Source of the DNA: Candidatus Iainarchaeum sp.
GTDB lineage: Archaea; Iainarchaeota; Iainarchaeia; Iainarchaeales; GCA-2688035
NCBI GenBank assembly: GCA_017610205.1
Contig: JAFCCL010000001.1
Coordinates: 81,883-145,882 of the forward strand
Length of the DNA: 64,000 bases
Reading direction: 5' to 3'
Shown: positions 1 through 64,000 of the stretch, one piece after another
How positions within the stretch are numbered: the stretch's first letter is position 1
How the letters are laid out: the number at the start of each line of letters is the position of its first letter
Position numbers and translations under genes: made by a program
The notes under the pieces: generated by a model
Databases searched by the model: none
The model's input: the letters and a program-made list of their open reading frames with translations, nothing else
Told to the model about the DNA's origin: nothing

Positions 1-353
1 CCACTGCTTTTTCTTATTTTCTTTGGAGCTTTTTGGCATTTATTGAAGTTTATGTTTTGACAAGAATCCATCCTTATTCCAAGGCATATTTTGTTCCAAC
101 AATTTCAGCGTGCATTGCAATACTTTTGTTTTTTGTTTTAAAGAATACCCTGCCTCCATTTATATTGCTGAACTTTCCGGTTGATTTTATTATATTGTGT
201 CTTTTTGGTATTGGCTTTTTGGTATTTTATGGGGTGCTGTTTATCGTGTTTAAGGGGCTGCAGCCAGATGACCTTGAGATTTTGAAACAGGTTGAAGCTA
301 AGTTTGGTTTTAAGTTTAACTTTATAAGAAATTTTGTGAAAAAATTTATTTAA
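1..353 (+). CDS. C-terminal fragment of a multi-pass membrane protein (gene starts upstream of window); possibly polysaccharide export/flippase-like
   Basis: Open frame runs from window position 3 with no stop. The ORF-track start is a TTG. The protein is hydrophobic with predicted TM helices. There is no recognisable catalytic motif. Confidence 0.3.
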   Translation, partial: TAFSYFLWSFLAFIEVYVLTRIHPYSKAYFVPTISACIAILLFFVLKNTLPPFILLNFPVDFIILCLFGIGFLVFYGVLFIVFKGLQPDDLEILKQVEAKFGFKFNFIRNFVKKFI

Positions 354-387
354 TTCTATTAAATATTTTTTTAAAGAAAAAAATAAA

Positions 388-1542
388 TCATTTTTTTTTA
401 AAAACTATTTTTTCTTTGCTACTTTTTTTTTCTTTAAATCCTAGTTTTTTAAAAAGTTTTTTTGAAGCAGTATTTTTTGGTTTTATTTCTGCAATACACT
501 CCCTAATATTTATTCCTGATAATGCTATAAACGCAATGCCTTTTTTTCTAAAATTTTCATTGATTGCAATTGAAACTATTTTTTTGTCAATTCTTGCAAG
601 TCCAACTGGCGTTTTTCCTGAAAAAATTGCAAATGCCTTAAAATCATTATCTTTCAATTTTGTTTCCCAATATTTTGTGTTTTCTTTGACTTTTATTTTA
701 GCAGGGTTAAATGAGTTTTTTCTGACAGTTTTTTGGTTCATAATGTTCAAAATCCATTTTCTGTCATTAAAATTTACTGGTCTTAGTGTAATTTGCTCAA
801 TATTTCCTCTTTTGTCCCTGTATTTTTCTTCTTGAGTTATACTTATTTTTTTCAGTTTTGGATTGTTGTCAACAAACCCTATAACTTTTTCAACTTCTGC
901 GTTTGTTTCAAGCTTTGAAAAAATTGTTTCCATTAACTTAAGGTCTTTTTTTGTGTCAACACAAAACCTTAGCTCTGGTCTAAATAATTTTTTTCTTGCT
1001 TTTACATATCCCATTTTGAATTTTTTTGGGTTTGCATAAATATAATGAGTTACATGTTCTTTGTCAAACTTGCTTTTTGCTTCTTTAACTGTTTTTTCAA
1101 GTATTTTGAAAGAAAAGACTTCTACATCAAGGCCTCTTGGAAATGTTCTGAGTGCAATATTGCTTACATAATCAAATTTTTCTTTTAAAAATTTTTCAAC
1201 TGTCTGATCAACTGTTTTAGAATCAATTAGGGGACAATCTCCTGTTACTCTTATAACGACATCTAGCTCGTGTTTTTTTGCGCAATCATAATACCTTTTC
1301 AAAACATTATTTTCAGATCCTTTGTATACTTTAATTCCTTTTTTTTTGCAATAGTTTGAAATTTTATTGTCATTTCTTGCAGTGCTTGTAGCGACAATAA
1401 TTGTATCAAGTTTCTTGCATGCTGTAAGTCGTTCAATAATAATCCCAAGCATTGGTTTTCCTGCAATCTTTGTCATACTTTTTCCAGGGAGCCTTGTTGA
1501 TCCCATTCTTGCCTGTACTATACAGCCTATTTTTTTTCTCAT
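388..1542 (-). CDS. Sugar cytidylyltransferase (CMP-nonulosonic acid synthetase / SpsF-PseF-like) fused to a C-terminal GNAT-like N-acetyltransferase domain
   Basis: N-terminal CIVQARMGSTRLPGKSM is the hallmark of the acylneuraminate cytidylyltransferase / SpsF family. The C-terminal ~130 aa has a GNAT-like R-x-x-G-x-A pattern (RKKGIAFIAL). Confidence 0.7.
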   Translation of the reverse strand: MRKKIGCIVQARMGSTRLPGKSMTKIAGKPMLGIIIERLTACKKLDTIIVATSTARNDNKISNYCKKKGIKVYKGSENNVLKRYYDCAKKHELDVVIRVTGDCPLIDSKTVDQTVEKFLKEKFDYVSNIALRTFPRGLDVEVFSFKILEKTVKEAKSKFDKEHVTHYIYANPKKFKMGYVKARKKLFRPELRFCVDTKKDLKLMETIFSKLETNAEVEKVIGFVDNNPKLKKISITQEEKYRDKRGNIEQITLRPVNFNDRKWILNIMNQKTVRKNSFNPAKIKVKENTKYWETKLKDNDFKAFAIFSGKTPVGLARIDKKIVSIAINENFRKKGIAFIALSGINIRECIAEIKPKNTASKKLFKKLGFKEKKSSKEKIVFKKK

Positions 1543-1702
1543 GATTTTTCAAGCCTTAAACGTATTTTTTCTTAATTGGCTGATTTTTCTTAATTGCTTT
1601 TTTTGCCTTGTTGCCAATTTTGAATGAATTCATTTTTGCTTTCACTTACTTTCAGCTTTTTTTTTTTACTTTATTTTCATTTTCTCTCTTTTAAATATTT
1701 TT

Positions 1703-2908
1703 TCATTTCACTTCTTTTAAACCTTCTTTTACTTTTGCAATAACGTAATTTACATCATCTTCAACCATCTTTGGAAAAATTGGCAGGCTTAAAATTCTTT
1801 TAAAAACATATTCTGTGTTTGGAAAGTCCTTTGGATTCAAGTTATATTTTTTTTGGTAAAGACTGTGTCTGTAAATTGGAATATAGTGCACATTTACTCC
1901 AATGTTTTGCCCTCTTAGGAATTTGAATAGCTTGTCCCTGTTTTTTACAAGCACGCAATAAAGATGCCACGCATGTTTTATTCCCTGCATTGTTTTTGGG
2001 GTTTTAATTCCGTCAAGTCCCTCAAATGCTTTGTTATATGTTTTGGCAATTTCTTCACGTCTTTTCAAAAATGTTTCAATTCTTGAAAACTGGCTTAATG
2101 CAAGTGCGCATCCAATATCGCTTATTCTAAAATTTCTGCTAAGTTCTTTAACATCATATGCATAGTCGCCATTTTTTCCAAAACGTTTTTTTGCATCTCT
2201 ATCAATGCCGTGGTTTCTAAGCATTAAAATTTTTTTATAAATTTCTTCGTTGTTAACTGTTATTGCTCCGCCTTCACCTGAAGTAATATGTTTTACCGGG
2301 TGGAATGAAAAGCACCCTGCTTTGCCAAAAGAACCTGCTTTTTTGCCTTGAAATTTTGCTCCAAGTGCGTGTGCTGCATCCTCTATGATTGCCACGTTAT
2401 TGCTTTTTGCAATTTTTTCAATTTCGTTCATTTGACAGCATTGTCCTGCAAAATGAACCGGAATTATTGCCTTTGTTTTTTCCGTTATTTTTTTTTCAAT
2501 TTCACCAGGGTCTATGTTGAAGCTTTCTTTGTCGATATCTGCAAAGTCAACATCTGCCTGGTTTAGCAGGGCGGCGTTTGCAGATGCAACAAAACTAAGA
2601 GGGCTTGTTATTATCCTGGTTCCTTTTTCAACTCCACACGCTTTTGCAGAAAGTTCCAAAGCGGCGGTTCCGCTGTTTACTGCAACCGCATATTTTGTAC
2701 CAATATAATCTGCAAGTTTTTTTTCAAATTTGGCAATGGCTGGTCCGTTTGAAATCCAATCGCTTTTGAGAACTTGGTTTACTGCCAAAATGTCTTTATT
2801 ATTTATCCAATGCAAACCATATGGTAAATAGTTTTCTCTTTTTTTCATACAAATCTTAATCCTGTATTTTTGCTTATTGCAAATATTGTTTTTATTGTTT
2901 TGCTTCAA
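1703..2908 (-). CDS. DegT/DnrJ/EryC1/StrS-family PLP-dependent sugar aminotransferase
   Basis: About 400 aa with a typical DegT signature, including NSGTAALEL and a conserved Lys region. It overlaps the next gene by 17 nt, consistent with an operon. Confidence 0.85.
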   Translation of the reverse strand: MKQNNKNNICNKQKYRIKICMKKRENYLPYGLHWINNKDILAVNQVLKSDWISNGPAIAKFEKKLADYIGTKYAVAVNSGTAALELSAKACGVEKGTRIITSPLSFVASANAALLNQADVDFADIDKESFNIDPGEIEKKITEKTKAIIPVHFAGQCCQMNEIEKIAKSNNVAIIEDAAHALGAKFQGKKAGSFGKAGCFSFHPVKHITSGEGGAITVNNEEIYKKILMLRNHGIDRDAKKRFGKNGDYAYDVKELSRNFRISDIGCALALSQFSRIETFLKRREEIAKTYNKAFEGLDGIKTPKTMQGIKHAWHLYCVLVKNRDKLFKFLRGQNIGVNVHYIPIYRHSLYQKKYNLNPKDFPNTEYVFKRILSLPIFPKMVEDDVNYVIAKVKEGLKEVK

Positions 2909-3815
2909 ACATTCTTTTTAAACCTTCGTCTAAAGAAATTTTTGCTTCAAATCCCAATATCTTTTTTGCCAACTGGCCTGATGGAACCCTTTTAAAAATT
3001 TCTCTGGCGTTTGTTCTGTCACTATTTTCCATATTAACAAACTTCGGATTTAGTTTCTTTCCACTTAACTTAATAACTTTTTCTGCCAACAGTTTCATCG
3101 AAATTGGTTCTGAATTGTTGCATATGTTAAAAACTTTTTCATTAGCTTCCTTTTTTGTTAGTGCTAAAAGCACGCCATTGGAAGCGTCTTCTACATTACA
3201 AAAAGCCCTGATTTGTTCACCATTTCCAAAAACAACCGGGTTTTTATCGTTTAATACATTATCAACAAATATTGGAATCACAAATTTTTTAGCTTGATTT
3301 ATTCCGTATACATTAAAGAATCTAATAATTGAATAATTTAAATCATATCTTTGTTTATAAGCTTTTAGATATTCTTCACTTATTGCCTTAGTCAAACCAT
3401 AAACTGATTTTGGTTTCAGTTCATTTTTTTCTGTAATAGGAAAAACTGTTTGTTCGCCGTAAACTTCGCTTGATGAAGAAAAAACAATTTTTTTAACATT
3501 TTCTTTAACACATGCGTCTAAAACATTAATAGTTCCCTGAGTGTTTATAGTCAAACAGTCCAATCTGTTTAATTCAGTGTTTTTAACGCCAATCATTGCT
3601 GCTAAATGTACTACATAGTCACAGCCTTTAATTGCTTGTGATAGGCATGTTGAATCTAATATGCTTCCATAACAACATTTAATATTTTCTGAAAATTTCT
3701 TGTTTTTGAATTGATTAAAAAGGTCAAAAACGCATACTTCAAATCCTTCTTTAGCTAATCTTTCAGAAACATGGCTTCCAATAAAACCAGCTCCGCCTGT
3801 TACTAAAACTTTCAT
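2892..3815 (-). CDS. NAD-dependent nucleotide-sugar epimerase/dehydratase (extended SDR)
   Basis: N-terminal VLVTGGAGFIGSH Rossmann motif, a catalytic YxxxK region, and about 307 aa. Confidence 0.8.
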   Translation of the reverse strand: MKVLVTGGAGFIGSHVSERLAKEGFEVCVFDLFNQFKNKKFSENIKCCYGSILDSTCLSQAIKGCDYVVHLAAMIGVKNTELNRLDCLTINTQGTINVLDACVKENVKKIVFSSSSEVYGEQTVFPITEKNELKPKSVYGLTKAISEEYLKAYKQRYDLNYSIIRFFNVYGINQAKKFVIPIFVDNVLNDKNPVVFGNGEQIRAFCNVEDASNGVLLALTKKEANEKVFNICNNSEPISMKLLAEKVIKLSGKKLNPKFVNMENSDRTNAREIFKRVPSGQLAKKILGFEAKISLDEGLKRMFEAKQ

Positions 3816-3904
3816 ATTTTGTCACACACTCCTTTTTTTGCCTATTTTAATTTTTTTTATGCATTTTTAGGTAGTTATATTTCTAAATCGGATTTTTTTC
3901 TTAA

Positions 3905-4504
3905 TTATTTAAATTTTGCTTTGGTTTTTTCCGATATAATTTTTGTCAGCCCTTCTTTTATTATAATACCTGATAACACAATAGGTAACATTCCTGTTGT
4001 CAAAATTATTTTAGTGTAAAATAAACCTTTTCCTATTTTCTTTTTTAATTTTATTTTTGCCCTGTTAATTTTAGGGTGTTTGGTTTTGTGATAATATGAC
4101 CCTTCTTTCAAAATTGTTTGAAATTCTTTTTTTGTTTTGACCGGGGTATAACAATAATCCGGGACTTTTGTATAAAATTTTTTTTCTCCAACTGGAAAAT
4201 AAGCAATTGTGACAACTTTTAAAAGTAATCCTTCTAATACTACTGTTGAAATTCCTTTGTATGCAATTGTAACATTCAAATTTGCTTCAAGCATTTGCTT
4301 ATACAGTTTTGTTGTATTATCCAAGTAAACTCTCATGCCTTTTTTTTTGATATATGTTTTAATCTGTTTTTCGTTGCTACTTTTATGCAGCCTTACTGTT
4401 ATTTCTATATTTTTATCATTTAATTCTGAAATATCTTCGAGAGTTTTTGCAATTGGTTCAAAACCAGCGCAAGTTATGATTAAAACTTTGTACATTTTTT
4501 TCAC
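3905..4504 (-). CDS. hypothetical protein (Rossmann-like N-terminus; glycan-cluster associated)
   Basis: 199-aa ORF with good coding potential and a 4-nt overlap with the downstream PHP gene. I recognise no family. Confidence 0.3.
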   Translation of the reverse strand: MKKMYKVLIITCAGFEPIAKTLEDISELNDKNIEITVRLHKSSNEKQIKTYIKKKGMRVYLDNTTKLYKQMLEANLNVTIAYKGISTVVLEGLLLKVVTIAYFPVGEKKFYTKVPDYCYTPVKTKKEFQTILKEGSYYHKTKHPKINRAKIKLKKKIGKGLFYTKIILTTGMLPIVLSGIIIKEGLTKIISEKTKAKFK

Positions 4505-5400
4505 CTTTTATTTTCAAAACTTTTTAAGTTCAATGTTAACTGCGATGATTTTTTAATTTTTTTGAGAACCGAATCTGGAATTGTAACTGAATTAATTGTT
4601 TGCCTATCGCCCCCATGAAAATCGCTTCCTCCTGATTCAAGCAGGTTTTTTTCTTTTGCAATTTTCTGGAAAAATTTTATTATTTTCGTGTTTTCTTTTT
4701 TATCAATTTTTAATCTTGGGCAAATTATATAGTAAGGGTAATATGTTTCAATTCCTTGTCCTCCTTGTTTTTTAAAAAACTCGATTAATTTGATAGCCTT
4801 TTCTTTTGGAAAAATTCCAGGATGTGCAAGAAATGTTGTGCCACCAGCTTTTTTTATTATTGTTATTGCTTCTTTAATTCCTGACTTTGATTCCCTGTCA
4901 ACATAGGCTGGTTTGCCTGCTCCTAAATATTTTTCAAAAGCTTCTCTGATTGAGTGGATTTTGTTAGGGTATTTTTTCATAAGTAGCATGGCTATATGCG
5001 GTCTTCCCAATGTTCCTTTTACTCCTGATTTTAGTTCTTCAAAACTTATGTCGAAGCCAAGTTTTTGCAATTTTTTTACAATTTTTTTCTTTTGCTCAAG
5101 CCTGTCCTGTTTTGCCTTTTTGACAAATTTGTTTAGTTCATTGTTTTTGTAATCAACAAATAATCCAACAACTTCCGCTTCTTTGAATCCGTGTTTTTCT
5201 TCGTCGCAATTTATTTCTATTCCTGGAATAATCTCGATTCCTTTGCCTTTTGCATATTTGACAGCTGGTACAATGCCACTTATTGTATCGTGGTCTGTTA
5301 TAGCTATGGCATTAAGGCCTTTTTTTAATGACAGTTTAACCAATTCTTCTGGTGAAAGCCTTCCGTCTGAAGCTGTTGTGTGCATATGCAAATCTACCAT
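4501..5400 (-). CDS. PHP-domain metal-dependent phosphoesterase (TrpH/YciV-like); candidate 3',5'-bisphosphate nucleotidase (pAp phosphatase)
   Basis: N-terminal VDLHMHTTASDGRLSPEELV matches the PHP motif (DLHxHTxxSDG). The pAp-phosphatase role is inferred from the neighbouring APS kinase and sulfotransferase and from the known PHP-family Cv1693-type enzyme. Confidence 0.75.
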   Translation of the reverse strand: MVDLHMHTTASDGRLSPEELVKLSLKKGLNAIAITDHDTISGIVPAVKYAKGKGIEIIPGIEINCDEEKHGFKEAEVVGLFVDYKNNELNKFVKKAKQDRLEQKKKIVKKLQKLGFDISFEELKSGVKGTLGRPHIAMLLMKKYPNKIHSIREAFEKYLGAGKPAYVDRESKSGIKEAITIIKKAGGTTFLAHPGIFPKEKAIKLIEFFKKQGGQGIETYYPYYIICPRLKIDKKENTKIIKFFQKIAKEKNLLESGGSDFHGGDRQTINSVTIPDSVLKKIKKSSQLTLNLKSFENKR

Positions 5401-6023
5401 GTTTTTTCATCCTCTAGAATTTTAATCAATCTAACTGAAAGAATTTCAAGCCTTTTTTTTGGAATGTAAATTTTTTCAACAGGTTTCATTTTTACAAAAC
5501 TTTTTCCTGTTTTGTCATTGAATTCCTTTTTTTTCCCAAAAGAACTGTCAACAGTATAAGGCTGTCCTATATTTCCACTGAACGGGAAAATTTTTATGTG
5601 CAAATGCTCTTTTTTCTCTTTCCAGTTTGTGCATTTTCCATAAGTTGCTATTGAAATTGCAGAATACTTTGATTTAGCTGTTAGCTTGAATTTCTTGCTT
5701 TCTTCCGCCATTACTTTTGCCATTGCATGGTTTAGTTTTGCAAAGGCAATTCCATAGTTTTTTGCAAGTTTTGAATATTTTAAAAGTTGGGCAAAGTGTG
5801 TTAAATGTGAAAATGGCATGAGTTGTAGGCTGAAATCTTTTTCTAAACCCCCTGTTTTTGGAGACAATGTTGCAAACCACCCGTCTTCAGTTCCTGTTCC
5901 AATTCTGAATACAATTATAGATCCGTAATCAGTTTTTTTTCCTGTTTCAAGAGATGCTTCTTTGCACAAATTGCAACTTTTTTTTTGTTCAATGCTTTCT
6001 CCAACAAGTTTTTCTATTGCCAT
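5394..6023 (-). CDS. HIT/GalT-superfamily-like nucleotide hydrolase/transferase, atypical (HxHxK instead of HxHxH/Q)
   Basis: An N-terminal CNLC pair resembles the GalT zinc site. EHLHIKIFPF resembles the HIT histidine-triad position with the third His replaced by Lys. Confidence 0.35.
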   Translation of the reverse strand: MAIEKLVGESIEQKKSCNLCKEASLETGKKTDYGSIIVFRIGTGTEDGWFATLSPKTGGLEKDFSLQLMPFSHLTHFAQLLKYSKLAKNYGIAFAKLNHAMAKVMAEESKKFKLTAKSKYSAISIATYGKCTNWKEKKEHLHIKIFPFSGNIGQPYTVDSSFGKKKEFNDKTGKSFVKMKPVEKIYIPKKRLEILSVRLIKILEDEKTW

Positions 6024-6024
6024 A

Positions 6025-7107
6025 TTAAATTACCTTTATGAATTCTTTTTCCCGCTGGTCTGTTAAATATGAATCAAAATAGCCTGTTACAATACGGTGA
6101 TATGGATTTCCATTTTTTGGCTTAACTTTTTCAAGAATGCCGCATGCCCTTATTTTTTCTCCTGCATATGCCAGTTGGCTGTAGTCTCTTGAGTAAAACA
6201 CAACTTTTTCAACATTGCAGTCTTTGTCTGAATCAATTAACTTTGAATCTGTTAAGGTATAACATCCTGGTCTTACAACTGAACTGTGGTGGTCTTTTAC
6301 TGTCCCTTCAACTGTTGCCAGTCCGCATGAGGAATATTTTTCTTCTCCCCATTTAAACCAAACTTCTTCTTTTTTTTCTGCTGCAAAAATTACAAAAAGC
6401 AGGTTATCAAAATATCCTTCAGATTTTTTTCTTTCAAGCATATGTTTTAGAAATTTTTTTTCATCAAAAATGTTGAACCTGTTCCTTTTTTTGTAAAATT
6501 CAAGCCATTCTTTTTCGTTTTTCCATCTTAAGGATTTATGCCTGGTTTTTTCAAGATATTTCATAAGTTTCCAGAAGTTTTTTTTCCCGTATACAACGAC
6601 ATTTATGTCTGACATATTGTAAACATATTGTCCCATTAGTGTTGAGTAAGTTATTCCAAGGTCTTTAAGTCTGATTCCGCTTTCAAGCAGGAAATTTACA
6701 AATTTGTAGACTGTTGCAAGATGGTTGTCAAGTGCATTTTCAGGCATTGACATAAGTTCAGCAATTCCGGTTCTTGGAAAATAAATTCTTTCAATATCTT
6801 TGTTCTTTGCTAAAAAGAATAATCTTTCATTGTTGTGGAATTCGCTTTGGAAAATGTGGTTTGGATATGCCTTTTTGAATTTGTCAATATACTGAACAAG
6901 GCTGTTTTTTTCTGCCCACAGGTTTAGCCTGTTCATTTTTTGACCTGAGATAAAACGGTATTGCAGTGAATCACATTCTATTTTGTCTGTTGGAATGTAT
7001 TTTGGCTTTACTAAAATGCCCTGTTCAGGGTGCTGGTTTCCATAAACCTGACAATGAAGTCCGTCTTTTGTTGTTATCATTGATGACTCGTAGAAATGCA
7101 TTTTCAA
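6025..7107 (-). CDS. Pol-beta-superfamily nucleotidyltransferase-like protein, paralog A (motif SDIN, predicted catalytically altered)
   Basis: Clearly homologous over its full length to the adjacent ORF 7104..8204. It shares the N-terminal HFYES...KPKYIP block and the C-terminal VRPG.Y...ACG.LE.VKPK...YR.V.GYFD.YL..REKEFIK block. The central ITYSTLMGQYVYNMSDINVVVYG matches the hG[GS]-x(9-13)-[DE]h[DE]h nucleotidyltransferase motif with the second carboxylate replaced by Asn. Confidence 0.5.
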   Translation of the reverse strand: MKMHFYESSMITTKDGLHCQVYGNQHPEQGILVKPKYIPTDKIECDSLQYRFISGQKMNRLNLWAEKNSLVQYIDKFKKAYPNHIFQSEFHNNERLFFLAKNKDIERIYFPRTGIAELMSMPENALDNHLATVYKFVNFLLESGIRLKDLGITYSTLMGQYVYNMSDINVVVYGKKNFWKLMKYLEKTRHKSLRWKNEKEWLEFYKKRNRFNIFDEKKFLKHMLERKKSEGYFDNLLFVIFAAEKKEEVWFKWGEEKYSSCGLATVEGTVKDHHSSVVRPGCYTLTDSKLIDSDKDCNVEKVVFYSRDYSQLAYAGEKIRACGILEKVKPKNGNPYHRIVTGYFDSYLTDQREKEFIKVI

Positions 7108-8204
7108 ATCTCCGCTTTTATGAATTCTTTTTCCCTTCTCTCACTTAGGTAAGCATCAAAATATCCTATGACTACTCTGTAATATTTTTCCTCATGCTTT
7201 GGTTTGACAAGTTCAAGTAAACCGCAGGCTGTAATTGTTTCTCCTTTCAAAGCCTGTTGTACAAAAGGAATTGAATATGTTACAATTCTTTTTATTGGAA
7301 TTGCATTGTCAATTTTGGGTGTTTTGTGGTTGCCTTCTATTAACTTTGTTTTTTCCACTTCATAAAAGCCAGGTCTTACATGGCTGTTATAATGGTCGCT
7401 TACAATTGCTTTTATTGTTGCAAGTCCTTTTGGCTCATATTCTGCTTCTTCCCATTTGAACCATGTTTCTTCCTGTTCTTCAACAGTGAAAAGAGTAAAA
7501 ACTGTTTCTCCAAATAATCCTTCATATTTTTTTCTTTTCATATGTTTTACATATTCTTTCTCTGTAAAGTGTGAAGATTCAGATGTCTTATGTTCTTTGT
7601 AATATTCTGTCCATTCCTTGTCAGTTTTCCATTTGAGCTTTTCATGCTTTGCTTTTTTCAAAAAATCAAGTATTTTCCACCCATTTTCCTTTCCATAAAT
7701 TATCATGTCAATGTCAGACTTTCCAAAGGTGTAATTTCCAAGCAATGTTGAATGCGTTATTCCCATACTTTCAGATTTTACTCCGCTTTTTTCAAGCAGT
7801 TTAACTAATTCAATTACTAGTTTTAAATATCGGTCCAAATTCTTTTCTGGAACCTGAAGCAATTCCTGCAATCCCTTTCTTCCGTCATGTACTGTTTTTA
7901 TTTTGCTTTTTGGAACTACATAAAACCAGTTTTTGTGCAAAGGGCAATCATAGATATATTCCGGAAACTTTTTTTTGAATTCGTTTACGTATCCTTCAAG
8001 TTTGTTTTTTGGTGCAAACTGGTTAAATCTTACAAGGCATTTTTCAAACAAAAACCGGTATTTTAATCCTTTTCCAGAAATTGAATCTTTTGGAATATAT
8101 TTTGGCTTTACTATTACAAACCCTTCAGGATGTTCGTTTGCATAGGATTTGCATTGAAAGCCGTCAACAGTGTCTATTAGGGTTGATTCATAAAAATGTG
8201 GCAT
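7104..8204 (-). CDS. Pol-beta-superfamily nucleotidyltransferase-like protein, paralog B (intact GKSDIDMIIYG motif)
   Basis: The central ITHSTLLGNYTFGKSDIDMIIYG fits the minimal nucleotidyltransferase fold motif. The ~140-aa N-terminal and ~150-aa beta-rich C-terminal domains are not assignable from memory. It overlaps paralog A by 4 nt. Confidence 0.5.
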   Translation of the reverse strand: MPHFYESTLIDTVDGFQCKSYANEHPEGFVIVKPKYIPKDSISGKGLKYRFLFEKCLVRFNQFAPKNKLEGYVNEFKKKFPEYIYDCPLHKNWFYVVPKSKIKTVHDGRKGLQELLQVPEKNLDRYLKLVIELVKLLEKSGVKSESMGITHSTLLGNYTFGKSDIDMIIYGKENGWKILDFLKKAKHEKLKWKTDKEWTEYYKEHKTSESSHFTEKEYVKHMKRKKYEGLFGETVFTLFTVEEQEETWFKWEEAEYEPKGLATIKAIVSDHYNSHVRPGFYEVEKTKLIEGNHKTPKIDNAIPIKRIVTYSIPFVQQALKGETITACGLLELVKPKHEEKYYRVVIGYFDAYLSERREKEFIKAEI

Positions 8205-8340
8205 TGATTCACCTTAATCCTGATTAAAAAAATGTGGTTCGCAATTGTTTTAAAACACTGTTTTTTTATCTTTGTACTACTTGAAAAATGTTGTTCTATT
8301 AAAAGGATTATGACTATAAAAATTGTAAAGTAGTGATCTA

Positions 8341-8877
8341 ATGAACGTAAAATCTGGTACAATCTGGTTTTCGGGTTTACATGGTTCTGGAAAAACAACT
8401 ATTGCAAAAGCCATTTCTGAAAAACTTAGATTTAATGGCATAAAAGTTGTTGTATTGGATGGTGATGAATTGAGAAAAGGTCTTTCGGCAGACCTTAACT
8501 ATTCTTTGGAAGAACGCAACAAGCACTTAAAAAGGGTTGCAAACATCTGCAAGATTATTTCAGAAAATGATGTTTTGAATATTGCCTGTGTTGCTTCCCC
8601 AACTGAAAAAAGTAGAACTTATGCAAAAGGAATCATTTCTAATTTTTTTGAAGTTTATATTAAATGTCCTCTACAAGTGTGTGAACAAAGAGATGTCAAA
8701 GGACATTATAAACGTGCAAGGGCTGGAGAAGCTGGTTTTGAAAACTTTTTGGGAATAAATCTTACATTTGAAGAGCCAAAATCAGCAGATTTTGTTCTTG
8801 AAACCGACAAAGAGCCTGTTAATAATTCAGTTGAAAAGCTCTTCAATAAGATTTTGGAAAAAAACTGGCTCAAGTAA
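8341..8877 (+). CDS. cysC: Adenylylsulfate (APS) kinase
   Basis: WFSGLHGSGKTTIA P-loop and overall similarity to CysC; about 178 aa. It is divergently transcribed from the nucleotidyltransferase pair. Confidence 0.85.
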   Translation: MNVKSGTIWFSGLHGSGKTTIAKAISEKLRFNGIKVVVLDGDELRKGLSADLNYSLEERNKHLKRVANICKIISENDVLNIACVASPTEKSRTYAKGIISNFFEVYIKCPLQVCEQRDVKGHYKRARAGEAGFENFLGINLTFEEPKSADFVLETDKEPVNNSVEKLFNKILEKNWLK

Positions 8878-8892
8878 TAATATTTATCTTTT

Positions 8893-9858
8893 TCAATTTT
8901 TTTCCCATTTTTCTTCATATTGTTTTCCAAGTTCTAAAATAGCAGAATAGCATTCTTTGCTTGAATTTTTCTTTATAACATCTATTTTTTCTTTCCGTTC
9001 TGTTTTTGGATGTGGAATAAAACGTTCTTTTGCCATTAATAATTTCATTTCCGGTGTTATTTTTCTTTTCAAAAAATTTGAAATCTTTTCAAGTTCTGGT
9101 TCTGGTTTTGTTGACAATAATTCATATGTAAGAAAATGTATTCTTTTGCTATAGTTGTCAGGCAGTTTTTTTAAAGATTTTATACTCATTTTGTTCAAAG
9201 TTTGCATTGATGTGATTATTCGGTCCATTTCTGACATTTTTGCATATTTATCAGTCCATTGGTATGCAAACCATGGTACTGGTCCATTTTTTCCTTTTAT
9301 TGGAATGCTAAATACTTTTGGGTCTTTGCCCCATCTTTTTCCATAACCTCTTTTAAACCAAGAGTATGTTAGATCAACAGGGTTTCTTTTGATTTTAATT
9401 ACTTTTAATTTTGGGTAAATATCAAAAAAGAGTTTTATATTTGACATGGCTTCATGCAAAACAAACGGAAAAATTTTTTCGCTTTTTTTTATTTTTTGCA
9501 CTGCTGAATCACCGTCTTCTTCAAATAATCGTTTCATATAACTATCTGCCTTTGGAGAATTAGTGATGCTGCTTTTGTCAGAAAAACGAAAATTAAGATT
9601 TCGGCCAATTACCCTGTTATAAACAAAGTTATCAATTTGGCTTCCGATAATGGCTTTTGCAGTTTCTTTTTCAATAAATCCAAGCATATTTAGTTGTGAA
9701 ATTTGTTCAGGTATACTAAAATACAGGAATTTTTCGACATTTTCAAATCCTTCGATTAGGTTTGCTAAAAACATTTTTCCTGCTCTGGTGTGCCCGTCAA
9801 GAAAAATAATATTTTCAACAAGTTTTGCTCTTTCACTTAAATGAATTTCTTTTGACAT
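8893..9858 (-). CDS. PAPS-dependent sulfotransferase (glycan/lipid sulfotransferase family)
   Basis: A 5'-PSB-like FLDGHTRAGKMF motif and a strong 3'-PB motif, KRNPVDLTYSWF (RxPxDxxxS). It is convergent with and adjacent to cysC. Confidence 0.55.
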   Translation of the reverse strand: MSKEIHLSERAKLVENIIFLDGHTRAGKMFLANLIEGFENVEKFLYFSIPEQISQLNMLGFIEKETAKAIIGSQIDNFVYNRVIGRNLNFRFSDKSSITNSPKADSYMKRLFEEDGDSAVQKIKKSEKIFPFVLHEAMSNIKLFFDIYPKLKVIKIKRNPVDLTYSWFKRGYGKRWGKDPKVFSIPIKGKNGPVPWFAYQWTDKYAKMSEMDRIITSMQTLNKMSIKSLKKLPDNYSKRIHFLTYELLSTKPEPELEKISNFLKRKITPEMKLLMAKERFIPHPKTERKEKIDVIKKNSSKECYSAILELGKQYEEKWEKN

Positions 9859-9994
9859 TTATACAAACTCCTTTTTTGATAAGAAAATGTTTTTTAGTTA
9901 TCTTATTTTTAAAATTTAATTAACTAATAAATACTTTTTACTGCAAACATATATATATATTGATTTTTGGTGCATTTTCAATTTATAAATTTCT

Positions 9995-11779
9995 CTATTT
10001 TAACAATCTGATAATTCTTTCAGTTGCTTTTCCATCCTGTTTAAATCCAAATTCATATAAAAATTTGGCTACTTTTTTTTCATGGGCTTTTTTGTTATCT
10101 TTTTCTTTCAAAAACTTTTGAATTGATTTCTTAAAGTTGTCTTTTTTTCCGGTAATTCTTTTAATTCCTTCAAAAAGAGTCTGGTCTTTAGTTTTTCTAT
10201 AGATTGCTGTTGGCTTTTTTAAAGCCATTGCTTCAAGACCAATAATTGGTGAAATGGCTATTACTGCATCTGCACAGTTAATAAGCCGATGTAAATCTGT
10301 TTTATTTAAAAGAATTGCCTTTCCTTTGCTGTTTGTTATTATTTTAGCATAATCTTTTTTGTTTTCAAATGCGTGGATTTTAATAACAAGTTTTGTATTT
10401 TTGATTTCTTTTACTGCTTCCATTGCTGCAGAAGCAATTTCAATTGGCAAAACTTTGTTTTTTTCAACTGGTTGGGTTACAAGTACCACCAACTTTTCTT
10501 TTTTGGAAACACCAATGCTTTTTCTAAAAGAATACCCGTTGGTTTTCTTGTTATACAAAACATCAAAGCGCGGAGACCCTGTAATAGAAATTTTTTTGCC
10601 AGGGACCATTTTTTTTTCCAAATTTTTTTTGTAATGAGGTCCCCAAACAGCAATTTTGTCTGCTACAACTGGTGCAAACCCCCTTATGAAATCAGGTTGG
10701 TTTGTGTTTGCGCTGAAAAGTCCGTGTTGTACAACCACGCTTTTTGCATTAATTTTTTTTGCAAGAAGTACACAAATTCTTTCAAATGGAATCCAATCTT
10801 CCCAAACAACAACTGCACACGGCTTTTTTTCCTTAAACTCTTTCAAAAGCATTTCAATAAGGAAAACAAATTCTGGCCAGTCCCTTTCACTAAAGCGTGG
10901 CATGAATTTGAAAAAAACATCTGCGAAGTTAATGTCATTAAAAACCATTTTTTTTCTAAATTTTGATTTTTCAGAAAGTTCTTTGAAAAGTCCTTTGAAA
11001 AAAATTCTTTTTTCTTTTTTTGTTTTTACAAATCTTTTTGCATTCCATGGCATTAAAATTTTTCTTACAACAAAGTTGTCAAGTGAACTAACTGAAAAAC
11101 TATTGTTTTTTTCAACTTCTTTTGAAAAGCGGTCTAGATAGCCATTACTTTTTACAAAAACAATATCTGCTCCGTTTTTTATGATTATTTTTTCTTTCAA
11201 AATTGAAAAAACTTTTTTTTGAAAATCTGCAATTTTTTTCTTGTTAAAATTTAATTTTCTTTTTTTTTCTAATGGTTGTTCTATTTCAATTTCTTTAAAT
11301 CTTGCAGATGTTGCTTTTGCAACTGCCTTTGCGCAGTCACTTGAAAAACTGTCTTTAATGCCAATAAAAGTTTTGGTTTTTTCACACTTTGCGGCATTAA
11401 TGCCTGAGTTTATTGCAAGGAAAGTTTGTCTAAAAAGGTTGTAAATTGCAAAATCTGAAACAAAACCAAGTGAAATTTCTTTCATTGTGCTTGCCTGTTC
11501 GATTTTTTTGTCAAATTTGTACCAATTTCTTGAAAAAAACAATGCCTTTTTATTAATAAAATAAAGTTCTCTATCTGAAACAAGGTCTGTTTCTTCAAAA
11601 ACTTTAATGTTTTTTGCAAAAATTCTTTGCCCTGGCCAAAATTCAAGACAAATGCATTTTATTATTACATTTGGTTTTTTTGCAGCAAATTTGAGAACTC
11701 CATCAAATTCTTTTCTGTTTGAAGCAAACGCAATAATGTTTTCCATTTTTTTTCTGTTTGAAGAAGTGATTTTTTCCAT
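9995..11779 (-). CDS. GT-B-fold polysaccharide biosynthesis protein (CDP-glycerol glycerophosphotransferase TagF / KpsC-like)
   Basis: 594 aa. The C-terminal half has a VVQHGLF...WGPHY...ITGSPRFD...KIHAFEN pattern reminiscent of the TagF/Glyphos_transf and capsule-biosynthesis families. Confidence 0.4.
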   Translation of the reverse strand: MEKITSSNRKKMENIIAFASNRKEFDGVLKFAAKKPNVIIKCICLEFWPGQRIFAKNIKVFEETDLVSDRELYFINKKALFFSRNWYKFDKKIEQASTMKEISLGFVSDFAIYNLFRQTFLAINSGINAAKCEKTKTFIGIKDSFSSDCAKAVAKATSARFKEIEIEQPLEKKRKLNFNKKKIADFQKKVFSILKEKIIIKNGADIVFVKSNGYLDRFSKEVEKNNSFSVSSLDNFVVRKILMPWNAKRFVKTKKEKRIFFKGLFKELSEKSKFRKKMVFNDINFADVFFKFMPRFSERDWPEFVFLIEMLLKEFKEKKPCAVVVWEDWIPFERICVLLAKKINAKSVVVQHGLFSANTNQPDFIRGFAPVVADKIAVWGPHYKKNLEKKMVPGKKISITGSPRFDVLYNKKTNGYSFRKSIGVSKKEKLVVLVTQPVEKNKVLPIEIASAAMEAVKEIKNTKLVIKIHAFENKKDYAKIITNSKGKAILLNKTDLHRLINCADAVIAISPIIGLEAMALKKPTAIYRKTKDQTLFEGIKRITGKKDNFKKSIQKFLKEKDNKKAHEKKVAKFLYEFGFKQDGKATERIIRLLK

Positions 11780-12877
11780 TCAATCACCTAAAATTGAGGC
11801 ATATGCTGCAGCAGTTTGCTTTGCAGCCGCCTTCCAAAGGAATTTTTTTTCAATGTGCTTTCGCAATCCTGACTTGCTTCCGCTTACAAGAATTTTTTCA
11901 ATTTTTTCCCTGATGTCACTAATTCTTCCTGGATTAACGTAAAGGGCGTAGTTTTCAAAATATTCTTTGGTACAGCCTTCCTGTGTAATTATAATGTCTG
12001 CTCCTGCAAGTCCTGCTTCAAGAGCTGCAAGGCCAGGTGTTTCATACCAGCTTGGCAGTGCAAAAACCCTGCATGCAGCGTAGGCAGATGAAAGCAACTC
12101 ATCGTTATGTAGCATGGGTTTTAGAAATACAACATCTTTTCCTGCCACTTCAAGACATTTTTTGTAATATTCACTGCTGTTTGATGTAGGTCCTCCAATA
12201 ATTACAAGTTTTTCGTTTACTCCTTTCATTGCTTTAATCAGTGAAAGCACATTTTTTCTTTCCTCTATTCTTCCTACATACAGTACAAAATTCTTTAATC
12301 CAAATCTTTTTTCAAAAACTTCTGGTTTTGCTTTTGCAAACCTTGCATCAACACCGTTTCTTACAATGTGAATTTTTCTTTCATCTGCGTGAAAAATTTT
12401 TTTCAAAACATTTGCTTCTGCTTTGCTATTTGGTAGCAGAACATCTGCTGTTCTTACAATTTGTTTTGCTTTTGAAATTCCAATTCGTTTTGCAAGCTCT
12501 GCTGCAACAGCTTTTCCCTTTCCTTTCACTCCCTTGTTCCACAATATTGCGCTTTTAAGCGAAGGCCAGTAAATTGTACTTACTGCAATTGGAATTCCTG
12601 CTTTTTCTGCCTGCATTACAAATGGGTAATTGTCTCTGTGAATGTTAAAATTGTGAAACAAATCAAATTCGGAAAAATCAACGGCGTAATCTTGTTCTTC
12701 AAGAATTTTTACTTCAAAGCCAAGATTTTCCAGCTCTTTTTTTGTTTCAAGTAATTGTATTTCTCCTCCGCCAGGGCTTTTGAAAGAGCCTGGTGAAGTG
12801 TTGAACAAAATTTTCTTTGCAGCTTTTGAATTTTTCTTCATTGCTTTTGAATCTTTCGTCCTTTTAGAATCTTTCAT
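11780..12877 (-). CDS. Glycosyltransferase family 4 (GT-B, RfaB-like) with lysine-rich N-terminal extension
   Basis: GT4 C-terminal EX7E-type region and 365 aa. The N-terminus is MKDSKRTKDSKAMKKNSKAAKK. Confidence 0.7.
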   Translation of the reverse strand: MKDSKRTKDSKAMKKNSKAAKKILFNTSPGSFKSPGGGEIQLLETKKELENLGFEVKILEEQDYAVDFSEFDLFHNFNIHRDNYPFVMQAEKAGIPIAVSTIYWPSLKSAILWNKGVKGKGKAVAAELAKRIGISKAKQIVRTADVLLPNSKAEANVLKKIFHADERKIHIVRNGVDARFAKAKPEVFEKRFGLKNFVLYVGRIEERKNVLSLIKAMKGVNEKLVIIGGPTSNSSEYYKKCLEVAGKDVVFLKPMLHNDELLSSAYAACRVFALPSWYETPGLAALEAGLAGADIIITQEGCTKEYFENYALYVNPGRISDIREKIEKILVSGSKSGLRKHIEKKFLWKAAAKQTAAAYASILGD

Positions 12878-14943
12878 TACGTTCGCCCCATTGCCTTTTT
12901 TGCCTTGTGCTTTAGTCCTCTTTTCAATGAATCAATTCTTTTGTCTTTTTCTGATTTAAATATTCTAATTTCAAGCCCTGATTTTAGCACTGCTCCAAAC
13001 TTGGCTTTGTATGCAGGGCTTCCTCCAAGCAAATCAAATTCCTTAATGCCCCTGCTGCAGCAATATTCTATTGCCTTAATGAACAAAACATTTCCAATGC
13101 TCTGTTTTGGATTGTAATTTTTTCCAAATCCTATATTGAGTACACTAAATTTCTTTCCTTGTTCTATTGCCAAAAGAATTCCTGCAAGCTTGTTGTCAAG
13201 TTTTAGGTTTAGGAAACGCAATTTTCCCTCTGCTGCTGCATTAAAGCAGGATTGTTTGTAGATTGCCCGAAACTCTTCCTCTTCCAACACCGTTTTTTCG
13301 CCTTTTCTTTCCATATTTTCAAAATGCAGTCTTAGGAAATCCTTCCATTGCTTTTCAAATTCTTTTGCGTTTGAAACAATCTCCACTTTAATTTTAAATT
13401 CTCTTCCAAGCCTGTTTAAATCGTTTCTTTGATTTTTTCGCAGTTTTTTCTTAAGTCCTGCCCAATATTTTTCCATTGTATTAGGAAGTTCTACTACTGC
13501 GCAGGCATCGCCTTGTTCTAATGCAATTTCAATTCCTTCTTTTTTGCATTTTTCCTGCAGTGCTTTCATAAACAAGGGCTTGTCAACCAAATGTCTGAAG
13601 AAAATACTTTTCCAATCAGGGTTTGCAAAAACAAATTCAATAATTTTTTCAGCAACCTTTTTTTCTTTTCCTTTTTCTGACAAAAAGTCAAGGTGGTATG
13701 AAAAGTCCTGTGCCAACAGCCCAAGTTTTTTGTTTTCAACTGAAAAGAATGCAAGTCCCAATGGTTTTCCCTTGCTTCCTGCAATTGCAACCAATGCATT
13801 GCCTTTCTTTTCCTCTGCCATTATCCAGGGCATTAGCCAGGAGGGTGATAGGAAAAAATTGTCTGACTTTTTGGCAAGCGAATTCCATTCCCTTTCAATG
13901 TCTTTAACTTTTCCGCCTGCTTCAAAACTTTCAGCGCAGCCTGCCTTTGTTCCTGTCGCTTTTGTACTTTTTGCTTTTGCACTGCCTGCCATTGCAGCAT
14001 AGCCTTTGCTTTGGTAAAGCTTTCTTTTTGAAACAATGTCTTTTGTGTCCTTTAAATTAAGCCAGTAGGCTTCAATCAGCCATGGAAAGCGCATGCTGAA
14101 AGCATTTTTTCCAAGCCTTAGGCTTTCCCAAAATGCCGCCTTTGCAAGCCTTCTTTTTGGAAAATGCAAAAGCATATACCTTATTCTGTTTCTGTTCAAT
14201 GCCAAAAACTTCCATTTGCTTGGTTGTGCATTTGTTGCAGCTGATTCATAGTGAATTATTTTGCTTTTTGGAGTAAACATTATTTTAAATCCGGCTTTTC
14301 TTGCCCTTGCACAGTAGTCCGAATCCTCAAAATATATTGGAAAAAAGCCTTTGTCAAGTACTCCAATTGCATCAATTACTCTCCTTTTGACAAAAAATGC
14401 CCCTCCTGAAACCATTTCTGCTTCCCCTTCCTCTTTTTTGAAGCTGTCTCTTGAAATTCCCTTATTATCAACAAAGCCTGGTCCAAAAATCGTGTTTTTG
14501 TGCGCGGCGTTTGGAAACCATGGTCCAAGAATGCCAACATCCTGCCTTTTATCTGCAAGTTCAACCAATGGCTTAAGCCAGTTCTTTGTAACCTTTGTGT
14601 CATTGTTTAGCAGAAGAATAAATTCTCCTTCAGAAACTTTTATTCCTGCATTGTTGCCTCCGCCAAAGCCAAGGTTTTTGCCACTAAGCACGAGCTTTTG
14701 CACCTTTCCATTTTTTTTCATTTTTTTGAGCAGTTCAATGCTTCCGTCAGTGCTTCCATTGTCTGAAACAACAATTTCAAATTTTTTGTATGAGGTGTTT
14801 TTCAGAATTGAATCAATGCAGTCTTTTAGAAAGTGCTTTCCATTCCAATTTAGAATAATAATCGAAACAAGTCCCTCTTTCACTGGCTTCATTTTTGAAA
14901 CAATCCCTTTTTTCTCAGGCTTCATAGGCTCCATTTGCTTCAT
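12877..14943 (-). CDS. Bifunctional fusion: N-terminal GT2 glycosyltransferase + C-terminal FemAB/CelD (BioF2-like, Acetyltransf_6) acyl/aminoacyl-transferase-like domain
   Basis: The N-terminus (SIIILNWNGKHFLKDCIDSIL...VVSDNGSTDGS) is a GT2 signature with a DxD. The C-terminal ~350 aa (EWNSLAKKSDNFFLSPSWLMPW ... LGGSPAYKAKFG) resembles CelD/FemAB-like GNAT-related domains. Confidence 0.55.
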   Translation of the reverse strand: MKQMEPMKPEKKGIVSKMKPVKEGLVSIIILNWNGKHFLKDCIDSILKNTSYKKFEIVVSDNGSTDGSIELLKKMKKNGKVQKLVLSGKNLGFGGGNNAGIKVSEGEFILLLNNDTKVTKNWLKPLVELADKRQDVGILGPWFPNAAHKNTIFGPGFVDNKGISRDSFKKEEGEAEMVSGGAFFVKRRVIDAIGVLDKGFFPIYFEDSDYCARARKAGFKIMFTPKSKIIHYESAATNAQPSKWKFLALNRNRIRYMLLHFPKRRLAKAAFWESLRLGKNAFSMRFPWLIEAYWLNLKDTKDIVSKRKLYQSKGYAAMAGSAKAKSTKATGTKAGCAESFEAGGKVKDIEREWNSLAKKSDNFFLSPSWLMPWIMAEEKKGNALVAIAGSKGKPLGLAFFSVENKKLGLLAQDFSYHLDFLSEKGKEKKVAEKIIEFVFANPDWKSIFFRHLVDKPLFMKALQEKCKKEGIEIALEQGDACAVVELPNTMEKYWAGLKKKLRKNQRNDLNRLGREFKIKVEIVSNAKEFEKQWKDFLRLHFENMERKGEKTVLEEEEFRAIYKQSCFNAAAEGKLRFLNLKLDNKLAGILLAIEQGKKFSVLNIGFGKNYNPKQSIGNVLFIKAIEYCCSRGIKEFDLLGGSPAYKAKFGAVLKSGLEIRIFKSEKDKRIDSLKRGLKHKAKKAMGRT

Positions 14944-15794
14944 TTATGTAGCCTCCTTGAAATCTTTTTCTTTTCAACGCGCATTAACTGTCCTTTGTAA
15001 AATGATTTCATTTTCCTGTTTTTGCTTTTTTTGGCTTCTACAAAAACATTGTGTTCATTCCACGTTGTTTTTCTTTGCTTAAACTTTTTCTTTTTCCAAA
15101 AGTTAGCATACTCTGTCAGGTTTGTAAACCAAACGTCGTCAAGTTCCTTAACTTTTTCAAAAATCTTTTCAAGCACTTTTGGATGCGCTCCAATTCTTCC
15201 TGTGGGGTGCCCGTACAAAAATATCGGAATCTGTTTTTCGTAAAGCAGTTTAATTATTTTGTCAAAATATTCAATTGCCTCTTTTTCATTATAGCCTGAT
15301 TCAAAAAGGCTTCCAAGGCAGATTGGGTGAATTGGAACCTGAAGAACCTTTGACTTTTTTCCGTTACCCTTGGGGTAAAATGGAAATATGTTTTTTCCTT
15401 TTCTGAATTCACTGCTGTATTCATATCCTGTTTTTTCCAGTGCACTTCCAAGTTCTTTGTTCCAAAACCCAAACGGTGCAGCAAAGCCGCTGCATTTAAC
15501 ACCCATTTCCTGCAGCAATTTATCTCCCTTCATTATGTTCTCAAAATTTTTCACACTGTCCTTAAACGTTTCGTGAAGAAAAGCGTGGTTTTGCACATCC
15601 TGTGTTTTTGCAATTCTTTTTATTTCGCGTTCGTGAAATTGGCCCGTTTCCATATTCACAAACCAGGTCATATCGATTTCGTGCTTTTCTGCAGCCTTCA
15701 AAGTTTTTTCAACGTGCTTTGGGTGAAAAAAATCAAGGTCTATTCTGAATGCAAAAATTCCCTTGTGGCCGTTGAATTCTTTTTTCTTTTCCAT
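14940..15794 (-). CDS. Polysaccharide deacetylase-like (CE4-like) protein
   Basis: FRIDLD (a TFDDG-like position) followed by HAFLH (HxxxH) resembles CE4 motifs 1 and 2. This is a weak assignment. Confidence 0.4.
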   Translation of the reverse strand: MEKKKEFNGHKGIFAFRIDLDFFHPKHVEKTLKAAEKHEIDMTWFVNMETGQFHEREIKRIAKTQDVQNHAFLHETFKDSVKNFENIMKGDKLLQEMGVKCSGFAAPFGFWNKELGSALEKTGYEYSSEFRKGKNIFPFYPKGNGKKSKVLQVPIHPICLGSLFESGYNEKEAIEYFDKIIKLLYEKQIPIFLYGHPTGRIGAHPKVLEKIFEKVKELDDVWFTNLTEYANFWKKKKFKQRKTTWNEHNVFVEAKKSKNRKMKSFYKGQLMRVEKKKISRRLHK

Positions 15795-15796
15795 GT

Positions 15797-16894
15797 TTAT
15801 TCCCTCAAAATTATTTCAACAATCTTCTGGCTTGTCTTTCCGTCTCCAAAAGGGCATGGCTCTTTTTCAAGTCTTTTCTTCAATTCAGGGTAATTTTCCA
15901 TTGCCTTTTTGCTTTCTTCAACTATTTTTTCTTTGCAGTAGCCTGTCAGTCTTCCAAACTTTTCTAATATTTCTGGTCGTTCTGTATTGTCTCTTAGAAT
16001 AACAATCCATTTTTTGTAAACGCTTGCCTCTTCCTGAATGCCTCCGCTGTCCGACAGCAAAAACATTGCGTTGCTTGCAAGCTTTAGAAAATCAAAATAG
16101 CCAGCTGGCTCAATAAACTGCAGGTTTGGAATTGCTTTTGCTTTTTTAAGCAAGTTAAATGCCGTAAGGTTCTTCAAAGTTCTTGGATGGGCAGGGAACA
16201 CGACCTTTATGTCAATTTCTGCGATTGCTGAAAGTAATTCTTCCAAATTTTCTTTTTTGTCAACATATTCCTGTCTGTGGGCTGTAAGAACTGCATATTT
16301 TTCCGGCGTTAACCCAAGTGTTTCAAGAATTTTTGAGTCTTTTGCCTTTTCAAGGTTTTTTTGCACTGCTTCAACTATTGTGTTGCCTGTTAGGAAAATC
16401 TTGGCTTCCTCTATTTTATCATCCTGCAAATGTTTTACTGCAATATCTGTTGGGGCAAAAGCATAATCTGCAAGTTTGTCTGCTTCAATCCTGTTTTTTT
16501 CTTCCGGCATTCTTTCATCAAAGCTTCTTAGCCCTGCTTCAACATGGGCAAATTTTGTGCCTATATCTTTTGCTGCAAGGGCTGCTGCAAGAACACTGTT
16601 TGTGTCCCCTTCTGCAATCACAATTTCTGGTTTTTCTTTTAAAAAAAACTCACCCAGCTTTTTTTCCATTAGTGTAACCTGTTTTTCATTGCCTCCGCCG
16701 CTTATTCCTAAATTTATGTCAATTTTTGGCAGTTCAAGTTCTTCCATAAAAATCTGGCAAAGGTTGTAATCATAATGCTGTCCTGTGAAAGCAATTACTG
16801 TTTTTGCTTCATGATGTTCTTTTAAAAGTCTTATGAGCTCTGCGAGTTTTATTATTTCTGGTCTTGTTCCAAGGACAATTGCAATTTTTTTCAA
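15797..16894 (-). CDS. wecB: UDP-N-acetylglucosamine 2-epimerase (non-hydrolysing)
   Basis: N-terminal KIAIVLGTRPEIIKLAELI and full-length WecB/MnaA-like similarity over 365 aa. Confidence 0.85.
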   Translation of the reverse strand: MKKIAIVLGTRPEIIKLAELIRLLKEHHEAKTVIAFTGQHYDYNLCQIFMEELELPKIDINLGISGGGNEKQVTLMEKKLGEFFLKEKPEIVIAEGDTNSVLAAALAAKDIGTKFAHVEAGLRSFDERMPEEKNRIEADKLADYAFAPTDIAVKHLQDDKIEEAKIFLTGNTIVEAVQKNLEKAKDSKILETLGLTPEKYAVLTAHRQEYVDKKENLEELLSAIAEIDIKVVFPAHPRTLKNLTAFNLLKKAKAIPNLQFIEPAGYFDFLKLASNAMFLLSDSGGIQEEASVYKKWIVILRDNTERPEILEKFGRLTGYCKEKIVEESKKAMENYPELKKRLEKEPCPFGDGKTSQKIVEIILRE

Positions 16895-18336
16895 GCAACA
16901 ACCCCCTTTTCAAAAATTTCTTCCAAAATTCGTCCATCAAGTCCTTTTGGTTGTTTTACTTTCATAAGTTTCATTATTGTTGGAGCCAAATCAAATATGC
17001 TTGCCTTGCCTGCATCAAATCCTTTTTTTATTCCGTTGCCTTTTACTATAAAAACTCCGTCTTTGTGGTGTGTCGCAATCCATCTGCTTCCAAGTTCAAA
17101 TATTTCCTTGCCTCCAAGCGGGCTGCAGACTTCGCACCATGGTTTTGCAAGTGTTATTAGGTCAGGTGCTTTGTCTAAATAAGGTCCGTTGTAAATTTCT
17201 TCTTTTGAAAAAATTTTTTCAATTACTGTGTCGCCTGTTCCAGGAAGTCTTACTTCCAAAAGCTTTTCTTTAATCTCTTTTGCAATATGCTTTCGTTCCA
17301 CTTCTGAAAGATTTGGATTTATATAAAAGAGATTGCTTGCGTGGCTGATTACTTTACTTTTTTTCCAGTCAAACAAATATCCTTTGGCTTCGCCTCCGAT
17401 TAAACCATGGCTTGACTTGATTTTCTTAGTTACCTTTGCAGGAACAAGTTTTTTTACAATTTTTTCAAGACCGAGTTTTTTAAGAAGTCCAACTGCTGTT
17501 TCTTTGTTAATTCCCAATTTAAACAATGTGTTTGTCATACCCTCTTTTGTTTTTTGATAACCTTCTTTTTGCAGCCATATATTTGCCAAAAACATTGCCT
17601 TTAGTCTTGCAAAGCCATGGTCTGACATTATAATAAAAGTACAGTCCCTGCCTGCCTTCTGCATTGTTTTTCCAATGCATTCGTCAATTTTTTTGAAAAT
17701 CTTTTTGGAAAAGTCGTCATTCCAGTAAAAATGCATAATGTAATCTGTGAAAACAATTGTAAGATGCAAAAAGTCTGCTTTGTCAAGGTTTGCGTCCAAA
17801 ATGTCAAACCTTGTTTCAATCAATGAAAAAATCTCATCTTTTAGTTCGTCTGTAGGCAAATCAAGCCTGCCTTCAACGTCTGGTTTGTAGTTAAATTTTT
17901 CTTTGAGTTCTTTTTGAAGTTTTTTTGGATATGTGTAATTGTCATAATTTGGCGGTTCAATGCTTCCAATCATAAAACCGTTGATTTTTTTTGGAGGATA
18001 TGTTGTTGGCATGTCAATTACACCAACCTTTTTTCCTGCTGCTCCCAAATAATCCCAAATTTCTTTGCTTTTGTAATTTGTTGAATCAACCGGTGTAATT
18101 TTTCCGCTCTCAAAATCAATATCTGTTCTTGAGAACACCCCAAGCTTGGCTGCATTCTTTCCCGTGCTGTAATATTTCCAGGCAGGGCAGGTAAGTGGTG
18201 GTGTTTGTGTTTCCAAAATGCCCGCGCTTCCTTCTTTAACCATTTTTGCAAGGTTTGGAAGTTCATTTCTTTCAACCCACGGTTTTAGAATTTTCCAGGT
18301 AACCCCATCCAATCCAATTACTACAACTTTTGCCAT
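16891..18336 (-). CDS. Alkaline-phosphatase-superfamily type I phosphodiesterase / nucleotide pyrophosphatase (NPP family)
   Basis: VVIGLDGVTW ... TPPLTCPAWKYYSTG matches the NPP catalytic-Thr region. It is not a sulfatase: the CxPxR motif is absent. Confidence 0.65.
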   Translation of the reverse strand: MAKVVVIGLDGVTWKILKPWVERNELPNLAKMVKEGSAGILETQTPPLTCPAWKYYSTGKNAAKLGVFSRTDIDFESGKITPVDSTNYKSKEIWDYLGAAGKKVGVIDMPTTYPPKKINGFMIGSIEPPNYDNYTYPKKLQKELKEKFNYKPDVEGRLDLPTDELKDEIFSLIETRFDILDANLDKADFLHLTIVFTDYIMHFYWNDDFSKKIFKKIDECIGKTMQKAGRDCTFIIMSDHGFARLKAMFLANIWLQKEGYQKTKEGMTNTLFKLGINKETAVGLLKKLGLEKIVKKLVPAKVTKKIKSSHGLIGGEAKGYLFDWKKSKVISHASNLFYINPNLSEVERKHIAKEIKEKLLEVRLPGTGDTVIEKIFSKEEIYNGPYLDKAPDLITLAKPWCEVCSPLGGKEIFELGSRWIATHHKDGVFIVKGNGIKKGFDAGKASIFDLAPTIMKLMKVKQPKGLDGRILEEIFEKGVVA

Positions 18337-18369
18337 TTTTTCACTTCCAAAACATATATATCCTTTTTT

Positions 18370-19476
18370 TCATTTACTTACGCATTCTGCATAATTTTTT
18401 TCATACTCTTTTGTCTTTTTGCTCCAGTCAAAGCCTGAAGCAAACTCTTTTGCCTTACCTTCCAAAACCTTTTTCTCTGCAGCATTCATTGAAATTGATT
18501 TTGCAATCTGCACCGCTGCTTTTTCAGGTGTTTCAAAATTAATCAAAACACAACTTTCGCTTCTTTTGGAAAAATTTTCAAATACTGGGATTTTGTTAAG
18601 CAATGGAATAACTCCTGCAGCCATTGCTTCAAGAACTGTTATTCCAAAACCCTCATATTTTGATGCGCTTGCAAAAAATCCTGTTATTGACAAAAGGTCT
18701 GCAAGTTTTTCATTGCTTACTTTGCCTGTAAACAAAACGTTTTTTTCAATTCCTAATTCTTTTACTTTTTCTTTTAGCTTTTGAGTTATTTCTTCATTGC
18801 CGCTTCCTGCAATTACAAGCCGTCCGATTCCGTTATTTTTTTTAAACTCTGCAAATGCAGAAACAAGGTTGAATAGTCCTTTGTTTTTTGCAATCCTTCC
18901 AAAGTATAGAATCATTCCTTTTTCAGGAACTCTTTTAATTTTTGAAAATTTTGCAAAATCAATTCCGTTTTCAACAAGCACTAGTTTTTTTCTTGCTTTT
19001 GAAAAAAGTTCTTTGTCCTGTTTGCTTACTGCCACGATTTTGTCAAACCTTTCTGACAAAAACATGTTCCAGAGTTTGAAATAAATTTTTTTAACAGCTA
19101 TCATGTTTTTGGTGTGAAATATTCCGCCATGCGTTGAAAGAACAAGTGGTTTTTTGTGCAAAAACTTTGTTATTGCAAGAAAATCTGCAAAAAACCCAAG
19201 CCCGTGCATGTGAACAATATCAAATTCTTTTAACCTACCTAATCCAAACGGGGCAATTTTGTAAAAGCCAAGGTTTAGAAAACCAATTCTTTCAACTTCT
19301 GCTTCAGGAAAGCTTTCTTTTGCTGCAAGCTTTTTGTTTCCTGCAGTGTATTTGTTAAGGCAAAGCACACTGCATTGGTTTCCATTATCTTTTAACCTGC
19401 GGCATAGTTCAAAAATTACTGTTTCAATTCCTCCAATACATGGTTTGTAATGGTGGTATACATGCAAAATTCTCAT
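18370..19476 (-). CDS. Glycosyltransferase family 4 (GT-B)
   Basis: MRILHVYHHYKPCIGGIETV at the N-terminus with a GT4 C-terminal domain. Confidence 0.7.
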   Translation of the reverse strand: MRILHVYHHYKPCIGGIETVIFELCRRLKDNGNQCSVLCLNKYTAGNKKLAAKESFPEAEVERIGFLNLGFYKIAPFGLGRLKEFDIVHMHGLGFFADFLAITKFLHKKPLVLSTHGGIFHTKNMIAVKKIYFKLWNMFLSERFDKIVAVSKQDKELFSKARKKLVLVENGIDFAKFSKIKRVPEKGMILYFGRIAKNKGLFNLVSAFAEFKKNNGIGRLVIAGSGNEEITQKLKEKVKELGIEKNVLFTGKVSNEKLADLLSITGFFASASKYEGFGITVLEAMAAGVIPLLNKIPVFENFSKRSESCVLINFETPEKAAVQIAKSISMNAAEKKVLEGKAKEFASGFDWSKKTKEYEKNYAECVSK

Positions 19477-20447
19477 TTGCCAGTCACCTGCCTTATTGTT
19501 CCAAGTACAAATCCTGTGCTAAACAATACTGTTCTTGGAATTGCAATAAATGGAAATACAATCCCTACTGCAAGGTCTTTTTTTGCTGCCCAAAAAGCAA
19601 ATGGAATTCCTGTAAGAAAAAGCAATGCAAAAATTGTTGCCGTGTAAATCCACCCAAAGCCAAATAATGGCAGTGAAAGGCTTGCAATGAAAAGGCAGAA
19701 AAGTACAAGTTGGAGTTTAATTGTCTGGCTTGTGTAACTGTCTTTTATCATTTTGCCTTTGTGGCTTTTGTAAACTTTTGTTCTCCAAAATGCTCTGAAG
19801 AATTTTATTTTAAAATACTTGCGAAGGCTTGTTGGGTGGGTATGATAAACGTTTGCTTCCGGTCTGAAAACCATTTTGTATCCTGCTTCGTGAACTCTGA
19901 AGCTAAAATCAGTGTCTTCACCGCTTGCTATTGGAAAAGAGGTGTCAAAACCGCCGAGTTTTTCAAAAACGCTTTTTCTGTAAGCTGCGCTATAACTTCC
20001 TATAAAGTCAATAAATTTTTGTTTTGCCATTCTTGCATAGCTTGATTCAATTTCAAGCTGAATAAGTCTTGCAACAAGTTCTTTTTGTCTGCATTTATAC
20101 GTTCCCTGCACTCCTGCTACTCCCTTATTGGAAAATGGCTTTAGCATTTCTTCAAGCCAGTTTTTTTTAGGTTCGCAGTCTGAATCAGTAAAAATAATTA
20201 TTTCACCCCTTGCTTTTTTGGCTCCGTTGTTTCTTGCAAGTGCAGGTCCTGCATTTTTTTGCTGCAACAGCCTTACTTTTGAAAAGCTTTTGGCAATTTC
20301 GCTTGTTTTGTCAGAGCTTCCGTCGTCAACTACAATTATTTCAAACTCTTTGGAAAATATTTGTGCTTCAAGAGCTTTAACGCATTGCCTTATTGTTTTT
20401 TCCGCATTGAAAGCGGGGACTATCACGCTTGCTATGATTTTTTCCAT
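19473..20447 (-). CDS. GT2 polyprenyl/dolichyl-phosphate sugar synthase-like glycosyltransferase with C-terminal TM helices (DPM1/GtrB-like)
   Basis: VIVPAFNAEKTI ... IIVVDDGSSDKT, with two C-terminal hydrophobic helices. Confidence 0.7.
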   Translation of the reverse strand: MEKIIASVIVPAFNAEKTIRQCVKALEAQIFSKEFEIIVVDDGSSDKTSEIAKSFSKVRLLQQKNAGPALARNNGAKKARGEIIIFTDSDCEPKKNWLEEMLKPFSNKGVAGVQGTYKCRQKELVARLIQLEIESSYARMAKQKFIDFIGSYSAAYRKSVFEKLGGFDTSFPIASGEDTDFSFRVHEAGYKMVFRPEANVYHTHPTSLRKYFKIKFFRAFWRTKVYKSHKGKMIKDSYTSQTIKLQLVLFCLFIASLSLPLFGFGWIYTATIFALLFLTGIPFAFWAAKKDLAVGIVFPFIAIPRTVLFSTGFVLGTIRQVTGK

Positions 20448-20470
20448 AAAAAAACCATCTTTTTGCCTGT

Positions 20471-21406
20471 TTAGGTATCTGCAAACAGGTGATATACTCC
20501 GTGGTGGAATTTGTCTTCCGCAATCATTTCGTCAATAGTTCTTTCAAATCTTCCCTGTTCTGAAAGAACATTTTTTGAAAGGATTTTTTTAGAAAATTTT
20601 AGTATATCCATTGATTCCCAAACCACCAGGCATTTGCGAACGCCGTGTTTTTTCAAAAGCCTGTAAAACTCCTTTGTTTTTTCCACTCCCAAAAAATCAC
20701 AATGTACTTCAATAAACAGCTGAAGATGTCCTGTTTCCTTAAAAGTTTTTTTCATTCCTTTCAGTATCTCAAATTCGTATCCTTCAACATCCATTCTTAC
20801 AATATCTGGAAGCCGTTTGTCTTTGAGAAAAGAATCAAGGGTAGTAACTTCAACAGGAACTGTTTCCCCTGTTTGATCCAAATCAATATTTTTGCAAAAG
20901 GTTGACAGGTTTGATTGCTTTGAAACAAAAATATCCTGCTTTCCGTTCTTGTCTCCAACAGCTTTGTTAAAAACCTCAATGTTTTTGTAATTATTTGCAT
21001 CAATGTTTTTCTTCAGCAACTCAACATTTCCAATAATTGGTTCTATTGCGTAAACTTTTCCTTTTGGGCCAACAGCCTTTGCTTCCATTAGCACATAATA
21101 GCCAATGTTTGCTCCAATGTCGGCAATAACCTGTCCTGATTTCAGCCTTTTCTGGAATTCAACTGTTGCATGAGCTTCTCGTATTCCATTAAGGTATAAT
21201 TCTGATGAAAGCCCTTTGTCGTCTCTTATGTTAAGAAATATTTTGCTTCCCTGCACGTCTTTTAAGACAAAATCCTCTCTATGTCTCATTTTTGCAATTG
21301 CCATTTTTATTCCTGTAACACCTCGGTCAGCTTTTATTAGCATAATTTTTATTCCTCGTTGAATAAAAGTTGCAGGGCTGTCTTCTAAAAGTCTACTCCA
21401 ATTCAA
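20471..21406 (-). CDS. FkbM-family SAM-dependent methyltransferase
   Basis: VIADIGANIGYYV...VYAIEP motif typical of FkbM (Methyltransf_21). Confidence 0.7.
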   Translation of the reverse strand: MNWSRLLEDSPATFIQRGIKIMLIKADRGVTGIKMAIAKMRHREDFVLKDVQGSKIFLNIRDDKGLSSELYLNGIREAHATVEFQKRLKSGQVIADIGANIGYYVLMEAKAVGPKGKVYAIEPIIGNVELLKKNIDANNYKNIEVFNKAVGDKNGKQDIFVSKQSNLSTFCKNIDLDQTGETVPVEVTTLDSFLKDKRLPDIVRMDVEGYEFEILKGMKKTFKETGHLQLFIEVHCDFLGVEKTKEFYRLLKKHGVRKCLVVWESMDILKFSKKILSKNVLSEQGRFERTIDEMIAEDKFHHGVYHLFADT

Positions 21407-22872
21407 TCTTCTCTCCTCCTCTTTGATTTTACAACATACTTTATAAATGTCTTTCCTCCCTTCACTAATCTTGGTATTTCGCTTGGTTGTGTGACTGCCT
21501 GCAGTGCTTTTCCCATCATATAACTTGGTCTGAAATAAAATTCTTTTCTTGCTCTGTCACACCATTCAACCATTTCCTTGTTTGATAGTTCGGGCATTGA
21601 CACCATGCAATTATGCCACCCGTTTTCGTCAATCCACTGCCTAAAATCTTCTGATACAAGATGTCCTTTTTTTCTAAAATGTTCGTATGAAGCTGTTCCT
21701 GGATAAACCATAATTGGAAAAAATTGTGCTGAATCTGGGTTTAGTCTTTTTGCAAGTTCAATTGTTGCCCTGATTGTTTCTTTATTGTCCCCTGGGTTTC
21801 CAACCATAAAACACCCGTGTACAAGAACACCTGCTTTTTTTGCATCTTTTATAAATTGTTCCATTTTTGGAACAATTGTTCCTTTTGAAACATTGTTTAA
21901 AATTTCCTGGCTTCCTGATTCAAATCCAACACACAAAAGCCTGCAGCTAGCTTTTTTCATAAGTTTTAATGTTTCCAATGGCACATCAGCCCTTGCATTG
22001 CAGCTCCACTTTACTTTTATTCCTGCTTTTATTTTTTCTTTGCAAAAATTGTCAACTCTTTTGTGGTCTGCAGTAAAGGTGTCGTCTTCAAGGAAAACCT
22101 CTTTTATTCCTGGAAAGCTTTTCACAATAAATTCAAATTCTTTTATTACATTTGCAATGCTTCTTTTTCTGTAAGGACCTGGGTTAAGGTTCTGCACCCA
22201 GTTGCAAAACTTGCAGTTAAAAGGGCATCCTCTGCCTGTAACAATTGCAACCTCTGGATAAAGATTGGCACTATAAAAATAATCCTTATAATTCAAATGC
22301 TTTTTGTAAACCCTGCTGACAAAAGGCAGTTTGTCAAGGTTTTTTATTTTTTCCCTTAACTTGTTTTTTACAATTTTTGCACCTTGTTTAAATGCAATTC
22401 CTTTAACCTTTGCAAGCTTTGGCTTTTTCTTCTCCAGTTCTTTTGCCAACGCCCTTAAAGTGTAATCGTATTCCTGCATGCACACTGCATCAATTGCTTT
22501 GCTCATCTTCATTGTTTCAACAGGCAAAGCACTTACGTGTGTGCCAACCAATACTCCAAAGCACCTGTGGGCTTTCTTTACCTTTCGCAAAACTTCGACA
22601 TCATTGTGGATGCTTGCAGTGCTTGTATCCAACACCACCATGTCTGGTTTAAATTTTCTTACAATTGCAAGCACTTTCTTTTCGCTTAAAGGAATGGCTG
22701 GTGCGTCAACAAGCTTTACTTCGTGTCCTGCTTTTTCCAAAACGCCTGTGGCATATGCAAGCCACATTGGATAATAGATTGTTCCGCCTTTTGTAACGGC
22801 AGGCGACCTGCTGCTCCTGCTATACTTTGGAAAGAACGGGGGATTTAACATTAAAATTCGCATGAAATTCAC
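21403..22872 (-). CDS. B12-binding domain radical SAM protein (class B radical SAM, probable methyltransferase)
   Basis: An N-terminal cobalamin-binding-like domain and a GRGCPFNCKFC radical SAM cysteine motif. It overlaps the FkbM gene by 4 nt. Confidence 0.8.
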   Translation of the reverse strand: MNFMRILMLNPPFFPKYSRSSRSPAVTKGGTIYYPMWLAYATGVLEKAGHEVKLVDAPAIPLSEKKVLAIVRKFKPDMVVLDTSTASIHNDVEVLRKVKKAHRCFGVLVGTHVSALPVETMKMSKAIDAVCMQEYDYTLRALAKELEKKKPKLAKVKGIAFKQGAKIVKNKLREKIKNLDKLPFVSRVYKKHLNYKDYFYSANLYPEVAIVTGRGCPFNCKFCNWVQNLNPGPYRKRSIANVIKEFEFIVKSFPGIKEVFLEDDTFTADHKRVDNFCKEKIKAGIKVKWSCNARADVPLETLKLMKKASCRLLCVGFESGSQEILNNVSKGTIVPKMEQFIKDAKKAGVLVHGCFMVGNPGDNKETIRATIELAKRLNPDSAQFFPIMVYPGTASYEHFRKKGHLVSEDFRQWIDENGWHNCMVSMPELSNKEMVEWCDRARKEFYFRPSYMMGKALQAVTQPSEIPRLVKGGKTFIKYVVKSKRRRED

Positions 22873-23606
22873 TTTTCTTTTTTGCTTAGTTTCTTGGTTT
22901 CCAAATTTGCATTCAAAAGGTCTTCAAAGTCTCCTGCGTCAAGCCAGTTGCCTTTGAGTTTTGCTGCTGAAAGTTTTCCTTTTTCAAGGAAATGCCTTTG
23001 CACGTCGGTTATTTCTGTTTCGCCTCTTGCACTTGGCTTTATTCCCCTAATTGCTTTGAACACGCTTGGATTCATAAAATATATTCCAATAATTATGTTG
23101 TTGCTTGTGGGCTTTGCAGGCTTTTCAATTACTTGAGTAACTTTTTCTCCTTCAACATCTGCAACCCCGCTTTTTTTTGCCTCTTCTGTTGTTCCTTCGT
23201 ACAAAAGAATCTGCATTTCTGAATCTCCTTTTTCAAATTGTTCTGCAAATGGTTTCAGGCTTTCAAAAACAATGTTGTCTCCATTAATTGAAATAAATTT
23301 ATCGTCTCCGACAAAATCCTCTGCCAAAGAAATTGCGCTTGGAATTCCTCCTGCTTCATCCTGAACCCTGTAAGTGAATTTTACTCCAAAATCCTTTCCT
23401 GAACCCAAATGTGAAAAAATGTCTCCTGCATGGTATGTTCCTGTAATAATCAGAATATCTTTTACTCCTGCACTTTTAAGCATTTCAATCGGGTAATAAA
23501 TCATTGGCTTGTTGTAAACAGGCAAAAGATGTTTATTTGTTGTAAGAGTCAAGGGGCGTAAACGAGATCCTGTCCCTCCAGCAAGAATTACTCCTCTAAG
23601 TGTCAT
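22869..23606 (-). CDS. Sugar-1-phosphate nucleotidyltransferase (glucose-1-phosphate thymidylyltransferase-like, short form)
   Basis: GVILAGGTGSRLRPLTLTTNKHLLPV signature; 245 aa. Confidence 0.8.
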   Translation of the reverse strand: MTLRGVILAGGTGSRLRPLTLTTNKHLLPVYNKPMIYYPIEMLKSAGVKDILIITGTYHAGDIFSHLGSGKDFGVKFTYRVQDEAGGIPSAISLAEDFVGDDKFISINGDNIVFESLKPFAEQFEKGDSEMQILLYEGTTEEAKKSGVADVEGEKVTQVIEKPAKPTSNNIIIGIYFMNPSVFKAIRGIKPSARGETEITDVQRHFLEKGKLSAAKLKGNWLDAGDFEDLLNANLETKKLSKKEK

Positions 23607-24550
23607 TAACTTAACCTCCTTTTTATTTCAAGATATTTTGTATATTTTCTATCTAAATAATATGAGGGGTTTGAATAAAGCCAATCAAAAATTTTGATTG
23701 CTTGAAATCTTCCCCTATATCTTAGAGCAAAGTGATTAGTTAGTTTTGTATTTCTTGTTAATTTAGTCTTTCTTAACTCTAAATATTTCATCAATTGTAA
23801 TTGAATTCCTGTTAAAAGTTCTTTTGTTCCAACTATCTGAAAACATGGTGATTGTGTTTTTTCATCAAACAAAAGACTTCCGTCTCCTTCAAATATCCCT
23901 TGAATAAAATTTTTTATGATTTTTTCATTATAGGTTTCTTTAATTAATTTAGGAAATTTAATTTTAAGACTTTTATTTTTGACTATGCCATACTCTTTAA
24001 GTTTGCTTACAATTTTTTTACTTGTTATCTTTAGATGCATTTGTTCATATTCTTTACCTGTTTTTTCAAGTTTTACCGTTACCTCATAAACAGGCCCATT
24101 GTATTTGAGTAACTTTTTTATTTTTTGAATTATATCTGAATCTTTTTTTGATACTTTTATACCAACGCTTATTGCATTGCCACATTTATTAACAAATCCA
24201 TTGCTTGCAAGCCAACCTAATATCCATGCATTTAAGGGATTTAACTCTTCAAAAAAATTATCGTTCACCGAATACTTTCGCTTATGAATTTTCCATGTTT
24301 TTTCTTTAGCCTTTAAACCATACTTTTTCATTCTATGACTTATAACCCATTGAGAGGTTCCCAATTCGCTGGCTATATCTTGTTGAGATTTATTTTTCTC
24401 AAAATATTCTTGTTCAATAAATTCTTTGCTGATATCATATTTTTTAGGCATGTAATAATCAAAGTTTATCCCTTTAAAGACGCTTTCTAAAGAGTAGGTT
24501 TCCGGTGATTTGTTGTCTCCTTCTTCTACAAATAATTGATTCAATACCAT
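23606..24550 (-). CDS. Free-standing LAGLIDADG-family homing endonuclease-like protein with N-terminal HTH
   Basis: It has two LAGLIDADG-type motifs, NAWILGWLASNGFV (degenerate) and KNFIQGIFEGDGSLLF (canonical GxxxGDGS). An N-terminal helix-turn-helix-like segment precedes them. The gene is markedly more AT-rich than its flanking genes. Confidence 0.6.
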   Translation of the reverse strand: MVLNQLFVEEGDNKSPETYSLESVFKGINFDYYMPKKYDISKEFIEQEYFEKNKSQQDIASELGTSQWVISHRMKKYGLKAKEKTWKIHKRKYSVNDNFFEELNPLNAWILGWLASNGFVNKCGNAISVGIKVSKKDSDIIQKIKKLLKYNGPVYEVTVKLEKTGKEYEQMHLKITSKKIVSKLKEYGIVKNKSLKIKFPKLIKETYNEKIIKNFIQGIFEGDGSLLFDEKTQSPCFQIVGTKELLTGIQLQLMKYLELRKTKLTRNTKLTNHFALRYRGRFQAIKIFDWLYSNPSYYLDRKYTKYLEIKRRLS

Positions 24551-24849
24551 AAAATTGATCGCCTCTTAGTGGTTCTAAAGTATATTGCAAAAAAAGTACC
24601 GAGAATTGAAACGAAAACAAATCCTTGCAAAAATTGAATAGCCCAGTGTGGATAAACATAAGTTGCATTTACTAAGAAATAATTTGAATTAATTAGATCA
24701 AGAATGAAAAAAAAAGAAAGTCCAATTAAACACAATCCAACGACTGCTAAAGTTTTTTTTGGGTCCGTCCATGTATACTCAATTGCTTTTACAAATAACT
24801 GTTTAATAATAATTATTTTTTCGTTTGAGATTATTTTTTCGCCCTTCAT
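24541..24849 (-). CDS. small hypothetical membrane protein (2 predicted TM helices)
   Basis: 102-aa ORF that is AT-rich and adjacent to the HEG. I recognise no family. Confidence 0.3.
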   Translation of the reverse strand: MKGEKIISNEKIIIIKQLFVKAIEYTWTDPKKTLAVVGLCLIGLSFFFILDLINSNYFLVNATYVYPHWAIQFLQGFVFVSILGTFFAIYFRTTKRRSILWY

Positions 24850-24993
24850 TTGTACAAATTCCCCTCTTTTTTTAGAAAAAAATTGGTCTGCAATTTATAG
24901 TATATATTGTATTTATTTCCTCCAAACCTTCATTATAAAGGCTTTGGTACAGTTTTGGAAAACGACCTTAATTAACAAAAAAGAGCCACAATT

Positions 24994-25959
24994 TCAAGTT
25001 TGCTTGATTAAAGGCTTCCACCAGGCTTCGTTTTTTTTGTACCATTCAACTGTTTCTTTCAAACCTTTTTTGAAATCTGTTTCGGCTTTCCAGCTCAATT
25101 CCTTTTCAATTTTTGAACAGTCGAGGCTGTAGCGCAGGTCGTGTCCCAACCTGTCCTTAACTTTTTCAATCATTTCGTCGCCCTTGCCTAATTCTGCAAG
25201 AATCATTTTTGTAAGCTCGATATTCTGCAACTCGTTTCCGCCGCCAATGTTGTAAACTTCTCCAATCTTTCCCTTTTCAAGTACTGTATCAATTCCGCTG
25301 CAGTTGTCTAAAACAAAAAGCCAGTCACGAACATTCTTTCCCTCTCCATACAATGGAACTTTTTTGCCTGTAATGATGTTTGTTACAAAAAGCGGAACAA
25401 TTTTTTCAGGAAACTGGAAAGGACCATAATTATTGCTGCTTCTTGTTACAAGAACAGGCAATCCATAGGTTGTAAAATAGCTCATTGCAAGAAGTTTGCC
25501 TCCTGCCTTTGCTGCACTGTAAGGGTTTCTTGGGTTTAGCTTGTCTGTTTCCTTAAAGCTTCCTTCTGCAATTTGCCCATAGACTTCGTCTGTTGAAATC
25601 TGAATAAATTTTTTAACATCCTGTTTTCTTGCCTGTTCGCACAAAACTTTTACTCCAAAAAAATTTGTCCTTGCAAATGCATCCGAATCCTCAATTGACC
25701 TGTCAACATGGCTTTCTGCAGCAAAATTTATTACTGTTTCACATCCTTCCATTGCTTTTTTCACATCGCTAGGATTGCAAATGTCTCCTTTGAAAAACGT
25801 GTAATTTGTGTTGTTTTCAATGTCCTGAAGGCTTTCCTTTCTGCCTGCGTAAGTAAGCTTGTCAAGGTTTACAATTTGGTCTTCTGGAAATTTTTCAAGG
25901 CGTTGCCTGATATAATTACTTCCAATAAAGCCACAACCTCCTGTTACAAGAATCTTCAT
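24994..25959 (-). CDS. rmlB: dTDP-glucose 4,6-dehydratase
   Basis: MKILVTGGCGFIGSNYIRQ... and full-length RmlB-like similarity. The start is taken at the ATG at 25959; the ORF track extends to a TTG at 25971. Confidence 0.85.
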   Translation of the reverse strand: MKILVTGGCGFIGSNYIRQRLEKFPEDQIVNLDKLTYAGRKESLQDIENNTNYTFFKGDICNPSDVKKAMEGCETVINFAAESHVDRSIEDSDAFARTNFFGVKVLCEQARKQDVKKFIQISTDEVYGQIAEGSFKETDKLNPRNPYSAAKAGGKLLAMSYFTTYGLPVLVTRSSNNYGPFQFPEKIVPLFVTNIITGKKVPLYGEGKNVRDWLFVLDNCSGIDTVLEKGKIGEVYNIGGGNELQNIELTKMILAELGKGDEMIEKVKDRLGHDLRYSLDCSKIEKELSWKAETDFKKGLKETVEWYKKNEAWWKPLIKQT

Positions 25960-25961
25960 AA

Positions 25962-26038
25962 ATTCCACCAATTCCTTTTATCAATAACTCCTGTTAATTT
26001 TTTTGTCAATAAATTCCACTAATTCCTTTTATCAATAA
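25962..26038. repeat. Two copies of a 28-nt direct repeat (AAATTCCAC[CT]AATTCCTTTTATCAATAA) in the rmlB / radical-SAM divergent intergenic region
   Basis: The copies lie at about 25960-25988 and 26010-26038 with one mismatch, separated by a T-rich spacer. Confidence 0.4.
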
Positions 26039-26061
26039 TTGCATGAAATTTATATATATCG

Positions 26062-26123
26062 TTTGGTGCAATCCTCAAAGCCAGGCCGCCTGCAAAGGTT
26101 TTAAAACATCTCTTGAATTATTT
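26062..26123 (+). promoter_or_regulatory. Conserved 62-nt leader/promoter copy 1 (TTTGGTGCAAT...AAAGGTTTTAAAAC BRE/TATA) upstream of B12-radical-SAM paralog 1
   Basis: Near-identical to 27697..27758, with about 4 mismatches. It contains the TATA-like TTTTAAAA preceded by an A-rich BRE-like stretch. Confidence 0.4.
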
Positions 26124-26157
26124 CTCATATACTTATTAACTCAGGATTTGTTTGAAT

Positions 26158-27672
26158 ATGCAAAAAAAGCAAAAAGTTGTACTTTTTTTACCAAAAGCAA
26201 GAAAGCACACATTTCACGGAACTTTGCCTGTTGCCTTGCTTAAACTTGCTTCAATGGTTGACAGAAAAAAGTTTGATTTGGATTTAATTATTGCAAAACC
26301 AAATGTAGATTATGAAAAGCAGGTGGTTGAAGCATCCAAGGGTGCTATGTGTGTTTGTTTAAGTGTTCTGACTGGTAATGATATTACTAATGCATTGACG
26401 ATTACAAAAAAAATCAGAGTTGTTTCAAAGGCTACTGTTGTTTGGGGTGGCTGGCATGCAAGTATTTTTCCAGAGCAAACTCTTGAGAATCAATATGTTG
26501 ACATTGTAATCAGGGGACAGGGGGAAAGAACTTTTCAAAAGCTAATTGAACGTCTTGCTGAAAAGAAAAGCCTAAAAGGATTACTTGGTGTTTCCTACAA
26601 AGAAGGGGGAAAAATTAAGCGCAATGAAGACCGGCCTTTTGAGGACATAAACAATTTTCCGCCAATTTCCTACAATTTAGTTAATTTAGAAGATTATATT
26701 TCAACCTTTAATGGAATGCGTGGCATGGTTAGTTTTACCAGCCAGGGCTGTCCTTTCAACTGCAAATTCTGTGCAGAGCCATTGGTTTACAAACAGCAAT
26801 ATTCTGCGCTTTCAAATGACAGGATTCTTGACGAATGGGAATTTTTTGTTAAGGAACATAATATTAAGTTTGTTGGAATTACTGACGACAATTTTTTTGT
26901 TAATGAAGCAAAAATAATTGACTTTTGTCAAAAGCTTCTTAAAAGAAAGCTTGGAGTAAAATGGGGCAAGGCTTGTGGAAGGGTTAGACAAATGCTTGCG
27001 TTCAAAGACAGCACTTGGCAGCTTATTGCCGATGCAGGTTGTATGGATATTGAAATTGGAGACGAAAGTGGAATTCAGAGCACTCTTGATTTTATTAACA
27101 AACAGTTGTCTGTTGAAGAAATTGTGGAATTTACAAATAAATGCAGAAAGTATGGTTTTGAGGTAATGCACAATTGGCTTTATGGAATTCCTTTGCCTCA
27201 GTTCAAAACAATGAACAAAAAGGAAATTAATGCCTGGATTTGGAAAGAGTGGCTTGCAATGTTTGATGTAATGGATAAATGCCACCACAAATACAAGGAT
27301 TATGATGAAGTTAGAGTTTGTCCATACTATCCCTATCCTGGAAATCCACTCTTTGACCTGTCATGCGAGCTTGGGTTCAAACCGCCAACAAAGCTTGAAA
27401 ACTGGGCTAACCTCAAACCAGCTATATGGCTTGATGACTCCTGGAATGACAAGCGAAGAATGCTTTTGCATTTTATTTTTCCATATGCATCGGATTTTTA
27501 TGCTGAAAGGCACATGAAAAAATTTAGGCTGGTTCAAAGATTTTTCCACGAAACAGCAAAGTTTAGGTGGAAGTACAGATATTTTGGATTTCCATTAGAC
27601 TACAGGTTGTATGAGTTTTACACCAATTTCAGAATGAAAATCACAGGCGTTTCTGCAACTGAGCACGATTAA
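26158..27672 (+). CDS. B12-binding domain radical SAM protein, paralog 1
   Basis: SQGCPFNCKFC radical SAM motif and an N-terminal B12-binding-like domain. It is about 60% identical to the downstream paralog. The start is taken at the ATG at 26158. Confidence 0.8.
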   Translation: MQKKQKVVLFLPKARKHTFHGTLPVALLKLASMVDRKKFDLDLIIAKPNVDYEKQVVEASKGAMCVCLSVLTGNDITNALTITKKIRVVSKATVVWGGWHASIFPEQTLENQYVDIVIRGQGERTFQKLIERLAEKKSLKGLLGVSYKEGGKIKRNEDRPFEDINNFPPISYNLVNLEDYISTFNGMRGMVSFTSQGCPFNCKFCAEPLVYKQQYSALSNDRILDEWEFFVKEHNIKFVGITDDNFFVNEAKIIDFCQKLLKRKLGVKWGKACGRVRQMLAFKDSTWQLIADAGCMDIEIGDESGIQSTLDFINKQLSVEEIVEFTNKCRKYGFEVMHNWLYGIPLPQFKTMNKKEINAWIWKEWLAMFDVMDKCHHKYKDYDEVRVCPYYPYPGNPLFDLSCELGFKPPTKLENWANLKPAIWLDDSWNDKRRMLLHFIFPYASDFYAERHMKKFRLVQRFFHETAKFRWKYRYFGFPLDYRLYEFYTNFRMKITGVSATEHD

Positions 27673-27696
27673 AACAAAGTTGTTTTATCTTAAGAC

Positions 27697-27758
27697 TTTG
27701 GTGCAATTCTCAAAGCCAGGTTGCCTGCAAAGGTTTTAAAACATCTCTTGGATTATTT
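27697..27758 (+). promoter_or_regulatory. Conserved 62-nt leader/promoter copy 2 upstream of B12-radical-SAM paralog 2
   Basis: Duplicate of 26062..26123. Confidence 0.4.
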
Positions 27759-27794
27759 ATGCTATTGAATCACTTTTTTTTGGGTTTGACTAAT

Positions 27795-29312
27795 ATGCCG
27801 GTAAGACAAAAAATAATTCTTTTTTCTCCAAAACCAAGAAGACATACTTACAGCAACAGTATTCCTGTTGCATTGCTCAAAATTGCGTCAATGATTGACC
27901 GTAAAAAATACGAATCGGTAATTGTTTCAGCAACACCAAAATATGACTACGAAACCCAGATTTTGAAGGATTCAAAAGATGCATTGTGCTTTGCTGTTCG
28001 CGTGTTAACAGGACACGACATAATTGAAGCAATAGAGCTAATAAAAAAAATCAAAAAAGTTAACCCAAACCTTCCTATTGTATGGGGTGGATGGCATGGT
28101 GCAATTTTTCCAGATCAAACTCTTGAAAGCAGCTATGCTGATATAATTATAAGGGGTCAGGGTGAGCGCACTTTCAAAGAACTTGTTGAAAGGTTGGTTA
28201 CAAAAAAAGATCTTAAAGGATTACCAGGCATTATTTACAAAGACAAAAGCGGAAAAATAATTCACAACCCTGAAAGGCCTTTTGAAGACATAAATAATTT
28301 TCCGGACATTCCCTACGATCTCATTAACATAGACGATTACGTTGACAACTTTGACGGTTTGCGTGCGGCATTTTATGTCACAAGCCAAGGCTGTCCTTTT
28401 AAATGTAAATTTTGCGCGGAACCACTTGTATTCAAGCAACGATGGTCTTCCCTAAGCAACGAGCGCATTCTCAAAGACTGGGAATACCTTTCAAAAAAAG
28501 GCATTGAATTTATCATAATTGGTGATGACAACTTTTTTGTAAACGAAAAAAAAGTCAAAGACTTTTGTGAAAAATTCATTGCAAAAAAACTTCCGTTAAA
28601 ATGGGGCCGTGTTTCTGGAAGGGTTAGGCAAATGCTTGCTTTTTCTGACGAAACCTGGCAGCTTATCAAAGACACTGGCTGTACAGACATACAGGTTGGC
28701 GCAGAAACAGGCGACCAAAATGTGCTTGACTACATTGGAAAAGAGCTTACTGTTGACGAAATAGTGCAATTTATTGAAAGGGCAAGGAAATTCAAAATAA
28801 AGGCAACTCCTGCCTTCATTCTCGGTCTTCCAACAGAGGAATTCAGAAAAGCTTCATCAAAAGAAATTCAAAAACTTTTAGACAAACAGTGGAATGCATT
28901 TTTTGACGTAATGGACAGGTGCTATAAAGACCACAAGGACTATGACGAAATCCGTTTGTTTGCCTACGATCCTTATCCTGGAAACCCACTTTATGATTTA
29001 TCCTGTGAGCTTGGTTTTGACGCGCCAAAAAAGCTTGAAGAATGGGCAATAATTCGACCTGCTCCTTGGATAAAAGAAAGTCTTCGTGAAAAAATAAGAA
29101 TGCTTCAATATTTTTTGTTTCCCTATGCTCGCGATGGTTACGCAGGCAGACACATAAAAAAATTCAAGCTGTTGCAAAAGCTTTTTCACAAAAGCGCACA
29201 ATGGCGATGGAAGCACAGATTCTTTGCACTGCCAATAGAATACAAAATGTACCGGGCTTATACAAACCTTAGAACCAAAAAAACAGGGCAATCTGCAACA
29301 GACCATGAATAA
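27795..29312 (+). CDS. B12-binding domain radical SAM protein, paralog 2
   Basis: SQGCPFKCKFC motif. Its start is aligned to paralog 1 (MPVRQKIILF). It is preceded by the same 62-nt leader as paralog 1. Confidence 0.8.
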   Translation: MPVRQKIILFSPKPRRHTYSNSIPVALLKIASMIDRKKYESVIVSATPKYDYETQILKDSKDALCFAVRVLTGHDIIEAIELIKKIKKVNPNLPIVWGGWHGAIFPDQTLESSYADIIIRGQGERTFKELVERLVTKKDLKGLPGIIYKDKSGKIIHNPERPFEDINNFPDIPYDLINIDDYVDNFDGLRAAFYVTSQGCPFKCKFCAEPLVFKQRWSSLSNERILKDWEYLSKKGIEFIIIGDDNFFVNEKKVKDFCEKFIAKKLPLKWGRVSGRVRQMLAFSDETWQLIKDTGCTDIQVGAETGDQNVLDYIGKELTVDEIVQFIERARKFKIKATPAFILGLPTEEFRKASSKEIQKLLDKQWNAFFDVMDRCYKDHKDYDEIRLFAYDPYPGNPLYDLSCELGFDAPKKLEEWAIIRPAPWIKESLREKIRMLQYFLFPYARDGYAGRHIKKFKLLQKLFHKSAQWRWKHRFFALPIEYKMYRAYTNLRTKKTGQSATDHE

Positions 29313-29384
29313 AAGAAATTAATAAAACAGAAAAGAACAAAATAGGAGTTTACTGATTTTAAATTAGTACATTTTAAATAGTTT

Positions 29385-30635
29385 TTAAATTGGCACATTC
29401 CAAATTATATTTACGAGTATTGGGTTATAGTTTATTAACAACACTATATCAAACAAAAGCATACTGGAAAGAACAATCCAAACAAATGTCTTTGCCCATT
29501 TTTCCTGCCTGATTGTTTTCATAAAAGAAAGTAAACCTGCAATAAAAAGTATTGCGATAAGTCCAACTGTTCCAAACATCCATCTTGCATCAGGTCCTAC
29601 TACAAAAAAATTTATGTATGCAACTCCTGCAAGGTTTAAAAGAATTGGGAGAATAAGAACAGCTGTTATTAGTTTTTTTCTTTTGTTGTTCCATTTATTT
29701 CCAAGAATTAATTTTACAAACCCTATTAGTGCAACAATTGAAACAATTGCATAAAATCCAAAGAAAACAAATCTATATTCAGGAATTGTTGCAGTTCCAT
29801 ATTCCTGAAGCCACATTCCTGCAAATAAATATGTTAAAAAATAAGCAAGCCATTGAATATCAATTGCCATCATTGGCTTTAAAAAGCTTGGGAAAAAATT
29901 CCCCGATAGCAAAAGGTACCTGTAAAACGTGACTATTCCCAGCAATGGTACAGAACATGCCAAAATTCTTTTCCACAATTTTTCTTTTCCCTTAAATAAA
30001 AATACAAACCACGCAATTCCAAATGTTACTGCAACTGCAAGTCCTGTAAGCATCGTAAGTAAAACTCCAGCCATAAAAAGTCCGGCAATTGCCATATCTT
30101 TTGTCTTTTTTTCTTTAAACACTTTAATACTGTAGTATATTACCACTAGGCATAAGAGCCAGCTTAAAGTTCCATTACTGACTGTTGCGCTTGTAATTAT
30201 ATGTGTTGGAAGTAAAGCAACAAACATTGCACTTCCAAGTCTTACAATTTTTCCAAAATTCAGTTTTTTTGCAATAATATATGTTAGAAGAATGCAAGCA
30301 GTTCCAAACGCAACAGAAAGAAGCCTTAGAACATGCACAATAGTGTCAATGCTCTGGCTTGCGATTGGAATGTAAAAAATTGCTGCAATACTATGGAATA
30401 AAGGTGGTTGCGAAAGGCTTTCATTTGAAATGCTTGCAAGAGTTTCGTGTGTAAGCGGAATCATAGGCAGTCTGGCATTGTCTCCAATGAATTCAATGTA
30501 AAAAATATGAGCTCCTTCTTCAGGTCCAGACCAAACAGGAAAAAGTGCACTTCCTGCAAGTCTTAAACCCAACCCAAACAAAATTATAAGGACAATGACC
30601 TTAAATTCATTTTTTTCTCGCAATTTCAAAAACAT
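29385..30635 (-). CDS. GT-C-fold glycosyltransferase (ArnT/PMT-like, GT83/GT39-like), polyprenyl-phosphate-sugar dependent
   Basis: About 10-12 predicted TM helices. The first extracytoplasmic loop motif, SGPEEGAHIFYIE, resembles the DE.RYAE motif of ArnT/PMT. It is a functional analogue of AglS-type enzymes. Confidence 0.5.
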   Translation of the reverse strand: MFLKLREKNEFKVIVLIILFGLGLRLAGSALFPVWSGPEEGAHIFYIEFIGDNARLPMIPLTHETLASISNESLSQPPLFHSIAAIFYIPIASQSIDTIVHVLRLLSVAFGTACILLTYIIAKKLNFGKIVRLGSAMFVALLPTHIITSATVSNGTLSWLLCLVVIYYSIKVFKEKKTKDMAIAGLFMAGVLLTMLTGLAVAVTFGIAWFVFLFKGKEKLWKRILACSVPLLGIVTFYRYLLLSGNFFPSFLKPMMAIDIQWLAYFLTYLFAGMWLQEYGTATIPEYRFVFFGFYAIVSIVALIGFVKLILGNKWNNKRKKLITAVLILPILLNLAGVAYINFFVVGPDARWMFGTVGLIAILFIAGLLSFMKTIRQEKWAKTFVWIVLSSMLLFDIVLLINYNPILVNIIWNVPI

Positions 30636-30687
30636 TCACCTCCACTCAGAACTGAAGTCTTTTTTGAATGCATAATCTTAATCATAT

Positions 30688-30978
30688 CTACGAGTCCTCT
30701 TCAAATTCAATAAAATTACCGCTTTGAATTTTAGCCCTTGTGCTAATGCTTTCCTCTTCAGAATCGCATTTCAGGCGTTCAACTTCAATATTTTGATTAT
30801 ATATACAATCTTCTTTTTTGCCATAACACAAATACCTAGTATTTTTAACATGCCAGCAGGCAAAATTCTCTTCGAAACTGTAGTCAACAGGTCCTTGAAA
30901 CAAAATCAAAAAATCCACTGCAACTATGATTATTAGTATAACAAAAAAACAAATTAATCTAAAAAACTTAACCGGCAT
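30688..30978 (-). CDS. small secreted/anchored cysteine-containing hypothetical protein
   Basis: An N-terminal hydrophobic helix followed by four Cys and an acidic C-terminus. Confidence 0.25.
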   Translation of the reverse strand: MPVKFFRLICFFVILIIIVAVDFLILFQGPVDYSFEENFACWHVKNTRYLCYGKKEDCIYNQNIEVERLKCDSEEESISTRAKIQSGNFIEFEEDS

Positions 30979-31014
30979 TTAATATCACCACGCTCTTTTT
31001 TTCCAAAAAAACAC

Positions 31015-31935
31015 TTACACGTCCTTTTTGAATTTGGCAAAGCATCTTTTAATGCCTTCATCCAAACTAATTTTTGGCTTCCAATCCAATTCCGAACAAG
31101 CTCTTGAAATATCGCACACAAGTCGTTGCACTTCACAGGCTTTGTTAAGGCGATTTATTTCAATGTTGTTTCCAGTTGCCTTTTTAACTTTTTCAGCAAG
31201 GTTGTTTAGTGAAATAACCTTGCCTGATCCAAGATTAAAAATTTTAAATCTGCTTTTGTTAAAACCAGCTGCAATAACCCCGCTTGCAAGGTCTTCTGCA
31301 TGCAAAAAATCCTTTTCAGAGCTTCCGTTTCCATAAATCACAATCGGCTTGTTCCTTAATGCATTAAAAACAAAGTTTGCTATAACACCTGTTCCCTTGG
31401 AAACTACCTGCCTTTCACCATAGCTTGTTGTTGGCCTTAGAATTGCATAATCAATTCCGTAAACTCTGTTAAAGTATTCAATATATTTTTCAATTGCCAT
31501 TTTTGAAACAGCATATGGTGTCATTGGTTCAAGTCTGGCATTTTCTTTTGCCGGAATGGTTTTTGTGTTTCCGTAAACAACAATAGAACTCAAGTAAACA
31601 ATTTTTTTTACTCCAAGTTCACATGAATCCCTCAAAATATTAATGCTTGGCAAAATATTTGTTTCTGCGTCAAAAACAGGCTTTTCAATGCTTGTTCTTG
31701 GAACAGTTGTGTGAATGCAGTGAAAAACATATTCAATTCCATCCAATGCCTGCCTTACATCCTTTTGATTAATGTAATCTCCTTTAACCTTTTCAATTTT
31801 TGTTTCAATTGCCTTTAAGTTGTTCTTGCCAGTAAACTTGTCAAAGACTCTGACATTGCAGCCTTTTGCAACAAGCTTCTCTGCAACAAAGCTTCCAATA
31901 AGTCCGTTTCCTCCTAAAACAAGGCAATTATTCAT
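31015..31935 (-). CDS. NAD-dependent nucleotide-sugar epimerase/dehydratase
   Basis: NNCLVLGGNGLIGSFVAEKL Rossmann motif and an SDR fold over its full length. Confidence 0.8.
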   Translation of the reverse strand: MNNCLVLGGNGLIGSFVAEKLVAKGCNVRVFDKFTGKNNLKAIETKIEKVKGDYINQKDVRQALDGIEYVFHCIHTTVPRTSIEKPVFDAETNILPSINILRDSCELGVKKIVYLSSIVVYGNTKTIPAKENARLEPMTPYAVSKMAIEKYIEYFNRVYGIDYAILRPTTSYGERQVVSKGTGVIANFVFNALRNKPIVIYGNGSSEKDFLHAEDLASGVIAAGFNKSRFKIFNLGSGKVISLNNLAEKVKKATGNNIEINRLNKACEVQRLVCDISRACSELDWKPKISLDEGIKRCFAKFKKDV

Positions 31936-31976
31936 AAAAGTAATAGGACAGCTAAACCCTTATTAATTTTTCCAAA

Positions 31977-32984
31977 CTAAATCGTTATTTTTTTAGGGAA
32001 CAAAAGAGCCTGCGTTGTTCCAATACTGTATGCAATGTGTGTTATAAAAACAATAAAGATGCAAAATGGTACATGAACTGGTTTGACAGAATGCTCAAGG
32101 CAGTCAATTCCAATAGCGGTTGCATAAAACACAAAGCTGGCAGCATAAAAAATCCACAGTATTGGAAACACGATGGCAACAAATGGCATAAAAACAACGT
32201 AAAATAAGAATGCAATTACCACTGTGTTTGTAATTCTAAAAGAATCAGTTTCCTTCAATACATCTATTTTTCCCCTTCCATAATCTTTAAGTCTTGGAAT
32301 GTATTCTGAAAAACTTCTCTTGTTGTGATGGTGCACTGCAGTTTCTTTGTTGTACAGTATAAGCTTTCCTGTTTTTCTGAGTAGGATGCATGCTTTTACA
32401 TCCTCACCTGTTGGGCAATTTTCGTCAAACTTTCCTATCTGAAGTAAAAGGTTTCGTTTTATTATAATGTTGCTTGTTGGCAGTTCCTTGTATACTAGAA
32501 TTCCTTTATGTTTTTTGAAAGTACTATGCATTCCTGTATCTGTTACGTAAAGATGCATAGTTTTTATTGCAAGTGATTCCCAAAGTCCTATGTTTTTTGG
32601 TTCGAGGTTTGGTCCACCGACAGCGGCAACTTTATCATCCCTCAAAAATGGCAATGCACTTTCAAGCCATTTGGATTGCGGGTATGCATCTGAATCAATA
32701 CACGCTATAAATTCAGCTTTTGTGTTTTCAATTCCAATATTGCGTTTTGCTGAAGCAACTCCTTTTGGAAGGTTTTGCCCGGTAGGAATACATCTTATTT
32801 TCTCCGACTTTTTTTTACCAAACTTTTCAACCAGTGCCTGTTTTTCTATTTTGTTGTCTGGTAATAATATTAATTCAAAATCCTGTCTTGTCTGATTCAA
32901 ACAACCTTCAATACATTCCAAAACAAAACTGTCCAATGTCTTAAATGGTACAATTATTGCAAACAAAGGCTTTTTTTCCATCAT
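31977..32984 (-). CDS. GT2 glycosyltransferase with C-terminal TM helices
   Basis: FAIIVPFKTLDSF ... ILLPDN region of the GT2 fold, with a hydrophobic C-terminus. Confidence 0.7.
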   Translation of the reverse strand: MMEKKPLFAIIVPFKTLDSFVLECIEGCLNQTRQDFELILLPDNKIEKQALVEKFGKKKSEKIRCIPTGQNLPKGVASAKRNIGIENTKAEFIACIDSDAYPQSKWLESALPFLRDDKVAAVGGPNLEPKNIGLWESLAIKTMHLYVTDTGMHSTFKKHKGILVYKELPTSNIIIKRNLLLQIGKFDENCPTGEDVKACILLRKTGKLILYNKETAVHHHNKRSFSEYIPRLKDYGRGKIDVLKETDSFRITNTVVIAFLFYVVFMPFVAIVFPILWIFYAASFVFYATAIGIDCLEHSVKPVHVPFCIFIVFITHIAYSIGTTQALLFPKKITI

Positions 32985-34075
32985 TTCCCAACCTGAAGCT
33001 TGAGTCTAATCCATTGAAGCAGAACTTTCAAAAGTTCTGTTGCGTTGAATGCAACATTTGACGTGAGCTGGCATTCAAACGTGCAAAAACATTTGCTTTC
33101 TCTTATGGATTTTGCAATCTTTCTATTTTCTTTTGTTGAAAGCAGTTTTTTCAAATTAAAGTCAAAGTTTTTGAGATTTCCAAGAAAAAGATCCTGCCTG
33201 ATTTCACAGGCAAATACATTACCATTTGAATAAATGATGCAATTTGTTGTAGCAGCATAACATGGTAACTGAAATTTGTTTTCCTTCAAAGTTTTGAGAA
33301 TCACCTGCTTATATCTTTTGTTTAAACATGTATAAAAGTCCCCAAAGATTTGGTGGCCCTTATATTTCTTTTTTGCAAGATCTGTTGCAATTTCTTTGTT
33401 CACTTTCATATATTGTTCAATTGTTTCCTTTGATTTCCTTGCGTTTTTTGGTTCGCCTCTTAAAAAATTTATCTGAAACTGGTTTATATCAAAGTCTGAA
33501 AGCATTTTTTTGTACACAGACATCGTTTCTTGCGCATTGTCTTCACTAATAGTGTAAATTACTCCAATCTTTAGGTTTTTGAATCTTATTTTAAGTTCTA
33601 AAAGCTTTGCTAAAGTTTTGCACGCATTTGAGAATGCATTTTTTGATCCTCTTATTTGATTATGTATTTTCTCAGTGCCATCAATTGAAACTGAAATATT
33701 GAAAATTATATCAGGGTTTTCTTCAGCCATCTTGGTTGCTTTTGCTACAATTTTTTCAGTAAACGTGCCGTTTGTTGGAATTGAAATTATTTTTACACTG
33801 CTGTTTTTTGCAAACAATGCTGCGATTTTGTCAATGTCTTCTCTGAGAAATGGTTCACCCCCTGTTAGACTTACATGTATCAAACTCGGCATGCTTTTTG
33901 ATATTTTTTCAATTTCTTTGAGTGGAATTTCTTCAGGCTTGTTCAGTGATTTGTGAAAAAAACAGTGGCTGCATTTAAGATTGCATCTGCTTGTGATATA
34001 AAGAATCACATAAACAGGAAGCATGTTTTTCTTGAATAAGACATTTTTTGCCTGTTTCAATATTGAAATTTTCAT
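32981..34075 (-). CDS. Radical SAM / SPASM-domain protein
   Basis: YITSRCNLKCSHCF (CxxxCxxC) plus a C-terminal Cys-rich region (CYAATTNC...CEIR...CFCTFEC) typical of a SPASM/twitch auxiliary cluster. Confidence 0.75.
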   Translation of the reverse strand: MKISILKQAKNVLFKKNMLPVYVILYITSRCNLKCSHCFFHKSLNKPEEIPLKEIEKISKSMPSLIHVSLTGGEPFLREDIDKIAALFAKNSSVKIISIPTNGTFTEKIVAKATKMAEENPDIIFNISVSIDGTEKIHNQIRGSKNAFSNACKTLAKLLELKIRFKNLKIGVIYTISEDNAQETMSVYKKMLSDFDINQFQINFLRGEPKNARKSKETIEQYMKVNKEIATDLAKKKYKGHQIFGDFYTCLNKRYKQVILKTLKENKFQLPCYAATTNCIIYSNGNVFACEIRQDLFLGNLKNFDFNLKKLLSTKENRKIAKSIRESKCFCTFECQLTSNVAFNATELLKVLLQWIRLKLQVGK

Positions 34076-35484
34076 AAAAAACCGCCTCTTTTCAACAGCT
34101 TGTTTTTCCTGTTAATAAATTCTCTTTCCATCTTAAGCGACTGCTTGTTTAAAATAACATCAAAACACATTTTCAACACCTTTAGCGGGTGGAAAATTGC
34201 CTTGTAGAGTAGGAACGTAAAGTAAAGTTCTTTAACATATTTATTCACTTCCAAACTGTTTGGATACCATCCAGGTACTGTTCCTATATTTAGGTCGTCA
34301 ATTCCCTTTATATTTTTGTTAAAATATTTTTTCCTAATTTCTGTATTTGGATATGGAATACATGGAAACACACCAACTTCATCCACTCCAATCCTTGCAA
34401 GCCTTTTCAGATATGCCCTTGTCTTCTGTTTATCATCTTCAGTTTCAACTGGTAATCCAACGACAAAGAACGCGGTTGTTTTTATTCCAACATTCTTACA
34501 ATTTTTTATACAATTTGCAATGTTTTCAAGATCAATATGCTTGTTGTAAACTTCTTTAAGGATTCTTTGACTTCCTGATTCAGGTGCAAACACCAACAAT
34601 TTGCATCCGCTTTCTTTCATTAGCTTAAGTGTTTCAAGGTCAAGGTACTCGGATCTTACTCCGTTTGGTGTTGTCCAAGTTATCCTGAGTTTTTTTTTCT
34701 TAATAAGCCTGAAGATTTTTTTTGCTCTCTCAATATTAAGCGTAAGGTTGTCATCTTCTATTTCAAATTCAGTTGTGCCATATTTTTCAATACAATGTTG
34801 AATTTCTTTAACAAAATTTTCTGGTTTTCTTGCAACCCAATGCCTGCGCCAGAATACAGCGCTTGAGCAATAGGTACAATTGTATGGACATCCCCTTGAA
34901 GAAATTATTGGAGTGAATTTTTTGTTTACTGGCCCGTGGCTCCTTTTGGCTTTCCAGTAATTTTCTAATGGAAAAAGATGCCTTGCTGGAAATGGCAGCA
35001 TATCAAGATTTTCAATGAACTCTTTTTTTTCCCTGCTTACAATCTTTCCATTTTTTATATATGCGATTCCATTAATTGCCTCAATTGAACCACTTTTTTT
35101 TGACAGTTTGTCAATAAGTTTTAACAGAGTTTCCTCTGCTTCTCCAAGTACTGCATAGTCTACTCCCTTCTCAAGGAACCTTTTATAATTTGCTGTTGCC
35201 TCGTTTCCGCCAATTATTATCTTTTTTTTCGGAAATCTCTTTTTAAGTCTTGAAACCAGATCAAGATAAACCTTGTGCTGTGAAGTAAAGTTTGCTGAAA
35301 TGCAGATTAATTCACTTTCTTTAGGAATCATTTCGATTAATTCTTCAATATCAAGGCCTCTAAGGAATAATCTGTGTTTCCAATCGCTTACCTTCTCTAT
35401 CCCAAGCCCAAGAGCGTCAATTACCTTTACCTTAAAACCTTTTTTTAGAAGATAGGCTGCAAGGTATGCAAGGCCCAATGGCAT
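34072..35484 (-). CDS. B12-binding domain radical SAM protein
   Basis: N-terminal LGLAYLAAYLLKKGFKVKVID (B12-binding-like) and SRGCPYNCTYC radical SAM motif. It overlaps the SPASM gene by 4 nt. Confidence 0.8.
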   Translation of the reverse strand: MPLGLAYLAAYLLKKGFKVKVIDALGLGIEKVSDWKHRLFLRGLDIEELIEMIPKESELICISANFTSQHKVYLDLVSRLKKRFPKKKIIIGGNEATANYKRFLEKGVDYAVLGEAEETLLKLIDKLSKKSGSIEAINGIAYIKNGKIVSREKKEFIENLDMLPFPARHLFPLENYWKAKRSHGPVNKKFTPIISSRGCPYNCTYCSSAVFWRRHWVARKPENFVKEIQHCIEKYGTTEFEIEDDNLTLNIERAKKIFRLIKKKKLRITWTTPNGVRSEYLDLETLKLMKESGCKLLVFAPESGSQRILKEVYNKHIDLENIANCIKNCKNVGIKTTAFFVVGLPVETEDDKQKTRAYLKRLARIGVDEVGVFPCIPYPNTEIRKKYFNKNIKGIDDLNIGTVPGWYPNSLEVNKYVKELYFTFLLYKAIFHPLKVLKMCFDVILNKQSLKMEREFINRKNKLLKRGGFL

Positions 35485-35534
35485 AGTTGTAACAAAAATC
35501 TGGCTTCCTGGGATTTCTGCAACTGGTGGATTAA

Positions 35535-36407
35535 TTAAGACGATTGGTTTGCTGTAGCTCGTGCAATCACCACTTTTAACCTTTTTACTCTGTTTCTTAT
35601 AATGATTAAGTCAAGTAGCATTTTTGCTATATCAGTTCCTTTAACTTTGCTGTCCTTGTCATTGTCCCAATTTACTGGACATTCTTTGATTTTAAATCCA
35701 AGAGCTTTTGCTATTGCAAGTAATTCAGCATCAAAAGTCCAACCTTCTATTTTTTGCAGGCTAAAAACCTTTATTGCACAATCTCTTTTGAAAAGCTTGA
35801 AACCACATTGGCTATCGCTTATATCCAACTGTAATATAAATGAAACAAGTCCGGCAAAGCCTGTTCCAAGCATATATCTAATTAACCCCCTTGACTTGAT
35901 GTTTGACTCTGGCAGGTTTCTTGAACCGATAACAATATCATAATCCTTTATATACTGCAAAAAGTTATTCAAGAAAATTAATGGAGTACTTAAATCAACA
36001 TCTGTGAACAATATAATTTCTTTTTTGCTGGCAAGAACTCCTTTTTTCACAGAATACCCTTTGCCTCTGTTTTTTTTGTTCCTTAAAAGTCTTATGCCTG
36101 GTTGTTTTGCTTCCATGGCTGTGTTGTCTGTGCTACCATCATCAACTACAATTATTTCAAAATTATTCAAGTTATTTTTTTTCAGAAATTCTCTGATTTC
36201 ATCAAGCGTTTTGGAAATTTTTTTCTCTTCATTGAATGCAGGTACAACTATAGAAATTCCTGAAATTTGTTCTCTTTTTGCCTTTTGAATTTCAGCCGAG
36301 TTGAGTTTGGACCTTGTTTTATTTTTCATGTTATACTCCAATACAATTATCAATTTAAAATAAACTGCGACATTAAATAAGCAGCTTTCTAAATCTAATG
36401 CTTCCAA
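35535..36407 (-). CDS. GT2 dolichyl-phosphate sugar synthase-like glycosyltransferase (DPM1/AglD/AglJ-like)
   Basis: ISIVVPAFNEEKKISKTL...IIVVDDGSTDNT signature. Confidence 0.7.
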   Translation of the reverse strand: MEALDLESCLFNVAVYFKLIIVLEYNMKNKTRSKLNSAEIQKAKREQISGISIVVPAFNEEKKISKTLDEIREFLKKNNLNNFEIIVVDDGSTDNTAMEAKQPGIRLLRNKKNRGKGYSVKKGVLASKKEIILFTDVDLSTPLIFLNNFLQYIKDYDIVIGSRNLPESNIKSRGLIRYMLGTGFAGLVSFILQLDISDSQCGFKLFKRDCAIKVFSLQKIEGWTFDAELLAIAKALGFKIKECPVNWDNDKDSKVKGTDIAKMLLDLIIIRNRVKRLKVVIARATANQSS

Positions 36408-37263
36408 TAATTCTGTAAAATTTTATTGCAAAGACATATCCAATTCCTGCAATAACAATTGCAAGAAAGTGCAAAGGGCTTTTGTTTTCAAGCATTACAA
36501 TTCCGCGTGGCGATCCGAGTTTTAATTTTTTGCTGCTTCCCGCCCATTTATTAACAACAACCTTAAAGTCCTGCCTTGGATCAACCAAAAATCCTAGCTT
36601 AACATGCAAAAAATCTTTTGCAAGCTTTGAGTGCTTTTTGTAAAGAAGTGGGTCATTTTCGTGGTAATGCAGCCTTTTCAAAACATATCCAATCATTGCC
36701 TTTTTTCCCTTTGGTGCAATCTCTTTGTGGTCATGCTTGTAATCTGCCTTAACGACTTTGTATTCAAAACCCAAATCCATTATGCTGAATGTAAGATCGG
36801 TGTCTTCCCTGTAATAAAAGAACTTTTTGTCATATCCCCCAACTTTGTCAAGCAATTCTTTCCTGAAAGCTGTTGAAGTTCCACCAAAGCTTCCAAAACT
36901 GCTTACCACCCCGACTTTTGGGCCTTCAAATCCCTTTACCAAATCGCGCAGCCATTCCTTGCTTGGAATGCAGTCGTGGTCCATATTAACAACAATTGGG
37001 AATTTTGCAACCTTAATGCCTTCGTTTCTTGCAGTGCAAACGCCCATGTTTCTTCCATAGCTTATAACTTTTACCTTTTTGTTTTCTCCAAACTTTTTGT
37101 GCAGCATTTCAATTGTACCGTCTCTGCTTCCGTCATCCACCACAATTATTTCATACTCGTTTGGATAATCAAGTACCAGCATTGCATCCAAAACCCGCTC
37201 AAGCACAACCTTGTTGTTGTAAGACGCAATTACAATACTTGCTTTTGGAAAATTAAATGCCAT
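36373..37263 (-). CDS. GT2 glycosyltransferase with C-terminal TM helix
   Basis: IVIASYNNKVVLERVLD...EIIVVDDGSRDGT signature. Confidence 0.7.
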   Translation of the reverse strand: MAFNFPKASIVIASYNNKVVLERVLDAMLVLDYPNEYEIIVVDDGSRDGTIEMLHKKFGENKKVKVISYGRNMGVCTARNEGIKVAKFPIVVNMDHDCIPSKEWLRDLVKGFEGPKVGVVSSFGSFGGTSTAFRKELLDKVGGYDKKFFYYREDTDLTFSIMDLGFEYKVVKADYKHDHKEIAPKGKKAMIGYVLKRLHYHENDPLLYKKHSKLAKDFLHVKLGFLVDPRQDFKVVVNKWAGSSKKLKLGSPRGIVMLENKSPLHFLAIVIAGIGYVFAIKFYRIIGSIRFRKLLI

Positions 37264-37267
37264 GGTA

Positions 37268-38386
37268 TCACTTTTTCAATTCCTCTTCATAAATTTTTTC
37301 AAGCCTGTCAACACTTGCTTTAATACTGTAAATTTTTTCAACTCTTTCTCTTGCTTTTTTTCCAAGTCGTTTTCTTAATCCCCTATCTTCTATTAGCTTA
37401 ATGATTCCTTTAGCCATTGCTTTTTCGGTATTTGATTTTACCACCAATGCAGCATCTCCAACAAAAGACCTTACATTTCCTATATCATTTACTACACAAG
37501 CTTTTCCCATTGCAAGGTATTCAAGCAAGGAAATTGATGTTGAAAATTCATAAACATATCCATGTGGCGCAATTTCAGTAGCCGCCCAGACTTTTTTGCA
37601 GTCTTCAGGTTTTATTGGTCCTGCAACAATAACATTTTTTTTCAATCCGAGTTTTTTGACAAATTCTTTAAGCTCAAGCATTTCTGTTCCTCCTCCAAAA
37701 ATAACATATTTATATTTCGGGTGCTTTTTGCCAACAATTTTCATTGCCTTAACAATTGGCTTGAGGCCTTTGACATTTGTTCCCCACAATGTTTTAATTG
37801 AAGTAATCAAATGCTTTCCATATTTTTTTTTAATCTCATCCCCACTTACATTCAATGGGTAATTATCAAGATTTATGGCAGCTGGCATTACTTCTATTCT
37901 TTTTTCTTCAATTCCCCATGGCAAAAGGAATTTTTGCTTCATTTGCTCTGTCCAAACAACCACTCTGTTGTAATTAAGCCTTGGCAGGAAAACCCTTTCA
38001 GTAACATGAATAAATCTTGTATGCAGGTTTGCATTCTTTGAACTTAACAGCTCTATTAGCAAAACATGTGGCACTTTGAGTTTTCTTTTGAGAACATGTC
38101 CAATAAATCCCATCATGCTGTTGCTGTGGCTTTGAATTATATCCGGCTTAAATTCCCTTGCTGCTTTTAGTGCTTTTCTGTATGAAAAAGGTGCTTCAAA
38201 TTTCCAAAAGGCATGATGCCCTGCTTTAGGCAAGTAAACCATTTTTGCTCTCTTTATACTGTAATGGTTTGGAGTGCAAACCATTACCTTGTGACCTCTT
38301 TTAATTAATTCATTTATAAGGTCCCTTGTGTAAATTTCGCTGCCTCCGCTGTCTCCTAAAACACTTGTCAGATAAAATATTTTCAT
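37268..38386 (-). CDS. Glycosyltransferase family 4 (GT-B)
   Basis: MKIFYLTSVLGDSGGSEIYTRDL at the N-terminus with a GT4 C-terminal domain. Confidence 0.7.
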   Translation of the reverse strand: MKIFYLTSVLGDSGGSEIYTRDLINELIKRGHKVMVCTPNHYSIKRAKMVYLPKAGHHAFWKFEAPFSYRKALKAAREFKPDIIQSHSNSMMGFIGHVLKRKLKVPHVLLIELLSSKNANLHTRFIHVTERVFLPRLNYNRVVVWTEQMKQKFLLPWGIEEKRIEVMPAAINLDNYPLNVSGDEIKKKYGKHLITSIKTLWGTNVKGLKPIVKAMKIVGKKHPKYKYVIFGGGTEMLELKEFVKKLGLKKNVIVAGPIKPEDCKKVWAATEIAPHGYVYEFSTSISLLEYLAMGKACVVNDIGNVRSFVGDAALVVKSNTEKAMAKGIIKLIEDRGLRKRLGKKARERVEKIYSIKASVDRLEKIYEEELKK

Positions 38387-38438
38387 TCGTGTTCAGCCCA
38401 AACAAGGTCTTTTTTTCAGCAGATTTTTTCCAATCTTC

Positions 38439-39554
38439 TTAAATAAGGCCTTTTTTCTTTAATTCACCTGTTGCCTGGTCAAATTTGTCTTCAGACTTTA
38501 TGTTATGGCTCCATTCAATTATTTCTTTCATTCCTTTCTCAAAAGAAATACTTGGAGCAAAACCAAGCTTGTTTTTAATTTTTGAAATATCTGCAAAACA
38601 ATGTCTTACATCTCCTTTCCTGAACTTGTTTGTTATTTTTGGCTTGAGGTCTGAACCGTAAAGTTTTGCAATTGTTTCAGCAACCTCTTTGATTGAAATA
38701 GGGGTTCCGCTTCCAACATTTAAAATTTCATAATTTGCAGAATTGCTTTTCATTGCAAGAAGATTTGCAGCTGCAATATCTTTCACTGAAACAAAATCAC
38801 GAGTTTGCAGTCCGTCTTCATAAATAACCGGCCTGTTGCTATTTTTTATCCTGCTCATAAAAATTGCTGCAACACCTGTATAAGGATTGCTTAGGCTTTG
38901 CCTTGGCCCAAACACATTAAAGTAACGCAATGCAACAGCTTTTATCCCATAAGCCTTGCCCATCATTAGCACAAGCTCTTCCTGGTCTTTTTTTGTCAAA
39001 GCATAAACGCTGTTGCAATCCAAATGCTTTGTTTCAGGAGTTGGCATTGGCTTTAATTCCTTTCCACACTCCGGGCAAAATTGTTCAAACTTGCATTCAG
39101 CCATCTGCTTTTCGCCCCTTAAAGAGGGTTCAACCAAACCGCATTTTTCACATTTGTAAAGTCCTTCACCATACTCGCTCATTGAAGCAGCAACCATCAT
39201 CTTTTTTACATCGTGCTCTTCATTTGCAAGAAACTCCAAAATGTTTGCTGTTCCCCTTGTGTTTGCATCAACATAATAGTTTAGTTCATACATGCTTTGG
39301 CCAACACCAACAGCAGCTGCTTCGTGGAACAATATTTCGATTCCTTCCATTGCCTTTTTTACATCGCCCTTGTTCCTGACATCCCCTTTCATGAACTCTG
39401 CCTTTGCATTAAGCCACTCTGGTTTTTCCCCTGTTGGATGCACCTGCTTGTCCAAATTGTCAAGAATTCTTACTTCATAGCCTTTTTCCACAAGACCGTC
39501 AACAATAAACGAGCCAATAAAACCTGCTCCGCCTGTTACCAAAACCTTTACCAT
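38439..39554 (-). CDS. NAD-dependent epimerase/dehydratase with an inserted 4-Cys zinc-ribbon
   Basis: VKVLVTGGAGFIGSFIVDGL Rossmann motif. The insertion CEKCG...(x18)...CPECG lies within the SDR fold. Confidence 0.75.
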   Translation of the reverse strand: MVKVLVTGGAGFIGSFIVDGLVEKGYEVRILDNLDKQVHPTGEKPEWLNAKAEFMKGDVRNKGDVKKAMEGIEILFHEAAAVGVGQSMYELNYYVDANTRGTANILEFLANEEHDVKKMMVAASMSEYGEGLYKCEKCGLVEPSLRGEKQMAECKFEQFCPECGKELKPMPTPETKHLDCNSVYALTKKDQEELVLMMGKAYGIKAVALRYFNVFGPRQSLSNPYTGVAAIFMSRIKNSNRPVIYEDGLQTRDFVSVKDIAAANLLAMKSNSANYEILNVGSGTPISIKEVAETIAKLYGSDLKPKITNKFRKGDVRHCFADISKIKNKLGFAPSISFEKGMKEIIEWSHNIKSEDKFDQATGELKKKGLI

Positions 39555-39562
39555 TTTATCAC

Positions 39563-40612
39563 CTACAAATCCTTAAACATTTTTTTATTTTCTTTAACCC
39601 ACTCATAAAGTTTCTGAACTCCTTGCTTTGCTCCAATTTCGGGTTTCCAGCCTAAAATATTTTCTGCCTTTGAAATATCTGAAACATAAACAGGCTGGTC
39701 CCCAGGACGCCAGTCACTGTATCTGATATCTATTTTTTTTCCAAAAAATTCTTCAAGATATGCCAACAGCTCAAGCAATGACATTGTGTTTTTGGGGCCT
39801 CCGCCTATATTGAATATCTGGCCTTTTGCCTTTTCAATTTTTTGTGTAGCAATAGCGTATGCTTTTACAAGGTCGTCAATATGCAGCACATCCCTTACCT
39901 GCTTTCCGTTGCCGTAAATTGTAAGCTTTTTCCGAAGTGCTGACGCAATAGTAAACCATGCAACCCACCCCTGGTCTTCTATTCCAAACTGCCTTTGGCC
40001 ATAAATGCAGCTTTGCCTAAACACAACTGTGTTCATGCCATAAATTCTTGCATAATCCCTAGTATACTGGTCAGCACACCCTTTGCTGCAACCATAAGGG
40101 CTATGAAAATCCAAATTTGTTGATTCGGAAATTCCTTTTGGAAAATCTTCATATTCATACCTGTTATTTCTTTCAATAACCTTTACTTCTTCCATTCCGC
40201 CATAAACCTTGTTTGTGCTGCTGTAAAAAAATGCAGCTTTGTCAGCATTTTTTCTTAGGGCTTCAAGGACATTAAATGTTCCAAGTGCATTCTCTTCAAA
40301 GTCCTTTCTTGGTTCTGTTACACTTGTTGTAACCGCCACCTGTGCCGCAAAATGGTAAACAGCATCACTGCCTTTTACAGTTTCCTCAAGCTGCTTTTGA
40401 TCTGTTACAATATCTGCTTTAATAACTTTTATGTTTTCGTGTCTTTGTTTAAGCCATTCAACATTTTCTTTATAGCCAGGTCTTGAAAAATTATCAAATA
40501 TAATTACTTTTTTGCAGCTTTTTGCAAATTTATCCGCAAGGTTGCAGCCGATAAATCCTGCGCCTCCGGTAATAACTATTTTTTCCATCAATTCACCAAT
40601 TATTTTATTCAA
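39563..40612 (-). CDS. NAD-dependent nucleotide-sugar epimerase/dehydratase
   Basis: KIVITGGAGFIGCNLADKF Rossmann motif and extended SDR architecture. Confidence 0.8.
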   Translation of the reverse strand: MNKIIGELMEKIVITGGAGFIGCNLADKFAKSCKKVIIFDNFSRPGYKENVEWLKQRHENIKVIKADIVTDQKQLEETVKGSDAVYHFAAQVAVTTSVTEPRKDFEENALGTFNVLEALRKNADKAAFFYSSTNKVYGGMEEVKVIERNNRYEYEDFPKGISESTNLDFHSPYGCSKGCADQYTRDYARIYGMNTVVFRQSCIYGQRQFGIEDQGWVAWFTIASALRKKLTIYGNGKQVRDVLHIDDLVKAYAIATQKIEKAKGQIFNIGGGPKNTMSLLELLAYLEEFFGKKIDIRYSDWRPGDQPVYVSDISKAENILGWKPEIGAKQGVQKLYEWVKENKKMFKDL

Positions 40613-40672
40613 TTACTATCAATCTATTGGAAAATTCATCTTAAATACCATTTTGGTGCAATATTCAAATTC

Positions 40673-41386
40673 CTATTGCATTTTTTTAATGAACTTTTTG
40701 CCAACTGCCTTAACCTGTTTTGGCATTCCAAACCTGATGTTTGCCTTGCTTACTGTTGTAAAAAAATTCTTAAGAAGCAAAACATGCCTGTTTGCAATCC
40801 TTTCCCTAACACTGTTTTTTTCAACCTTTTCAGCAAACGTAATTGAGTCAACAAAACCAATGTTTCTAAAATGCCTTGATTTGAAAACACTGTCTTCCAC
40901 AACCCTTTTTGGCCCGTCTACAAGCATTGTGTCATGAAAAGCCATTATTCCCTGCTCCCTGACTTTTGGAAACCATAATTCAAAATCCTGCTTTGCATGC
41001 TTGTAAGAATGGTCCCCGTCAATGAAAATAAGTGCAATTTCTTTTCCAAATTCTTTTGCGGCATCTTCAGAGGTTTTAACAACAGGCTTTACTAAATCAA
41101 ATGCCTTTGCTGCCTTAAGGTTTTGCTTAAATTCCTTAAAGCTGTTTCCCTGCGGCATCTCCGGCGAGCTTGTATGGGGGTCAATTGCAACAATCTTTTT
41201 TCTCTGTCCATCCTTGCTTCCTTTTGCAAGCCATATGGTTGAACGGCCTTTCCAGCTTCCAATTTCTACAATTTCTCCATTTCCACTGCATTCCCTGGCA
41301 AGCCTGTACAAAAGAATTCCCTCTGGCTTTGAAAGAAAACCAGGTGCCTTCATTGCCCATTTTTCAGCTTCCTTTAATGACATCAT
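40673..41386 (-). CDS. Class I SAM-dependent methyltransferase (TylF/MycF-like O-methyltransferase fold)
   Basis: GEIVEIGSWKGRSTIWLA motif I-like region and about 237 aa. Confidence 0.55.
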   Translation of the reverse strand: MMSLKEAEKWAMKAPGFLSKPEGILLYRLARECSGNGEIVEIGSWKGRSTIWLAKGSKDGQRKKIVAIDPHTSSPEMPQGNSFKEFKQNLKAAKAFDLVKPVVKTSEDAAKEFGKEIALIFIDGDHSYKHAKQDFELWFPKVREQGIMAFHDTMLVDGPKRVVEDSVFKSRHFRNIGFVDSITFAEKVEKNSVRERIANRHVLLLKNFFTTVSKANIRFGMPKQVKAVGKKFIKKMQ

Positions 41387-41462
41387 ATCACTTTCATTAA
41401 TTTTTTCATTAATTTAAAACAATTTTTCCTTCCTTTTTTTCCAATCAGTTTTGCTTTCTTAT

Positions 41463-42389
41463 TTAGAACAATTTTGCCTTCCTTTTCTTTCTTTGTTTCA
41501 AAACTTCCTGCCAGTTTGCAATATTTTCCGCATATGTTCCAAGCAAGTGCATTGTCATTCCCTGTTCAAAACTGTTTAAAAAAATAAGTCCCAATCCAGG
41601 TACGTGTTTTGCCATATCACCCAGGCTTAAATTGTAAAGCATTACTCTAATCCTATTTCTTTCAAGCAATTTGTACCTTGCAATTGCCTTGATGCTTTTT
41701 GTTGTGTCCTGCCCGCCAATATGGTAAACTCTGCTTGCATTTGTTTCAACTACCTTAAACCCGGCATTTCTTGCCCTGTAGCACCAGTCCTGTTCCTCTC
41801 CATAAATGGGTGACCAAAGCCTTGCGTCAAGGTTTCCAACCCTCTTCAATGCTTTTTTCGAGTACATCATTGCCGCTCCGCACACAGCAAGCCTTTCCCT
41901 TACAACTTCCTGCCCTTTAAGTCCTTTCCCATAATTTTTTTTGCCAACAATAAGGCTTCCAACAGCACCAACCATTCCCTTTAGGTCTTCAGCTGCTTCA
42001 ACAGCCTTTGAAAGCCATTTTTTTTCAACAAGGGTATCATTATCCAAATGGTAAATATACTTTCCCCTGCTTTCCTTAAACCCCTGGTTTACTCCGTTGC
42101 TATAGCCAACATTTTTTTTGTTCAAAACAAGCTTTTTTACAATTCTCCTGCGCTTCATTTCCTTTAACATCTTCACGCTTCCATCAGTACTTCCGTTGTC
42201 TACAACAATAATTTCATAATTTGGATAGCTTGTGTTTTTTTGAACAGACTTAATACAATCAGCAGTAAGCTTTTTTCCATTCATGTTCAAAAGCATTACG
42301 CTTACAAGCGTATTTGCAACCCTGCTTGAGTTTTTTGAACCCTTGCTTGTTTTTTTTGTACTTTTGCTTGATTTTTTTGCAGCACTCAT
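41463..42389 (-). CDS. GT2 glycosyltransferase with lysine/serine-rich N-terminal extension
   Basis: VSVMLLNMNGKKL...EIIVVDNGSTDGS signature. Confidence 0.7.
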   Translation of the reverse strand: MSAAKKSSKSTKKTSKGSKNSSRVANTLVSVMLLNMNGKKLTADCIKSVQKNTSYPNYEIIVVDNGSTDGSVKMLKEMKRRRIVKKLVLNKKNVGYSNGVNQGFKESRGKYIYHLDNDTLVEKKWLSKAVEAAEDLKGMVGAVGSLIVGKKNYGKGLKGQEVVRERLAVCGAAMMYSKKALKRVGNLDARLWSPIYGEEQDWCYRARNAGFKVVETNASRVYHIGGQDTTKSIKAIARYKLLERNRIRVMLYNLSLGDMAKHVPGLGLIFLNSFEQGMTMHLLGTYAENIANWQEVLKQRKKRKAKLF

Positions 42390-42886
42390 GTTTCTTCCTC
42401 CAAAAAGAGGGAAATTCTTTTTATCAAGTTTTCCTTGTCTGACGAAAGCTCTGGCTTGAATGAAAAAGCCTGCAAAATTTGTTTCTCCAATTCCCTCGTG
42501 TCAAAAACTGTTTTTGCTTTGTTCTTTTTTTCAAGGGCTTTTGCAAGGTCAAGCTGGTGGTCGTTTGTGTGCTCTCCAAACTTTTTCAAACGAGGCACTA
42601 TAATCAACGGCTTTTTGTTCAAAAATGCATTTATTATTGTGCCTGCTCCGCCATGGCTTAGCACTATGTCAGCCCACTGCATTTTTTCATCAAATTCTTT
42701 TCCTTTAACAAATTTTTTAAAAGCAAAATTCTTTGGCTTGTAATTTGAATTGCCTGTTTGTCCAAAAATTTTCCACTCGCTGTGCTTTGCTGCAACAATG
42801 TCAAGTTCTTTAAGTAAACGGTCAAAGGGCTGTGAATGTGTTCCGACGCTTGCAAATATTTTTTTCACACCATTTCCAATCGCCAT
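42386..42886 (-). CDS. Alg13-like glycosyltransferase subunit (GT28 C-terminal domain; UDP-GlcNAc binding)
   Basis: IFASVGTHSQPFDRLL resembles the Alg13/MurG C-terminal domain motif VTVGTTxFD. The protein is 166 aa. Confidence 0.65.
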   Translation of the reverse strand: MAIGNGVKKIFASVGTHSQPFDRLLKELDIVAAKHSEWKIFGQTGNSNYKPKNFAFKKFVKGKEFDEKMQWADIVLSHGGAGTIINAFLNKKPLIIVPRLKKFGEHTNDHQLDLAKALEKKNKAKTVFDTRELEKQILQAFSFKPELSSDKENLIKRISLFLEEET

Positions 42887-43347
42887 TAAAACACACCTCC
42901 TTCATATTCTGCTTTTGGAAAAAACTTTTTGTTCTCAGGCCATTGAACAAGAAACAGGTCGGCCTTTCCGTACATTAATTTTCCGCTGAGGCTTGGCTTT
43001 TTTATTCTGCAAAAGGACTCAATAAACACAATTTTTTTTCCGAAAAATTTTGCAATAAGGCATGTTGGAATTGCGGTGTCTGCCCCTGTGCTTATAACTA
43101 CTGTTGGTTTTTTCCAAAGGAAAAGCCACAGTGACTGTACAAAGTTTATTGCCAGATTGATTGGATTTCTTTTAGGGCATGAAACAAAAAATACTTTTTC
43201 TTTTTTTGCCAGGTCAATTGCATTAAGCCTTTTGTCCGAAACAAAATAATGCGGTTTGCCCTGCCATGCTTTTTTAAGCTGAAGCAGCTCTGTCAAATGC
43301 CCTCCTGCACTGCAGGCAAGGCAGATTTTTTCCTGCATTAAAAACAC
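42886..43347 (-). CDS. Alg14-like glycosyltransferase subunit (membrane-anchoring/acceptor-binding partner of Alg13)
   Basis: CLACSAGGHLTELLQL resembles the Alg14 GSGGHTxEM motif. It is 153 aa and directly adjacent to the Alg13-like gene. Confidence 0.65.
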   Translation of the reverse strand: MFLMQEKICLACSAGGHLTELLQLKKAWQGKPHYFVSDKRLNAIDLAKKEKVFFVSCPKRNPINLAINFVQSLWLFLWKKPTVVISTGADTAIPTCLIAKFFGKKIVFIESFCRIKKPSLSGKLMYGKADLFLVQWPENKKFFPKAEYEGGVF

Positions 43348-44385
43348 CTAAAAAAGCCTGAAGTATGAAATTGAAAATACTATTATGCTTAGTATTGCTT
43401 GTGCAAGCAAAATTATTTCAACAACCTTTTTTTCAGTAAAGCGCCCTATTCCCATAATAATATGTGTTACGCTTGCAGTATATTTTGGAGCCTTTAAAAT
43501 TCCTGATTTTGTTGGAATTCCAAAACTTTGCCTTTGCATTCTGTATCTTGCCTTAAGCACTAGCTCAATAAAGTAAATTCCTAAAAGCAATATTCCTATT
43601 TTTTCCATGTTTCCCAAAATTGCTGTTGTTGCAATACTTGCCCCAATCATCAAAGTAAGCGAGTCGCCTCCAAACACTTTTGCCGGGAACCAATTAAATC
43701 GAAGGAATGCTATTAGTGCACCAAGCATTGCAATTGAAACAATCGCTGCCTCCATTTGTCCCTGAGTTAAGGCAACTGCGAGCATTGTGGTAGAAATTAT
43801 TGCACCAAGTCCTGCTTCAAGCCCGTTTAAACCAGCAAGCATGTTTGTTGCATTGCTTGCTCCGGTAACTCCTATTGGGACAAAAATAAGGCTGTAAATT
43901 AACCCAAAGCTTACCACTCCAATAAAAGGTATTACAATTTCTGCTGGTGCAAAGCCAAAAAACGGAATTGATATTGGAGGATTGCTTATTTCTATTGCCA
44001 TAAGTGGCAATGCTGCAAAGACAGGTATGAGAGCATGCTGCCATTGTCTTATGCCCTTTCTCCATCCTATAAGGTCGTCAATTACTCCCAAAAATCCAAC
44101 CATTACAATTGTGCTAAATCCTGCAAGCAAAAAGGTCAGGTTTATTTCAATCCATTCAAGGTATGAAAACATAAAAATGCTTACAATAATTCCCGCACTA
44201 AAGCCAAGCCAGACACATATTCCGCCCATTTCCGAAATTTTGGGCTTGTTAAACTTGTTCATGTCAATGCCGGTAATATGCCTTGCCTTCATTCTTGCAA
44301 TTAAAAACGGCAAAAATTTGTTTGTTACAATAAATGCTACAAAAAAACACAAAAGCAGTGTTGCAATAACAGCAGGCATAGGCAT
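43348..44385 (-). CDS. aglH: UDP-GlcNAc:dolichyl-phosphate GlcNAc-1-phosphate transferase (GPT/Alg7/MraY-WecA superfamily)
   Basis: Multi-TM protein with NATNMLAGLNGLEAG (NxxNxxDGxDGL-type motif). Confidence 0.8.
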   Translation of the reverse strand: MPMPAVIATLLLCFFVAFIVTNKFLPFLIARMKARHITGIDMNKFNKPKISEMGGICVWLGFSAGIIVSIFMFSYLEWIEINLTFLLAGFSTIVMVGFLGVIDDLIGWRKGIRQWQHALIPVFAALPLMAIEISNPPISIPFFGFAPAEIVIPFIGVVSFGLIYSLIFVPIGVTGASNATNMLAGLNGLEAGLGAIISTTMLAVALTQGQMEAAIVSIAMLGALIAFLRFNWFPAKVFGGDSLTLMIGASIATTAILGNMEKIGILLLGIYFIELVLKARYRMQRQSFGIPTKSGILKAPKYTASVTHIIMGIGRFTEKKVVEIILLAQAILSIIVFSISYFRLF

Positions 44386-44471
44386 AATTAATCAGCTTTA
44401 AGGATTTAAAAAGAAACCATTCTATTTTTGTAACAACCCAAAGCACATTTTTTCAGCAAAAAAGCCATTGC

Positions 44472-46634
44472 CTAATTTGCATAAAGTGCTTCTTTGTTTA
44501 CCTTGAATATTCTCATTCCGGCTGCATTAAAAACTTCGCCAAAGTATTTCATTGTCTCATCTTCGTGGAACCAAAGCTTTGAAAGCATGCTTTCGTTTAC
44601 AGCAGGATTTGTAATATAAAGCTCTGAATTGTCCTCTGCTCTATAAACATACAATGGAACAACTCCCTCATACATCTGGTTTGAAACACTTGTCCATTTT
44701 GCAGGAATAGTTCCCATTTGATCTGCAGGAATATTATTTGTTCCACATGCAAACCCTGCTTCGCTTTGACTGCAAGGCATTGCAGCATGCGGTGCAACAA
44801 GGAATTGTATTATGCGAGGGTCGCTGCTGTCCATTGTATCATACCCATAATTTCCAAAAGACCCGATTTTGAGGAATGTATCACTGTCAAGTACGATATA
44901 ATCAAAATCATAGTCTCTTGCAATTTTTAACGCATTTTCAAGGCTGCTTTCAATAACAAAAAGTGAAAAGTCGCGGTTTCCCTCAAAACTCATATTCCTG
45001 TTATCAGCAGAAACCGCCCTTTCTCCAATAAAACTAATCCAATGCCCTTCATCCCACCAGTTGAAAAATTTTGCATCCTCAGGAGTGTTTGCAGGGTCCT
45101 GCATCCAGTGCAGTGTTGCCTTCCAGTCAGGATAACCGCCTTCAATGTGCGGAACCTTGTCTGGCACAAAAATTGTAGCAGAAGCAATTCCAACCAAAAG
45201 CATAAAGCCAAGGCAAAGCACAACAAGCTTTTGCTCAAGGTCTGTTCTTCCTTTAAGGTAATAAAACATTTCTGCAGCAATCACACCAGCAGCTGCCGCT
45301 ATTGGCAGGCCAAAAGTGTAAGTGAATTTGAGCTTGTACCACGCCATAAAAAAAGTAATCATTATCCAAAAGAAAATCAAGACACTAAGATGGTCTTTTT
45401 TGTTCCTGTAAAACATTATTGGAATCAAAATCATTGCAAGCCATGGGAAAATAATTAATGCATTATATTTTATTCCAAAAAACTGGTGGCCGGTGTTTTC
45501 CTCCCCAACAGTCATTCCAAGAACCGAGTTTTCCTCAAACAATTTCGGGGTTGTCATAAAAGTAAGAGCCAGTGAAATTACTGCAATATAAAGCAAAACA
45601 ACTGCAATAATATTAATTGTTTTATTTCCTGATTTTCTTTTGCCAACCTCCCTGTTTGCATAAGCAAGATACACTATAAATGCTCCGATTGCAAGAACAA
45701 CTGCGACTGCTGCCGAAAAACCCATTGCTTCAGGCATTCCAAAAGCCGCTGCCGCCTTTGAAACAGAATTTGTTGCATAACTCAAAGCACTAGTATGCCA
45801 GTTTGCGCCATAATTTAATGCAGCAATTACCCAAAAAATAACAAAAGAAATTGCAAAAAGCTTAACAAAATCAACAAGCTTTTTGAAACCCATTTTTGTA
45901 TAAATCCCAATCACACCAAAGAAAACATAAAGCCCTAATACCAGAGGGATAAGCAAGTACATATCCCAGGTTATTGCCATTAATCCAAAGAAAATTCCAG
46001 AAAGCACTGCATTAATTATTCCCTTTTTATTAAACACAGGATTCTTAACTGCTCTTGCAAAGAAAACCAATCCAATCACAAGCCACAAAAACCCAAGGCT
46101 GTCTTCTTCAAAAAAACCTGCAAGCGTTCTGTAAACATAGCTTGGAATAACAGCCGCAATCAAGGCCATTACATAGCCTGCTTTTTTGTTGTAAAGTTCC
46201 TTTCCAAAGAAAAACATTGCAGCAACAGTTAATGCCCCAAAAAGAGCCGGCAAAATTTTAACAAACAATATCCAGGTGTCCTTATCATAAGGCGCTCCCA
46301 AAGTTGCAACCTTATAAATGCCTGCAGTAAACTGCCAAAAGAACTGGTTTCTTGGAGGAGCAACTCCTCCTTCAACAAAATAATATGCAGTTGGATCAAC
46401 AGCAGGAACAACCCCTGTTTGCAAAAGCTCTCCAGTCATCCTTGCATGGTAATAGGAATCAAAACCAAACATATACTCATACTTTAAAAGATGCCCTCTT
46501 ACGCCAAAAGCAAGAGCAAAAATCAAAAAAAGCAGAAAAAGCTGTTTTCTGTCAACATTCTTTATTTTGCCAACAATGTCAGATGCATTAACAAGCTCAG
46601 GCATTCTAGGTTCCCTCAATAAAAAAAAGAGCAA
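44472..46634 (-). CDS. aglB: Oligosaccharyltransferase AglB (STT3 homolog)
   Basis: 720 aa, with a multi-TM N-terminal domain containing FGFDSYYHAR (STT3 DxxY...R-type loop motif) and a periplasmic domain with FFNWWDEGHW (WWDYG variant). Confidence 0.85.
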   Translation of the reverse strand: MLFFLLREPRMPELVNASDIVGKIKNVDRKQLFLLFLIFALAFGVRGHLLKYEYMFGFDSYYHARMTGELLQTGVVPAVDPTAYYFVEGGVAPPRNQFFWQFTAGIYKVATLGAPYDKDTWILFVKILPALFGALTVAAMFFFGKELYNKKAGYVMALIAAVIPSYVYRTLAGFFEEDSLGFLWLVIGLVFFARAVKNPVFNKKGIINAVLSGIFFGLMAITWDMYLLIPLVLGLYVFFGVIGIYTKMGFKKLVDFVKLFAISFVIFWVIAALNYGANWHTSALSYATNSVSKAAAAFGMPEAMGFSAAVAVVLAIGAFIVYLAYANREVGKRKSGNKTINIIAVVLLYIAVISLALTFMTTPKLFEENSVLGMTVGEENTGHQFFGIKYNALIIFPWLAMILIPIMFYRNKKDHLSVLIFFWIMITFFMAWYKLKFTYTFGLPIAAAAGVIAAEMFYYLKGRTDLEQKLVVLCLGFMLLVGIASATIFVPDKVPHIEGGYPDWKATLHWMQDPANTPEDAKFFNWWDEGHWISFIGERAVSADNRNMSFEGNRDFSLFVIESSLENALKIARDYDFDYIVLDSDTFLKIGSFGNYGYDTMDSSDPRIIQFLVAPHAAMPCSQSEAGFACGTNNIPADQMGTIPAKWTSVSNQMYEGVVPLYVYRAEDNSELYITNPAVNESMLSKLWFHEDETMKYFGEVFNAAGMRIFKVNKEALYAN

Positions 46635-46684
46635 TAACTTTAAATAAGAAACTAAAAACTAGCATTTGCTTTAAACAGTATTAA

Positions 46685-47452
46685 TTATTTCTTCTTTGCG
46701 TCTTTGCCGGCATCTTTTCCTTTCTCTTCCTTTCCAGCTTCCTTCTTGCCGTCTTCTTTTCCTGTATCCTTTCCTTCTTCTTTCTTGCCAGCGTCCTTAC
46801 CTTTGCCTTCGCCTTCCTTGCCTTTTGCGTCCTTGTCTTCGCTTTCTTTACCCTTGGCTTCTTCTGCTGCCTTCTTCTCTTCCTTAATCATATCCCTTGT
46901 TTTCTTAGGTCTTGTTCCAATGCTTTTGACATCTGTGCCAACACTAATGCTTACTCCAAGGCCCAGTTTTGAATTAGCCCTTCTCAAAGCAGTTTTTGCA
47001 ACTTCAATGTGTTCCTTGTCAACCAAAACAGAAATAATCTTTTGACCAGGCCTTACTCTAACAGCCCTGCCAATATTTTTTCCAAAAGCGTGGCTCATTC
47101 CCTGCGAAACACGGTCTGCTCCAGCACCCTGTGCAAGCTTGTTTTCCCTCAAAACCTGAAATGGATAAACCCTAATTTTCATAAAATAGCCATCCTTGCC
47201 AACATTTTTGTTCAAAACCCTGTTAATTGCCATTCTAATACTTTCAATTGCATTGTCCCTAATCTGACCATGGGCTTCTACTTTAAGGTCAAGAATGTGC
47301 GAAAATTCTTTTACTCCATTTCCCATATTAAACTGCCTGGTTCTAATTCCAGGAATTGCACCAACAAAACTCTTCCTATGATTCTTAACCGCGTAACGCG
47401 TAAACGCCCTGTCTTCCTTGCTGTTATAGCAGTGCCCTGGCCTCAAACCCAT
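46685..47452 (-). CDS. rpl10e: Ribosomal protein L10e (uL16) with ~75-aa K/E/G-rich C-terminal extension
   Basis: MGLRPGHCYNSKEDRAFTRYAV...GIRTRQFNMGN matches L10e. The C-terminal tail reads KKAAEEAKGKESEDKDAKGKEGEGKGKDAGKKEEGKDTGKEDGKKEAGKEEKGKDAGKDAKKK. Confidence 0.85.
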   Translation of the reverse strand: MGLRPGHCYNSKEDRAFTRYAVKNHRKSFVGAIPGIRTRQFNMGNGVKEFSHILDLKVEAHGQIRDNAIESIRMAINRVLNKNVGKDGYFMKIRVYPFQVLRENKLAQGAGADRVSQGMSHAFGKNIGRAVRVRPGQKIISVLVDKEHIEVAKTALRRANSKLGLGVSISVGTDVKSIGTRPKKTRDMIKEEKKAAEEAKGKESEDKDAKGKEGEGKGKDAGKKEEGKDTGKEDGKKEAGKEEKGKDAGKDAKKK

Positions 47453-47653
47453 TCAAATCACTTTTAAAAAAAAATAACAAAATCCAAAAAAATAGGATTT
47501 CAACACAAATAATAGCCCAAGAAAAGCTTTAAAAAGCTTGAGTGAACACCCTCAAGCAAAATCTTACCCAAACATAAAAGATTTATCCAACTATAGAATA
47601 ATTTTGCCCCCAATAAAACATTTATTAAACAATTAAAAGAATAATACAATTAT

Positions 47654-48817
47654 ATGCAATACATTTTCATTACCGGCAGAAACCCAGAACTTGCCCTTGC
47701 AGAAGCACTTTCATTGCTTGAAAAACAAAACATTAACGCAATTCCCTCAACCCCCAAAACAAACGCATTCCTTCTTGACACCAGTAAAGGAATTGACACA
47801 AAACAAATTCTTCCAATGCTTGGAGGAACAATTGCAATAGGAAAAATTTTGTGCACAGGAAACCTTTCCAAAATAAAAAATTTCATTGAAACAGAAGAAG
47901 TATACTTTGGGCAAAAAAACAAATTCCTATATTCCTGCCTTAACTTTGCCAGCGAAGACAGCCTTAACACAATACTTGGCGCACTCAAGCAAAAATTCAG
48001 AAAAGAAAAAACCAAGGCAAGATTCAAGTCCGCAAGAGGCACAATCTTAATGCAGTCAGGCAAAGTTGTAGCAGGCACTCCCTCAAAAATTTCAGCAGCA
48101 GACACAACCTATTTTCTCTTCAAAAACAACAACTATTCATTCGGCTTTGTTCAGGCATTCTCGGATTCAAAAGAAACCGAAGCAAGGGACATGGGCAAGC
48201 CAGTAAGACGGGAACAATTTGCAATCTCCCCACGGCTTGCAAAAATCCTTGTAAATCTTTCCCAAACAAACCAAGGGAAAACACTGCTTGACCCATTCTG
48301 TGGAATTGGAGTAATCCTGCAAGAGGCAATACTGCAAGGAATTAACGTTGTTGGAGTTGACTTAAATTTAACAGCCACAACCGGTGCCAAAAAAAACATT
48401 GAGTGGATTAAGAAAAAATATCATGCAAAAGCAACGTCTGAAATTTTTACAGGAGATTCGCGCAAAACATCTCTGCAAAACATTGCCGGAATTGCAACAG
48501 AACCATCTCTTGGAAAACTTCTTAAAAAAATTCCCTCAAAAAAACAGGCAATACAAATGCAGTTTCGCTTTGAAAACCTAATGATTGAAGTTCTAAACAA
48601 TACAAAAAATTCGCTTGTTTCAAACGCAAAAATTGCTTTTACCGCCCCATACATTAACACCGGCAAAAGCAGGTTTGGCTGCAGCATTCAAAAAATCTGC
48701 AACAGCACAGGCCTTCAAATCCACGCACTTAAAACCCAAAAGTCAAAGTTTCCTGTTTGCGACTTTCGGCCAAATCAAATAGTCGGAAGGGAAATCTTTG
48801 TGCTGGAAAAAAAGTAA
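47654..48817 (+). CDS. Putative tRNA/rRNA guanine-N2 methyltransferase (Trm11/Trm-G10-like, THUMP-associated class I MTase)
   Basis: LLDPFCGIGVILQEA (DPFCGxG) SAM-binding motif and about 387 aa. Confidence 0.5.
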   Translation: MQYIFITGRNPELALAEALSLLEKQNINAIPSTPKTNAFLLDTSKGIDTKQILPMLGGTIAIGKILCTGNLSKIKNFIETEEVYFGQKNKFLYSCLNFASEDSLNTILGALKQKFRKEKTKARFKSARGTILMQSGKVVAGTPSKISAADTTYFLFKNNNYSFGFVQAFSDSKETEARDMGKPVRREQFAISPRLAKILVNLSQTNQGKTLLDPFCGIGVILQEAILQGINVVGVDLNLTATTGAKKNIEWIKKKYHAKATSEIFTGDSRKTSLQNIAGIATEPSLGKLLKKIPSKKQAIQMQFRFENLMIEVLNNTKNSLVSNAKIAFTAPYINTGKSRFGCSIQKICNSTGLQIHALKTQKSKFPVCDFRPNQIVGREIFVLEKK

Positions 48818-48831
48818 AAGAAATTGAAAAC

Positions 48832-48950
48832 GATTAGCAGCTTTAAGACCGCTCCAAGCAAAAACTCAGTGCAAAACCTTTTCCCCGCAGGTCTTAACTT
48901 CCGGGTTCGAGATGGGACCGGGTGTTTCCCCTGTAGCATGGCCGCTAATC
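48832..48950 (-). rRNA. rrf: 5S ribosomal RNA (unlinked to other rRNA genes in this window)
   Basis: The minus strand reads GAUUAGCGGCCAUGCUACAGGGGAAACACCCGGUCCCAUCUCGAACCCGGAAGUUAAGACCUGCGGGG...GCUGCUAAUCG. The loop-C region is universally conserved. The 5' and 3' ends form a 10-bp helix I (GAUUAGCGGC/GCUGCUAAUC). An oligo-T run follows. Confidence 0.75.
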
Positions 48951-48969
48951 AATTAGTATTGGGTTTGCT

Positions 48970-48985
48970 AAGCTTTAAATAGCTT
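48970..48985 (-). promoter_or_regulatory. Archaeal BRE/TATA promoter of the 5S rRNA gene (AAGCTATTTAAAGCTT)
   Basis: TATTTAAA lies about 23 nt upstream of the predicted 5S 5' end on the minus strand. The identical 15-mer AGCTATTTAAAGCTT recurs upstream of the rpl21e operon. Confidence 0.45.
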
Positions 48986-48995
48986 GCTTTTTGCT

Positions 48996-49382
48996 TTAAA
49001 ACTCTCTGTAGCGGGCATTTCCAGCGTGGCCAAAAACATCCAGCAAAAGGCTTTTGTTTGAGCCAAAATGTGATCTTTTAACATTTACTTTTTCTTTTCC
49101 GAGATTGGCTTCAATCCTATTTAAGGCAGATAATCCTTTCTCAGAGCCAGCTATCTTGTTTGACAAGTGTGCAAAAGGCACAAGCACTACATTTTCACTT
49201 CCGACTTCTTTGCACATTTTGATAATTTCTTCAGCAAGACCTTTTGCAACAAGAATTGGCTCGTCTTTTTTTTCAACGGTTACAAATGCAACAATGCAAT
49301 CATTGCATTCCTGCTTTTGGTCTTTCAAAGCCTCTGGTTTTATTTTAGCTGGCCTGTTGGAGAATGAATCAAACTCGGTCAT
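48996..49382 (-). CDS. Free-standing archaeal ThrRS N-terminal editing-domain homolog (tRNA-Thr_ED; D-aminoacyl-tRNA-deacylase-like fold)
   Basis: CIVAFVTVEKKDEP...VVLVPFAHLSNKIAGSEKGLSALNRIEANLG...VKRSHFGSNKSLLLDVFGHAGN aligns block by block with the Pyrococcus ThrRS editing domain (VLVAFISVEK...VYPFAHLSSELAKP...APFGYYK...CKGHP). The start is taken at an internal ATG (49382) after the TBP stop; the ORF-track N-terminal extension overlaps TBP. Confidence 0.55.
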   Translation of the reverse strand: MTEFDSFSNRPAKIKPEALKDQKQECNDCIVAFVTVEKKDEPILVAKGLAEEIIKMCKEVGSENVVLVPFAHLSNKIAGSEKGLSALNRIEANLGKEKVNVKRSHFGSNKSLLLDVFGHAGNARYREF

Positions 49383-49419
49383 ATAGTGCTTGCAGTGAAA
49401 GAGAAGGGTTCTCACAAAA

Positions 49420-50025
49420 TCACTTATTTTTTTTCTTTCCTGGCTTTTTTGCTGCAGATTTTTTTTTTGCTGGCTTTTTTGCAACCTTTTTCTTCTTGCC
49501 AATAACTAATTCCTCTGCAACCTTTAGGCCCTTTCTCAAAAGGCTTTCCCTTTTTGCACCTGCACAAATCATTTTGCCGTTTTTGAACAGCAAGAGCGTG
49601 AGCTTTGGGTCGGCAATTCTTAGGATTGCTCCTGGAAACTGTTCTGGCTCATACTCTACGTTGTCCAAATCCATTGCTGTTTGAAACAAGTCAAGGTTTT
49701 GGTTCAGGTTTGCTGTTGCAACCAAATTCACAACATTGTACTTTACAGTTTTTTGAATCTTTACCTGTTTTTGAATTCCGTGAATTAGCTTGCTTGCCTT
49801 TCTAATAGCCTGTGCAATCTGCTTTTCGCTGCTTGCACCGCTGCAAATAACCTTTCCGTTTTTGAACAAAAGCATTGAAACTTTTGGCTCCTTCAGTTTC
49901 AAAATTGCTCCAGGAAACTGCTCTGGCTCATACTCAATATTTGGAATGCTCACAGCTAAATTATATAAGTCAAGTGTGGCATTCAAATTGGATGAGGCAA
50001 CCAAATTCACAATAGTATACTTCAT
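49420..50025 (-). CDS. tbp: TATA-box binding protein with basic lysine-rich C-terminal tail
   Basis: Two imperfect direct repeats, KYTIVNLVASSNL... and KYNVVNLVATANL..., with EYEPEQFPGAIL present twice. The C-terminus is GKKKKVAKKPAKKKSAAKKPGKKKNK. Confidence 0.9.
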   Translation of the reverse strand: MKYTIVNLVASSNLNATLDLYNLAVSIPNIEYEPEQFPGAILKLKEPKVSMLLFKNGKVICSGASSEKQIAQAIRKASKLIHGIQKQVKIQKTVKYNVVNLVATANLNQNLDLFQTAMDLDNVEYEPEQFPGAILRIADPKLTLLLFKNGKMICAGAKRESLLRKGLKVAEELVIGKKKKVAKKPAKKKSAAKKPGKKKNK

Positions 50026-50098
50026 AAGGCATCAACTCCAGTGGTTCCAACCCAAAAAAAGGCCTTTATAAACCATTAATAAAAGGGTTTCGGAAGGT

Positions 50099-50767
50099 TT
50101 AAAAAGGCAAGCAAAAGCCACGAGGCGGTTTTGTCTTTGCTATTTTTTTGCTTGCGACTACAATTATTCCTTCGCTTAGTCTGCGTGGCATTGGAATGTT
50201 TTTGCTGATTTCCCTGCCGTTGTAACCCAAAATTGTTTCTACTTTGAATCCTGCCTGTTCAACTTCTTTGGCGATTGTTTTTGGGTTGAAGAAGCGAATG
50301 TGGGCCTTGTCTCCGCTGAGGAATATGTCGTTGCCGAACAAAAGGCGAATTCTGTTTGAATAGTTTATTACATTTGGTGTTGTGAGAAACAGAATGCCTC
50401 CTTTGTTTAGTGCATTGGAGCAGTTTTTGAGAAATGTTTGGGTGTCAAAAACGTGTTCAATTATTTCTGTTGCAAAAATTGAATTGTATTTTTTTCCGGT
50501 TTTAATTTTCTTTTTTCCAAAATCGCATTGGAAAAAACTTAGTTTTGGATTGTTTTTTTTTGCTCTTGCAATCGCTGCCTTGCTTATGTCGCATCCGTCA
50601 ACTTTGTCAAAATGTTTTGCCAGCCACTTTGTTTTTTGACCATAGTAACATCCAAGGTCTAAAACAGGGCTTTTAAGGAATTTTAGTGCAATCTTGTTTA
50701 CTTTTTTTGAATTGACCTGCACAAAGCCCTTTTCTGCATAGTCTTCGTAGAATTCTTCAAGACTCAT
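50099..50767 (-). CDS. Class I SAM-dependent methyltransferase
   Basis: VLDLGCYYGQKTKWLA (motif I) and about 222 aa. Confidence 0.7.
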   Translation of the reverse strand: MSLEEFYEDYAEKGFVQVNSKKVNKIALKFLKSPVLDLGCYYGQKTKWLAKHFDKVDGCDISKAAIARAKKNNPKLSFFQCDFGKKKIKTGKKYNSIFATEIIEHVFDTQTFLKNCSNALNKGGILFLTTPNVINYSNRIRLLFGNDIFLSGDKAHIRFFNPKTIAKEVEQAGFKVETILGYNGREISKNIPMPRRLSEGIIVVASKKIAKTKPPRGFCLPF

Positions 50768-50904
50768 AAAACGTACACCACTTTATTCATTTTAAATTAC
50801 ATCTTTCATACTTTTTAATGTTCTGGTGAATGTTTAAATTGAATTTGTTTTGTTTAACTTGAATTAATTTTTGTTTCAAAAAAGCTTTTTTGGGCTTTAA
50901 TGTC

Positions 50905-50919
50905 AGCTATTTAAAGCTT
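50905..50919 (+). promoter_or_regulatory. Archaeal BRE/TATA promoter of the rpl21e-rpoF-DUF655-ksgA operon (AGCTATTTAAAGCTT)
   Basis: Same 15-mer as the 5S promoter, about 70 nt upstream of the rpl21e ATG. Confidence 0.45.
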
Positions 50920-50989
50920 TCTTTGCTTATATTTTTAATTCAGTGTCTTAATTTAAGTAGTTACATTTCTGAAAAAATGGTGATTTAAA

Positions 50990-51289
50990 ATGGTAAACAA
51001 AAAAGCAAAGGGAAAAAGGGCCAAAACAAGGTCAAAGCTCAAAAACAAGGCGGGTAAAGCCTCTGTTAATGAAATTCTAAGACCTTTTGGGAAAGGAGCA
51101 AAGGTTCAGATAAACATAAGGCCTGACATGCACAGCGGAATGCCGCCTGCAATCTACCAAGGTAGTTTTGGTATTGTAAAAGGAATGCAGGGCACTGCAT
51201 ACAATGTTTCGGTTAAAAAAGGCAACCTTAAAAATACTCTTATAGTTCGTGGAATTCACCTAAAAGAACAGGAGGGGAAATTCAAATGA
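50990..51289 (+). CDS. rpl21e: Ribosomal protein L21e
   Basis: 99 aa, basic, with an L21e-like KGKRAKTRSK...GIHLKEQ sequence. It is the first gene of the conserved archaeal L21e-RpoF-DUF655-KsgA cluster. Confidence 0.8.
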   Translation: MVNKKAKGKRAKTRSKLKNKAGKASVNEILRPFGKGAKVQINIRPDMHSGMPPAIYQGSFGIVKGMQGTAYNVSVKKGNLKNTLIVRGIHLKEQEGKFK

Positions 51290-51621
51290 TTGGAGAAAAA
51301 TTCATTAACCAAAAGCCGGTTAGCCTGGCTGAAGTAAAGCAATTGCTTGCTGACAGAAAAAAAGAAAAAGACTTAACTTACGAACAGGATATTACTCTAA
51401 AGTTTGCAAAAAAGTTTTCAAAGCTTAGTTTGGCAAACGCAAAAAAGTTGCAGGCAGAGCTTGAAAAAATTGAAGAGCTTGATTCGGAAACAGTAACAAA
51501 GATCATTGACATTTTGCCGGAGAAAAAGGAAAAATTGCAGCTTCTTTTTATTAAGGAAACTGTGTTAAACGAGGTTGACTTGCAAAAAATCCTTTCCCTA
51601 TGCAAAAAGTACAGGAAATAA
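51286..51621 (+). CDS. rpoF: DNA-directed RNA polymerase subunit F (Rpo4/Rpb4-like)
   Basis: 111 aa. Its position in the conserved cluster and a 4-nt overlap with rpl21e support the call, and it is Rpb4/RpoF-like in length and charge pattern. Confidence 0.65.
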   Translation: MIGEKFINQKPVSLAEVKQLLADRKKEKDLTYEQDITLKFAKKFSKLSLANAKKLQAELEKIEELDSETVTKIIDILPEKKEKLQLLFIKETVLNEVDLQKILSLCKKYRK

Positions 51622-51651
51622 CTGATTTTTTTTTAAAAGCGGTGATATCCT

Positions 51652-52221
51652 ATGCCAAACGAAGAAGAAGCACTTGTATTAGATTACATGTCAAAAGGAA
51701 AGCCAAACAGCTTTAAGCCAGAGCCAATTGCCCAAATTTTGGGAAAGCAATTTTTTTCATTGCTTGAAGTGGTTCCAAAAGAAGACCTTAAGATAATGGA
51801 AACTGTTTATGTAGGCAAGGACGAAAGGGCAAAAATTGATTTTATTAAGCGAAGAATAAACTTTAACATGCTTACAAGTACGGCAATTGCAGAACTTCAA
51901 AAGGCTGTTGAAAAAATTGTAACCGATGACAAAAAAAGGTTTCTTGACTTTTTCAACAACGCACGTTCCATTACTCTTAGAAGGCACCAGCTTGAGCTTT
52001 TGCCAGGAATGGGAAAAAAGCACATGCTTGACATTCTAAAAGAACGTGAAAAAAAGCCATTTGAGTCATTTGAAGACCTGATTGCAAGAGTAAAGCTTTT
52101 GCCAGATCCTTCAAAAACAATTGTAAAAAGAATAATGCTTGAACTGGAGGACGAAACACTCAACCATTATATTTTTGCCAGACCACCTGTAAAAGAAAAA
52201 ACTTTTGGCAAAAGATTCTAA
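51652..52221 (+). CDS. DUF655-family archaeal RNA-binding protein (HhH-containing), conserved partner of rpoF/ksgA
   Basis: LLPGMGKKHMLDILKER is an HhH-like motif. Its conserved position between rpoF and ksgA supports the call. Confidence 0.6.
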   Translation: MPNEEEALVLDYMSKGKPNSFKPEPIAQILGKQFFSLLEVVPKEDLKIMETVYVGKDERAKIDFIKRRINFNMLTSTAIAELQKAVEKIVTDDKKRFLDFFNNARSITLRRHQLELLPGMGKKHMLDILKEREKKPFESFEDLIARVKLLPDPSKTIVKRIMLELEDETLNHYIFARPPVKEKTFGKRF

Positions 52222-52226
52222 ATTTT

Positions 52227-53045
52227 ATGAGCCTTTTTAACGAACTGCAAAACCTAATGGTAAAATACCGATTTAGGGCAAACAGAAAACTTTCACAAAA
52301 TTTTGCAATAAACGAACAACTTATTGAAAAAATTGTTGAACTTGCAGACTTAAAAGAAAGCGACACAGTTCTTGAAATTGGAGCAGGAACCGGTTTTCTT
52401 ACAAGAGTTCTTTTGAAAAAAAGCAAAGTTGTAGCTGTTGAAAAAGATAACGGGCTTTGCGCATTGCTTGAAGAAGAGCTTTCCAAAAAAAACCTCGCCC
52501 TTGTATGCGGTGATTTCTTAAAAGCAAAGCTTCCAAAATACAACAAAGTTGTATCGCTTCCGCCCTACTCGCAAAGTTCAGCCATAATCTACAAGCTTTT
52601 GGAAAATCCATTTGAATTAGGAGTTCTTGTTTTTCAAAAAGAGTTTGCAGAAAAGCTTGTTGCCTGGCCTGGTTTTGATGAATACTGTGCTTTAACTGTT
52701 TTAACCCAATGCTATTTTGATCCAAAAATTGTGCAAACAGTGTCATCAGGCTTATTTTTTCCAAAACCAAAAAGCGAAAGCGTAATTATTGTGCTCAAGC
52801 AATGTTCAGAACCTCCAAAAATCAAAGACAAAAAAAAGTTTGTTCTTTTTGTAAAAACTCTTTTCAGGTTCAGAAACAAAAATCTTGCAAATGCCTTAAA
52901 CAAAAGCAGGCAATTTTTACTACCCTCGTTTGGAATTAGTGCGGAAAAGTTCAACAAAAGAGTCGCCTCTATTGAACTGTCGGAAGAAAAGGTTGACCTG
53001 CTTCCAGTTGAATACTTTGTCGAAATATTTAATGAACTGGCTTAA
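52227..53045 (+). CDS. ksgA: 16S rRNA (adenine1518/1519-N6)-dimethyltransferase KsgA/Dim1
   Basis: LEIGAGTGFLTRVLL motif I and KsgA-like length and arrangement. Confidence 0.85.
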   Translation: MSLFNELQNLMVKYRFRANRKLSQNFAINEQLIEKIVELADLKESDTVLEIGAGTGFLTRVLLKKSKVVAVEKDNGLCALLEEELSKKNLALVCGDFLKAKLPKYNKVVSLPPYSQSSAIIYKLLENPFELGVLVFQKEFAEKLVAWPGFDEYCALTVLTQCYFDPKIVQTVSSGLFFPKPKSESVIIVLKQCSEPPKIKDKKKFVLFVKTLFRFRNKNLANALNKSRQFLLPSFGISAEKFNKRVASIELSEEKVDLLPVEYFVEIFNELA

Positions 53046-53051
53046 AAAGTT

Positions 53052-54584
53052 TCACGGCATTATTTCAATTATGTTGCGTTCCAATGCAACAATTTCGTTC
53101 TTTTTTGCATAGTCCAAAGCAAGCTTGAGCTTTCTCTTGTTTTTGCTAAAAATTCTAAACAACGGCTGCTTTTTTTTAAGAATGTTGCCTTCTTCAACAT
53201 AAAGATACAGTCCTGCTTCCTTGTCGGCAGGAGCTCCGGCAATTCTTGCAACCGTATTGCATTTTCTTACATTAATCTTGTCAATTGTTCCGGATCCTGT
53301 TGAAAGCACATCCTTTCCAAGCTTTAACTTTGGCATTTTACTGCTTTTAAGGTAATGTCTGCCCTGTGCTTTTATTATTTGCTGCATTTTTTTCAAAGCC
53401 CTTCCGCTTTCAAGAATTTCCTTTGCAATCGTATAACCCTTTCCTTTTTTTGCCTTGCCGCACAATTCCAAAAGAATTCCAGCAAGCTCACAGCTTTTTT
53501 GTGCAAGATCATCAAAAAACTCACCTTCCAAAATCTGCATTACATACTTTGCTTCAAGTGCTGGCCCAAAAACCTTTCCGCATGGATGCGTTCCGTCAGT
53601 CAAAACAGCCTGAACTTTTATTCCAAGGTGCTTTCCAACAGCAATAAATTTTCTTGCCATATCCTCTGCTTTTTCCTTTGTATGAATTTTTACATCTGGT
53701 CCAACAGGCAAATCAATTACAACAAACCTGCTTCCAACACTTGCTTTTTTTGCCATTACTGAAGCAATAACCTGCCCAGGTGGGTCAAGAGAAAAAGGGT
53801 GCTCTATTTTGATTATTTCGTCGTCAACAGGAGCAAGGTCTAATGCGCCACCCCATGCAATCACTCCTCCAATATTTTCAGTAATGCTTTTTATCTTGTT
53901 CATTGAAAGCGAAACATCTGCAAGCACTTCCATTACGTCGGCTGTTCCTGCAGCGCTGGTAATGCTTCTGCTGCTTGTTTTTGGAATAAAACATCCTGCC
54001 GAGGCAACAATTGGAACAACAATCATTGTAGTCCTGCCATTTGTTCCGCCAATGCAGTGCTTGTCAACAACCGGCTTTTTTGAAATTTTTATTTCCTTTC
54101 CATTTTCCGCCAATGCCTTTGTCATTGCAACCGTTTCATCCAAAGTGTATCCATGAACAAATACCGCGCTTACAAAAGCGCTTGTTTCAATTTCACTCAA
54201 AGCATTTTTGCCCATGTCGCTTATAATTTCTCTAATTTCTTTTTCTCGCAATTCCTCTCCGTTAAGCTTTTTTTTAATGTAAACAAGCGAAACAAGTTTT
54301 GGAACAGGGGTAACTCTTATCCTGCTTTTTCCATCAAGCGAAAGCTTTTCCTTAACGCTTTTGAATACTCCAAGTTGGTTTGGCTTTACCATTGAATCAG
54401 TAACATCCACAACTGTTACAATTTTTCTGCTGCTTCCAACTGCCTTTAATTCAACCCTGTCAAGTGGAAAAAGCCCAAGCTCGCCTGCATCAATTCTGTT
54501 CATTATGCAAATCATGCGCTGGGCTTCAATGTCAAAAGACTTCACAGACATTATCTGACTATATGCACTCTTGCTTTTTTTCAT
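53052..54584 (-). CDS. deoA: AMP phosphorylase (archaeal DeoA-like thymidine phosphorylase family with N-terminal extension)
   Basis: 510 aa, with the DKHCIGGTNGRTT phosphate-binding motif of the thymidine-phosphorylase family and the extended N-terminus typical of archaeal AMPpase. Confidence 0.8.
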   Translation of the reverse strand: MKKSKSAYSQIMSVKSFDIEAQRMICIMNRIDAGELGLFPLDRVELKAVGSSRKIVTVVDVTDSMVKPNQLGVFKSVKEKLSLDGKSRIRVTPVPKLVSLVYIKKKLNGEELREKEIREIISDMGKNALSEIETSAFVSAVFVHGYTLDETVAMTKALAENGKEIKISKKPVVDKHCIGGTNGRTTMIVVPIVASAGCFIPKTSSRSITSAAGTADVMEVLADVSLSMNKIKSITENIGGVIAWGGALDLAPVDDEIIKIEHPFSLDPPGQVIASVMAKKASVGSRFVVIDLPVGPDVKIHTKEKAEDMARKFIAVGKHLGIKVQAVLTDGTHPCGKVFGPALEAKYVMQILEGEFFDDLAQKSCELAGILLELCGKAKKGKGYTIAKEILESGRALKKMQQIIKAQGRHYLKSSKMPKLKLGKDVLSTGSGTIDKINVRKCNTVARIAGAPADKEAGLYLYVEEGNILKKKQPLFRIFSKNKRKLKLALDYAKKNEIVALERNIIEIMP

Positions 54585-54673
54585 GCTAACTAGTAAAGTG
54601 AAAAGAGGTATTTAATTCTATCCTGCCTTTGTGGCTTACAGCTTGCTTGTCAGTTCTTCCGTTACACTGGTTT

Positions 54674-55378
54674 TTATAATTTGCTTGTCAGTTCTTTTGC
54701 TGCCTTTGTTTTGTCTTCTGCATTGTAAATGCCTCTTCCAACAATAGCATGCCATCTTTTGCCTGCTGCCTTTCCGCTTTCACTGATTTCTCCACCTTGT
54801 GCTACAAGACCTGGGCTGTACAAAACAGGTTCAATTCCCTTGCTTTCAAAAAGTTCCTTGTAAGAAGCAATCTTCTCCGGTTTGTTTCCTGGAACAACAA
54901 AGTCTGTTACCCCTTCTTCAATTGCAATCTCGTACATTCTTTTTGGAGAAGAGTTGTCAATAAAACCACCGTTTTCTTTCAAGTAGGTTGGGTGGGTCAT
55001 CTCTCCCCCAACGATTACTCCAAGACCTTTGGCTTTTGCTGCTTCAATCCATGCCTTTTCTGTTTGAGGGCCGGCTTGTGGAAAAAATATCACTGCGTCA
55101 ATTCCTGCTTCACTGCAAACGCTTGCAAACTTTTCCCCCATTGGCGGAATGTCTGTTCCTGCCTTTTGATGGTCGTAAATAATTGGCTTGTCGCTGTACT
55201 CTCTTATTGTGCTTACAACCTTTCCCAAACCAAATCCAAGGCCCAAAGAAAAGCCAACTTTGTAGGCACCAATCTTTTTCACACCAGCAGTTGCTTTTAC
55301 AAGTTCATCAAGTTCTTGCAATGTTGCAACATCACAGGCAGGAATAATGCTTTTGTTTATTGGAATTATTTTGTTCAT
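54674..55378 (-). CDS. pyrF: Orotidine 5'-phosphate decarboxylase
   Basis: DHQKAGTDIP (DxKxxDIxx) and C-terminal VGRGIYNAEDK (GRxIxxAxDP-like). It is adjacent to pyrE. Confidence 0.75.
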   Translation of the reverse strand: MNKIIPINKSIIPACDVATLQELDELVKATAGVKKIGAYKVGFSLGLGFGLGKVVSTIREYSDKPIIYDHQKAGTDIPPMGEKFASVCSEAGIDAVIFFPQAGPQTEKAWIEAAKAKGLGVIVGGEMTHPTYLKENGGFIDNSSPKRMYEIAIEEGVTDFVVPGNKPEKIASYKELFESKGIEPVLYSPGLVAQGGEISESGKAAGKRWHAIVGRGIYNAEDKTKAAKELTSKL

Positions 55379-55379
55379 T

Positions 55380-56015
55380 TTAGTTTACCTCCTTGTCAGC
55401 CATCTTTTTACTCCATTCTTCTGAATTTGAAAGATAGTCTTTAATTGAATCAAATTGTTTCTGAGAAATTTTTCCTGTTTCAACCAGGTATTGTAGCAAT
55501 TCAGAAACCTTCAAAACAGCGTGCAACTCATAGCCCTTTTCCTTCAATTCTTCTGGACCGCCTTGCTCTCTGTCAATTAGCACAACAATGTCCTTTACTT
55601 TCAATCCTGCTTCTTCTAAGGGCTTTACTGCCTCAAACTTGCTTGTTCCTCTGGTAATCAAATCGTCTATTACCAGAACTGTTTCCCCATCCTTGAAAAC
55701 TCCTTCAATTGAGTTCTTTGTGCCGTGTGCCTTTATGTCCTTTCTGGGGTAAATCATTGACCATCCTGATTCTAAAGAAACGGCTGTGGCAATTGGCATT
55801 GCAGCATAGGGGATTCCTGCAATCCTGTCAAATTCCAAGCCTTTTCCAATTTCAACCAGTTTACTGGAAACCATTTTTAATGCATCTGGATACGAGGCCA
55901 ACAGCCTTAAATCAATGTAGATTGGACTAAGCAACCCGCTCTTTAGCGTAAACTTTCCAAACTTCACTGCTCCAATCTCAAACAGCTTTTCGCACAATTC
56001 CTGTTTTGAAGTCAT
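55380..56015 (-). CDS. pyrE: Orotate phosphoribosyltransferase
   Basis: PRTase motif VLVIDDLITRGTS; 211 aa. Confidence 0.85.
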   Translation of the reverse strand: MTSKQELCEKLFEIGAVKFGKFTLKSGLLSPIYIDLRLLASYPDALKMVSSKLVEIGKGLEFDRIAGIPYAAMPIATAVSLESGWSMIYPRKDIKAHGTKNSIEGVFKDGETVLVIDDLITRGTSKFEAVKPLEEAGLKVKDIVVLIDREQGGPEELKEKGYELHAVLKVSELLQYLVETGKISQKQFDSIKDYLSNSEEWSKKMADKEVN

Positions 56016-56140
56016 TTCAATTTTTCCTCCTGTCTTTTTTTAATATTACCCATACGTTTCACCTATAAATCTTAATCTTCTTTTCATTTTTAACACCTTT
56101 TCTGCAATTATAAGCAAATTAGAAACTCTTTTTTTAACTA

Positions 56141-56359
56141 CTAACTAATGTTTGTGCGGTTTCCATCAGTTTCGCCTTTTCCAATGTTATTTCTTCGTTT
56201 GGCCTCATTTTGCATTAACTTTTTTGCCAAAGGGTTTGTTTCCCTTTTAGCTTCATTAGCAACTCTTTCGGTTTCCCTTCTAAACAGCCTGTTTAACATT
56301 CTTCCAAATCTTCCACCAGGGCTAGGAGTTCTGCCAATTTTTTTTGGGAGCCTTCTCAT
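56141..56359 (-). CDS. small basic hypothetical protein
   Basis: 72-aa Arg/Lys-rich ORF between pyrE and pyrC. Whether it is truly coding is uncertain. Confidence 0.2.
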   Translation of the reverse strand: MRRLPKKIGRTPSPGGRFGRMLNRLFRRETERVANEAKRETNPLAKKLMQNEAKRRNNIGKGETDGNRTNIS

Positions 56360-56387
56360 AATTTATCACCATCCATTAATTATAATG

Positions 56388-57677
56388 TCAAGAAATGTTT
56401 CCATTGCTAAAAACAACTTTCCCCTTAACAATTGTATAAACAGCCTTTCCCTTTAACTTCATTCCTGCAAAGGGTGTGTTTCTTCCCTTTGATTCAAATT
56501 TTTCAGGGTCAACTTTTTCTTCTTTGTTCAAGTCAATTATTGTAATATCTGCGTTCGCTCCCTTTGAAAGCGTGCCCTTGTCAAGACCAAGAACCTTTGC
56601 TGGGTTGATTGACATTTTTGCAATTGCATCCTCCAAAGAAAGAATCTTTTCGTTCACAAGCTTTGTTAAAACCAATGGCAGTGTTGTCTCAAGTCCAACC
56701 ATTCCATTTTCGCACAAGTCAAACTCTCTAAACTTTTCAACAAGAGTGTGTGGTGCGTGGTCTGAGGCAATAACCTCAATTGTTCCATCCTTCAACCCTT
56801 CCTTTACTGCTTCAACATGTTCTTTGCTTCTCAAAGGAGGGTTAACCTTTGCGTTCACATTATAGCCTCTAACATCCTTGTCTGAGAGGGCAAAATAGTG
56901 CGGGCATGTTTCGGCTGAAACCTTTTGCTCAGCTTTCTTTGCTGTTCTAACAAGCTCAACGCTTCCCTTTGTGGAAACATGGCAGAAGTGAATTGGCCAT
57001 TGCACCATCTTGCTCAAAATTATTTCCCTTGCAACCATTACTTCTTCGGCTGCAGCTGGCTTTCCAGCCAAACCAAGTTCTGTACTAACAAGACCCTCGT
57101 GCATTACTCCGCCTGCAGCCAATCTGATGTCCTCTGAGTGCGACAAAACAGGCATATTCCACATCCTGCAATACTCTAAAGCTTTTCTCATAAGGTTTGC
57201 ATCCTGGACATCAGAGCCATCATCGCTTACTGCAACAGCGCCTGTTTTCTTTAGCTCTCCAATTTCTGCCAATTCCTTTCCCTTCCTGCCCTTTGTAATT
57301 GCTCCAACAGGCAGAACGTTTACAATTGCCTCCTTTGCTGCCTTGCTTTTCACAAACTCAATAACTGTCTGGTTGTCTGCATCAGGGGTTGTGTTCGGCA
57401 TTCCAACAATTGTTGCAAAACCTCCTTTTGCAGCAGCCTTTGAAGCAGTCCTAATTGTTTCCTTGTCTTCTCTGCCTGGTTCCCTTAAATGAACATGCAT
57501 GTCAATTAAGCCTGGAACAACAATTAATCCCTCTGCGCTAATTGTTTCATCAGCCTTTGCATCAATTCCTTTTCCAACCTCTTTTATTTTGCCGTTTTCA
57601 ACCAAAATGTCAAGTTTCTTGTCTATCTTGTTTGCCGGGTCAATTACTCTTCCTCCTTTTATTAGCAGGCTTGTCAT
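56388..57677 (-). CDS. pyrC: Dihydroorotase
   Basis: LIDMHVHLREPG metal-binding motif and amidohydrolase fold length (429 aa). Confidence 0.85.
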   Translation of the reverse strand: MTSLLIKGGRVIDPANKIDKKLDILVENGKIKEVGKGIDAKADETISAEGLIVVPGLIDMHVHLREPGREDKETIRTASKAAAKGGFATIVGMPNTTPDADNQTVIEFVKSKAAKEAIVNVLPVGAITKGRKGKELAEIGELKKTGAVAVSDDGSDVQDANLMRKALEYCRMWNMPVLSHSEDIRLAAGGVMHEGLVSTELGLAGKPAAAEEVMVAREIILSKMVQWPIHFCHVSTKGSVELVRTAKKAEQKVSAETCPHYFALSDKDVRGYNVNAKVNPPLRSKEHVEAVKEGLKDGTIEVIASDHAPHTLVEKFREFDLCENGMVGLETTLPLVLTKLVNEKILSLEDAIAKMSINPAKVLGLDKGTLSKGANADITIIDLNKEEKVDPEKFESKGRNTPFAGMKLKGKAVYTIVKGKVVFSNGNIS

Positions 57678-58693
57678 CTTCTATCGCCTCCCAATAGCAG
57701 GTAAAGCAATGCAAGCCTTAGGGCAAAACCGTTTTCGACCTGGGCTTCTACAGCACTTCTATCAGATTCCATTATCTCAGTTTTTAAATCAACCTCTCTG
57801 TTGATTGGACCAGGGTGCATGACAATTGCGTCAAATTTGGCAAGTGCAAGCCTTTCCTGATTAACACAATAACTTTTGCTGTATTCCCTTACTGAGGGAA
57901 TGTCTCCGCCTGCAGCCCTCTCTAATTGAATTCTCAAAGCATAAATTATGTCAACTCCCTTAACTGCTTCGTCCAGGTGGTTAAAGACCTTGCATTTGAA
58001 TACTTTTTCCATTCCGTACGGCATCAGGGTTGGTGGTCCAACAATGTGTGGCTTTACTCCAAACTTGTTTAAGGCTCTAATCAGCGAGCCTGCTACTCTG
58101 CTGTGTTTTATGTCTCCAACAAGAGCTACTTTTAATCCCTCAATTTGCCCTCTTTTATCAAGCATTGTATAAAGGTCAAGCATTGCCTGTGTTGGGTGCT
58201 CGTGCCACCCGTCTCCTGCATTGATAACAGGTGCATTAATCTGCCCTGCAATCATTTCGGGAGAACCAGCTTTTGCGTGCCTTAGAATAATTATATCCGC
58301 GTGCATTGCATTCAATGTTCTAACAACGTCGTTTAGTGTTTCGCCCTTTTTGTCAATAGTGCTTCCTGAACCAGAAACATTTATTGTGTCAATGCTTAGG
58401 TTTTTTCCAGCCAGTTCAAAGGAAACCCTTGTTCTGGTGCTTGCTTCAAAGAAAAAGTTTATTTGGCTCATTCCCTTCAAGAGATTAATTTTTTTGTCTG
58501 GCTTGATAATAAATTCTTTAAAAAGTTTTGTGCAGTCAAAAACAAGTTCCATATCTTCCTTGCTTAATTCATCAATGCTGATAATGTTTTTGCCTGGAAG
58601 TTTTCTGTTACCAATTACCTTAATTAATCTGTCTTCAAAGTCTTCCTGCCACTTTCCAATTTCTTCCCAGAGCTTTTGTCTTCTTGGATGCAA
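57674..58693 (-). CDS. pyrB: Aspartate carbamoyltransferase catalytic subunit
   Basis: FFEASTRTRVSFE (STRTR) and HEHPTQAM (HPTQ) motifs. It overlaps pyrC by 4 nt. Confidence 0.9.
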   Translation of the reverse strand: MHPRRQKLWEEIGKWQEDFEDRLIKVIGNRKLPGKNIISIDELSKEDMELVFDCTKLFKEFIIKPDKKINLLKGMSQINFFFEASTRTRVSFELAGKNLSIDTINVSGSGSTIDKKGETLNDVVRTLNAMHADIIILRHAKAGSPEMIAGQINAPVINAGDGWHEHPTQAMLDLYTMLDKRGQIEGLKVALVGDIKHSRVAGSLIRALNKFGVKPHIVGPPTLMPYGMEKVFKCKVFNHLDEAVKGVDIIYALRIQLERAAGGDIPSVREYSKSYCVNQERLALAKFDAIVMHPGPINREVDLKTEIMESDRSAVEAQVENGFALRLALLYLLLGGDRR

Positions 58694-58820
58694 CTATCTC
58701 CCACCTAAAATTACTTCCTCAATTACCCTTTTAAAACAATGCAGGGTTTTAGTCAAAACATCTTTTTTTATTAATTTTCAACTTTATTCTTCTTTTTGTC
58801 AACTACAAAATTTCTCCTAT

Positions 58821-59450
58821 TTACTTAATGTTTATACTTAAATCCAATATAAAAGCAGTAATCTTTTTTTCCTTTGTGTCAATTAAGAATTCCCATGCAT
58901 CATTAAGATCCAAACCCAATTCCTTTGCGCCATTTGTTTCTTTTTCAACATATTGCTTTACTTCTTCAATTGCATTTCCTTCAATGCCAAACTTTTCAGC
59001 AATCCTTTTAGCCAAAGAAAATGACTTTGCTCTTAAATCTCCAATTTTTGTCAAATCTGTTAGCGCAACATGCTTTTCTCCATTAATTTCAGCAATCCTT
59101 ATTGTTGATGGTACATGAAAGCCATTCTTTTTAAGTTTTTGAAATGTTTTGAATTCCTTTTCTGCAATGGTGCTTTGGGTTTCGCCCTTTGAGAATTGCC
59201 GAAGATTATACTTTTTCACAACAAGCCTTCTTACCCTAGGCCCCTCGAAAACAATTAAATCAAAGGCCTTGCCATGTCTGCCTCTTGCTGGAGTGGTATA
59301 TCGTTTTAGAATCTTTCTTCCATCTGGAACAGCGGTTGTACTCATTGATTTAACTCTCTTCACATTTCTGTCCACAGCCAAAGCACTTGCAGCAAAATCC
59401 CTTTTTCCGCCCTTTAAAACAGTTGATTTCTTTGCCTTCATTGCCTCCAC
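58821..59450 (-). CDS. hypothetical protein embedded in pyr cluster (possibly atypical kinase-like)
   Basis: 209-aa ORF overlapping pyrK by 13 nt. I can make no confident family assignment. Confidence 0.3.
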   Translation of the reverse strand: MEAMKAKKSTVLKGGKRDFAASALAVDRNVKRVKSMSTTAVPDGRKILKRYTTPARGRHGKAFDLIVFEGPRVRRLVVKKYNLRQFSKGETQSTIAEKEFKTFQKLKKNGFHVPSTIRIAEINGEKHVALTDLTKIGDLRAKSFSLAKRIAEKFGIEGNAIEEVKQYVEKETNGAKELGLDLNDAWEFLIDTKEKKITAFILDLSINIK

Positions 59451-60247
59451 TCCGCAAACTCCTTCAAAGAAACTTCCTTTCCTGATTTTAATAATGCCTT
59501 TTCTCCAAACTCGGGCATTTCACGCAATTGCTCGCTTTTGAAGACAGGTCCGTCCTTGCAAACAAGCCACTTGCCCAAAGCACAGGCTCCACAAACTCCA
59601 AACCCGCATCGCATATATCTCTCCAAATTCAGCTGGCATTCAATTCCTTTCCTTTCACAAATTTCAAAAGCCTTCTTCATCATTGGCTCTGGTCCGCAGC
59701 CAAATACAATGTCAAACTTTTGTTTGGCAAGCAGTTTTTCCAGCATGCTTGTGGCATAACCCTTTTCTCCAAGAGAACCATCATCAGTTGTTATGTATAA
59801 GTTCTTAGTGGTTTTGCCTAGTCTTTCCTTAAACAGGCATTCCTTGCCTGTTTTTGCGCCAAGGATTACACTCAAGTCAATGCCTTTTTTCTTAAACTGC
59901 TCTGCCAGAAGAAGAACTGGTGCAGCCCCGCATCCTCCTGCAATAATGCAGACTTTCTTCACTTCCTCTGTACTGAATCCGTTTCCGTATGGACCGCGAA
60001 TTCCAATCTTGCCTCCTTCTTTCAAATCACACATTGCTTTTGTAAATTTTCCCTTGCATTGCACTGTTACAGCGCACTCTTTTCCTTTGGCAGTAAGGGT
60101 AAATGGCTTTTCGTCAATGTCAGGAAGCCAGAGCATTGCAAATTGGCCTGGCTTTGCATTCATTTTGTGTTCAAGGTAGTATGTTTTGATGTTTGGGGTT
60201 TCCTGGACAATTCTCTTAATGGAAACCATTTTTGGCAGCTTGGTCAT
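59438..60247 (-). CDS. pyrK: Dihydroorotate dehydrogenase electron transfer subunit
   Basis: FAD/NAD-binding domain followed by the C-terminal CGFGVCGACA 2Fe-2S cysteine cluster. Confidence 0.85.
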   Translation of the reverse strand: MTKLPKMVSIKRIVQETPNIKTYYLEHKMNAKPGQFAMLWLPDIDEKPFTLTAKGKECAVTVQCKGKFTKAMCDLKEGGKIGIRGPYGNGFSTEEVKKVCIIAGGCGAAPVLLLAEQFKKKGIDLSVILGAKTGKECLFKERLGKTTKNLYITTDDGSLGEKGYATSMLEKLLAKQKFDIVFGCGPEPMMKKAFEICERKGIECQLNLERYMRCGFGVCGACALGKWLVCKDGPVFKSEQLREMPEFGEKALLKSGKEVSLKEFAEWRQ

Positions 60248-60879
60248 TCTTTTGCCTCCAGTTTTTCAATCAATTCAGGTAATTCTCCAATGTCTTGAAT
60301 AATAAAATCTGGTTTTGCCTTTTCTAGTTTCTTTTTGGAGTCATAGCCACATAAGACCGCAACACTTCTAATGCCTTCTTGTTGTGCTGTTTCCACATCG
60401 TGAACCATATCTCCAACATATAGCGTGCTTTCTTTTTCTATTTTGTGCCTTAAAACAATGGCTTCAATTTTTTTCCGCTTGTCTTCGTGGCTTGTATCCA
60501 CACAGTCAATTAATTCCTTCATTCCATAGTTTTCTATTTCTTTTTCCAGCAATGTTTGATTATGTGCGCTGAAAATTAGAATCTTTTTGTTGTGTTGTTT
60601 CAACCACTCCATTGCTTTTTTTGCAAACGGAAATGCTTTTACTAGGGGGTAGTATTTTGGAAACAGTCTTTCCCATTTATCATATTCTTCTTGAACTACT
60701 ATTTTTATGCCAAGTTTTTTGTAGAATCGCATCCAGGGCATTTCGTACAGTTCCCTGAACTTTTCTTCTGAAAGTCTTGGGTGGCCCCTTTCTTCAAGCA
60801 CATCATTTGAAGTAGCAAAGGTTGCTTCCCAGTCATTGCTTACTACTCCTGACCAGTCAAGTATTACAGCCTTAATCAT
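60244..60879 (-). CDS. HAD-superfamily hydrolase (non-canonical motif I: DxS instead of DxD)
   Basis: N-terminal AVILDWSGVV and C-terminal YVGDMVHDVETAQ (motif IV GDxxxD). Confidence 0.55.
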   Translation of the reverse strand: MIKAVILDWSGVVSNDWEATFATSNDVLEERGHPRLSEEKFRELYEMPWMRFYKKLGIKIVVQEEYDKWERLFPKYYPLVKAFPFAKKAMEWLKQHNKKILIFSAHNQTLLEKEIENYGMKELIDCVDTSHEDKRKKIEAIVLRHKIEKESTLYVGDMVHDVETAQQEGIRSVAVLCGYDSKKKLEKAKPDFIIQDIGELPELIEKLEAKE

Positions 60880-61550
60880 TATCTCATCGTTCCAAGTTTT
60901 CTGTCAACAATTTCTTCAATTACCTCAAAACCAGTCTGTGTTAATTCAGGCAGTTGGTTTGAAAGCTCTTGAATGCATTTTTCTCCTGTTTCAATGGCTG
61001 CACAAAGCCTTGCCCTGTTGAAGAGAACTTCTTTTTCTCCCTTTTCAGTGATTTCTGCCAGGTTGTTCCTTGCTTTTTTTGCTTCTTTTTTGTAATAATT
61101 GTCAATGCCATTTTTCTCGCTTTTAAAAATTGAATTGCCTGCTTCCATTATTTTTGCAATTGACTCATACATTTTTTGGGCGTTTTTAACGCTAAGCCTG
61201 CCGTATTTGTTTTCAATGAGAATTTTTTGAATAACCCAAGCACTGTTTGCAATGGCAATGCATTCCCTTTCAGCATTAAGTTTTTTTCCCATTCTGGTTG
61301 AAAACTTTTCCAAAACAAGCCTTTGCAGCAAAAGCCTCAGTATCTTTTTGCCCATTGGCCTGGTATATAATTCGTATTTTTCAACTAGTCCTCCAGCCAT
61401 TTCTTTCATTCCAAGCTTATTAATCTGTTTTCTGTAAGCGGTTTTTCTTTCATATCTCATAATCGCTTTTTTCTGTTTTTCCTTCAAATGCTTGGCAGTT
61501 TTAGTGCCCAGTGCCTTACTCCTTCTGTTAATCCATTTAGCCATGCGCAC
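60879..61550 (-). CDS. hypothetical protein
   Basis: 223-aa basic/helical ORF with good coding density. I recognise no family. Confidence 0.3.
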   Translation of the reverse strand: MRMAKWINRRSKALGTKTAKHLKEKQKKAIMRYERKTAYRKQINKLGMKEMAGGLVEKYELYTRPMGKKILRLLLQRLVLEKFSTRMGKKLNAERECIAIANSAWVIQKILIENKYGRLSVKNAQKMYESIAKIMEAGNSIFKSEKNGIDNYYKKEAKKARNNLAEITEKGEKEVLFNRARLCAAIETGEKCIQELSNQLPELTQTGFEVIEEIVDRKLGTMR

Positions 61551-62451
61551 AGCCCCTAATTTCTTCCAAGGACTTTACTTCATTTTCCTTTATCCATTCT
61601 TTCATTTCCCTGCAGACCTTTTCAAAAACTCCAATTCCCTGATAGTAAACTCCTGAACCAATTCCTACAGCTGTTGCCCCTGCCTGAATGTATTCAATTG
61701 CGTCTCTTCCGGAGGAAATTCCTCCCATTCCAAGAATTGGAATCTTCACTGCTTTGAAAATTTGGTAAACGCACTTTATTCCAACAGGCTTTATTGCCGG
61801 GCCTGATATGCCTCCAAACTTGTTGCACAAAATTGGCTTTCTTGCGTCAATATCTATTGCCATTCCTGCAACTGTATTAATTGCACAAATTGCGTTTGCT
61901 TCTGCTTTCTCACAGGCGCTTGCAATTGCTGCAATGTTTGGAGCCTGCGGAGTAAGCTTTGCAATTAGTGGAATTTTTCCAATTTCTTTTTTTACAGAGG
62001 ACACTACTTCTGCACTTGCTGTTTCATTTACTCCAAAAATCTGTCCGTGTTCCTGAGTATTGGGGCAACTGATGTTTACTTCAATTGCATCTGGCTTTTT
62101 TTCTGCAACAAATTTTGAAACCTCAACAAATTCTTCAACAGAGGCGCCGTAAATAGAGGCAATTAGTGGAAATTTTCTTTCCTCCAATTCGTTCCATTCC
62201 TCCTCCATATTTTTGTAGCCAGGGGACGGCAGGCCAACAGCATTTAGCAAACCATGCTCCAACTCCAAAACGCTTGGATTTGCATGCCCTGCTCTTTCCT
62301 CCGGGCCAATGCTTTTCATTGTTATTGCACCAGCGCCTCCTTCTTCAAAAACGCGTTTCATTAAGGCAGCGCTTGTTCCAAGCACGCCTGAAGCCAGAAC
62401 AGTTGGATTTTTCAATTTCAAACCAGCAAAATCGATTTCAAGAGACAACAA
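61537..62451 (-). CDS. pyrD: Dihydroorotate dehydrogenase (type 1B) catalytic subunit
   Basis: IEVNISCPNT active-site region and a TIM-barrel length of 304 aa. It pairs with pyrK. Confidence 0.85.
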   Translation of the reverse strand: MLSLEIDFAGLKLKNPTVLASGVLGTSAALMKRVFEEGGAGAITMKSIGPEERAGHANPSVLELEHGLLNAVGLPSPGYKNMEEEWNELEERKFPLIASIYGASVEEFVEVSKFVAEKKPDAIEVNISCPNTQEHGQIFGVNETASAEVVSSVKKEIGKIPLIAKLTPQAPNIAAIASACEKAEANAICAINTVAGMAIDIDARKPILCNKFGGISGPAIKPVGIKCVYQIFKAVKIPILGMGGISSGRDAIEYIQAGATAVGIGSGVYYQGIGVFEKVCREMKEWIKENEVKSLEEIRGCAHG

Positions 62452-62511
62452 AAACCCGCTAATATTAGATTTGGTTGTTTTTTTAAATTTAGTGCCCTTT
62501 CCTTTTTTTGA

Positions 62512-63168
62512 ATGAAAAAGATTGCTCCCTCAATTCTATCCTCTGACATCTGTGACCTTGCCAAGCTTTTGCCTTCTTTGGAGAAGGAAGCAGAGTGGCT
62601 TCACCTTGATGTAATGGATGGGCATTTTGTGCAAAACATTACCTTTGGATTTCCTATAATAAAGTCTTTGAGACCAAAGACAAAAATGTTTTTTGACACC
62701 CATTCTATGATTTCAAAGCCAGAGCGCTATTTTGAAAGGTTTGCAGAAGCCGGTTCAAACGCAATTACCTTTCACTTGGAAACCGTTGAAAAGCCCTTGA
62801 ATGCCATAAAGCAAATTCGTGCGCTTGGCTGCAAGGCAGGAATTGCTTTGAATAATCAAACAAGTGCAAAAAAGGCAATTCCTTTCTTGCACGAGGTGGA
62901 TTTGGTGCTTGTAATGGGAATTGAAGCGGGCTTTGGTGGCCAAAAGCTTATCCCAAAAGACCTTGAGAAGGTTAGGTTATTTAGGAAGGAAATTGATTCC
63001 CGGAAACTTTCAACACTAATTTCCTTTGATGGCGGAGTAAACAGGCAAACTCTCCCGGATGTAATTGAGGCAGGGGCTGACATTTTTGCAATGGGAAGCG
63101 CAATCTTTGGAAAGGAAAATCCTGCTGAGGAATTAAAGCTGTTGAAGAAAGAATTTGGATTTTGCTAA
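62512..63168 (+). CDS. rpe: Ribulose-phosphate 3-epimerase
   Basis: HLDVMDGHFVQNITFG and the C-terminal DGG region typical of Rpe; 218 aa. Confidence 0.85.
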   Translation: MKKIAPSILSSDICDLAKLLPSLEKEAEWLHLDVMDGHFVQNITFGFPIIKSLRPKTKMFFDTHSMISKPERYFERFAEAGSNAITFHLETVEKPLNAIKQIRALGCKAGIALNNQTSAKKAIPFLHEVDLVLVMGIEAGFGGQKLIPKDLEKVRLFRKEIDSRKLSTLISFDGGVNRQTLPDVIEAGADIFAMGSAIFGKENPAEELKLLKKEFGFC

Positions 63169-64000
63169 CGCTTTTTCTTCAGCATGTCAATAAGTCCTAG
63201 GAATGGTTCCTGTCTTGTTCCAAGTTCTAGTTTGTGGTACATTTCCAGTGCAAAGTTTTCCGGGTCAAAGACTCCTATTTCGGAAATTATTGCGTGAATG
63301 TAGAATGCGTCAACAATGTCAAAACCCGGGTTTTTTATTTTGACTTTTTTTGGCGGGTTTTTCCAAACCTCCTCAATGTCCCTTTCCTCTATTTCTTCTT
63401 CAAATCCAAAGTATGTTGCTGGGTCAAAGCAATGTGAAGAAGTGCAGACAAAGAACGGGTTGTGGTGCTTTTTTGCAGCGTGTGCAATGTGGGTTGTACC
63501 AATTTTGTTTACAATTTCGCCGTTGCTTAAAACTGCGTCACATCCAATAAATATTTTGTCAACTGGATGCATATATTTGTCTGCTGCAGAGTCAACAATT
63601 AGTGTAACCGGAATGCCTGCCTTTGCCAAATTTGCTGCAGTGATTCTTCCCTGAAACCTGGGTCTTGTTTCAGTGCAGTAAACCATCTTAATCTTCTTTT
63701 TTGCTTTTTTTAAAATTTCTTCAACTGTGTGGGAATGGCAGTGGGTCATTATTGTGTCGCCTTTTTCAATTAGCCTGCTTCCGTACAATGCTATTTTTTC
63801 CATTGCCTTTTTTCGATTTGCTTCATATTGCTTAATAGTTTGAATTGTGTTTTCTTTTACTTCCTGCAAATTCCTTGAATGAAGCGAAGCGGCTTTGAGA
63901 ATTATTCTTATGGCAGTTCTTGTCTCAGGTTCTGTTGGCCTGGTTTTTAAAAGCGCAAGGCAGTGTCTTTGAACTTCTCGCCTGAAGGCAGGCAGTGTTT
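63165..64000 (-). CDS. eIF-2B alpha/beta/delta-family protein; probable ribose-1,5-bisphosphate isomerase (partial, N-terminus beyond window end)
   Basis: C-terminal two-thirds of the e2b2 fold (CHSHTVEE...GCDAVLSNGEIVNKIGT). The reading frame continues without a stop to the window edge (TRPTEPETRTAIRIILKAASLHSRN...). The ORF-track start is a TTG. The function is inferred from the AMP phosphorylase nearby. Confidence 0.65.
   Translation of the reverse strand, partial: TLPAFRREVQRHCLALLKTRPTEPETRTAIRIILKAASLHSRNLQEVKENTIQTIKQYEANRKKAMEKIALYGSRLIEKGDTIMTHCHSHTVEEILKKAKKKIKMVYCTETRPRFQGRITAANLAKAGIPVTLIVDSAADKYMHPVDKIFIGCDAVLSNGEIVNKIGTTHIAHAAKKHHNPFFVCTSSHCFDPATYFGFEEEIEERDIEEVWKNPPKKVKIKNPGFDIVDAFYIHAIISEIGVFDPENFALEMYHKLELGTRQEPFLGLIDMLKKKR

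Follow-up and report, generated by a model that had tools for sequence, protein, structure and literature searches.

We tentatively propose that the region described here is one copy of a DPANN-wide module for PAPS supply and recycling, placed in an N-glycosylation island, in which three co-operonic genes (the NTa-NTb-HIT trio) replace ATP sulfurylase. It is very likely that the region is a glycan-sulfation module, as the original prediction held, since both its gene families and its location in an AglB island support this reading. That the trio is the source of APS is a more doubtful suggestion. If correct, a conserved, uncharacterised trio in place of the usual first enzyme would possibly represent a new way of activating sulfate. 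The window, by which we mean the whole stretch of DNA analysed, comprises 64 kb of a 236-kb contig.

An APS kinase and a sulfotransferase lie in an AglB N-glycosylation island

The product of cysC (8341-8877, plus strand) scored 176.3 bits against TIGR00455, above the curated equivalog cutoff of 138.7 bits for this model, and 157 bits against PF01583. Its translation carries a Walker-A P-loop (GLHGSGKTT) and an LDGD motif (VLDGDELR), a combination diagnostic for APS kinase, and judged by these features cysC encodes a bona fide APS kinase. The neighboring gene (8893-9858, minus strand) encodes a 321-aa putative PAPS-dependent sulfotransferase of the Sulfotransfer_1 family, which matched PF00685 over residues 81-292 with 40.6 bits (Pfam gathering threshold, 22 bits); the proposal that this protein is a sulfotransferase thus held. 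Among 13 homologs, the 5'-PSB-like residues Gly22, Arg25, Gly27, and Lys28 are at least 90% conserved, and His135, Arg158, and Pro160 are invariant, so that both the 3'-PB motif and the catalytic histidine are present. These homologs are found either in Sat-CysC-sulfotransferase arrays or adjoining the nucleotidyltransferase (NT) module (L006, L043-L045). From the island context, we infer that the acceptor is a glycan.

The coordinates and motifs originally given for the CysC, sulfotransferase, and PHP ORFs were all verified, but the description of cysC as divergently adjacent to the sulfotransferase gene was mistaken: the two genes converge, and 15 bp (8878-8892) separate their 3' ends. It is from the NTa-NTb-HIT-PHP operon that cysC diverges, across an AT-rich spacer of 136 bp (8205-8340) that, from its sequence and the orientation of the flanking genes, is presumed to be a bidirectional promoter region for cysC and the NTa operon. 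The same head-to-head layout occurs at six other loci (L011, L018, L019, L033, L049, and L074), where cysC and NTa are separated by 55-171 bp. The operon is tightly coupled and runs in the order NTa-NTb-HIT-PHP-p199. Its last gene, p199 (3905-4504, minus strand), encodes a 199-aa protein and overlaps the PHP gene by 4 bp; a Pfam scan gave no match for it, NCBIfam gave a weak match to the surface-carbohydrate model TIGR04396 (19.8 bits), and p199 homologs are absent from related loci, which places it outside the conserved core elsewhere.

The three sulfation genes lie inside an archaeal AglB N-glycosylation island. Its context marker is an AglB/STT3 oligosaccharyltransferase (44472-46634, minus strand; PF02516, 56.8 bits; PF22627 AglB_core-like), which Pfam annotation of the window places next to GT4 AglH-like, Alg14, and Alg13 genes, in an island that also holds Glycos_transf_4 and several GT2/GT4 genes and more than 10 glycosyltransferases in all. 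The locus therefore combines AglB/STT3, a priming GT, and glycosyltransferases, as expected for archaeal AglB-dependent N-glycosylation. A type I phosphodiesterase (PDE) of the alkaline-phosphatase superfamily (16891-18336, minus strand; PF01663, 128.6 bits) is encoded 7 kb from the module and is homologous to PDEs that in other genomes lie beside the module or form part of its fusion proteins. CDP-alcohol phosphatidyltransferase and Glyphos_transf-like genes were also observed near the module.

The PHP-family phosphoesterase is probably a pAp phosphatase

The fourth gene of the operon (4501-5400, minus strand) encodes a PHP-family phosphoesterase of the TrpH/YciV/Cv1693 type (PF02811, 64 bits). 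It scored 168.3 bits against NF041577 (3',5'-nucleoside bisphosphate phosphatase), a family-level match under the equivalog cutoff of 400 bits, and 162.8 bits against NF047791 (RNase RNM/RNase AM), under the cutoff of 375 bits. The protein is thus equidistant from the RNase AM and pAp-phosphatase models and not assignable as RNase AM by sequence. The best match in a PDB sequence search was 7ug9 (102 bits), and 2yb1 (92 bits), 9etk, and 3e0f were also found. Like Escherichia coli RNase AM (7ug9) and the Cv1693 3',5'-adenosine bisphosphate phosphatase (2yb1), which it resembles over its full length, the window protein keeps the metal motifs; unlike them, it is archaeal, its gene lies in an operon or a fusion with sulfation genes, and it scores below both equivalog cutoffs.

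Genomic context favors hydrolysis of pAp (3'-phosphoadenosine-5'-phosphate), in agreement with the suggestion that the PHP protein recycles the PAP left by sulfotransfer. A PHP domain is fused to APS kinase at two loci (L014 and L020), and elsewhere the PHP slot holds either a CysQ-type Inositol_P domain joined to APS kinase (L018 and L060) or an HD protein of SpoT/Mesh1-like type that matches RelA/SpoT/Mesh1-type 3'-pyrophosphohydrolases only. Because of these fusions and replacements, and because they occur around a recurring module core, the PHP protein is probably a pAp phosphatase. Neighborhood logic of the same kind earlier revealed archaeal pAp phosphatases (PMC10322725).

The module core recurs across DPANN archaea

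In a comparison across genomes, the core formed by the phosphatase and NT genes was recovered from 67 species loci of DPANN archaea, consistently inside glycan islands, with CysC adjacent when present. Gene counts refer to the 48 of these 67 loci with enough downstream flank. NTb was found in 46/48 and HIT in 44/48, and a nucleotide 3'-phosphatase was encoded in 47/48 (PHP in 35, HD in 9, and a CysQ-like protein in 4). The trio's constant partner is the 3'-phosphatase and not CysC, which was found within 10 kb in 18/48; the most frequent flanking gene was PDE (26/48). Loci that have CysC carry it either within the operon or right beside it in divergent orientation; 20 of 23 loci place it within 200 bp of the core, and the median gap is 10 bp. 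A recognisable sulfotransferase was detected in only 6/48 loci with the two query types used, and at least nine loci, the window included, have a sulfotransferase next to the module; some other genomes encode a Sulfotransfer_2 enzyme instead of the Sulfotransfer_1 type.

Gene fusions join several of these components. Phosphatase and APS kinase are fused in four loci (PHP-CysC in two and CysQ(Inositol_P)-CysC in two), NTb and HIT in six loci plus L037 and L076, PDE and NTa in four, and PDE, HD, and NTa in three, and single loci carry an HD-NTa fusion (L052) and an NTb-HIT-HAD fusion (L053). In L048, L051, and L058, the gene immediately preceding NTa encodes a pyruvate-kinase-like protein. The association goes far beyond chance: dozens of genomes at species level share the same gene set, fusions included.

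ATP sulfurylase and the trio are mutually exclusive in the sampled loci

As originally noted, the window encodes no ATP sulfurylase. Pfam annotation of its ~57 long ORFs returned no ATP-sulfurylase, PAPS_reduct (CysD), or EF-Tu-type CysN domain, and an unfiltered six-frame hmmsearch of the 64 kb with the PUA_2+ATP-sulfurylase profile found nothing. Canonical Sat was likewise found in 0/48 loci, with the NT loci lacking it even by unfiltered six-frame search; the exclusion of CysD and CysN covers the window and three of the 67 loci, by Pfam. Five further arrays (L001-L003, L078, and L079) encode CysC and an ST1-type sulfotransferase together with a PK-PUA-Sat fusion, in which a pyruvate-kinase-like protein is joined to Sat, and these lack the trio. 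Over ~1 Mb of sampled sequence, Sat and the trio were thus mutually exclusive beside CysC and ST1-type sulfotransferases. No module protein, in the window or in the NT loci, showed homology to ATP sulfurylase (PF01747) or, within the coverage just given, to CysDN; if the trio does activate sulfate, it would be an analogue of these enzymes rather than a homologue.

A nucleotidyltransferase pair and a divergent HIT protein lie where the activating enzyme would be expected

NTa (7104-8204, minus strand), the first gene of the operon, encodes a Pol-beta-fold nucleotidyltransferase (NTase) whose C-terminal part is an OB-fold and whose GS...DxD...E motif is complete; it has both the core fold and the G[SG]...[DE]x[DE]...[DE] metal ligands of the superfamily. 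Its nearest structural matches are RNA/DNA-acting NTases (TENT/PolX-like) and nucleic-acid-binding OB-folds, all at low Z. NTb (6025-7107, minus strand) is a paralog with 44% identity to NTa by BLASTP and a degenerate D-x-N motif: the second metal-ligand position is Asn in 55/55 NTb proteins versus Asp in 63/63 NTa proteins, and NTb is presumed to be a non-catalytic or regulatory partner. The NTa family is distantly homologous over its full length to Methanocaldococcus jannaschii MJ1086, with which it shares the NTase core of PF01909-like Pol-beta enzymes, and members of this wider family are found in archaea outside any module context. Compared with the MJ1086 family at large, the DPANN clade has undergone a duplication that gave one active and one degenerate copy, has no solved full-length analogue, and is the sole part of the family linked to sulfation genes.

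The HIT gene (5394-6023, minus strand) encodes a divergent HIT-superfamily protein with CxxC and HxHxK motifs, which matched no HIT family among sequence profiles. It nonetheless has the HIT alpha/beta fold, with GalT and ADP-glucose phosphorylase among its structural neighbors. Its invariant motif, His140-Leu-His142-Ile-Lys144, keeps the first two histidines but has Lys in third place, where His or Gln would be expected; we therefore count it among divergent HIT-fold proteins, outside the Hint, Fhit, and GalT families. The HxHxK motif sets it apart from the HxHxH or HxHxQ of Mycobacterium tuberculosis Ap4A phosphorylase (3ano), GalT, and ADP-glucose phosphorylase, and from the HIT families in a comparison that extended to APS:phosphate adenylyltransferase and to Fhit acting on APS. 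It also differs from known HIT enzymes in having ~60 extra C-terminal residues and, in several genomes, a fusion to the NTase paralog. HIT enzymes are known to handle APS via an adenylyl-histidine, and an adenylylsulfate:phosphate adenylyltransferase belongs to the GalT branch (PMC4613722; bioRxiv 10.64898/2026.09.13.751320). The module protein is a candidate adenylyl-histidine transferase.

In the pathway that we propose, the trio would stand in for ATP sulfurylase. NTa, paired with the degenerate NTb, would consume ATP and release pyrophosphate, the HxHxK HIT protein could bear AMP on its central histidine, and AMP would pass to sulfate, directly from NTa or through the HIT adenylyl-histidine, to give APS. 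This uphill reaction might be pulled or fuelled by PDE, HAD phosphatases, and, in other genomes, pyruvate-kinase-like partners. CysC would then phosphorylate APS to PAPS, the Sulfotransfer_1 enzyme would move sulfate onto a glycan or lipid-linked oligosaccharide, and the PHP protein would split pAp, a toxic by-product, into AMP and phosphate. These last three steps are supported by homology and context. For the first, the retention of the full Pol-beta catalytic triad in NTa provides supporting chemistry, but routing AMP through an NTase and a HIT protein would offer no obvious thermodynamic gain over ATP sulfurylase. A Pol-beta NTase pair and an HxHxK HIT protein as a non-homologous ATP sulfurylase substitute is credible but unproven. 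Accordingly, the early suggestion that the HIT protein or the NTase pair supplies APS was strengthened by synteny, fusions, and exclusivity with Sat, although it is still a matter of inference.

Alternative explanations for the trio

The sulfation genes could work as proposed with APS made by a canonical Sat or CysDN from another part of the genome, leaving the trio to act on nucleotides or RNA, for instance in the turnover of nanoRNA or 3'-phosphorylated nucleotides, in RNA 3'-end tailing or repair, or in dinucleoside-polyphosphate or alarmone-like metabolism, whence the link to a 3'-phosphatase. The OB-fold and TENT/PolX-like matches of NTa, its pan-archaeal homologs outside a sulfation context, the presence of RNase AM among the PHP relatives, the hydrolysis of alarmones by SpoT-like HD enzymes, and a constant partner that is the 3'-phosphatase rather than CysC are all consistent with such a role. 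We nevertheless consider it unlikely: the CysQ-type Inositol_P proteins that replace PHP belong to a small-molecule phosphatase family and are fused to APS kinase, CysC is operonic or immediately divergent in a module always located in glycan islands, and Sat and the trio never occurred together beside CysC in the sequence sampled. PADLOC defence-system profiles likewise gave no match for NTa, NTb, HIT, p199, HD, or PDE, and the 18 bits obtained for PHP are noise. A less probable idea is that the trio makes some other adenylylated, possibly 3'-phosphorylated donor, with sulfation just one use of the module; PDE might, for example, move an ADP- or phospho-linked group to the glycan, with the freed 3'-phospho-nucleotide recycled by PHP, HD, or CysQ. 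The frequency of PDE beside the module, its fusions to NTa, the GalT and ADP-glucose phosphorylase neighbors of HIT, and the nearby CDP-alcohol phosphatidyltransferase and Glyphos_transf-like genes fit this idea, whereas a CysC above the APS-kinase equivalog cutoff and the sulfotransferases beside the module argue against it, and we know of no donor of this kind.

DPANN archaea are typically symbionts with reduced metabolism, and this lineage, indicated by the labels of the homologs, together with a window devoid of sat, might suggest that the host supplies APS or PAPS precursors and that the trio serves nucleotide salvage and has no part in sulfate activation. This is very unlikely, since it leaves the fusions among trio, phosphatase, and CysC unexplained, APS is labile, and no APS uptake system is known. 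Least probable by far is that cysC serves assimilatory sulfate reduction and that the sulfotransferase-like protein is not a sulfotransferase. Nothing in its favor was found, and profile and context effectively refute it: neither a PAPS/APS reductase nor a sulfite reductase nor sat is encoded in the window, the sulfotransferase-like protein matches the sulfotransferase profile and carries its motifs, and cysC sits in a non-assimilatory setting, here an AglB/Alg13/Alg14/GT-rich island.

Comparison with known sulfation pathways

The canonical PAPS pathway for sulfated glycans runs from Sat or CysDN through CysC to a sulfotransferase plus CysQ, as in rhizobial NodPQ/NodH and mycobacterial CysDNC/Stf0, and it is also seen in the PK-PUA-Sat, CysC, and ST1 arrays described above. 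Like this pathway, the module clusters an APS kinase, a PAPS-type sulfotransferase, and a pAp-removing phosphatase in a glycan locus. Unlike it, the module has no ATP sulfurylase but an NTase pair and a HIT protein in the position of the activating enzyme, and its pAp phosphatase slot is filled by PHP, SpoT-like HD, or CysQ proteins. The sulfate assimilation pathway of Methanothermococcus thermolithotrophicus, which comprises ATPS, APSK, PAPS reductase, and a DHH-family PAP phosphatase, resembles the module in being archaeal, in drawing PAPS from an APS kinase, and in having a non-canonical PAP phosphatase that was recognised through its APSK neighborhood (PMC10322725). In contrast with that assimilatory pathway, with its canonical ATP sulfurylase and DHH phosphatase, the module lacks Sat, is directed to glycan sulfation, and relies on PHP, HD, or CysQ phosphatases.

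The sulfation genes and their glycan context

ORF listing and profile scans upheld the three sulfation genes of the original prediction, namely cysC, encoding APS kinase (8341-8877, + strand; 176.3 bits for TIGR00455 against a cutoff of 138.7, and 157 bits for PF01583), a gene for a 321-aa sulfotransferase (8893-9858, - strand), and a gene for a TrpH/YciV-type PHP phosphoesterase with NCBIfam profile matches (4501-5400, - strand). The 321-aa protein scored 40.6 bits against the Sulfotransfer_1 profile (cutoff 22), which confirms its family membership. Its family is small (13 matches), and in an alignment of 13 homologs the 5'-PSB-like DGxTRxGK motif is kept, His135 is invariant, and the 3'-PB motif RxP[VI]D...S is conserved. 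The cysC and sulfotransferase genes had been described as divergent but are actually convergent, with 15 bp between them. What cysC does diverge from, across a 136-bp AT-rich spacer, is a five-gene operon of overlapping or abutting reading frames that encodes two Pol-beta-type nucleotidyltransferase proteins, NTa (7104-8204) and NTb (6025-7107), a divergent HIT-like protein (5394-6023), PHP, and a 199-aa protein, p199 (3905-4504). PHP matched the NCBIfam models for 3',5'-nucleoside bisphosphate phosphatase (168 bits) and RNase RNM (163 bits) almost equally, with both scores far under the respective equivalog cutoffs, and its closest solved structures are E. coli RNase AM (7ug9), 9etk, 2yb1 (the Cv1693 pAp phosphatase), and 3e0f. 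Positions 1-12000, which include the sulfation module, have a lower G+C content (0.29-0.33) than the remainder of the window (0.34-0.41), as would fit an island with a history of its own.

The remainder of the window, which was scanned with Pfam, carries archaeal chromosome markers (TBP, L10e, RpoF, DUF655, an archaeal ThrRS editing domain, and 5S rRNA) and an N-glycosylation island of ~45 kb. This island contains the oligosaccharyltransferase AglB/STT3, an AglH-like GT4, Alg13/Alg14, more than 10 glycosyltransferases, sugar-nucleotide enzymes, several B12-radical-SAM enzymes, and an alkaline-phosphatase-type phosphodiesterase (PDE, 16891-18336). The four B12-binding radical-SAM enzymes (21403-22872, 26152-27672, 27759-29312, and 34072-35484) and a further radical-SAM enzyme (32981-34075) suggest unusual radical chemistry, C-methylation or otherwise, on the glycan sugars. 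Between the glycan genes lies a 314-aa protein (23606-24550, - strand) with weak LAGLIDADG_3 and HTH_50 matches, possibly a regulator derived from a homing endonuclease or the remnant of a mobile element. A 688-aa protein (12877-14943, - strand) fuses a GT2 glycosyltransferase to an Acetyltransf_6 (FemAB-like GNAT) domain, which is an unusual combination for a glycan locus in archaea. The 5S rRNA gene (48832-48949, - strand, 68.7 bits) stands alone, with no neighbouring 16S or 23S rRNA, and the 64-kb window holds no tRNA genes.

The same Pfam scan bore out the predicted absence of ATP sulfurylase (Sat) from the window, and a six-frame hmmsearch of the window with filters off gave zero matches to the PUA_2+ATP-sulfurylase profile. 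Pfam likewise detected neither CysD (PAPS_reduct) nor CysN, the components of the alternative sulfate-activating enzyme, in the window and in three loci. An assimilatory role for cysC was rejected because the window contains neither reductases nor sat. Among homologous loci in other genomes (L001-L079), five relatives of the sulfotransferase (L001-L003, L078, and L079) lie in glycan clusters, collinear with an APS kinase and a PK-PUA_2-ATP-sulfurylase fusion; therefore, a canonical solution exists for this sulfotransferase family, and the window lacks canonical Sat at exactly the place expected from these relatives. The fusion (700-756 aa; L001:7185-9455, L078:7185-9455, and L079:791-2893) is encoded directly upstream of APS kinase in these three clusters, and a separate PK-like protein is encoded upstream of NTa in L048, L051, and L058. 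PK domains seem to accompany sulfate activation repeatedly. A third arrangement may be represented by the most distant sulfotransferase context (L004:10981-13909), where genes for an orphan of 634 aa and a PK/HpcH-like protein of 337 aa come after the sulfotransferase gene and neither Sat, nor CysC, nor the NTa-NTb-HIT trio occurs within 10 kb. Woesearchaeota and Pacearchaeota sulfotransferases were called uncharacterised in a recent review (PMC11625862).

The NTa-NTb-HIT trio is conserved across DPANN archaea

Homologs of NTa (282) and the HIT-like protein (306; both as clusters at 90% identity) come almost wholly from DPANN archaea, and none of them carries a Pfam annotation. Three distant NTa homologs share the gene order of the window; in their surroundings, PHP and APS kinase are joined in one 469-aa protein in L005, an APS kinase lies nearby in L006, and a Sulfotransfer_2 gene adjoins in L008. 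Scanning one genome per species yielded 67 NTa loci, which were annotated by phmmer and HMM searches (~1.0 Mb overall), and components were counted in the 48 loci whose sequence extends 5.5 kb or more beyond NTa on its downstream side. NTb was present in 46/48 loci, HIT in 44/48, and PDE in 26/48, while a pyruvate-kinase-like protein occurred in four and Sat in none of the 48. A nucleotide 3'-phosphatase of some type was found in 47/48 loci (PHP in 35, HD-type in 9, and CysQ-like in 4). Since CysC lies within 10 kb in just 18/48 loci (~38%), the obligatory partner of the trio is the phosphatase. Where CysC is present, it sits less than 200 bp from the core in 20 of 23 loci, the window included, and the median gap is 10 bp.

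In L044, L053, L064, L066, and L070, the module is joined by a second HIT-family paralog, which is divergent (53-141 bits against the family profile) and frequently lies on the opposite strand. The DPANN-type module also appears in MAGs titled "uncultured Methanosarcinales" (L016-L018, L020, L031, L034, L036, L048-L051, and L062) and in one record each titled "Patescibacteria group bacterium" and "Bathyarchaeota" (L067 and L068), all of which are probably mislabelled or misbinned.

Three phosphatase families alternate in one slot

Pfam analysis of representative proteins defined the domain composition of the fusions. PHP is fused to APS kinase in L014 and L020, whereas an Inositol_P (CysQ-type) domain is fused to APS kinase in L018 and L060, both of which lack PHP. 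In six loci (L008, L025, L029, L059, L064, and L067), PHP is replaced by a ~248-aa HD protein whose sole PDB matches are RelA/SpoT/Mesh1/(p)ppApp-hydrolase HD domains (E 0.002-0.04). Thus, three unrelated families, whose known members strip 3'-(pyro)phosphates from nucleotides, alternate in one slot, and two of them are fused to APS kinase. With pAp being a toxic by-product of sulfotransfer (PMC10322725), this alternation and these fusions are the strongest available evidence that PHP, as we consider likely, hydrolyzes pAp rather than being an RNase AM ortholog. An RNA-repair or RNase AM role of PHP was down-weighted because a small-molecule phosphatase of the CysQ type, joined to APS kinase, can take the same slot.

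The trio participates in fusions as well: NTb-HIT proteins occur in at least six loci, PDE-NTa proteins in four, an HD-NTa protein in L052, and PDE-HD-NTa proteins in L062, L066, and L070. A HAD-like phosphatase (DLNGT...GDTFGD) is fused to NTb-HIT in one locus (L053:11061-13499) and encoded separately between HIT and PHP in two others (L047:12712-13533 and L056:12788-13603). Taken together, the NTb-HIT, NTa-HD, PHP-CysC, and CysQ-CysC fusions and the shared HD/PHP/CysQ slot tie the trio to PAPS metabolism.

A possible source of APS

NTa and NTb are paralogs (44% identical), and the predicted structure of NTa is a Pol-beta NTase core with a C-terminal OB-fold (pLDDT 94, pTM 0.91). Structural matches of this model in the PDB were domain-level and low-Z only, with none significant by Foldseek, and single-sequence and profile searches of the PDB with the sulfotransferase, HIT, NT, and PDE proteins returned nothing useful. 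The S-D-x-D...E motif is kept in 63/63 NTa sequences, with E242 in 62/63, while D-x-N occurs in 55/55 NTb sequences; this pattern suggests a catalytic/degenerate heterodimer. Within a pan-archaeal family of 888 representatives (at 50% identity), the pair makes up the DPANN branch; the family is uncharacterised throughout and includes proteins of Thermoproteota, Korarchaeota, Asgard archaea, and Methanocaldococcus jannaschii (MJ1086, Q58486). The MJ1086 gene (L077:6001-7023) overlaps an upstream gene for a 506-aa orphan and precedes a GHMP kinase; no parts of the module surround it in this one wider-family neighbourhood examined, and our literature search found no paper on the NTa/NTb/MJ1086 family. 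HIT enzymes form a covalent NMP intermediate on the second His, and their GalT branch includes Ap4A phosphorylases and adenylylsulfate:phosphate adenylyltransferase (bioRxiv 10.64898/2026.09.13.751320); APS is also a substrate of Fhit (PMC4613722).

Homology and context make it very likely that the region is a sulfation module, in which CysC would convert APS to PAPS, the sulfotransferase would sulfate an AglB-pathway glycan, and PHP, probably a pAp phosphatase, would convert pAp to AMP and phosphate. We tentatively propose that NTa/NTb and HIT could supply the APS. Both chemistries transfer an adenylyl group from the alpha-phosphate of a nucleotide. Pyrophosphate would be released by NTa, and HIT could pass AMP from His142 on to sulfate with Lys144 of its HxHxK motif as candidate anion ligand. 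PDE or HAD phosphatases and the PK-like partner could pull or fuel APS formation; in the alternative arrays, canonical Sat likewise carries a fused PK domain. A thermodynamic advantage of this route is not evident, and HIT alone running ADP-sulfurylase in reverse was not preferred, being thermodynamically implausible by our own estimate.

It is also conceivable, if rather unlikely, that canonical Sat is encoded elsewhere in the genome and that the trio performs nucleotide or RNA chemistry. The OB-fold and TENT-like similarities fit such a substrate, as does the rarity of nearby CysC relative to the 3'-phosphatase (18 vs 47 of 48 loci), while the fusions and shared slot point to PAPS. Less probable still is that the trio makes another adenylylated donor, used by PDE, and scavenging of APS/PAPS precursors from the host appears quite improbable. 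An anti-phage defence system was rejected because there were no PADLOC matches and the module occurs almost universally, with conserved synteny, in glycan islands.

Relation to known sulfation systems

The data define, independently of the claim for the trio, a DPANN-wide sulfation cassette that predicts sulfated N-glycans or surface glycans in many Woesearchaeota, Nanoarchaeia, and Iainarchaeia, and they bring in PHP-type and SpoT-like HD-type enzymes as candidate additions to the convergent pAp phosphatases. The cassette is a concrete entry to the surface chemistry of largely uncultured symbiotic archaea, whose sulfotransferases are described as uncharacterised (PMC11625862). Our literature search found no description of such a cassette, of PHP- or HD-type pAp phosphatase candidates, of PHP-CysC or CysQ-CysC fusions, or of a candidate non-homologous sulfate-activating trio.

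Read as a sulfation module, the region is a system of a known type. To our knowledge, only two enzymatic solutions exist for sulfate activation, Sat and CysDN. We suggest, with still more reserve than for the APS source as such, that NTa/NTb and the HxHxK HIT protein might be a third, non-homologous sulfate-adenylylating system, providing APS for DPANN glycan sulfation within a self-contained PAPS cassette with interchangeable PHP/HD/CysQ phosphatases. If true, the NTase pair with HIT would represent a new class of enzyme for a reaction of central importance, and a large family of orphans (282 and 306 clusters), together with the pan-archaeal superfamily that includes MJ1086, would gain a function.

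Follow-up and report, generated by a model that had tools for sequence, protein, structure and literature searches.

A conserved pair of Pol-beta-type nucleotidyltransferase paralogues forms the centre of a previously undescribed cassette in DPANN archaea and may take part in sulfate activation

The locus described here, part of a 64,000-nucleotide stretch of a 'Candidatus Iainarchaeum' contig (hereafter the window), raises the question of what could supply adenylyl-sulfate (APS) to an archaeal APS kinase that has no ATP sulfurylase gene beside it. The kinase gene (CysC; 8341..8877, plus strand, 178 aa) matches PF01583 (E 4e-46) and passes the TIGR00455 equivalog cut-off (176.3 bits against 138.7), and it is followed by a sulfotransferase gene (8893..9858, minus strand, 321 aa; PF00685, E 2.5e-10), whose product presumably draws on the activated donor; both had been recognised from the letters alone in a first-pass annotation. 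cysC usually travels with sat or cysDN, and to our knowledge Sat and CysDN are the only two enzyme designs for sulfate activation. The first-pass annotation saw no ATP sulfurylase in the window, and a six-frame motif scan agreed, detecting no Sat (HxxH/QxRNPxHxxH, GRDHAG) or CysN motifs in the window and 1.03 Mb of related loci; two generic PP-loop matches from the same scan both fell in unrelated genes. Two published surveys list sat/cysN for many MAGs of DPANN archaea, and these calls may include EF-1alpha/CysN confusion. Across a 136-bp AT-rich divergent intergenic region (8205..8340), likely a shared promoter region, the kinase gene faces a tandem pair of genes, designated A and B, with which this report is concerned.

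Two adjacent open reading frames had been annotated here, and both are present on the minus strand: B, the presumed catalytic subunit, at 7104..8204 (366 aa), and A, the presumed non-canonical partner subunit, at 6025..7107 (360 aa if translation begins at a TTG, 358 aa if it begins at the ATG at 7101). They are, as proposed, full-length paralogues, an alignment of 365 residues showing 44% identity (E 9e-116). At the junction the sequence is ...gag att TGA aa ATG cat ttc; the 4-nt overlap noted at first sight holds with the TTG start at 7107 and gives way to a 2-nt gap with the ATG at 7101, which is the start in the public gene call P0121 (358 aa, 'MHFYES') and in most orthologues. Coupling of the two genes is tight under either start.

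Both proteins share one architecture, comprising an N-terminal beta domain, a Pol-beta nucleotidyltransferase (NTase) core and a C-terminal OB fold. The core displays the minimal NTase alpha/beta fold of the Pol-beta-type superfamily, as the first-pass annotation had read it; its verdict that the flanking domains were unassignable still applies to the N-terminal domain, which is unmatched, and no longer to the C-terminal one. The metal-binding pair [DE]h[DE]h is intact in B (S-D164-I-D166, within GKSDIDMIIYG), whereas A has S-D-I-N169 (within NMSDINVVVYG), with Asn in place of the second metal carboxylate. At the hG[GS] position the Ser is invariant (S152) and the Gly is replaced, giving T-H-S in B and T-Y-S in A, and further fixed changes from B to A are H151 to Y154 and Y126 to H129. 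E242 and E246, invariant in both paralogues and located directly after strand 234-241, are by sequence position candidates for the third carboxylate. Among 62 genome loci, D-x-D was found in 57/57 scorable B-type copies and D-x-N in all 53 scorable A-type copies, and a sequencing or strain artefact was therefore rejected as the origin of the Asn. Mean identities of 62% and 60% for the two paralogues indicate equal constraint. The contrast of an active with an inactive partner, as drawn earlier, thus survives in the conserved split, but not in the sense of decay: with conservation equal to that of B and fixed active-site substitutions, the pseudogene explanation was rejected, and A is, judging from these alignments, a remodelled, conserved paralogue.

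Assignment of the pair to a known family was attempted by several routes. Neither A nor B of the window matched PF01909 (gathering cut-off 21 bits), Pfam and NCBIfam searches and a PDB phmmer search with A, B and the neighbouring HIT-like ORF gave nothing significant, a Foldseek search of the B model against PDB returned no match at E <= 0.001, and no whole-chain match to any solved structure was found. Full-length distant relatives, tied to A/B by profile search (E 1e-38 to 1e-39), do pass PF01909 (P0384, 29.8 bits; P0385, 27.3 bits) and retain the canonical G[ST]GS. HEPN partners, the KNTase C-terminal helical domain and CCA head/neck/body/tail domains are absent from A/B, in line with the earlier exclusion of class I CCA-adding, KNTase and MNT-HEPN enzymes; TiaS-like, CCA-adding and MNT-HEPN architectures were rejected. 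The distant relatives are located in F420, H4MPT and pterin cofactor operons, and the superfamily defined by the N-terminal domain, NTase and OB fold also occurs as tandem pairs within such operons of other archaea, where biosynthetic steps still lack assigned enzymes.

Comparison of loci revealed a gene cassette of DPANN archaea, undescribed so far, which has the A/B pair as its core and the conserved order alkaline-phosphatase-like gene (where present), B, A, HIT-fold protein, 3'-nucleotide phosphatase, often together with APS kinase. The HIT gene and the phosphatase gene were each found in 39/44 loci. In all of the approximately 60 loci the cassette lies within a surface-glycan cluster with flippases, glycosyltransferases, sulfotransferases and sulfatases, and CDP-glycerol glycerophosphotransferase-like genes occur among the clusters as well. 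Fusions are partner-specific, the alkaline-phosphatase-like (AlkP) protein being joined to B (six loci or proteins: L040, L046, L053, L055, L059 and P0362) and the HIT domain to A-type proteins only (at least nine loci or proteins), never crosswise; in L046 the core is reduced to two polypeptides. A structure model of a fusion had a pTM of 0.62. We found no earlier description of the cassette in literature on DPANN/PAPS, non-canonical ATP sulfurylase and COG1665. A role in anti-virus signalling of the CD-NTase/OAS type, in which HIT, PHP or HD proteins would be effectors or would degrade the signal, is highly improbable: A, B and HIT gave no match to PADLOC defence models, effector-type domains are absent, and the very high sequence conservation across DPANN lineages, with stable synteny inside glycan clusters, is unlike that of defence islands. 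The defence interpretation was rejected on the PADLOC result and the glycan-cluster context.

The HIT-like neighbour (5394..6023, minus strand, 209 aa) proved to be a true HIT-fold protein: it has the HIT alpha+beta fold and its best structural match is Ap4A phosphorylase. It carries an N-terminal CxxC and the invariant EKKEHLHxKxFPF (H-x-H-x-K), in which H140-L-H142-x-K144-x-F, opening a predicted strand, places Lys at the third motif position throughout the family. No Pfam, NCBIfam or PDB sequence-profile match was obtained, A1 and A3 used as profile queries likewise retrieved no PDB sequence, and one homologue (P0250) is labelled 'HIT domain-containing' in UniRef. The protein is the obligate partner of A, on which, from gene order and fusions, it may dock. 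Adenylylsulfate:phosphate adenylyltransferases belong to the HIT superfamily's GalT branch (bioRxiv 10.64898/2026.09.13.751320). It should be noted that in 3-4 loci a near-canonical ProRS stands in place of HIT, which APS synthesis by the cassette would leave unexplained.

Downstream of HIT the window contains a PHP-domain phosphoesterase of the TrpH/YciV/Cv1693 type (4501..5400, minus strand, 299 aa; PF02811, E 2.5e-17, 64 bits against a cut-off of 26.4), as the first-pass annotation had it. Its best NCBIfam match was NF041577 (3',5'-nucleoside bisphosphate phosphatase; 168 bits, below the 400-bit cut-off), closely followed by RNase RNM (163 bits), and its PDB matches were 7ug9, 9etk and 2yb1 (the last with E 4.6e-25); on these similarities it is a candidate 3'-phosphoadenosine-5'-phosphate (pAp) phosphatase. 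The slot is filled by PHP in 31/44 loci, by an HD hydrolase in five and by a CysQ-type enzyme in three, that is, by three unrelated folds (PHP of the pAp-phosphatase/RNase AM type, SpoT-like HD and CysQ-type Inositol_P), all of them capable of taking the 3'-phosphate off a nucleotide. In the window the apparent operon ends with a 199-aa ORF (3905..4504, minus strand) that overlaps the PHP stop by 4 nt and matched only TIGR04396, 'surface carbohydrate biosynthesis protein', and weakly (E 3.7e-4); in none of the other loci compared was this ORF seen next to the pair. The AlkP partner is represented in the window by an alkaline-phosphatase-superfamily protein ('Phosphodiest'; 16891..18336, minus strand, 481 aa; PF01663, E 5e-37), displaced from B by about 9 kb, while in 26/47 informative loci the gene is immediately upstream of B or fused to it. 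The Agl7 publication offered no enzyme family useful for this partner.

The domain matches of the pair, together with those of its neighbours, could also be read as a system for RNA or tRNA-end modification or repair, in which NTase plus OB would add nucleotides to RNA 3' ends, HIT would be an aprataxin-like de-adenylylase, PHP a 5'-3' exoribonuclease, AlkP an end phosphatase and the P-loop kinase a polynucleotide kinase. The OB domain indeed matches SSB, RPA and aaRS anticodon-binding domains, the NTase core matches terminal uridylyl and poly(A) polymerases, the top PDB match of PHP is annotated as a 5'-3' exoribonuclease, and the ProRS-like substitution of HIT would fit. However, we regard it as very unlikely, given that the OB domain carries almost no net charge (mean about -1), that the kinase truly belongs to the APS-kinase family and elsewhere is fused to a CysQ-type phosphatase, that the cassette invariably lies in glycan clusters, and that the distant relatives reside in cofactor operons, not in RNA contexts.

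Linkage to sulfur metabolism was quantified from the APS kinase. Among the 28 loci in which the pair is flanked by 6 kb or more in either direction, 11 (about 40%) have an APS kinase within 10 kb, which is far above chance for roughly 1-Mb genomes, and in L011 and L051 the kinase is fused to a CysQ-type phosphatase adjoining the pair. A reverse metagenome scan starting from APS kinase yielded five loci, all short. Sulfotransferase homologues were found near the pair in L001 and L036-L038, and a PF03567 sulfotransferase in L018. A recognised sulfotransferase is confined to a minority of loci, fewer than have APS kinase; sulfotransferases and sulfatases recur in cassette clusters. The presence of an APS kinase in only about 40% of well-covered loci counts against APS synthesis by the pair.

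Based on this arrangement, we infer that A and B may assemble into a heteromeric Pol-beta-type nucleotidyltransferase, in which B, with the full carboxylate set, would catalyse the transfer, and A, with its remodelled and conserved site, would dock the HIT-fold protein, the AlkP-like enzyme docking on B. The most likely reaction would be ATP + sulfate -> APS + PPi, possibly with the AMP relayed as a covalent His-AMP on HIT, and possibly with hydrolysis of PPi or a by-product by the AlkP-like partner. APS kinase would then convert APS to PAPS, sulfotransferases of the same cluster would use PAPS to sulfate surface glycans, and the PHP enzyme (HD or CysQ-type elsewhere) would clear the inhibitory by-product pAp. 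The first-pass annotation had speculated on a link to activated sulfate; synteny, the A-HIT, AlkP-B and APS kinase-CysQ fusions and the three phosphatase folds all lend it weight, the function itself being our inference. We tentatively favour the view that a B/A heteromer, together with its HIT and AlkP partners, stands in for ATP sulfurylase by carrying out the nucleotidyl transfer that yields APS or a donor resembling it, while putting the chance of this at somewhat below even. The broader proposition, that these proteins are a previously unknown, non-homologous sulfate-activating class, a Pol-beta heterodimer analogue of ATP sulfurylase with a His-AMP relay that provides PAPS for DPANN glycan sulfation, and that the larger archaeal superfamily fills missing F420, methanopterin and methanofuran steps, is more doubtful. 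There is archaeal precedent for the replacement of PAPS-pathway enzymes by non-homologous ones (PMC10322725). It also weighs against APS synthesis that four proteins for one reaction would be lavish and that OB folds usually bind nucleic acids.

The synteny and fusions would equally accommodate a PAPS-like donor of a group other than sulfate: B/A would couple NMP to a different anion or to a phospho-alcohol, and the resulting NDP-X would receive a 3'-phosphate from the APS-kinase homologue; X or phospho-X would then be passed to the glycan by a transferase, leaving a 3',5'-bisphosphate for the phosphatase to remove. Such a donor would suit the membrane protein that follows the cassette in 18 loci, with weak CDP-alcohol phosphatidyltransferase/archaetidylinositol-phosphate synthase similarity, along with the glycerophosphotransferase-like genes of the clusters, the truncated pyruvate-kinase-like gene that replaces AlkP in four loci and could make the anion, and the restriction of recognised sulfotransferases to a minority of loci. 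Nevertheless, it seems unlikely to us, as the kinase scores above the APS-kinase equivalog cut-off, the CysQ-type fusions, sulfotransferases and sulfatases indicate sulfate, and glutamine-kinase or amidohydrolase-type genes were not seen.

Because HIT, NPP-type AlkP and PHP enzymes have known sulfonucleotide-degrading activities, the module could also edit or recycle rather than synthesise, buffering APS, PAPS, pAp or Ap4A from a canonical sat/cysC elsewhere in the genome, with the NTase pair re-adenylylating or sensing. In its favour, APS and Ap4A are substrates for hydrolysis or phosphorolysis by HIT enzymes, the pyrophosphate bonds of nucleotides are cut by AlkP enzymes of the NPP type, and the relatives of the PHP protein act as pAp phosphatases or as nano-RNases. 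Moreover, linkage to the pair is closer for the phosphatase (39/44) than for APS kinase (11/28), and sat has been reported in DPANN by the surveys mentioned above. This explanation, which leaves the conserved intact NTase site of B without a role and does not account for a catabolic set fused to NTases inside biosynthetic glycan clusters, we consider quite improbable, and we retain APS synthesis as the preferred reading.

If APS synthesis is correct, a third and unrelated design for sulfate activation would represent a notable non-orthologous replacement in a central pathway, and metabolic reconstructions of DPANN archaea would need correction where cysC and sulfotransferases lack an obvious partner. 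Whatever the substrate, a widely conserved module of four to six genes is defined, which the partner-specific fusions make directly testable, and in A/B nature provides a clear-cut case of an NTase pair with one catalytic and one remodelled member. Furthermore, the cassette suggests that host-dependent DPANN cells commonly bear sulfated glycans on their surface.

Heteromeric or pseudo-enzyme pairs of Pol-beta NTases exist in NF45/NF90 and MiD49/51, and small-molecule NTases in CitX/MdcG and kanamycin NTase. A/B differ from all of these in combining an unmatched N-terminal domain, an NTase core and an OB fold, and in having no HEPN, PAP/OAS1 substrate-binding or head domain; in contrast to the NF45/NF90 and MiD49/51 pairs, A is constrained as strongly as B. 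Unlike the GalT branch of HIT (Ap4A phosphorylase Rv2613c/Apa2; adenylylsulfate:phosphate adenylyltransferase), the cassette HIT has no sequence-level family match, carries Lys instead of His or Gln at the third motif position and is obligatorily linked or fused to an NTase paralogue, an association for which we know of no other example. In the O-methyl-phosphoramidate (MeOPN) pathway of Campylobacter jejuni, Cj1416 is a nucleotidyltransferase and Cj1415 an APS-kinase homologue. There, as in the cassette, a nucleotidyltransferase and an APS-kinase-family enzyme in a surface-glycan cluster lead to a 3'-phosphorylated nucleotide donor; the NTase fold differs, however, and the cassette has sulfotransferases and CysQ-type phosphatases and no glutamine-kinase-type genes. 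The closest functional comparison is with ATP sulfurylase (Sat; CysDN), with which B/A would share the proposed net reaction, transfer of AMP from ATP to sulfate giving APS and PPi, the proposed place directly upstream of APS kinase, and the genomic partners cysC, pAp phosphatase and sulfotransferases. Sat has an HxxH alpha/beta phosphodiesterase fold and CysDN is a PP-loop/GTPase pair, whereas A/B are built on Pol-beta NTase plus OB, and the cassette apparently encodes a system of several components that includes a remodelled paralogue along with HIT and AlkP partners. Since the fold differs and the Sat/CysN motifs are missing, A/B are not members of Sat or CysDN, and the pair may work like an ATP sulfurylase of a separate design.

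Two adjacent full-length paralogues had been reported by the first-pass annotation, and this was confirmed: the nucleotidyltransferase (NTase) genes B (7104..8204, minus strand, 366 aa) and A (6025..7107, minus strand, 360 aa) align end to end with 44% identity (E 9e-116) and contain the motifs previously quoted for them, GKSDIDMIIYG in B and NMSDINVVVYG in A. The 4-nt overlap ascribed to the pair is obtained only with a TTG start of A; the B/A junction reads ...GAG ATT TGA AA ATG CAT TTC, and the public gene call (P0121, 358 aa) and most orthologues start A at the ATG at 7101, two bases past the B stop. Genes downstream of A show operon-like packing, with the HIT-like ORF starting 1 nt past the A end and overlapping the PHP ORF by 7 nt, which in turn overlaps a 199-aa ORF by 4 nt. 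An AT-rich spacer of 136 bp separates B from the divergent APS kinase gene. The earlier interpretation of the pair was partly supported, as detailed below.

Searched exhaustively with a profile, 1.84 billion representatives yielded 887 relatives. Distant full-length relatives pass PF01909 at the homologous position and possess the canonical signature G[ST]GS...SD[IL]D, so that the NTase-like nature of the central block, borne out by fold, holds at the sequence level too. Fold places A and B in the Pol-beta NTase superfamily, to which their sequences are linked via these distant relatives; within it they constitute a new family, whose three-domain architecture (N-terminal domain, NTase core and C-terminal OB fold) is likewise new.

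Orthologues of both proteins number in the hundreds in DPANN archaea (Iainarchaeota/Diapherotrites, Woesearchaeota, Nanoarchaeota and Aenigmatarchaeota). Across 62 genome loci, the metal-binding DxD motif is present in 57/57 scorable B-types and its DxN variant in 53/53 scorable A-types. Both members of the distant relatives' pairs have kept DxD, which makes DxN a derived trait of the DPANN clade. The notion of an active/inactive pair stands as far as this conserved split is concerned, but A is conserved as much as B. Mean within-group identities of A and B (62% and 60%) indicate equal constraint, and ten substitutions are fixed between them, three of which flank the active site (B H151/A Y154, B D166/A N169 and B Y126/A H129); A is therefore a remodelled subunit under selection, and its being a decaying copy is ruled out.

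Loci were compared by tblastn of the window genes and de novo ORF clustering. The recurrent gene order is an alkaline-phosphatase superfamily (AlkP) 'Phosphodiest' gene of ~460 aa, B, A, a HIT-like gene and a phosphatase gene, frequently accompanied by APS kinase and a ~280-aa membrane protein. Among 44 loci with at least 3 kb downstream, the HIT-like gene was found in 39 and a near-canonical prolyl-tRNA synthetase (ProRS) in its place in three; a phosphatase candidate was likewise present in 39/44 (31 PHP, 5 HD and 3 CysQ-type). The HIT partner is a HIT-fold protein outside every sequence-defined HIT family. An AlkP gene is adjacent or fused in 26 of the 47 loci with at least 2 kb upstream, and a truncated pyruvate-kinase-like gene takes its place in four (directly upstream of B: L041:8608-9999, L044:1445-2839, L047:8633-10000 and L049:5398-6810). 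This substitute comprises the C-terminal half of the barrel, a PK_C domain and a MarR-like N-terminus (TIGR01064, 186 bits vs cut-off 306). Neighbouring genes place the cassette in surface-glycan clusters; they encode flippases, glycosyltransferases, epimerases, sugar-1-phosphate nucleotidyltransferases, sulfatases, sulfotransferases and B12-radical-SAM enzymes. The cassette is a real and conserved system of wide occurrence, with a putative function.

The class-II ProRS lies directly after the NTase gene(s) at L028:12189-13499, L033:6222-7721, L058:11064-12311 and L060:6823-8202 (TIGR00408, 426 and 372 bits vs cut-off 437), and could be either the housekeeping enzyme or an adenylate-forming paralogue. 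L058 and L060 each have one unduplicated DxD NTase only, intermediate between A and B. A 594-aa window protein (9995-11779, minus strand), whose C-terminal half is similar to UDP-GlcNAc 2-epimerase (PF02350) and CDP-glycerol glycerophosphotransferase (PF04464), has homologues recurring in related glycan clusters. The first ~12 kb of the window, with cassette, APS kinase and sulfotransferase, is low in G+C (29-33% over 1-12000 vs 34-41% over 12001-64000), which suggests that this glycan/sulfation island is laterally mobile, fitting the 70-87% identity of B orthologues across nominally different DPANN phyla. The cassette also occurs on a contig binned as Patescibacteria bacterium (L056, JAGXBC010000002.1), and many loci are titled 'uncultured Methanosarcinales archaeon'; such labels probably stem from DPANN contigs being mis-binned or weakly assigned taxonomically, the alternative being lateral transfer. 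The window further contains a 5S rRNA gene (48832-48949, minus strand; RF00001, 68.7 bits), and ARAGORN found no tRNA genes in its 64 kb.

Partner-specific fusions are the main argument for a predicted ordered AlkP·B·A·HIT assembly. A-type proteins of ~575 aa consist of A joined to the HIT-like protein (in P0153, residues 372-573 share 52% identity with window 5394..6023), and AlkP-B fusions occur in L040 (820 aa), L046 (812 aa) and, at ~1090 aa, in L053, L055, L059 and P0362; no AlkP-A or B-HIT fusions were found among the loci and proteins examined. In L046 the core is reduced to two polypeptides, [AlkP-B] and [A-HIT-extra]. Such natural fusions make the system directly testable. The ~1090-aa fusions have a ~270-residue linker, and the L046 A-HIT protein a ~270-residue C-terminal extension. 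Two B-type proteins (L045:2531-4411 and P0361, 614 aa) carry another N-terminal extension of ~250 residues, which is distinct from the AlkP fusion and matches no Pfam family.

The closest characterised relatives of the PHP protein belong to the 3',5'-nucleoside bisphosphate phosphatase/RNase AM group (NF041577, 168 bits, under the equivalog cut-off; PDB matches 2yb1 and 7ug9). Where PHP is missing, its slot is filled by an HD hydrolase resembling SpoT or by a domain of the Inositol_P/CysQ type, the latter fused to APS kinase in L011 and L051 (L011: TIGR00455 and TIGR01331 (CysQ), 182 bits each). That one slot accommodates three unrelated folds, each able to remove a nucleotide 3'-phosphate, is strong evidence and, together with the APS kinase fusions, indicates that the module handles adenine nucleotides with a 3'-phosphate, of the PAPS/pAp type. 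Since all the accessory enzymes have known sulfonucleotide-degrading activities, it is possible that the module edits or recycles sulfonucleotides.

For a PAPS pathway to operate, sulfate must be adenylylated, and APS kinase, sulfotransferases and a pAp phosphatase are needed (PMC10322725); all parts but the adenylylation of sulfate can be recognised in the cassette or close to it. The reported lack of an ATP sulfurylase in the window was borne out, with no Sat or CysN signatures there or in 1.03 Mb of related loci. On these grounds we propose that B, paired with A, would adenylylate sulfate (ATP + SO4 -> APS + PPi), the core proteins B, A, HIT and AlkP being putative nucleotidyl-transfer enzymes. 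The HIT partner may relay AMP through His-AMP or handle the product, and AlkP may remove PPi or a by-product; N169, Y154 and H129 of A would remodel a second site for a non-catalytic role, binding acceptor or product or docking HIT. The earlier suggestion of a nucleotidyl-transfer step in making an activated sulfate agrees with the context (APS kinase, CysQ-type fusions and phosphatases), from which we infer the acceptor. Co-occurrence with cysC extends to other genomes, but only to about 40% of well-covered loci (11/28 with at least 6 kb on both sides), and recognised sulfotransferases are rarer still near the pair. Also against the proposal, two surveys reported sat/cysN in many DPANN MAGs (PMC8091004; bioRxiv 10.1101/2020.05.14.094862), calls which may include EF-1alpha/CysN confusion.

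The ~280-aa membrane protein (ORF cluster 9; L041:14283-15137 and 17 other loci) often follows the cassette or APS kinase, and its weak similarity to CDP-alcohol phosphatidyltransferase/archaetidylinositol-phosphate synthase (NF040950, 42.7 bits) may indicate that these glycans carry a phosphodiester-linked substituent. The Campylobacter MeOPN pathway uses a PAPS-like NDP-X donor; given this neighbour in 18 loci and the pyruvate-kinase-like substitutes, we keep open that the cassette makes such a donor.

The distant relatives (25-30% identity, all DxD), often tandem overlapping pairs too, lie in other archaea inside cofactor operons, which supports small-molecule acceptors for the superfamily. 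One pair is embedded in an F420 cluster, CofD-CofC-[349 aa][357 aa]-CofE (L074:5955-8074); a Vulcanisaeta relative (L065:8001-9089) adjoins a CitG-like gene in an FTR/Fwd/MCH/Fae/MfnB cluster; another is an HPPK fusion followed by pterin-binding genes (L072:5626-7143); and an ATP-grasp gene precedes a further pair (L073:5976-8065 and 8615-9628). These contexts suggest candidates for F420 biosynthesis steps without an assigned enzyme, and perhaps for steps of the H4MPT and methanofuran pathways as well; a published account (PMC6450877) describes the enzyme generating 2-phospho-L-lactate for F420 as unidentified. They also count against action of the cassette on RNA ends, to which the OB fold and TUTase-like matches might point; the near-neutral OB domain (net charge about -1), the glycan context, and the authentic APS kinase with its CysQ fusions likewise lead us to disfavour that role. 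A defence system is disfavoured by stable synteny and the lack of PADLOC matches.

Returning to sulfate activation, we put forward only tentatively, and judge rather unlikely, that A/B are a genuinely new class of sulfate-activating enzyme. No prior description of the family or cassette was found in the searchable literature. In contrast to the known ATP sulfurylases Sat and CysDN, A and B lack the defining motifs and fold and so belong to neither; what is new is the enzyme family and its multi-protein organisation, whereas the pathway logic is already known.

Follow-up and report, generated by a model that had tools for sequence, protein, structure and literature searches.

CelD/BcsL/HfsK-type proteins are widespread in surface-polysaccharide gene clusters, such as those of cellulose, holdfast and unipolar polysaccharide systems. 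Their mutants have clear phenotypes, while the reaction that they carry out has never been defined. De-N-acetylation followed by re-N-acylation of an added GlcNAc has precedents in the mycothiol series MshA-MshB-MshC-MshD and in the pair LpxC-LpxD. HfsK, for which a role in acylating the amines that HfsH exposes in the Caulobacter holdfast has been proposed (PMC5362036), is described as a GNAT with the Fem proteins as its nearest structures. Among the latter, FemX uses a catalytic Lys305 next to Phe304, a residue shared by all Fem transferases, and has a positively charged tRNA-binding helix (PMC12945691, PMC9723616); the literature also covers a Phe328/Lys329 pair in DhpH-C. The targets of tRNA-dependent GNATs named in a 2026 overview are peptides, proteins, lipids, natural products and DNA (PMC13219725).

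A glycosyltransferase and a CelD/BcsL-type protein in one chain

The window, by which we mean the whole 64,000-nucleotide stretch of DNA analysed here, contains a gene that is confirmed to encode a GT2 module, a linker and a complete CelD/BcsL-type protein in one chain. Its features are as follows:

12877..14943, minus strand: whole fusion ORF including the stop codon, 688 aa (ORF call, five full-length orthologues, colinear alignment)
14107..14868, minus strand: GT2 (putatively GT-A type) catalytic domain, aa 26-279 (PF00535, E 9e-26; PF13641, E 1e-16)
13993..14106, minus strand: helical C-terminal extension of the GT2 module, aa 280-317 (alignment; helices 263-309 in the full-length model)
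13894..13992, minus strand: variable low-complexity linker, aa 318-350, MAGSAKAKSTKATGTKAGCAESFEAGGKVKDIE (gapped, unconserved alignment columns; pLDDT below 50 at residues 306-344)
12880..13893, minus strand: CelD/BcsL-type tandem-GNAT domain, aa 351-688 (PF13480, profile matches, structure model, fold search)
13402..13458, minus strand: basic helix between the GNAT lobes, aa 496-514, GLKKKLRKNQRNDLNRLGR (conservation; helix 160-176 of the domain model)
13006..13011, minus strand: Tyr645-Lys646 aromatic-Lys pair in GGSPAYKAKFG (conservation among 73 members; FemX/DhpH-C literature)

The ORF runs from an ATG at 14943 to a stop at 12877-12879 and is interrupted by neither a stop nor a frameshift, which bears out the single polypeptide claimed in an earlier note on this DNA; all sequence motifs quoted there map to this ORF. 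Two mis-joined genes are ruled out by the intact frame together with the agreement of five independent assemblies: since the independently assembled orthologues (P0002-P0006) are colinear with the fusion, the joint is no assembly artefact. The window protein is identical to P0001 in the protein collection. Translation may start at Met18 (MKPVKEG, nt 14892) instead of the ATG at 14943, and two orthologues of the fusion do start at this position.

The N-terminal half had been read as a GT2 enzyme, and indeed Glycos_transf_2 (PF00535, a family of inverting enzymes) matches aa 27-193 with 91.2 bits, where the curated Pfam cut-off is 23.3, and covers profile positions 1-167 of 168. Glyco_tranf_2_3 (PF13641) likewise passes its cut-off of 27, with 61.8 bits over aa 26-253. 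The motifs DNGSTDGS (aa 61-68, nt 14740-14763), NNDT (aa 113-116) and EDSDYCAR, a D-x-D (aa 206-213), are kept in all six aligned orthologues with E/D swaps only. We take them to be the acidic motifs that bind the nucleotide sugar and the metal, with the catalytic base in the downstream ED.D. Only the N-terminal ~115 aa align to solved GT2s, namely GalT1 (5hea), chondroitin synthase (2z86) and TarS (5tze), and the sugar specificity cannot be read from the sequence. The extension at aa 280-317 is kept in the orthologues and forms the end of the separate GT2 gene in a split version of the locus. No transmembrane segment was found in the protein, the maximum 19-residue Kyte-Doolittle mean being 1.2.

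A full-length AlphaFold model built with 8 sequences (pLDDT 70, pTM 0.50) is too weak for judging domain packing; as regards a GT-A fold, the N-terminal beta/alpha half reaches pLDDT 70-88 and the second half stays below 50. The linker, of ~33 aa, is disordered in this model; it varies in length and sequence between orthologues and is missing from the split version.

Family and fold of the C-terminal domain

The C-terminal half had been called CelD/FemAB-like, a reading that is supported with a refinement. By sequence the domain is a member of PF13480: Acetyltransf_6 matches aa 499-646 (E 5.9e-19) over profile positions 1-142 of 143, with 69.1 bits where 22 would suffice, and the domain carries the motifs EW..L......FLSPSWLMPW (aa 352-373, nt 13825-13890) and LGGSPAYKAKFG (aa 639-650, nt 12994-13029). 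By sequence it does not belong to FemAB or FemAB_like: in the Pfam search of the window protein FemAB (PF02388) gave no match and FemAB_like (PF04339) stayed below its cut-off of 27 bits (E 0.29, 10.7 bits). All 73 aligned relatives matched PF13480; for 25 of them FemAB_like also gave matches with E values of 1 or less, the best being 1.8e-10. The window protein showed neither a DUF2156 match nor the N-terminal LPG_synthase_TM flippase domain of MprF. Membership in FemAB or MprF was therefore rejected on the sequence thresholds. Searches of the PDB with phmmer and with a 73-sequence profile returned nothing significant for the C-terminal half, and P0225, a relative that matches Pfam FemAB, gave no PDB match that could bridge to FemX.

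The C-terminal ~340 aa are the counterpart of a whole free-standing protein of ~376 aa. The two-lobe body is complete: in free-standing proteins of 350-400 aa, the profile matches span positions 3-345 of 348 and cover ~85-95% of these relatives. A model of the domain (pLDDT 95, pTM 0.91) has two GNAT-like lobes in the Fem-type arrangement, and its nearest folds are FemX, FemA, MprF and Sbb17, in agreement with the FemX-like fold suggested earlier. These nearest folds are all tRNA-dependent, and CoA-dependent folds follow 3-7 Z units behind. The fold evidence sets the family beside the tRNA-dependent Fem/MprF enzymes and not beside the CoA-dependent tandem GNATs. The kinship with Fem is visible at the fold level only, and such similarity to Fem/MprF is no proof of a shared donor.

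In the 73-member alignment, which is dominated by one bacterial subclade, Arg502 (R163 of the domain) is invariant (73/73) and the aromatic-Lys pair is present in 71 members (YK in 68, FK in 2, HK in 1); His540, Asp637 and Gly641 are likewise conserved family-wide. The fusion clade keeps Arg502, His540, Asp637, Tyr645 and Lys646 without exception, and so does the split version. Tyr645-Lys646 is a candidate counterpart of FemX Phe304-Lys305. The net charge of the helix between the lobes ranges from +5 to +8 within the fusion clade, and its median in bacterial relatives is +8; a median pI of 10 and the basic helix are found in high-GC bacterial relatives too. The basic surface of the domain could equally bind an anionic membrane lipid or dolichol pyrophosphate.

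Fused and split forms

The same fusion, sought in other genomes, proved real but rare: six further fused copies were found in a collection of 5.8 billion proteins, at 55-87% identity where measured and all from metagenomes or uncultured archaea. P0002-P0006 (55-87% identity) align colinearly with the fusion over 97-98% of its length, with linkers of differing length. One Candidatus Iainarchaeum genome (locus L004) encodes both modules as separate, translationally coupled genes with a stop/start overlap (ATGA), in the same gene neighbourhood as the fused loci. We count this overlapping pair as support for a functional coupling of the two modules.

An apparent free-standing C-terminal domain, P0121, is an artefact, with a 10-N scaffold gap at the junction into which the GT2 frame runs. 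P0122 also looked free-standing at first; the contig that carries it measures 3 kb, and the protein is a fragment of 242 aa.

The family is very large, with 31,157 cluster representatives among the profile matches. Ten long relatives, viewed among the best 150 of these, included fusions to DegT aminotransferases, a classical GNAT and REC-GGDEF as well as tandem copies, and no GT2 fusion. Because only these 150 were inspected, independent GT2 fusions may exist elsewhere. The earlier note knew of no characterised enzyme with this architecture, and the literature that we searched contains none.

The fusion gene lies in a glycosylation island

The gene sits in a ~45 kb glycosylation island that includes AglB and Alg7/13/14-like genes, in the following context:

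14940..15794, minus strand: CE4 (NodB-type) polysaccharide-deacetylase-like gene, 284 aa (PF01522, E 1e-9; 38.7 bits, cut-off 23.1)
15797..16894, minus strand: UDP-GlcNAc 2-epimerase, 365 aa (PF02350, E 8e-93; synteny)
11780..12877, minus strand: GT4 glycosyltransferase, 365 aa (Pfam and synteny)
9995..11779, minus strand: 594-aa protein with an Epimerase_2 / Glyphos_transf / Capsule_synth-like C-terminal half, putative GT-B type transferase (Pfam and synteny)
42386..46634, minus strand: N-glycosylation core of the island, four genes (Pfam)
42386-42886, minus strand: Alg13-like
42886-43347, minus strand: Alg14-like
43348-44385, minus strand: Alg7/AglH-like GlcNAc-1-P transferase
44472-46634, minus strand: oligosaccharyltransferase AglB

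The stop of the CE4-like gene overlaps the fusion start (ATGA), and the GT4 start overlaps the fusion stop (TAATG). In the window, the CE4-like gene immediately precedes the GT2 module on its upstream side, and the five other distinct loci with enough flank (L001/L003, L002, L004, L008/L009 and L010) all show the same arrangement. Wherever the modules are fused, the GT4 gene is the next one after the fusion; the split locus L004 has the epimerase gene in between. The gene of the 594-aa protein is a conserved member of the syntenic block. Neither the CE4-like gene nor the archaeal N-glycosylation context figured in the earlier note.

In the CE4-like protein Asp19, His70, His74 and Pro107 are invariant, the GHP histidine is kept and the metal-binding His-His and Asp are present. 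The protein lacks the usual Arg of the RxPY motif and may have no deacetylase function, or may use another sugar as its substrate. The neighbouring epimerase is likely the source of a ManNAc-type donor, and the glycan made by the island is likely sulfated, methylated and nonulosonic-acid-bearing. Markers in the window (AglB, TBP, L10e and an archaeal ThrRS editing domain) and the Candidatus Iainarchaeum relatives indicate that the host is an archaeon, probably of DPANN type. A peptidoglycan precursor does not fit as the acceptor, given the archaeal host, the place of the gene in an N-glycosylation island and a window in which no peptidoglycan genes (Mur/Mra) were seen.

Proposed function

The domain identities, the Fem/MprF-like fold, the conserved fusion with its split form, and the synteny with the deacetylase-like, epimerase and GT4 genes are established. 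We propose that the fusion is a bifunctional enzyme, soluble or peripheral, that takes part in assembling a lipid-linked glycan in the archaeon, most likely an N-glycan that AglB later transfers. The GT2 module would use a nucleotide sugar to extend the growing dolichol-linked oligosaccharide by a sugar that is probably a HexNAc, such as ManNAc derived from the adjacent epimerase. The CE4 deacetylase-like protein of the coupled upstream gene would then strip the N-acetyl group and free the amine, which the tethered Fem/CelD-type tandem-GNAT module would re-acylate, most likely from aminoacyl-tRNA, which would give an N-aminoacyl amino sugar. In this step Lys646 and Tyr645 would take the roles of FemX Lys305 and Phe304, and the basic inter-lobe helix with Arg502 would grip the tRNA acceptor stem.

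Three lines stand behind the idea of adding, deacetylating and re-acylating, namely the covalent GT2 fusion, the natural split form and the conserved upstream CE4-like gene, the last of which gives the model its logic. The link to a deacetylase is seen in relatives as well: CE4 and DegT genes adjoin free-standing bacterial members and occur in an Actinoplanes EPS cluster (PMC13390465). The order of adding a sugar and then (amino)acylating it is plausible. What we infer is which sugar is added, in what order the steps run, that the deacetylase shares its target with the C-terminal domain, and which donor is used. The model as a whole, with aminoacyl-tRNA as the preferred donor, falls slightly short of an even chance. 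That a tRNA-using module aminoacylates the amine left by deacetylation on a sugar of an archaeal N-glycan precursor, while this is carried by dolichol, is a tentative claim, with the balance somewhat against it.

As to the donor, we give aminoacyl-tRNA a chance not far below even, and a non-acetyl acyl-CoA is what we would expect otherwise. Pfam and NCBI name PF13480 proteins acetyltransferases, which counts against a tRNA donor, and BspF, a predicted PF13480 carrier, has been linked to crotonylation, which would imply acyl-CoA. In the literature searched, no donor and no acetyl or acyl transfer has been demonstrated for any PF13480 member. It is conceivable, if doubtful, that the same architecture and pathway tether a CoA-dependent N-acyltransferase to the GT2, one that transfers a non-acetyl acyl group or places acetyl on another amine, for example a DegT-made one. 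Against acyl-CoA stand the lag of the CoA-dependent folds behind the tRNA-dependent ones and a loop motif that ends in Val, not Gly/Ala. No acyl-CoA ligase, carrier protein or gene for the synthesis of an unusual acyl-CoA was seen among the island ORFs with Pfam matches (five island ORFs have none), and a classical GNAT, joined to a cytidylyltransferase, is already present in the island. Acetyl itself is disfavoured because putting it back on the same deacetylated amine would be futile.

Either donor would also fit a reversed order, which we consider unlikely, in which the C-terminal domain, together with the deacetylase, first converts UDP-HexNAc to UDP-HexN and UDP-HexN-acyl and the tethered GT2 then transfers the finished sugar. 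The fusion would in that case channel a donor rather than edit a product. DegT aminotransferases, to which other family members are fused, act on nucleotide sugars, and the adjacent epimerase also uses UDP-sugars. Weissella FemX, too, works on a soluble UDP-linked precursor (PMC12945691). However, HfsH and HfsK are thought to work at the membrane, where their precursors are lipid-linked. The known substrates of CE4 enzymes are oligo- or polysaccharides or lipid-linked glycans rather than nucleotide sugars.

A non-catalytic C-terminal domain, serving the GT2 as a scaffold or as a membrane/substrate-binding or regulatory module, is very improbable: HfsK acts as a c-di-GMP effector, its chemistry was never demonstrated and one relative is fused to REC-GGDEF, but we know of no established c-di-GMP signalling in archaea, and the invariant residues retained in the fusion clade and the split version are as expected for an active enzyme.

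Both halves come from known families, and the fusion is no new kind of enzyme. If the C-terminal module does use aminoacyl-tRNA on the deacetylated sugar, the very large and biochemically uncharacterised CelD/BcsL/HfsK family would gain a function, that of aminoacylating the amino sugar, which could account for the N-(aminoacyl) and N-(N-acetyl-aminoacyl) amino sugars of bacterial surface polysaccharides. With a tRNA donor, translation would be tied to the decoration of glycans, in archaea and probably also in many bacteria, and Fem-type tRNA-dependent transferases would gain a non-peptidoglycan glycan as a new class of acceptor. To our knowledge there is no earlier case of tRNA-dependent aminoacylation in archaeal glycosylation. 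That a probably DPANN-type archaeon spends ~45 kb on an elaborate glycan also bears on cell-host interaction.

Comparison with known systems

The tRNA-dependent enzymes resemble the C-terminal domain in fold. FemX, FemA, FemB and MurM (PF02388) have no significant sequence match to it and share 8-15% identity in structural alignments; their acceptor is a peptide side chain, whereas a sugar amine is expected for the fusion. MprF (DUF2156) and the Sbb17/Sba18/Orf11-type tRNA-dependent amide synthases have no sequence match to the fusion, which lacks the MprF flippase domain and belongs to glycan assembly rather than to a lipid or antibiotic pathway.

In HfsH/HfsK, MshA-D and LpxC-LpxD the activities reside in separate proteins, none fused to a glycosyltransferase. 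MshB and LpxC belong to deacetylase families unrelated to the CE4-like protein, and MshD uses acetyl-CoA and LpxD acyl-ACP.

Also close are the CelD/BcsL/HfsK/UppA-type proteins (PF13480; InterPro 'BioF2-like acetyltransferase domain'), of which we take HfsK to be a member, as fits its description as a GNAT. They are of the same family, with full-length alignment to free-standing members, and likewise lie in surface-glycan clusters beside glycosyltransferases and a CE4 deacetylase. The bacterial members share only 21-25% identity with the fusion domain and serve a Wzx/Wzy or cellulose system; the fusion, in contrast, has an archaeal host, a covalently joined GT2 and a place in an AglB-type N-glycosylation island.

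Architecture of the fusion gene

The fusion is encoded by an uninterrupted minus-strand open reading frame of 688 aa, running from an ATG at 14943 to a stop codon at 12877-12879 with neither an internal stop nor a frameshift; its true start may be Met18 (nt 14892), the point at which two orthologues begin. Five motifs were located in the protein:

aa 61-68, DNGSTDGS, GT2 half
aa 113-116, NNDT, GT2 half
aa 206-213, EDSDYCAR, GT2 half
aa 352-373, EW..L......FLSPSWLMPW, C-terminal half
aa 639-650, LGGSPAYKAKFG, C-terminal half

An earlier note had described a canonical N-terminal GT2 with DNGSTDGS and a DxD, and this is borne out by DNGSTDGS, EDSDYCAR and a Pfam match to Glycos_transf_2 (aa 27-193, E 9e-26); both C-terminal motifs that it quoted are also present. 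Acetyltransf_6 (PF13480) matches aa 499-646 (E 5.9e-19), and both of these matches far exceed the curated cut-offs; Glyco_tranf_2_3 covers aa 26-253. Judged by these profiles, the protein is a member of both GT2 and PF13480. All NCBIfam GT2 matches were sub-threshold, so the GT2 subfamily cannot be named. The fusion protein contains no hydrophobic stretch of membrane-spanning length.

Distribution of the fusion

Apart from the window protein itself (P0001, located on a 236-kb contig), roughly 5.8 billion clustered proteins yielded full-length matches in just five cases (P0002-P0006; 55-87% identity, 650-686 aa, 97-98% of the query covered), each carrying both Pfam domains; the remaining matches covered the GT2 third only. 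The six proteins are colinear, with a low-complexity stretch of variable length separating the two conserved halves. This stretch is predicted to be disordered (pLDDT <50 at residues 306-344 of the full-length AlphaFold model). Together with the intact reading frame, this colinearity shows a single gene, as the note had supposed, rather than two mis-joined ones.

One apparent free-standing C-terminal domain, P0121, was rejected: at its junction (locus L007, 300-440) a 10-N scaffold gap had led the gene caller to a false "stand-alone" CelD/BcsL protein, while the GT2 frame reads through, making it a seventh fusion. Such an artefact calls for caution when domain architectures are counted in metagenomes.

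When one genome per prokaryotic species was scanned, the GT2/CelD-like pair turned up in two archaeal loci, L003, from an uncultured archaeon (the same contig as L001), and L004, from Candidatus Iainarchaeum archaeon ARS1307 (phylum Candidatus Iainarchaeota, DPANN lineage). L004 carries the two modules as individual genes (337 and 338 aa) without a linker, and the TGA that ends one overlaps the ATG that begins the next. The search of other genomes that the note had proposed returned both fused and split forms. Since coupled genes are found split in L004, the fusion is a clade-restricted event that joined two genes already coupled, and the split-versus-fused pattern is evidence that both activities belong together.

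Genomic context

The following features surround the fusion:

42386-46634, minus strand, Alg13-like (Glyco_tran_28_C), Alg14-like, Alg7/AglH-like GlcNAc-1-P transferase and AglB
44472-46634, minus strand, AglB oligosaccharyltransferase (STT3 and AglB core), an archaeal marker
window, ribosomal protein L10e, TBP, archaea-specific ThrRS editing domain and a lone 5S rRNA
island, six GT2 enzymes besides the fusion and three GT4 enzymes
island, several NAD-dependent sugar epimerases/dehydratases and one DegT aminotransferase
island, four B12-radical-SAM enzymes, one further radical-SAM enzyme, and methyltransferases
21403-22872, 26152-27672, 27759-29312, 32981-34075 and 34072-35484, the radical-SAM enzymes (four B12-binding and one other)

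AglB, L10e, TBP and the ThrRS editing domain indicate an archaeal host. The cluster at 42386-46634 resembles the eukaryotic way of starting N-glycosylation with a chitobiose core, and the host is probably a DPANN-type archaeon. From nt ~400 to 46,600 nearly all genes are co-directional and devoted to glycan synthesis.

The fusion follows, in this order, genes for a UDP-GlcNAc 2-epimerase and a CE4 deacetylase-like protein, and is itself followed by GT4 and then a ~590-aa Epimerase_2/capsule-synthase-like protein; each fused orthologue with enough flank (L001/L003, L002, L008/L009, L010) keeps this arrangement. The split locus L004 reads deacetylase, GT2, CelD-like gene, epimerase, GT4. Neighbouring reading frames share bases in the window: in ATGA the stop of the CE4-like gene overlaps the start codon of the fusion, and in TAATG the stop of the fusion overlaps the start codon of GT4. 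The CE4-like proteins have the invariant Asp, the HxxxH pair and the GHP histidine; the Arg normally found in the RxPY motif is missing. Upstream of the epimerase lies a gene (16891-18336, minus strand) for a 481-aa protein of the type I phosphodiesterase/nucleotide pyrophosphatase family. The window, L002, L004 and L008 all have this gene in the block, and its product may act as a phospho-sugar or phosphoethanolamine-type transferase.

Several other features of the region were observed. An APS kinase (8341-8877), among the few plus-strand genes of the island, adjoins a sulfotransferase (8893-9858, minus strand), a pairing that suggests PAPS-dependent glycan sulfation. Five radical-SAM genes in one island, alongside FkbM and CmcI-like methyltransferases, are unusually many, and probably perform C-methylation or other radical chemistry on sugars. 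At 388-1542 (minus strand) one gene joins a cytidylyltransferase (CTP_transf_3) to a classical GNAT (Acetyltransf_3) and adjoins DegT and epimerase/dehydratase genes; this region seems to contribute to a nonulosonic acid pathway of the pseudaminic- or legionaminic-acid type, and NeuB was found in the orthologous loci L002 and L008. Mid-island, flanked by a nucleotidyltransferase gene and the next block, a gene at 23606-24550 (minus strand) encodes 314 aa that match LAGLIDADG_3 and HTH_50. G+C is 29-33% in window positions 1-12000 versus 34-41% in 12001-64000, a step just downstream of the fusion; the island may be variable or acquired in this part. At 48832-49502 (minus strand) the 5S rRNA (48832-48949) sits beside the free-standing ThrRS editing domain (48996-49502); no 16S/23S or tRNA gene was found in the 64 kb. 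The editing-domain frame overlaps the predicted TBP frame (49420-50025), which makes it likely that the start of one or the other has been called wrongly.

Family and fold of the C-terminal domain

By its profile matches the C-terminal half is a whole enzyme-sized protein rather than a fragment: it matches free-standing bacterial "CelD/BcsL family acetyltransferase" proteins of ~376 aa over nearly their full length, at 21-25% identity. Searched exhaustively with an HMM, 1.84 billion cluster representatives yielded 31,157 relatives at E <=0.001 and 17,962 at E <=1e-10; the best 150 of the 31,157 are mostly free-standing, at 350-400 aa. Ten longer relatives were checked: they are either tandem copies or joined to a DegT sugar aminotransferase, a classical GNAT or REC-GGDEF, with no GT2 fusion among them.

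No sequence-related PDB chain was found, even with the domain profile as query. In the fold comparison the predicted model resembles Fem-type folds, as the earlier reading demanded, and CoA-dependent tandem GNATs rank after a gap (ORF14 13.2, MAB_4324 13.0, MshD 12.0); Foldseek gave the same ranking (TM 0.55-0.61 for the first group vs 0.36-0.44 for these GNATs). FemAB_like reached only E 0.29 on the fusion protein and FemAB gave no Pfam match. The domain therefore shares its fold with FemAB, FemAB_like and MprF, but its sequence places it in PF13480 and outside the Fem families; of the "CelD/FemAB-like" label, the CelD membership and the Fem-type fold stand and the FemAB membership falls.

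Candidate acyl donors

The least certain step of our model is the donor, for which we favour aminoacyl-tRNA with somewhat less than even confidence. Every top-tier structural neighbour of the domain uses aminoacyl-tRNA. An aromatic-Lys pair (Tyr645-Lys646) occurs in 71 of 73 aligned relatives, a set in which one bacterial subclade predominates, and lies near the C-terminus like FemX Phe304-Lys305, making it a candidate, position-based counterpart. FemX Lys305 is catalytic, Phe304 is "conserved in all Fem transferases", and DhpH-C has Phe328-Lys329 (PMC9723616, PMC12945691). A strongly basic inter-lobe helix, with an Arg invariant in all 73, recalls the positively charged FemX helix proposed to bind the tRNA acceptor stem; high-GC bacterial relatives are equally basic (median pI 10.0, helix net charge +8). 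Such a surface could instead bind membrane or pyrophosphate.

Acyl-CoA is a serious if doubtful competitor. The family is named for acetyltransferases, the Brucella effector BspF, a predicted PF13480 carrier, has been linked to crotonylation, and the QSIGNV loop bears a loose likeness to a CoA pyrophosphate loop. Putting acetyl back on a just-deacetylated amine would be futile, however, and no gene making an unusual acyl-CoA was found among the island ORFs with Pfam matches (five have none). Relatives fused to classical GNAT would also fit aminoacylation followed by N-acetylation of the amino acid; N-acetylated aminoacyl sugars occur in bacterial O-antigens. Other or unforeseen donors take up a small remaining share of our expectation, and a non-catalytic domain is very improbable.

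A proposed pathway and its relation to known systems

The analyses identify a GT2 module and a CelD/BcsL module of Fem fold, and show that the two are evolutionarily coupled and keep constant neighbours; the reaction steps we infer. The GT2 module would add a HexNAc to a lipid-linked glycan, the adjacent epimerase suggesting ManNAc; the cytoplasmic CE4 enzyme would then strip the acetyl group, and the tethered C-terminal module would acylate the freed amine. Whichever the donor, a reversed order, in which the nucleotide sugar is remodelled first and transferred afterwards, seems unlikely.

In the literature searched there was no paper on a GT2::Acetyltransf_6 fusion, in keeping with the note, to which no such characterised enzyme was known, and none on a Fem/CelD-type enzyme in archaeal glycosylation; neither a deacetylase nor an acetyltransferase step figures in a 2024 review of archaeal N-glycosylation. 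The fusion is rare and lineage-restricted, and its host and pathway are unusual. Its main value is a sharp, testable hypothesis for the large uncharacterised CelD/BcsL-type family, and its significance would rise if tRNA-dependent glycan aminoacylation were true. The targets of tRNA-dependent GNATs named in a 2026 overview are peptides, proteins, lipids, natural products and DNA (PMC13219725).

The same add, deacetylate and acylate logic has been proposed for the Caulobacter holdfast, where the role of HfsK was still called unclear in 2021 (PMC8449245). Around free-standing bacterial CelD-like relatives the same trio recurs. One Vicinamibacteria genome shows the series Acetyltransf_6, DegT, Acetyltransf_6, Polysacc_deac_1, and an Actinoplanes EPS cluster brings together a deacetylase, DegT and a BioF2-like domain protein (PMC13390465). 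In the bacterial locus L012 (ERZ25039538 contig_11713, 5901-13019) a free-standing CelD-like gene is divergent from an MprF-type flippase domain (LPG_synthase_TM); genes for a PIGA-like GT4 and a CE4 deacetylase are found no more than about 4 kb from it, and a radical-SAM enzyme and GT87 are also nearby. This set resembles a hybrid of GPI-type GlcNAc addition and de-acetylation with MprF-type modification and flipping of a glycolipid.
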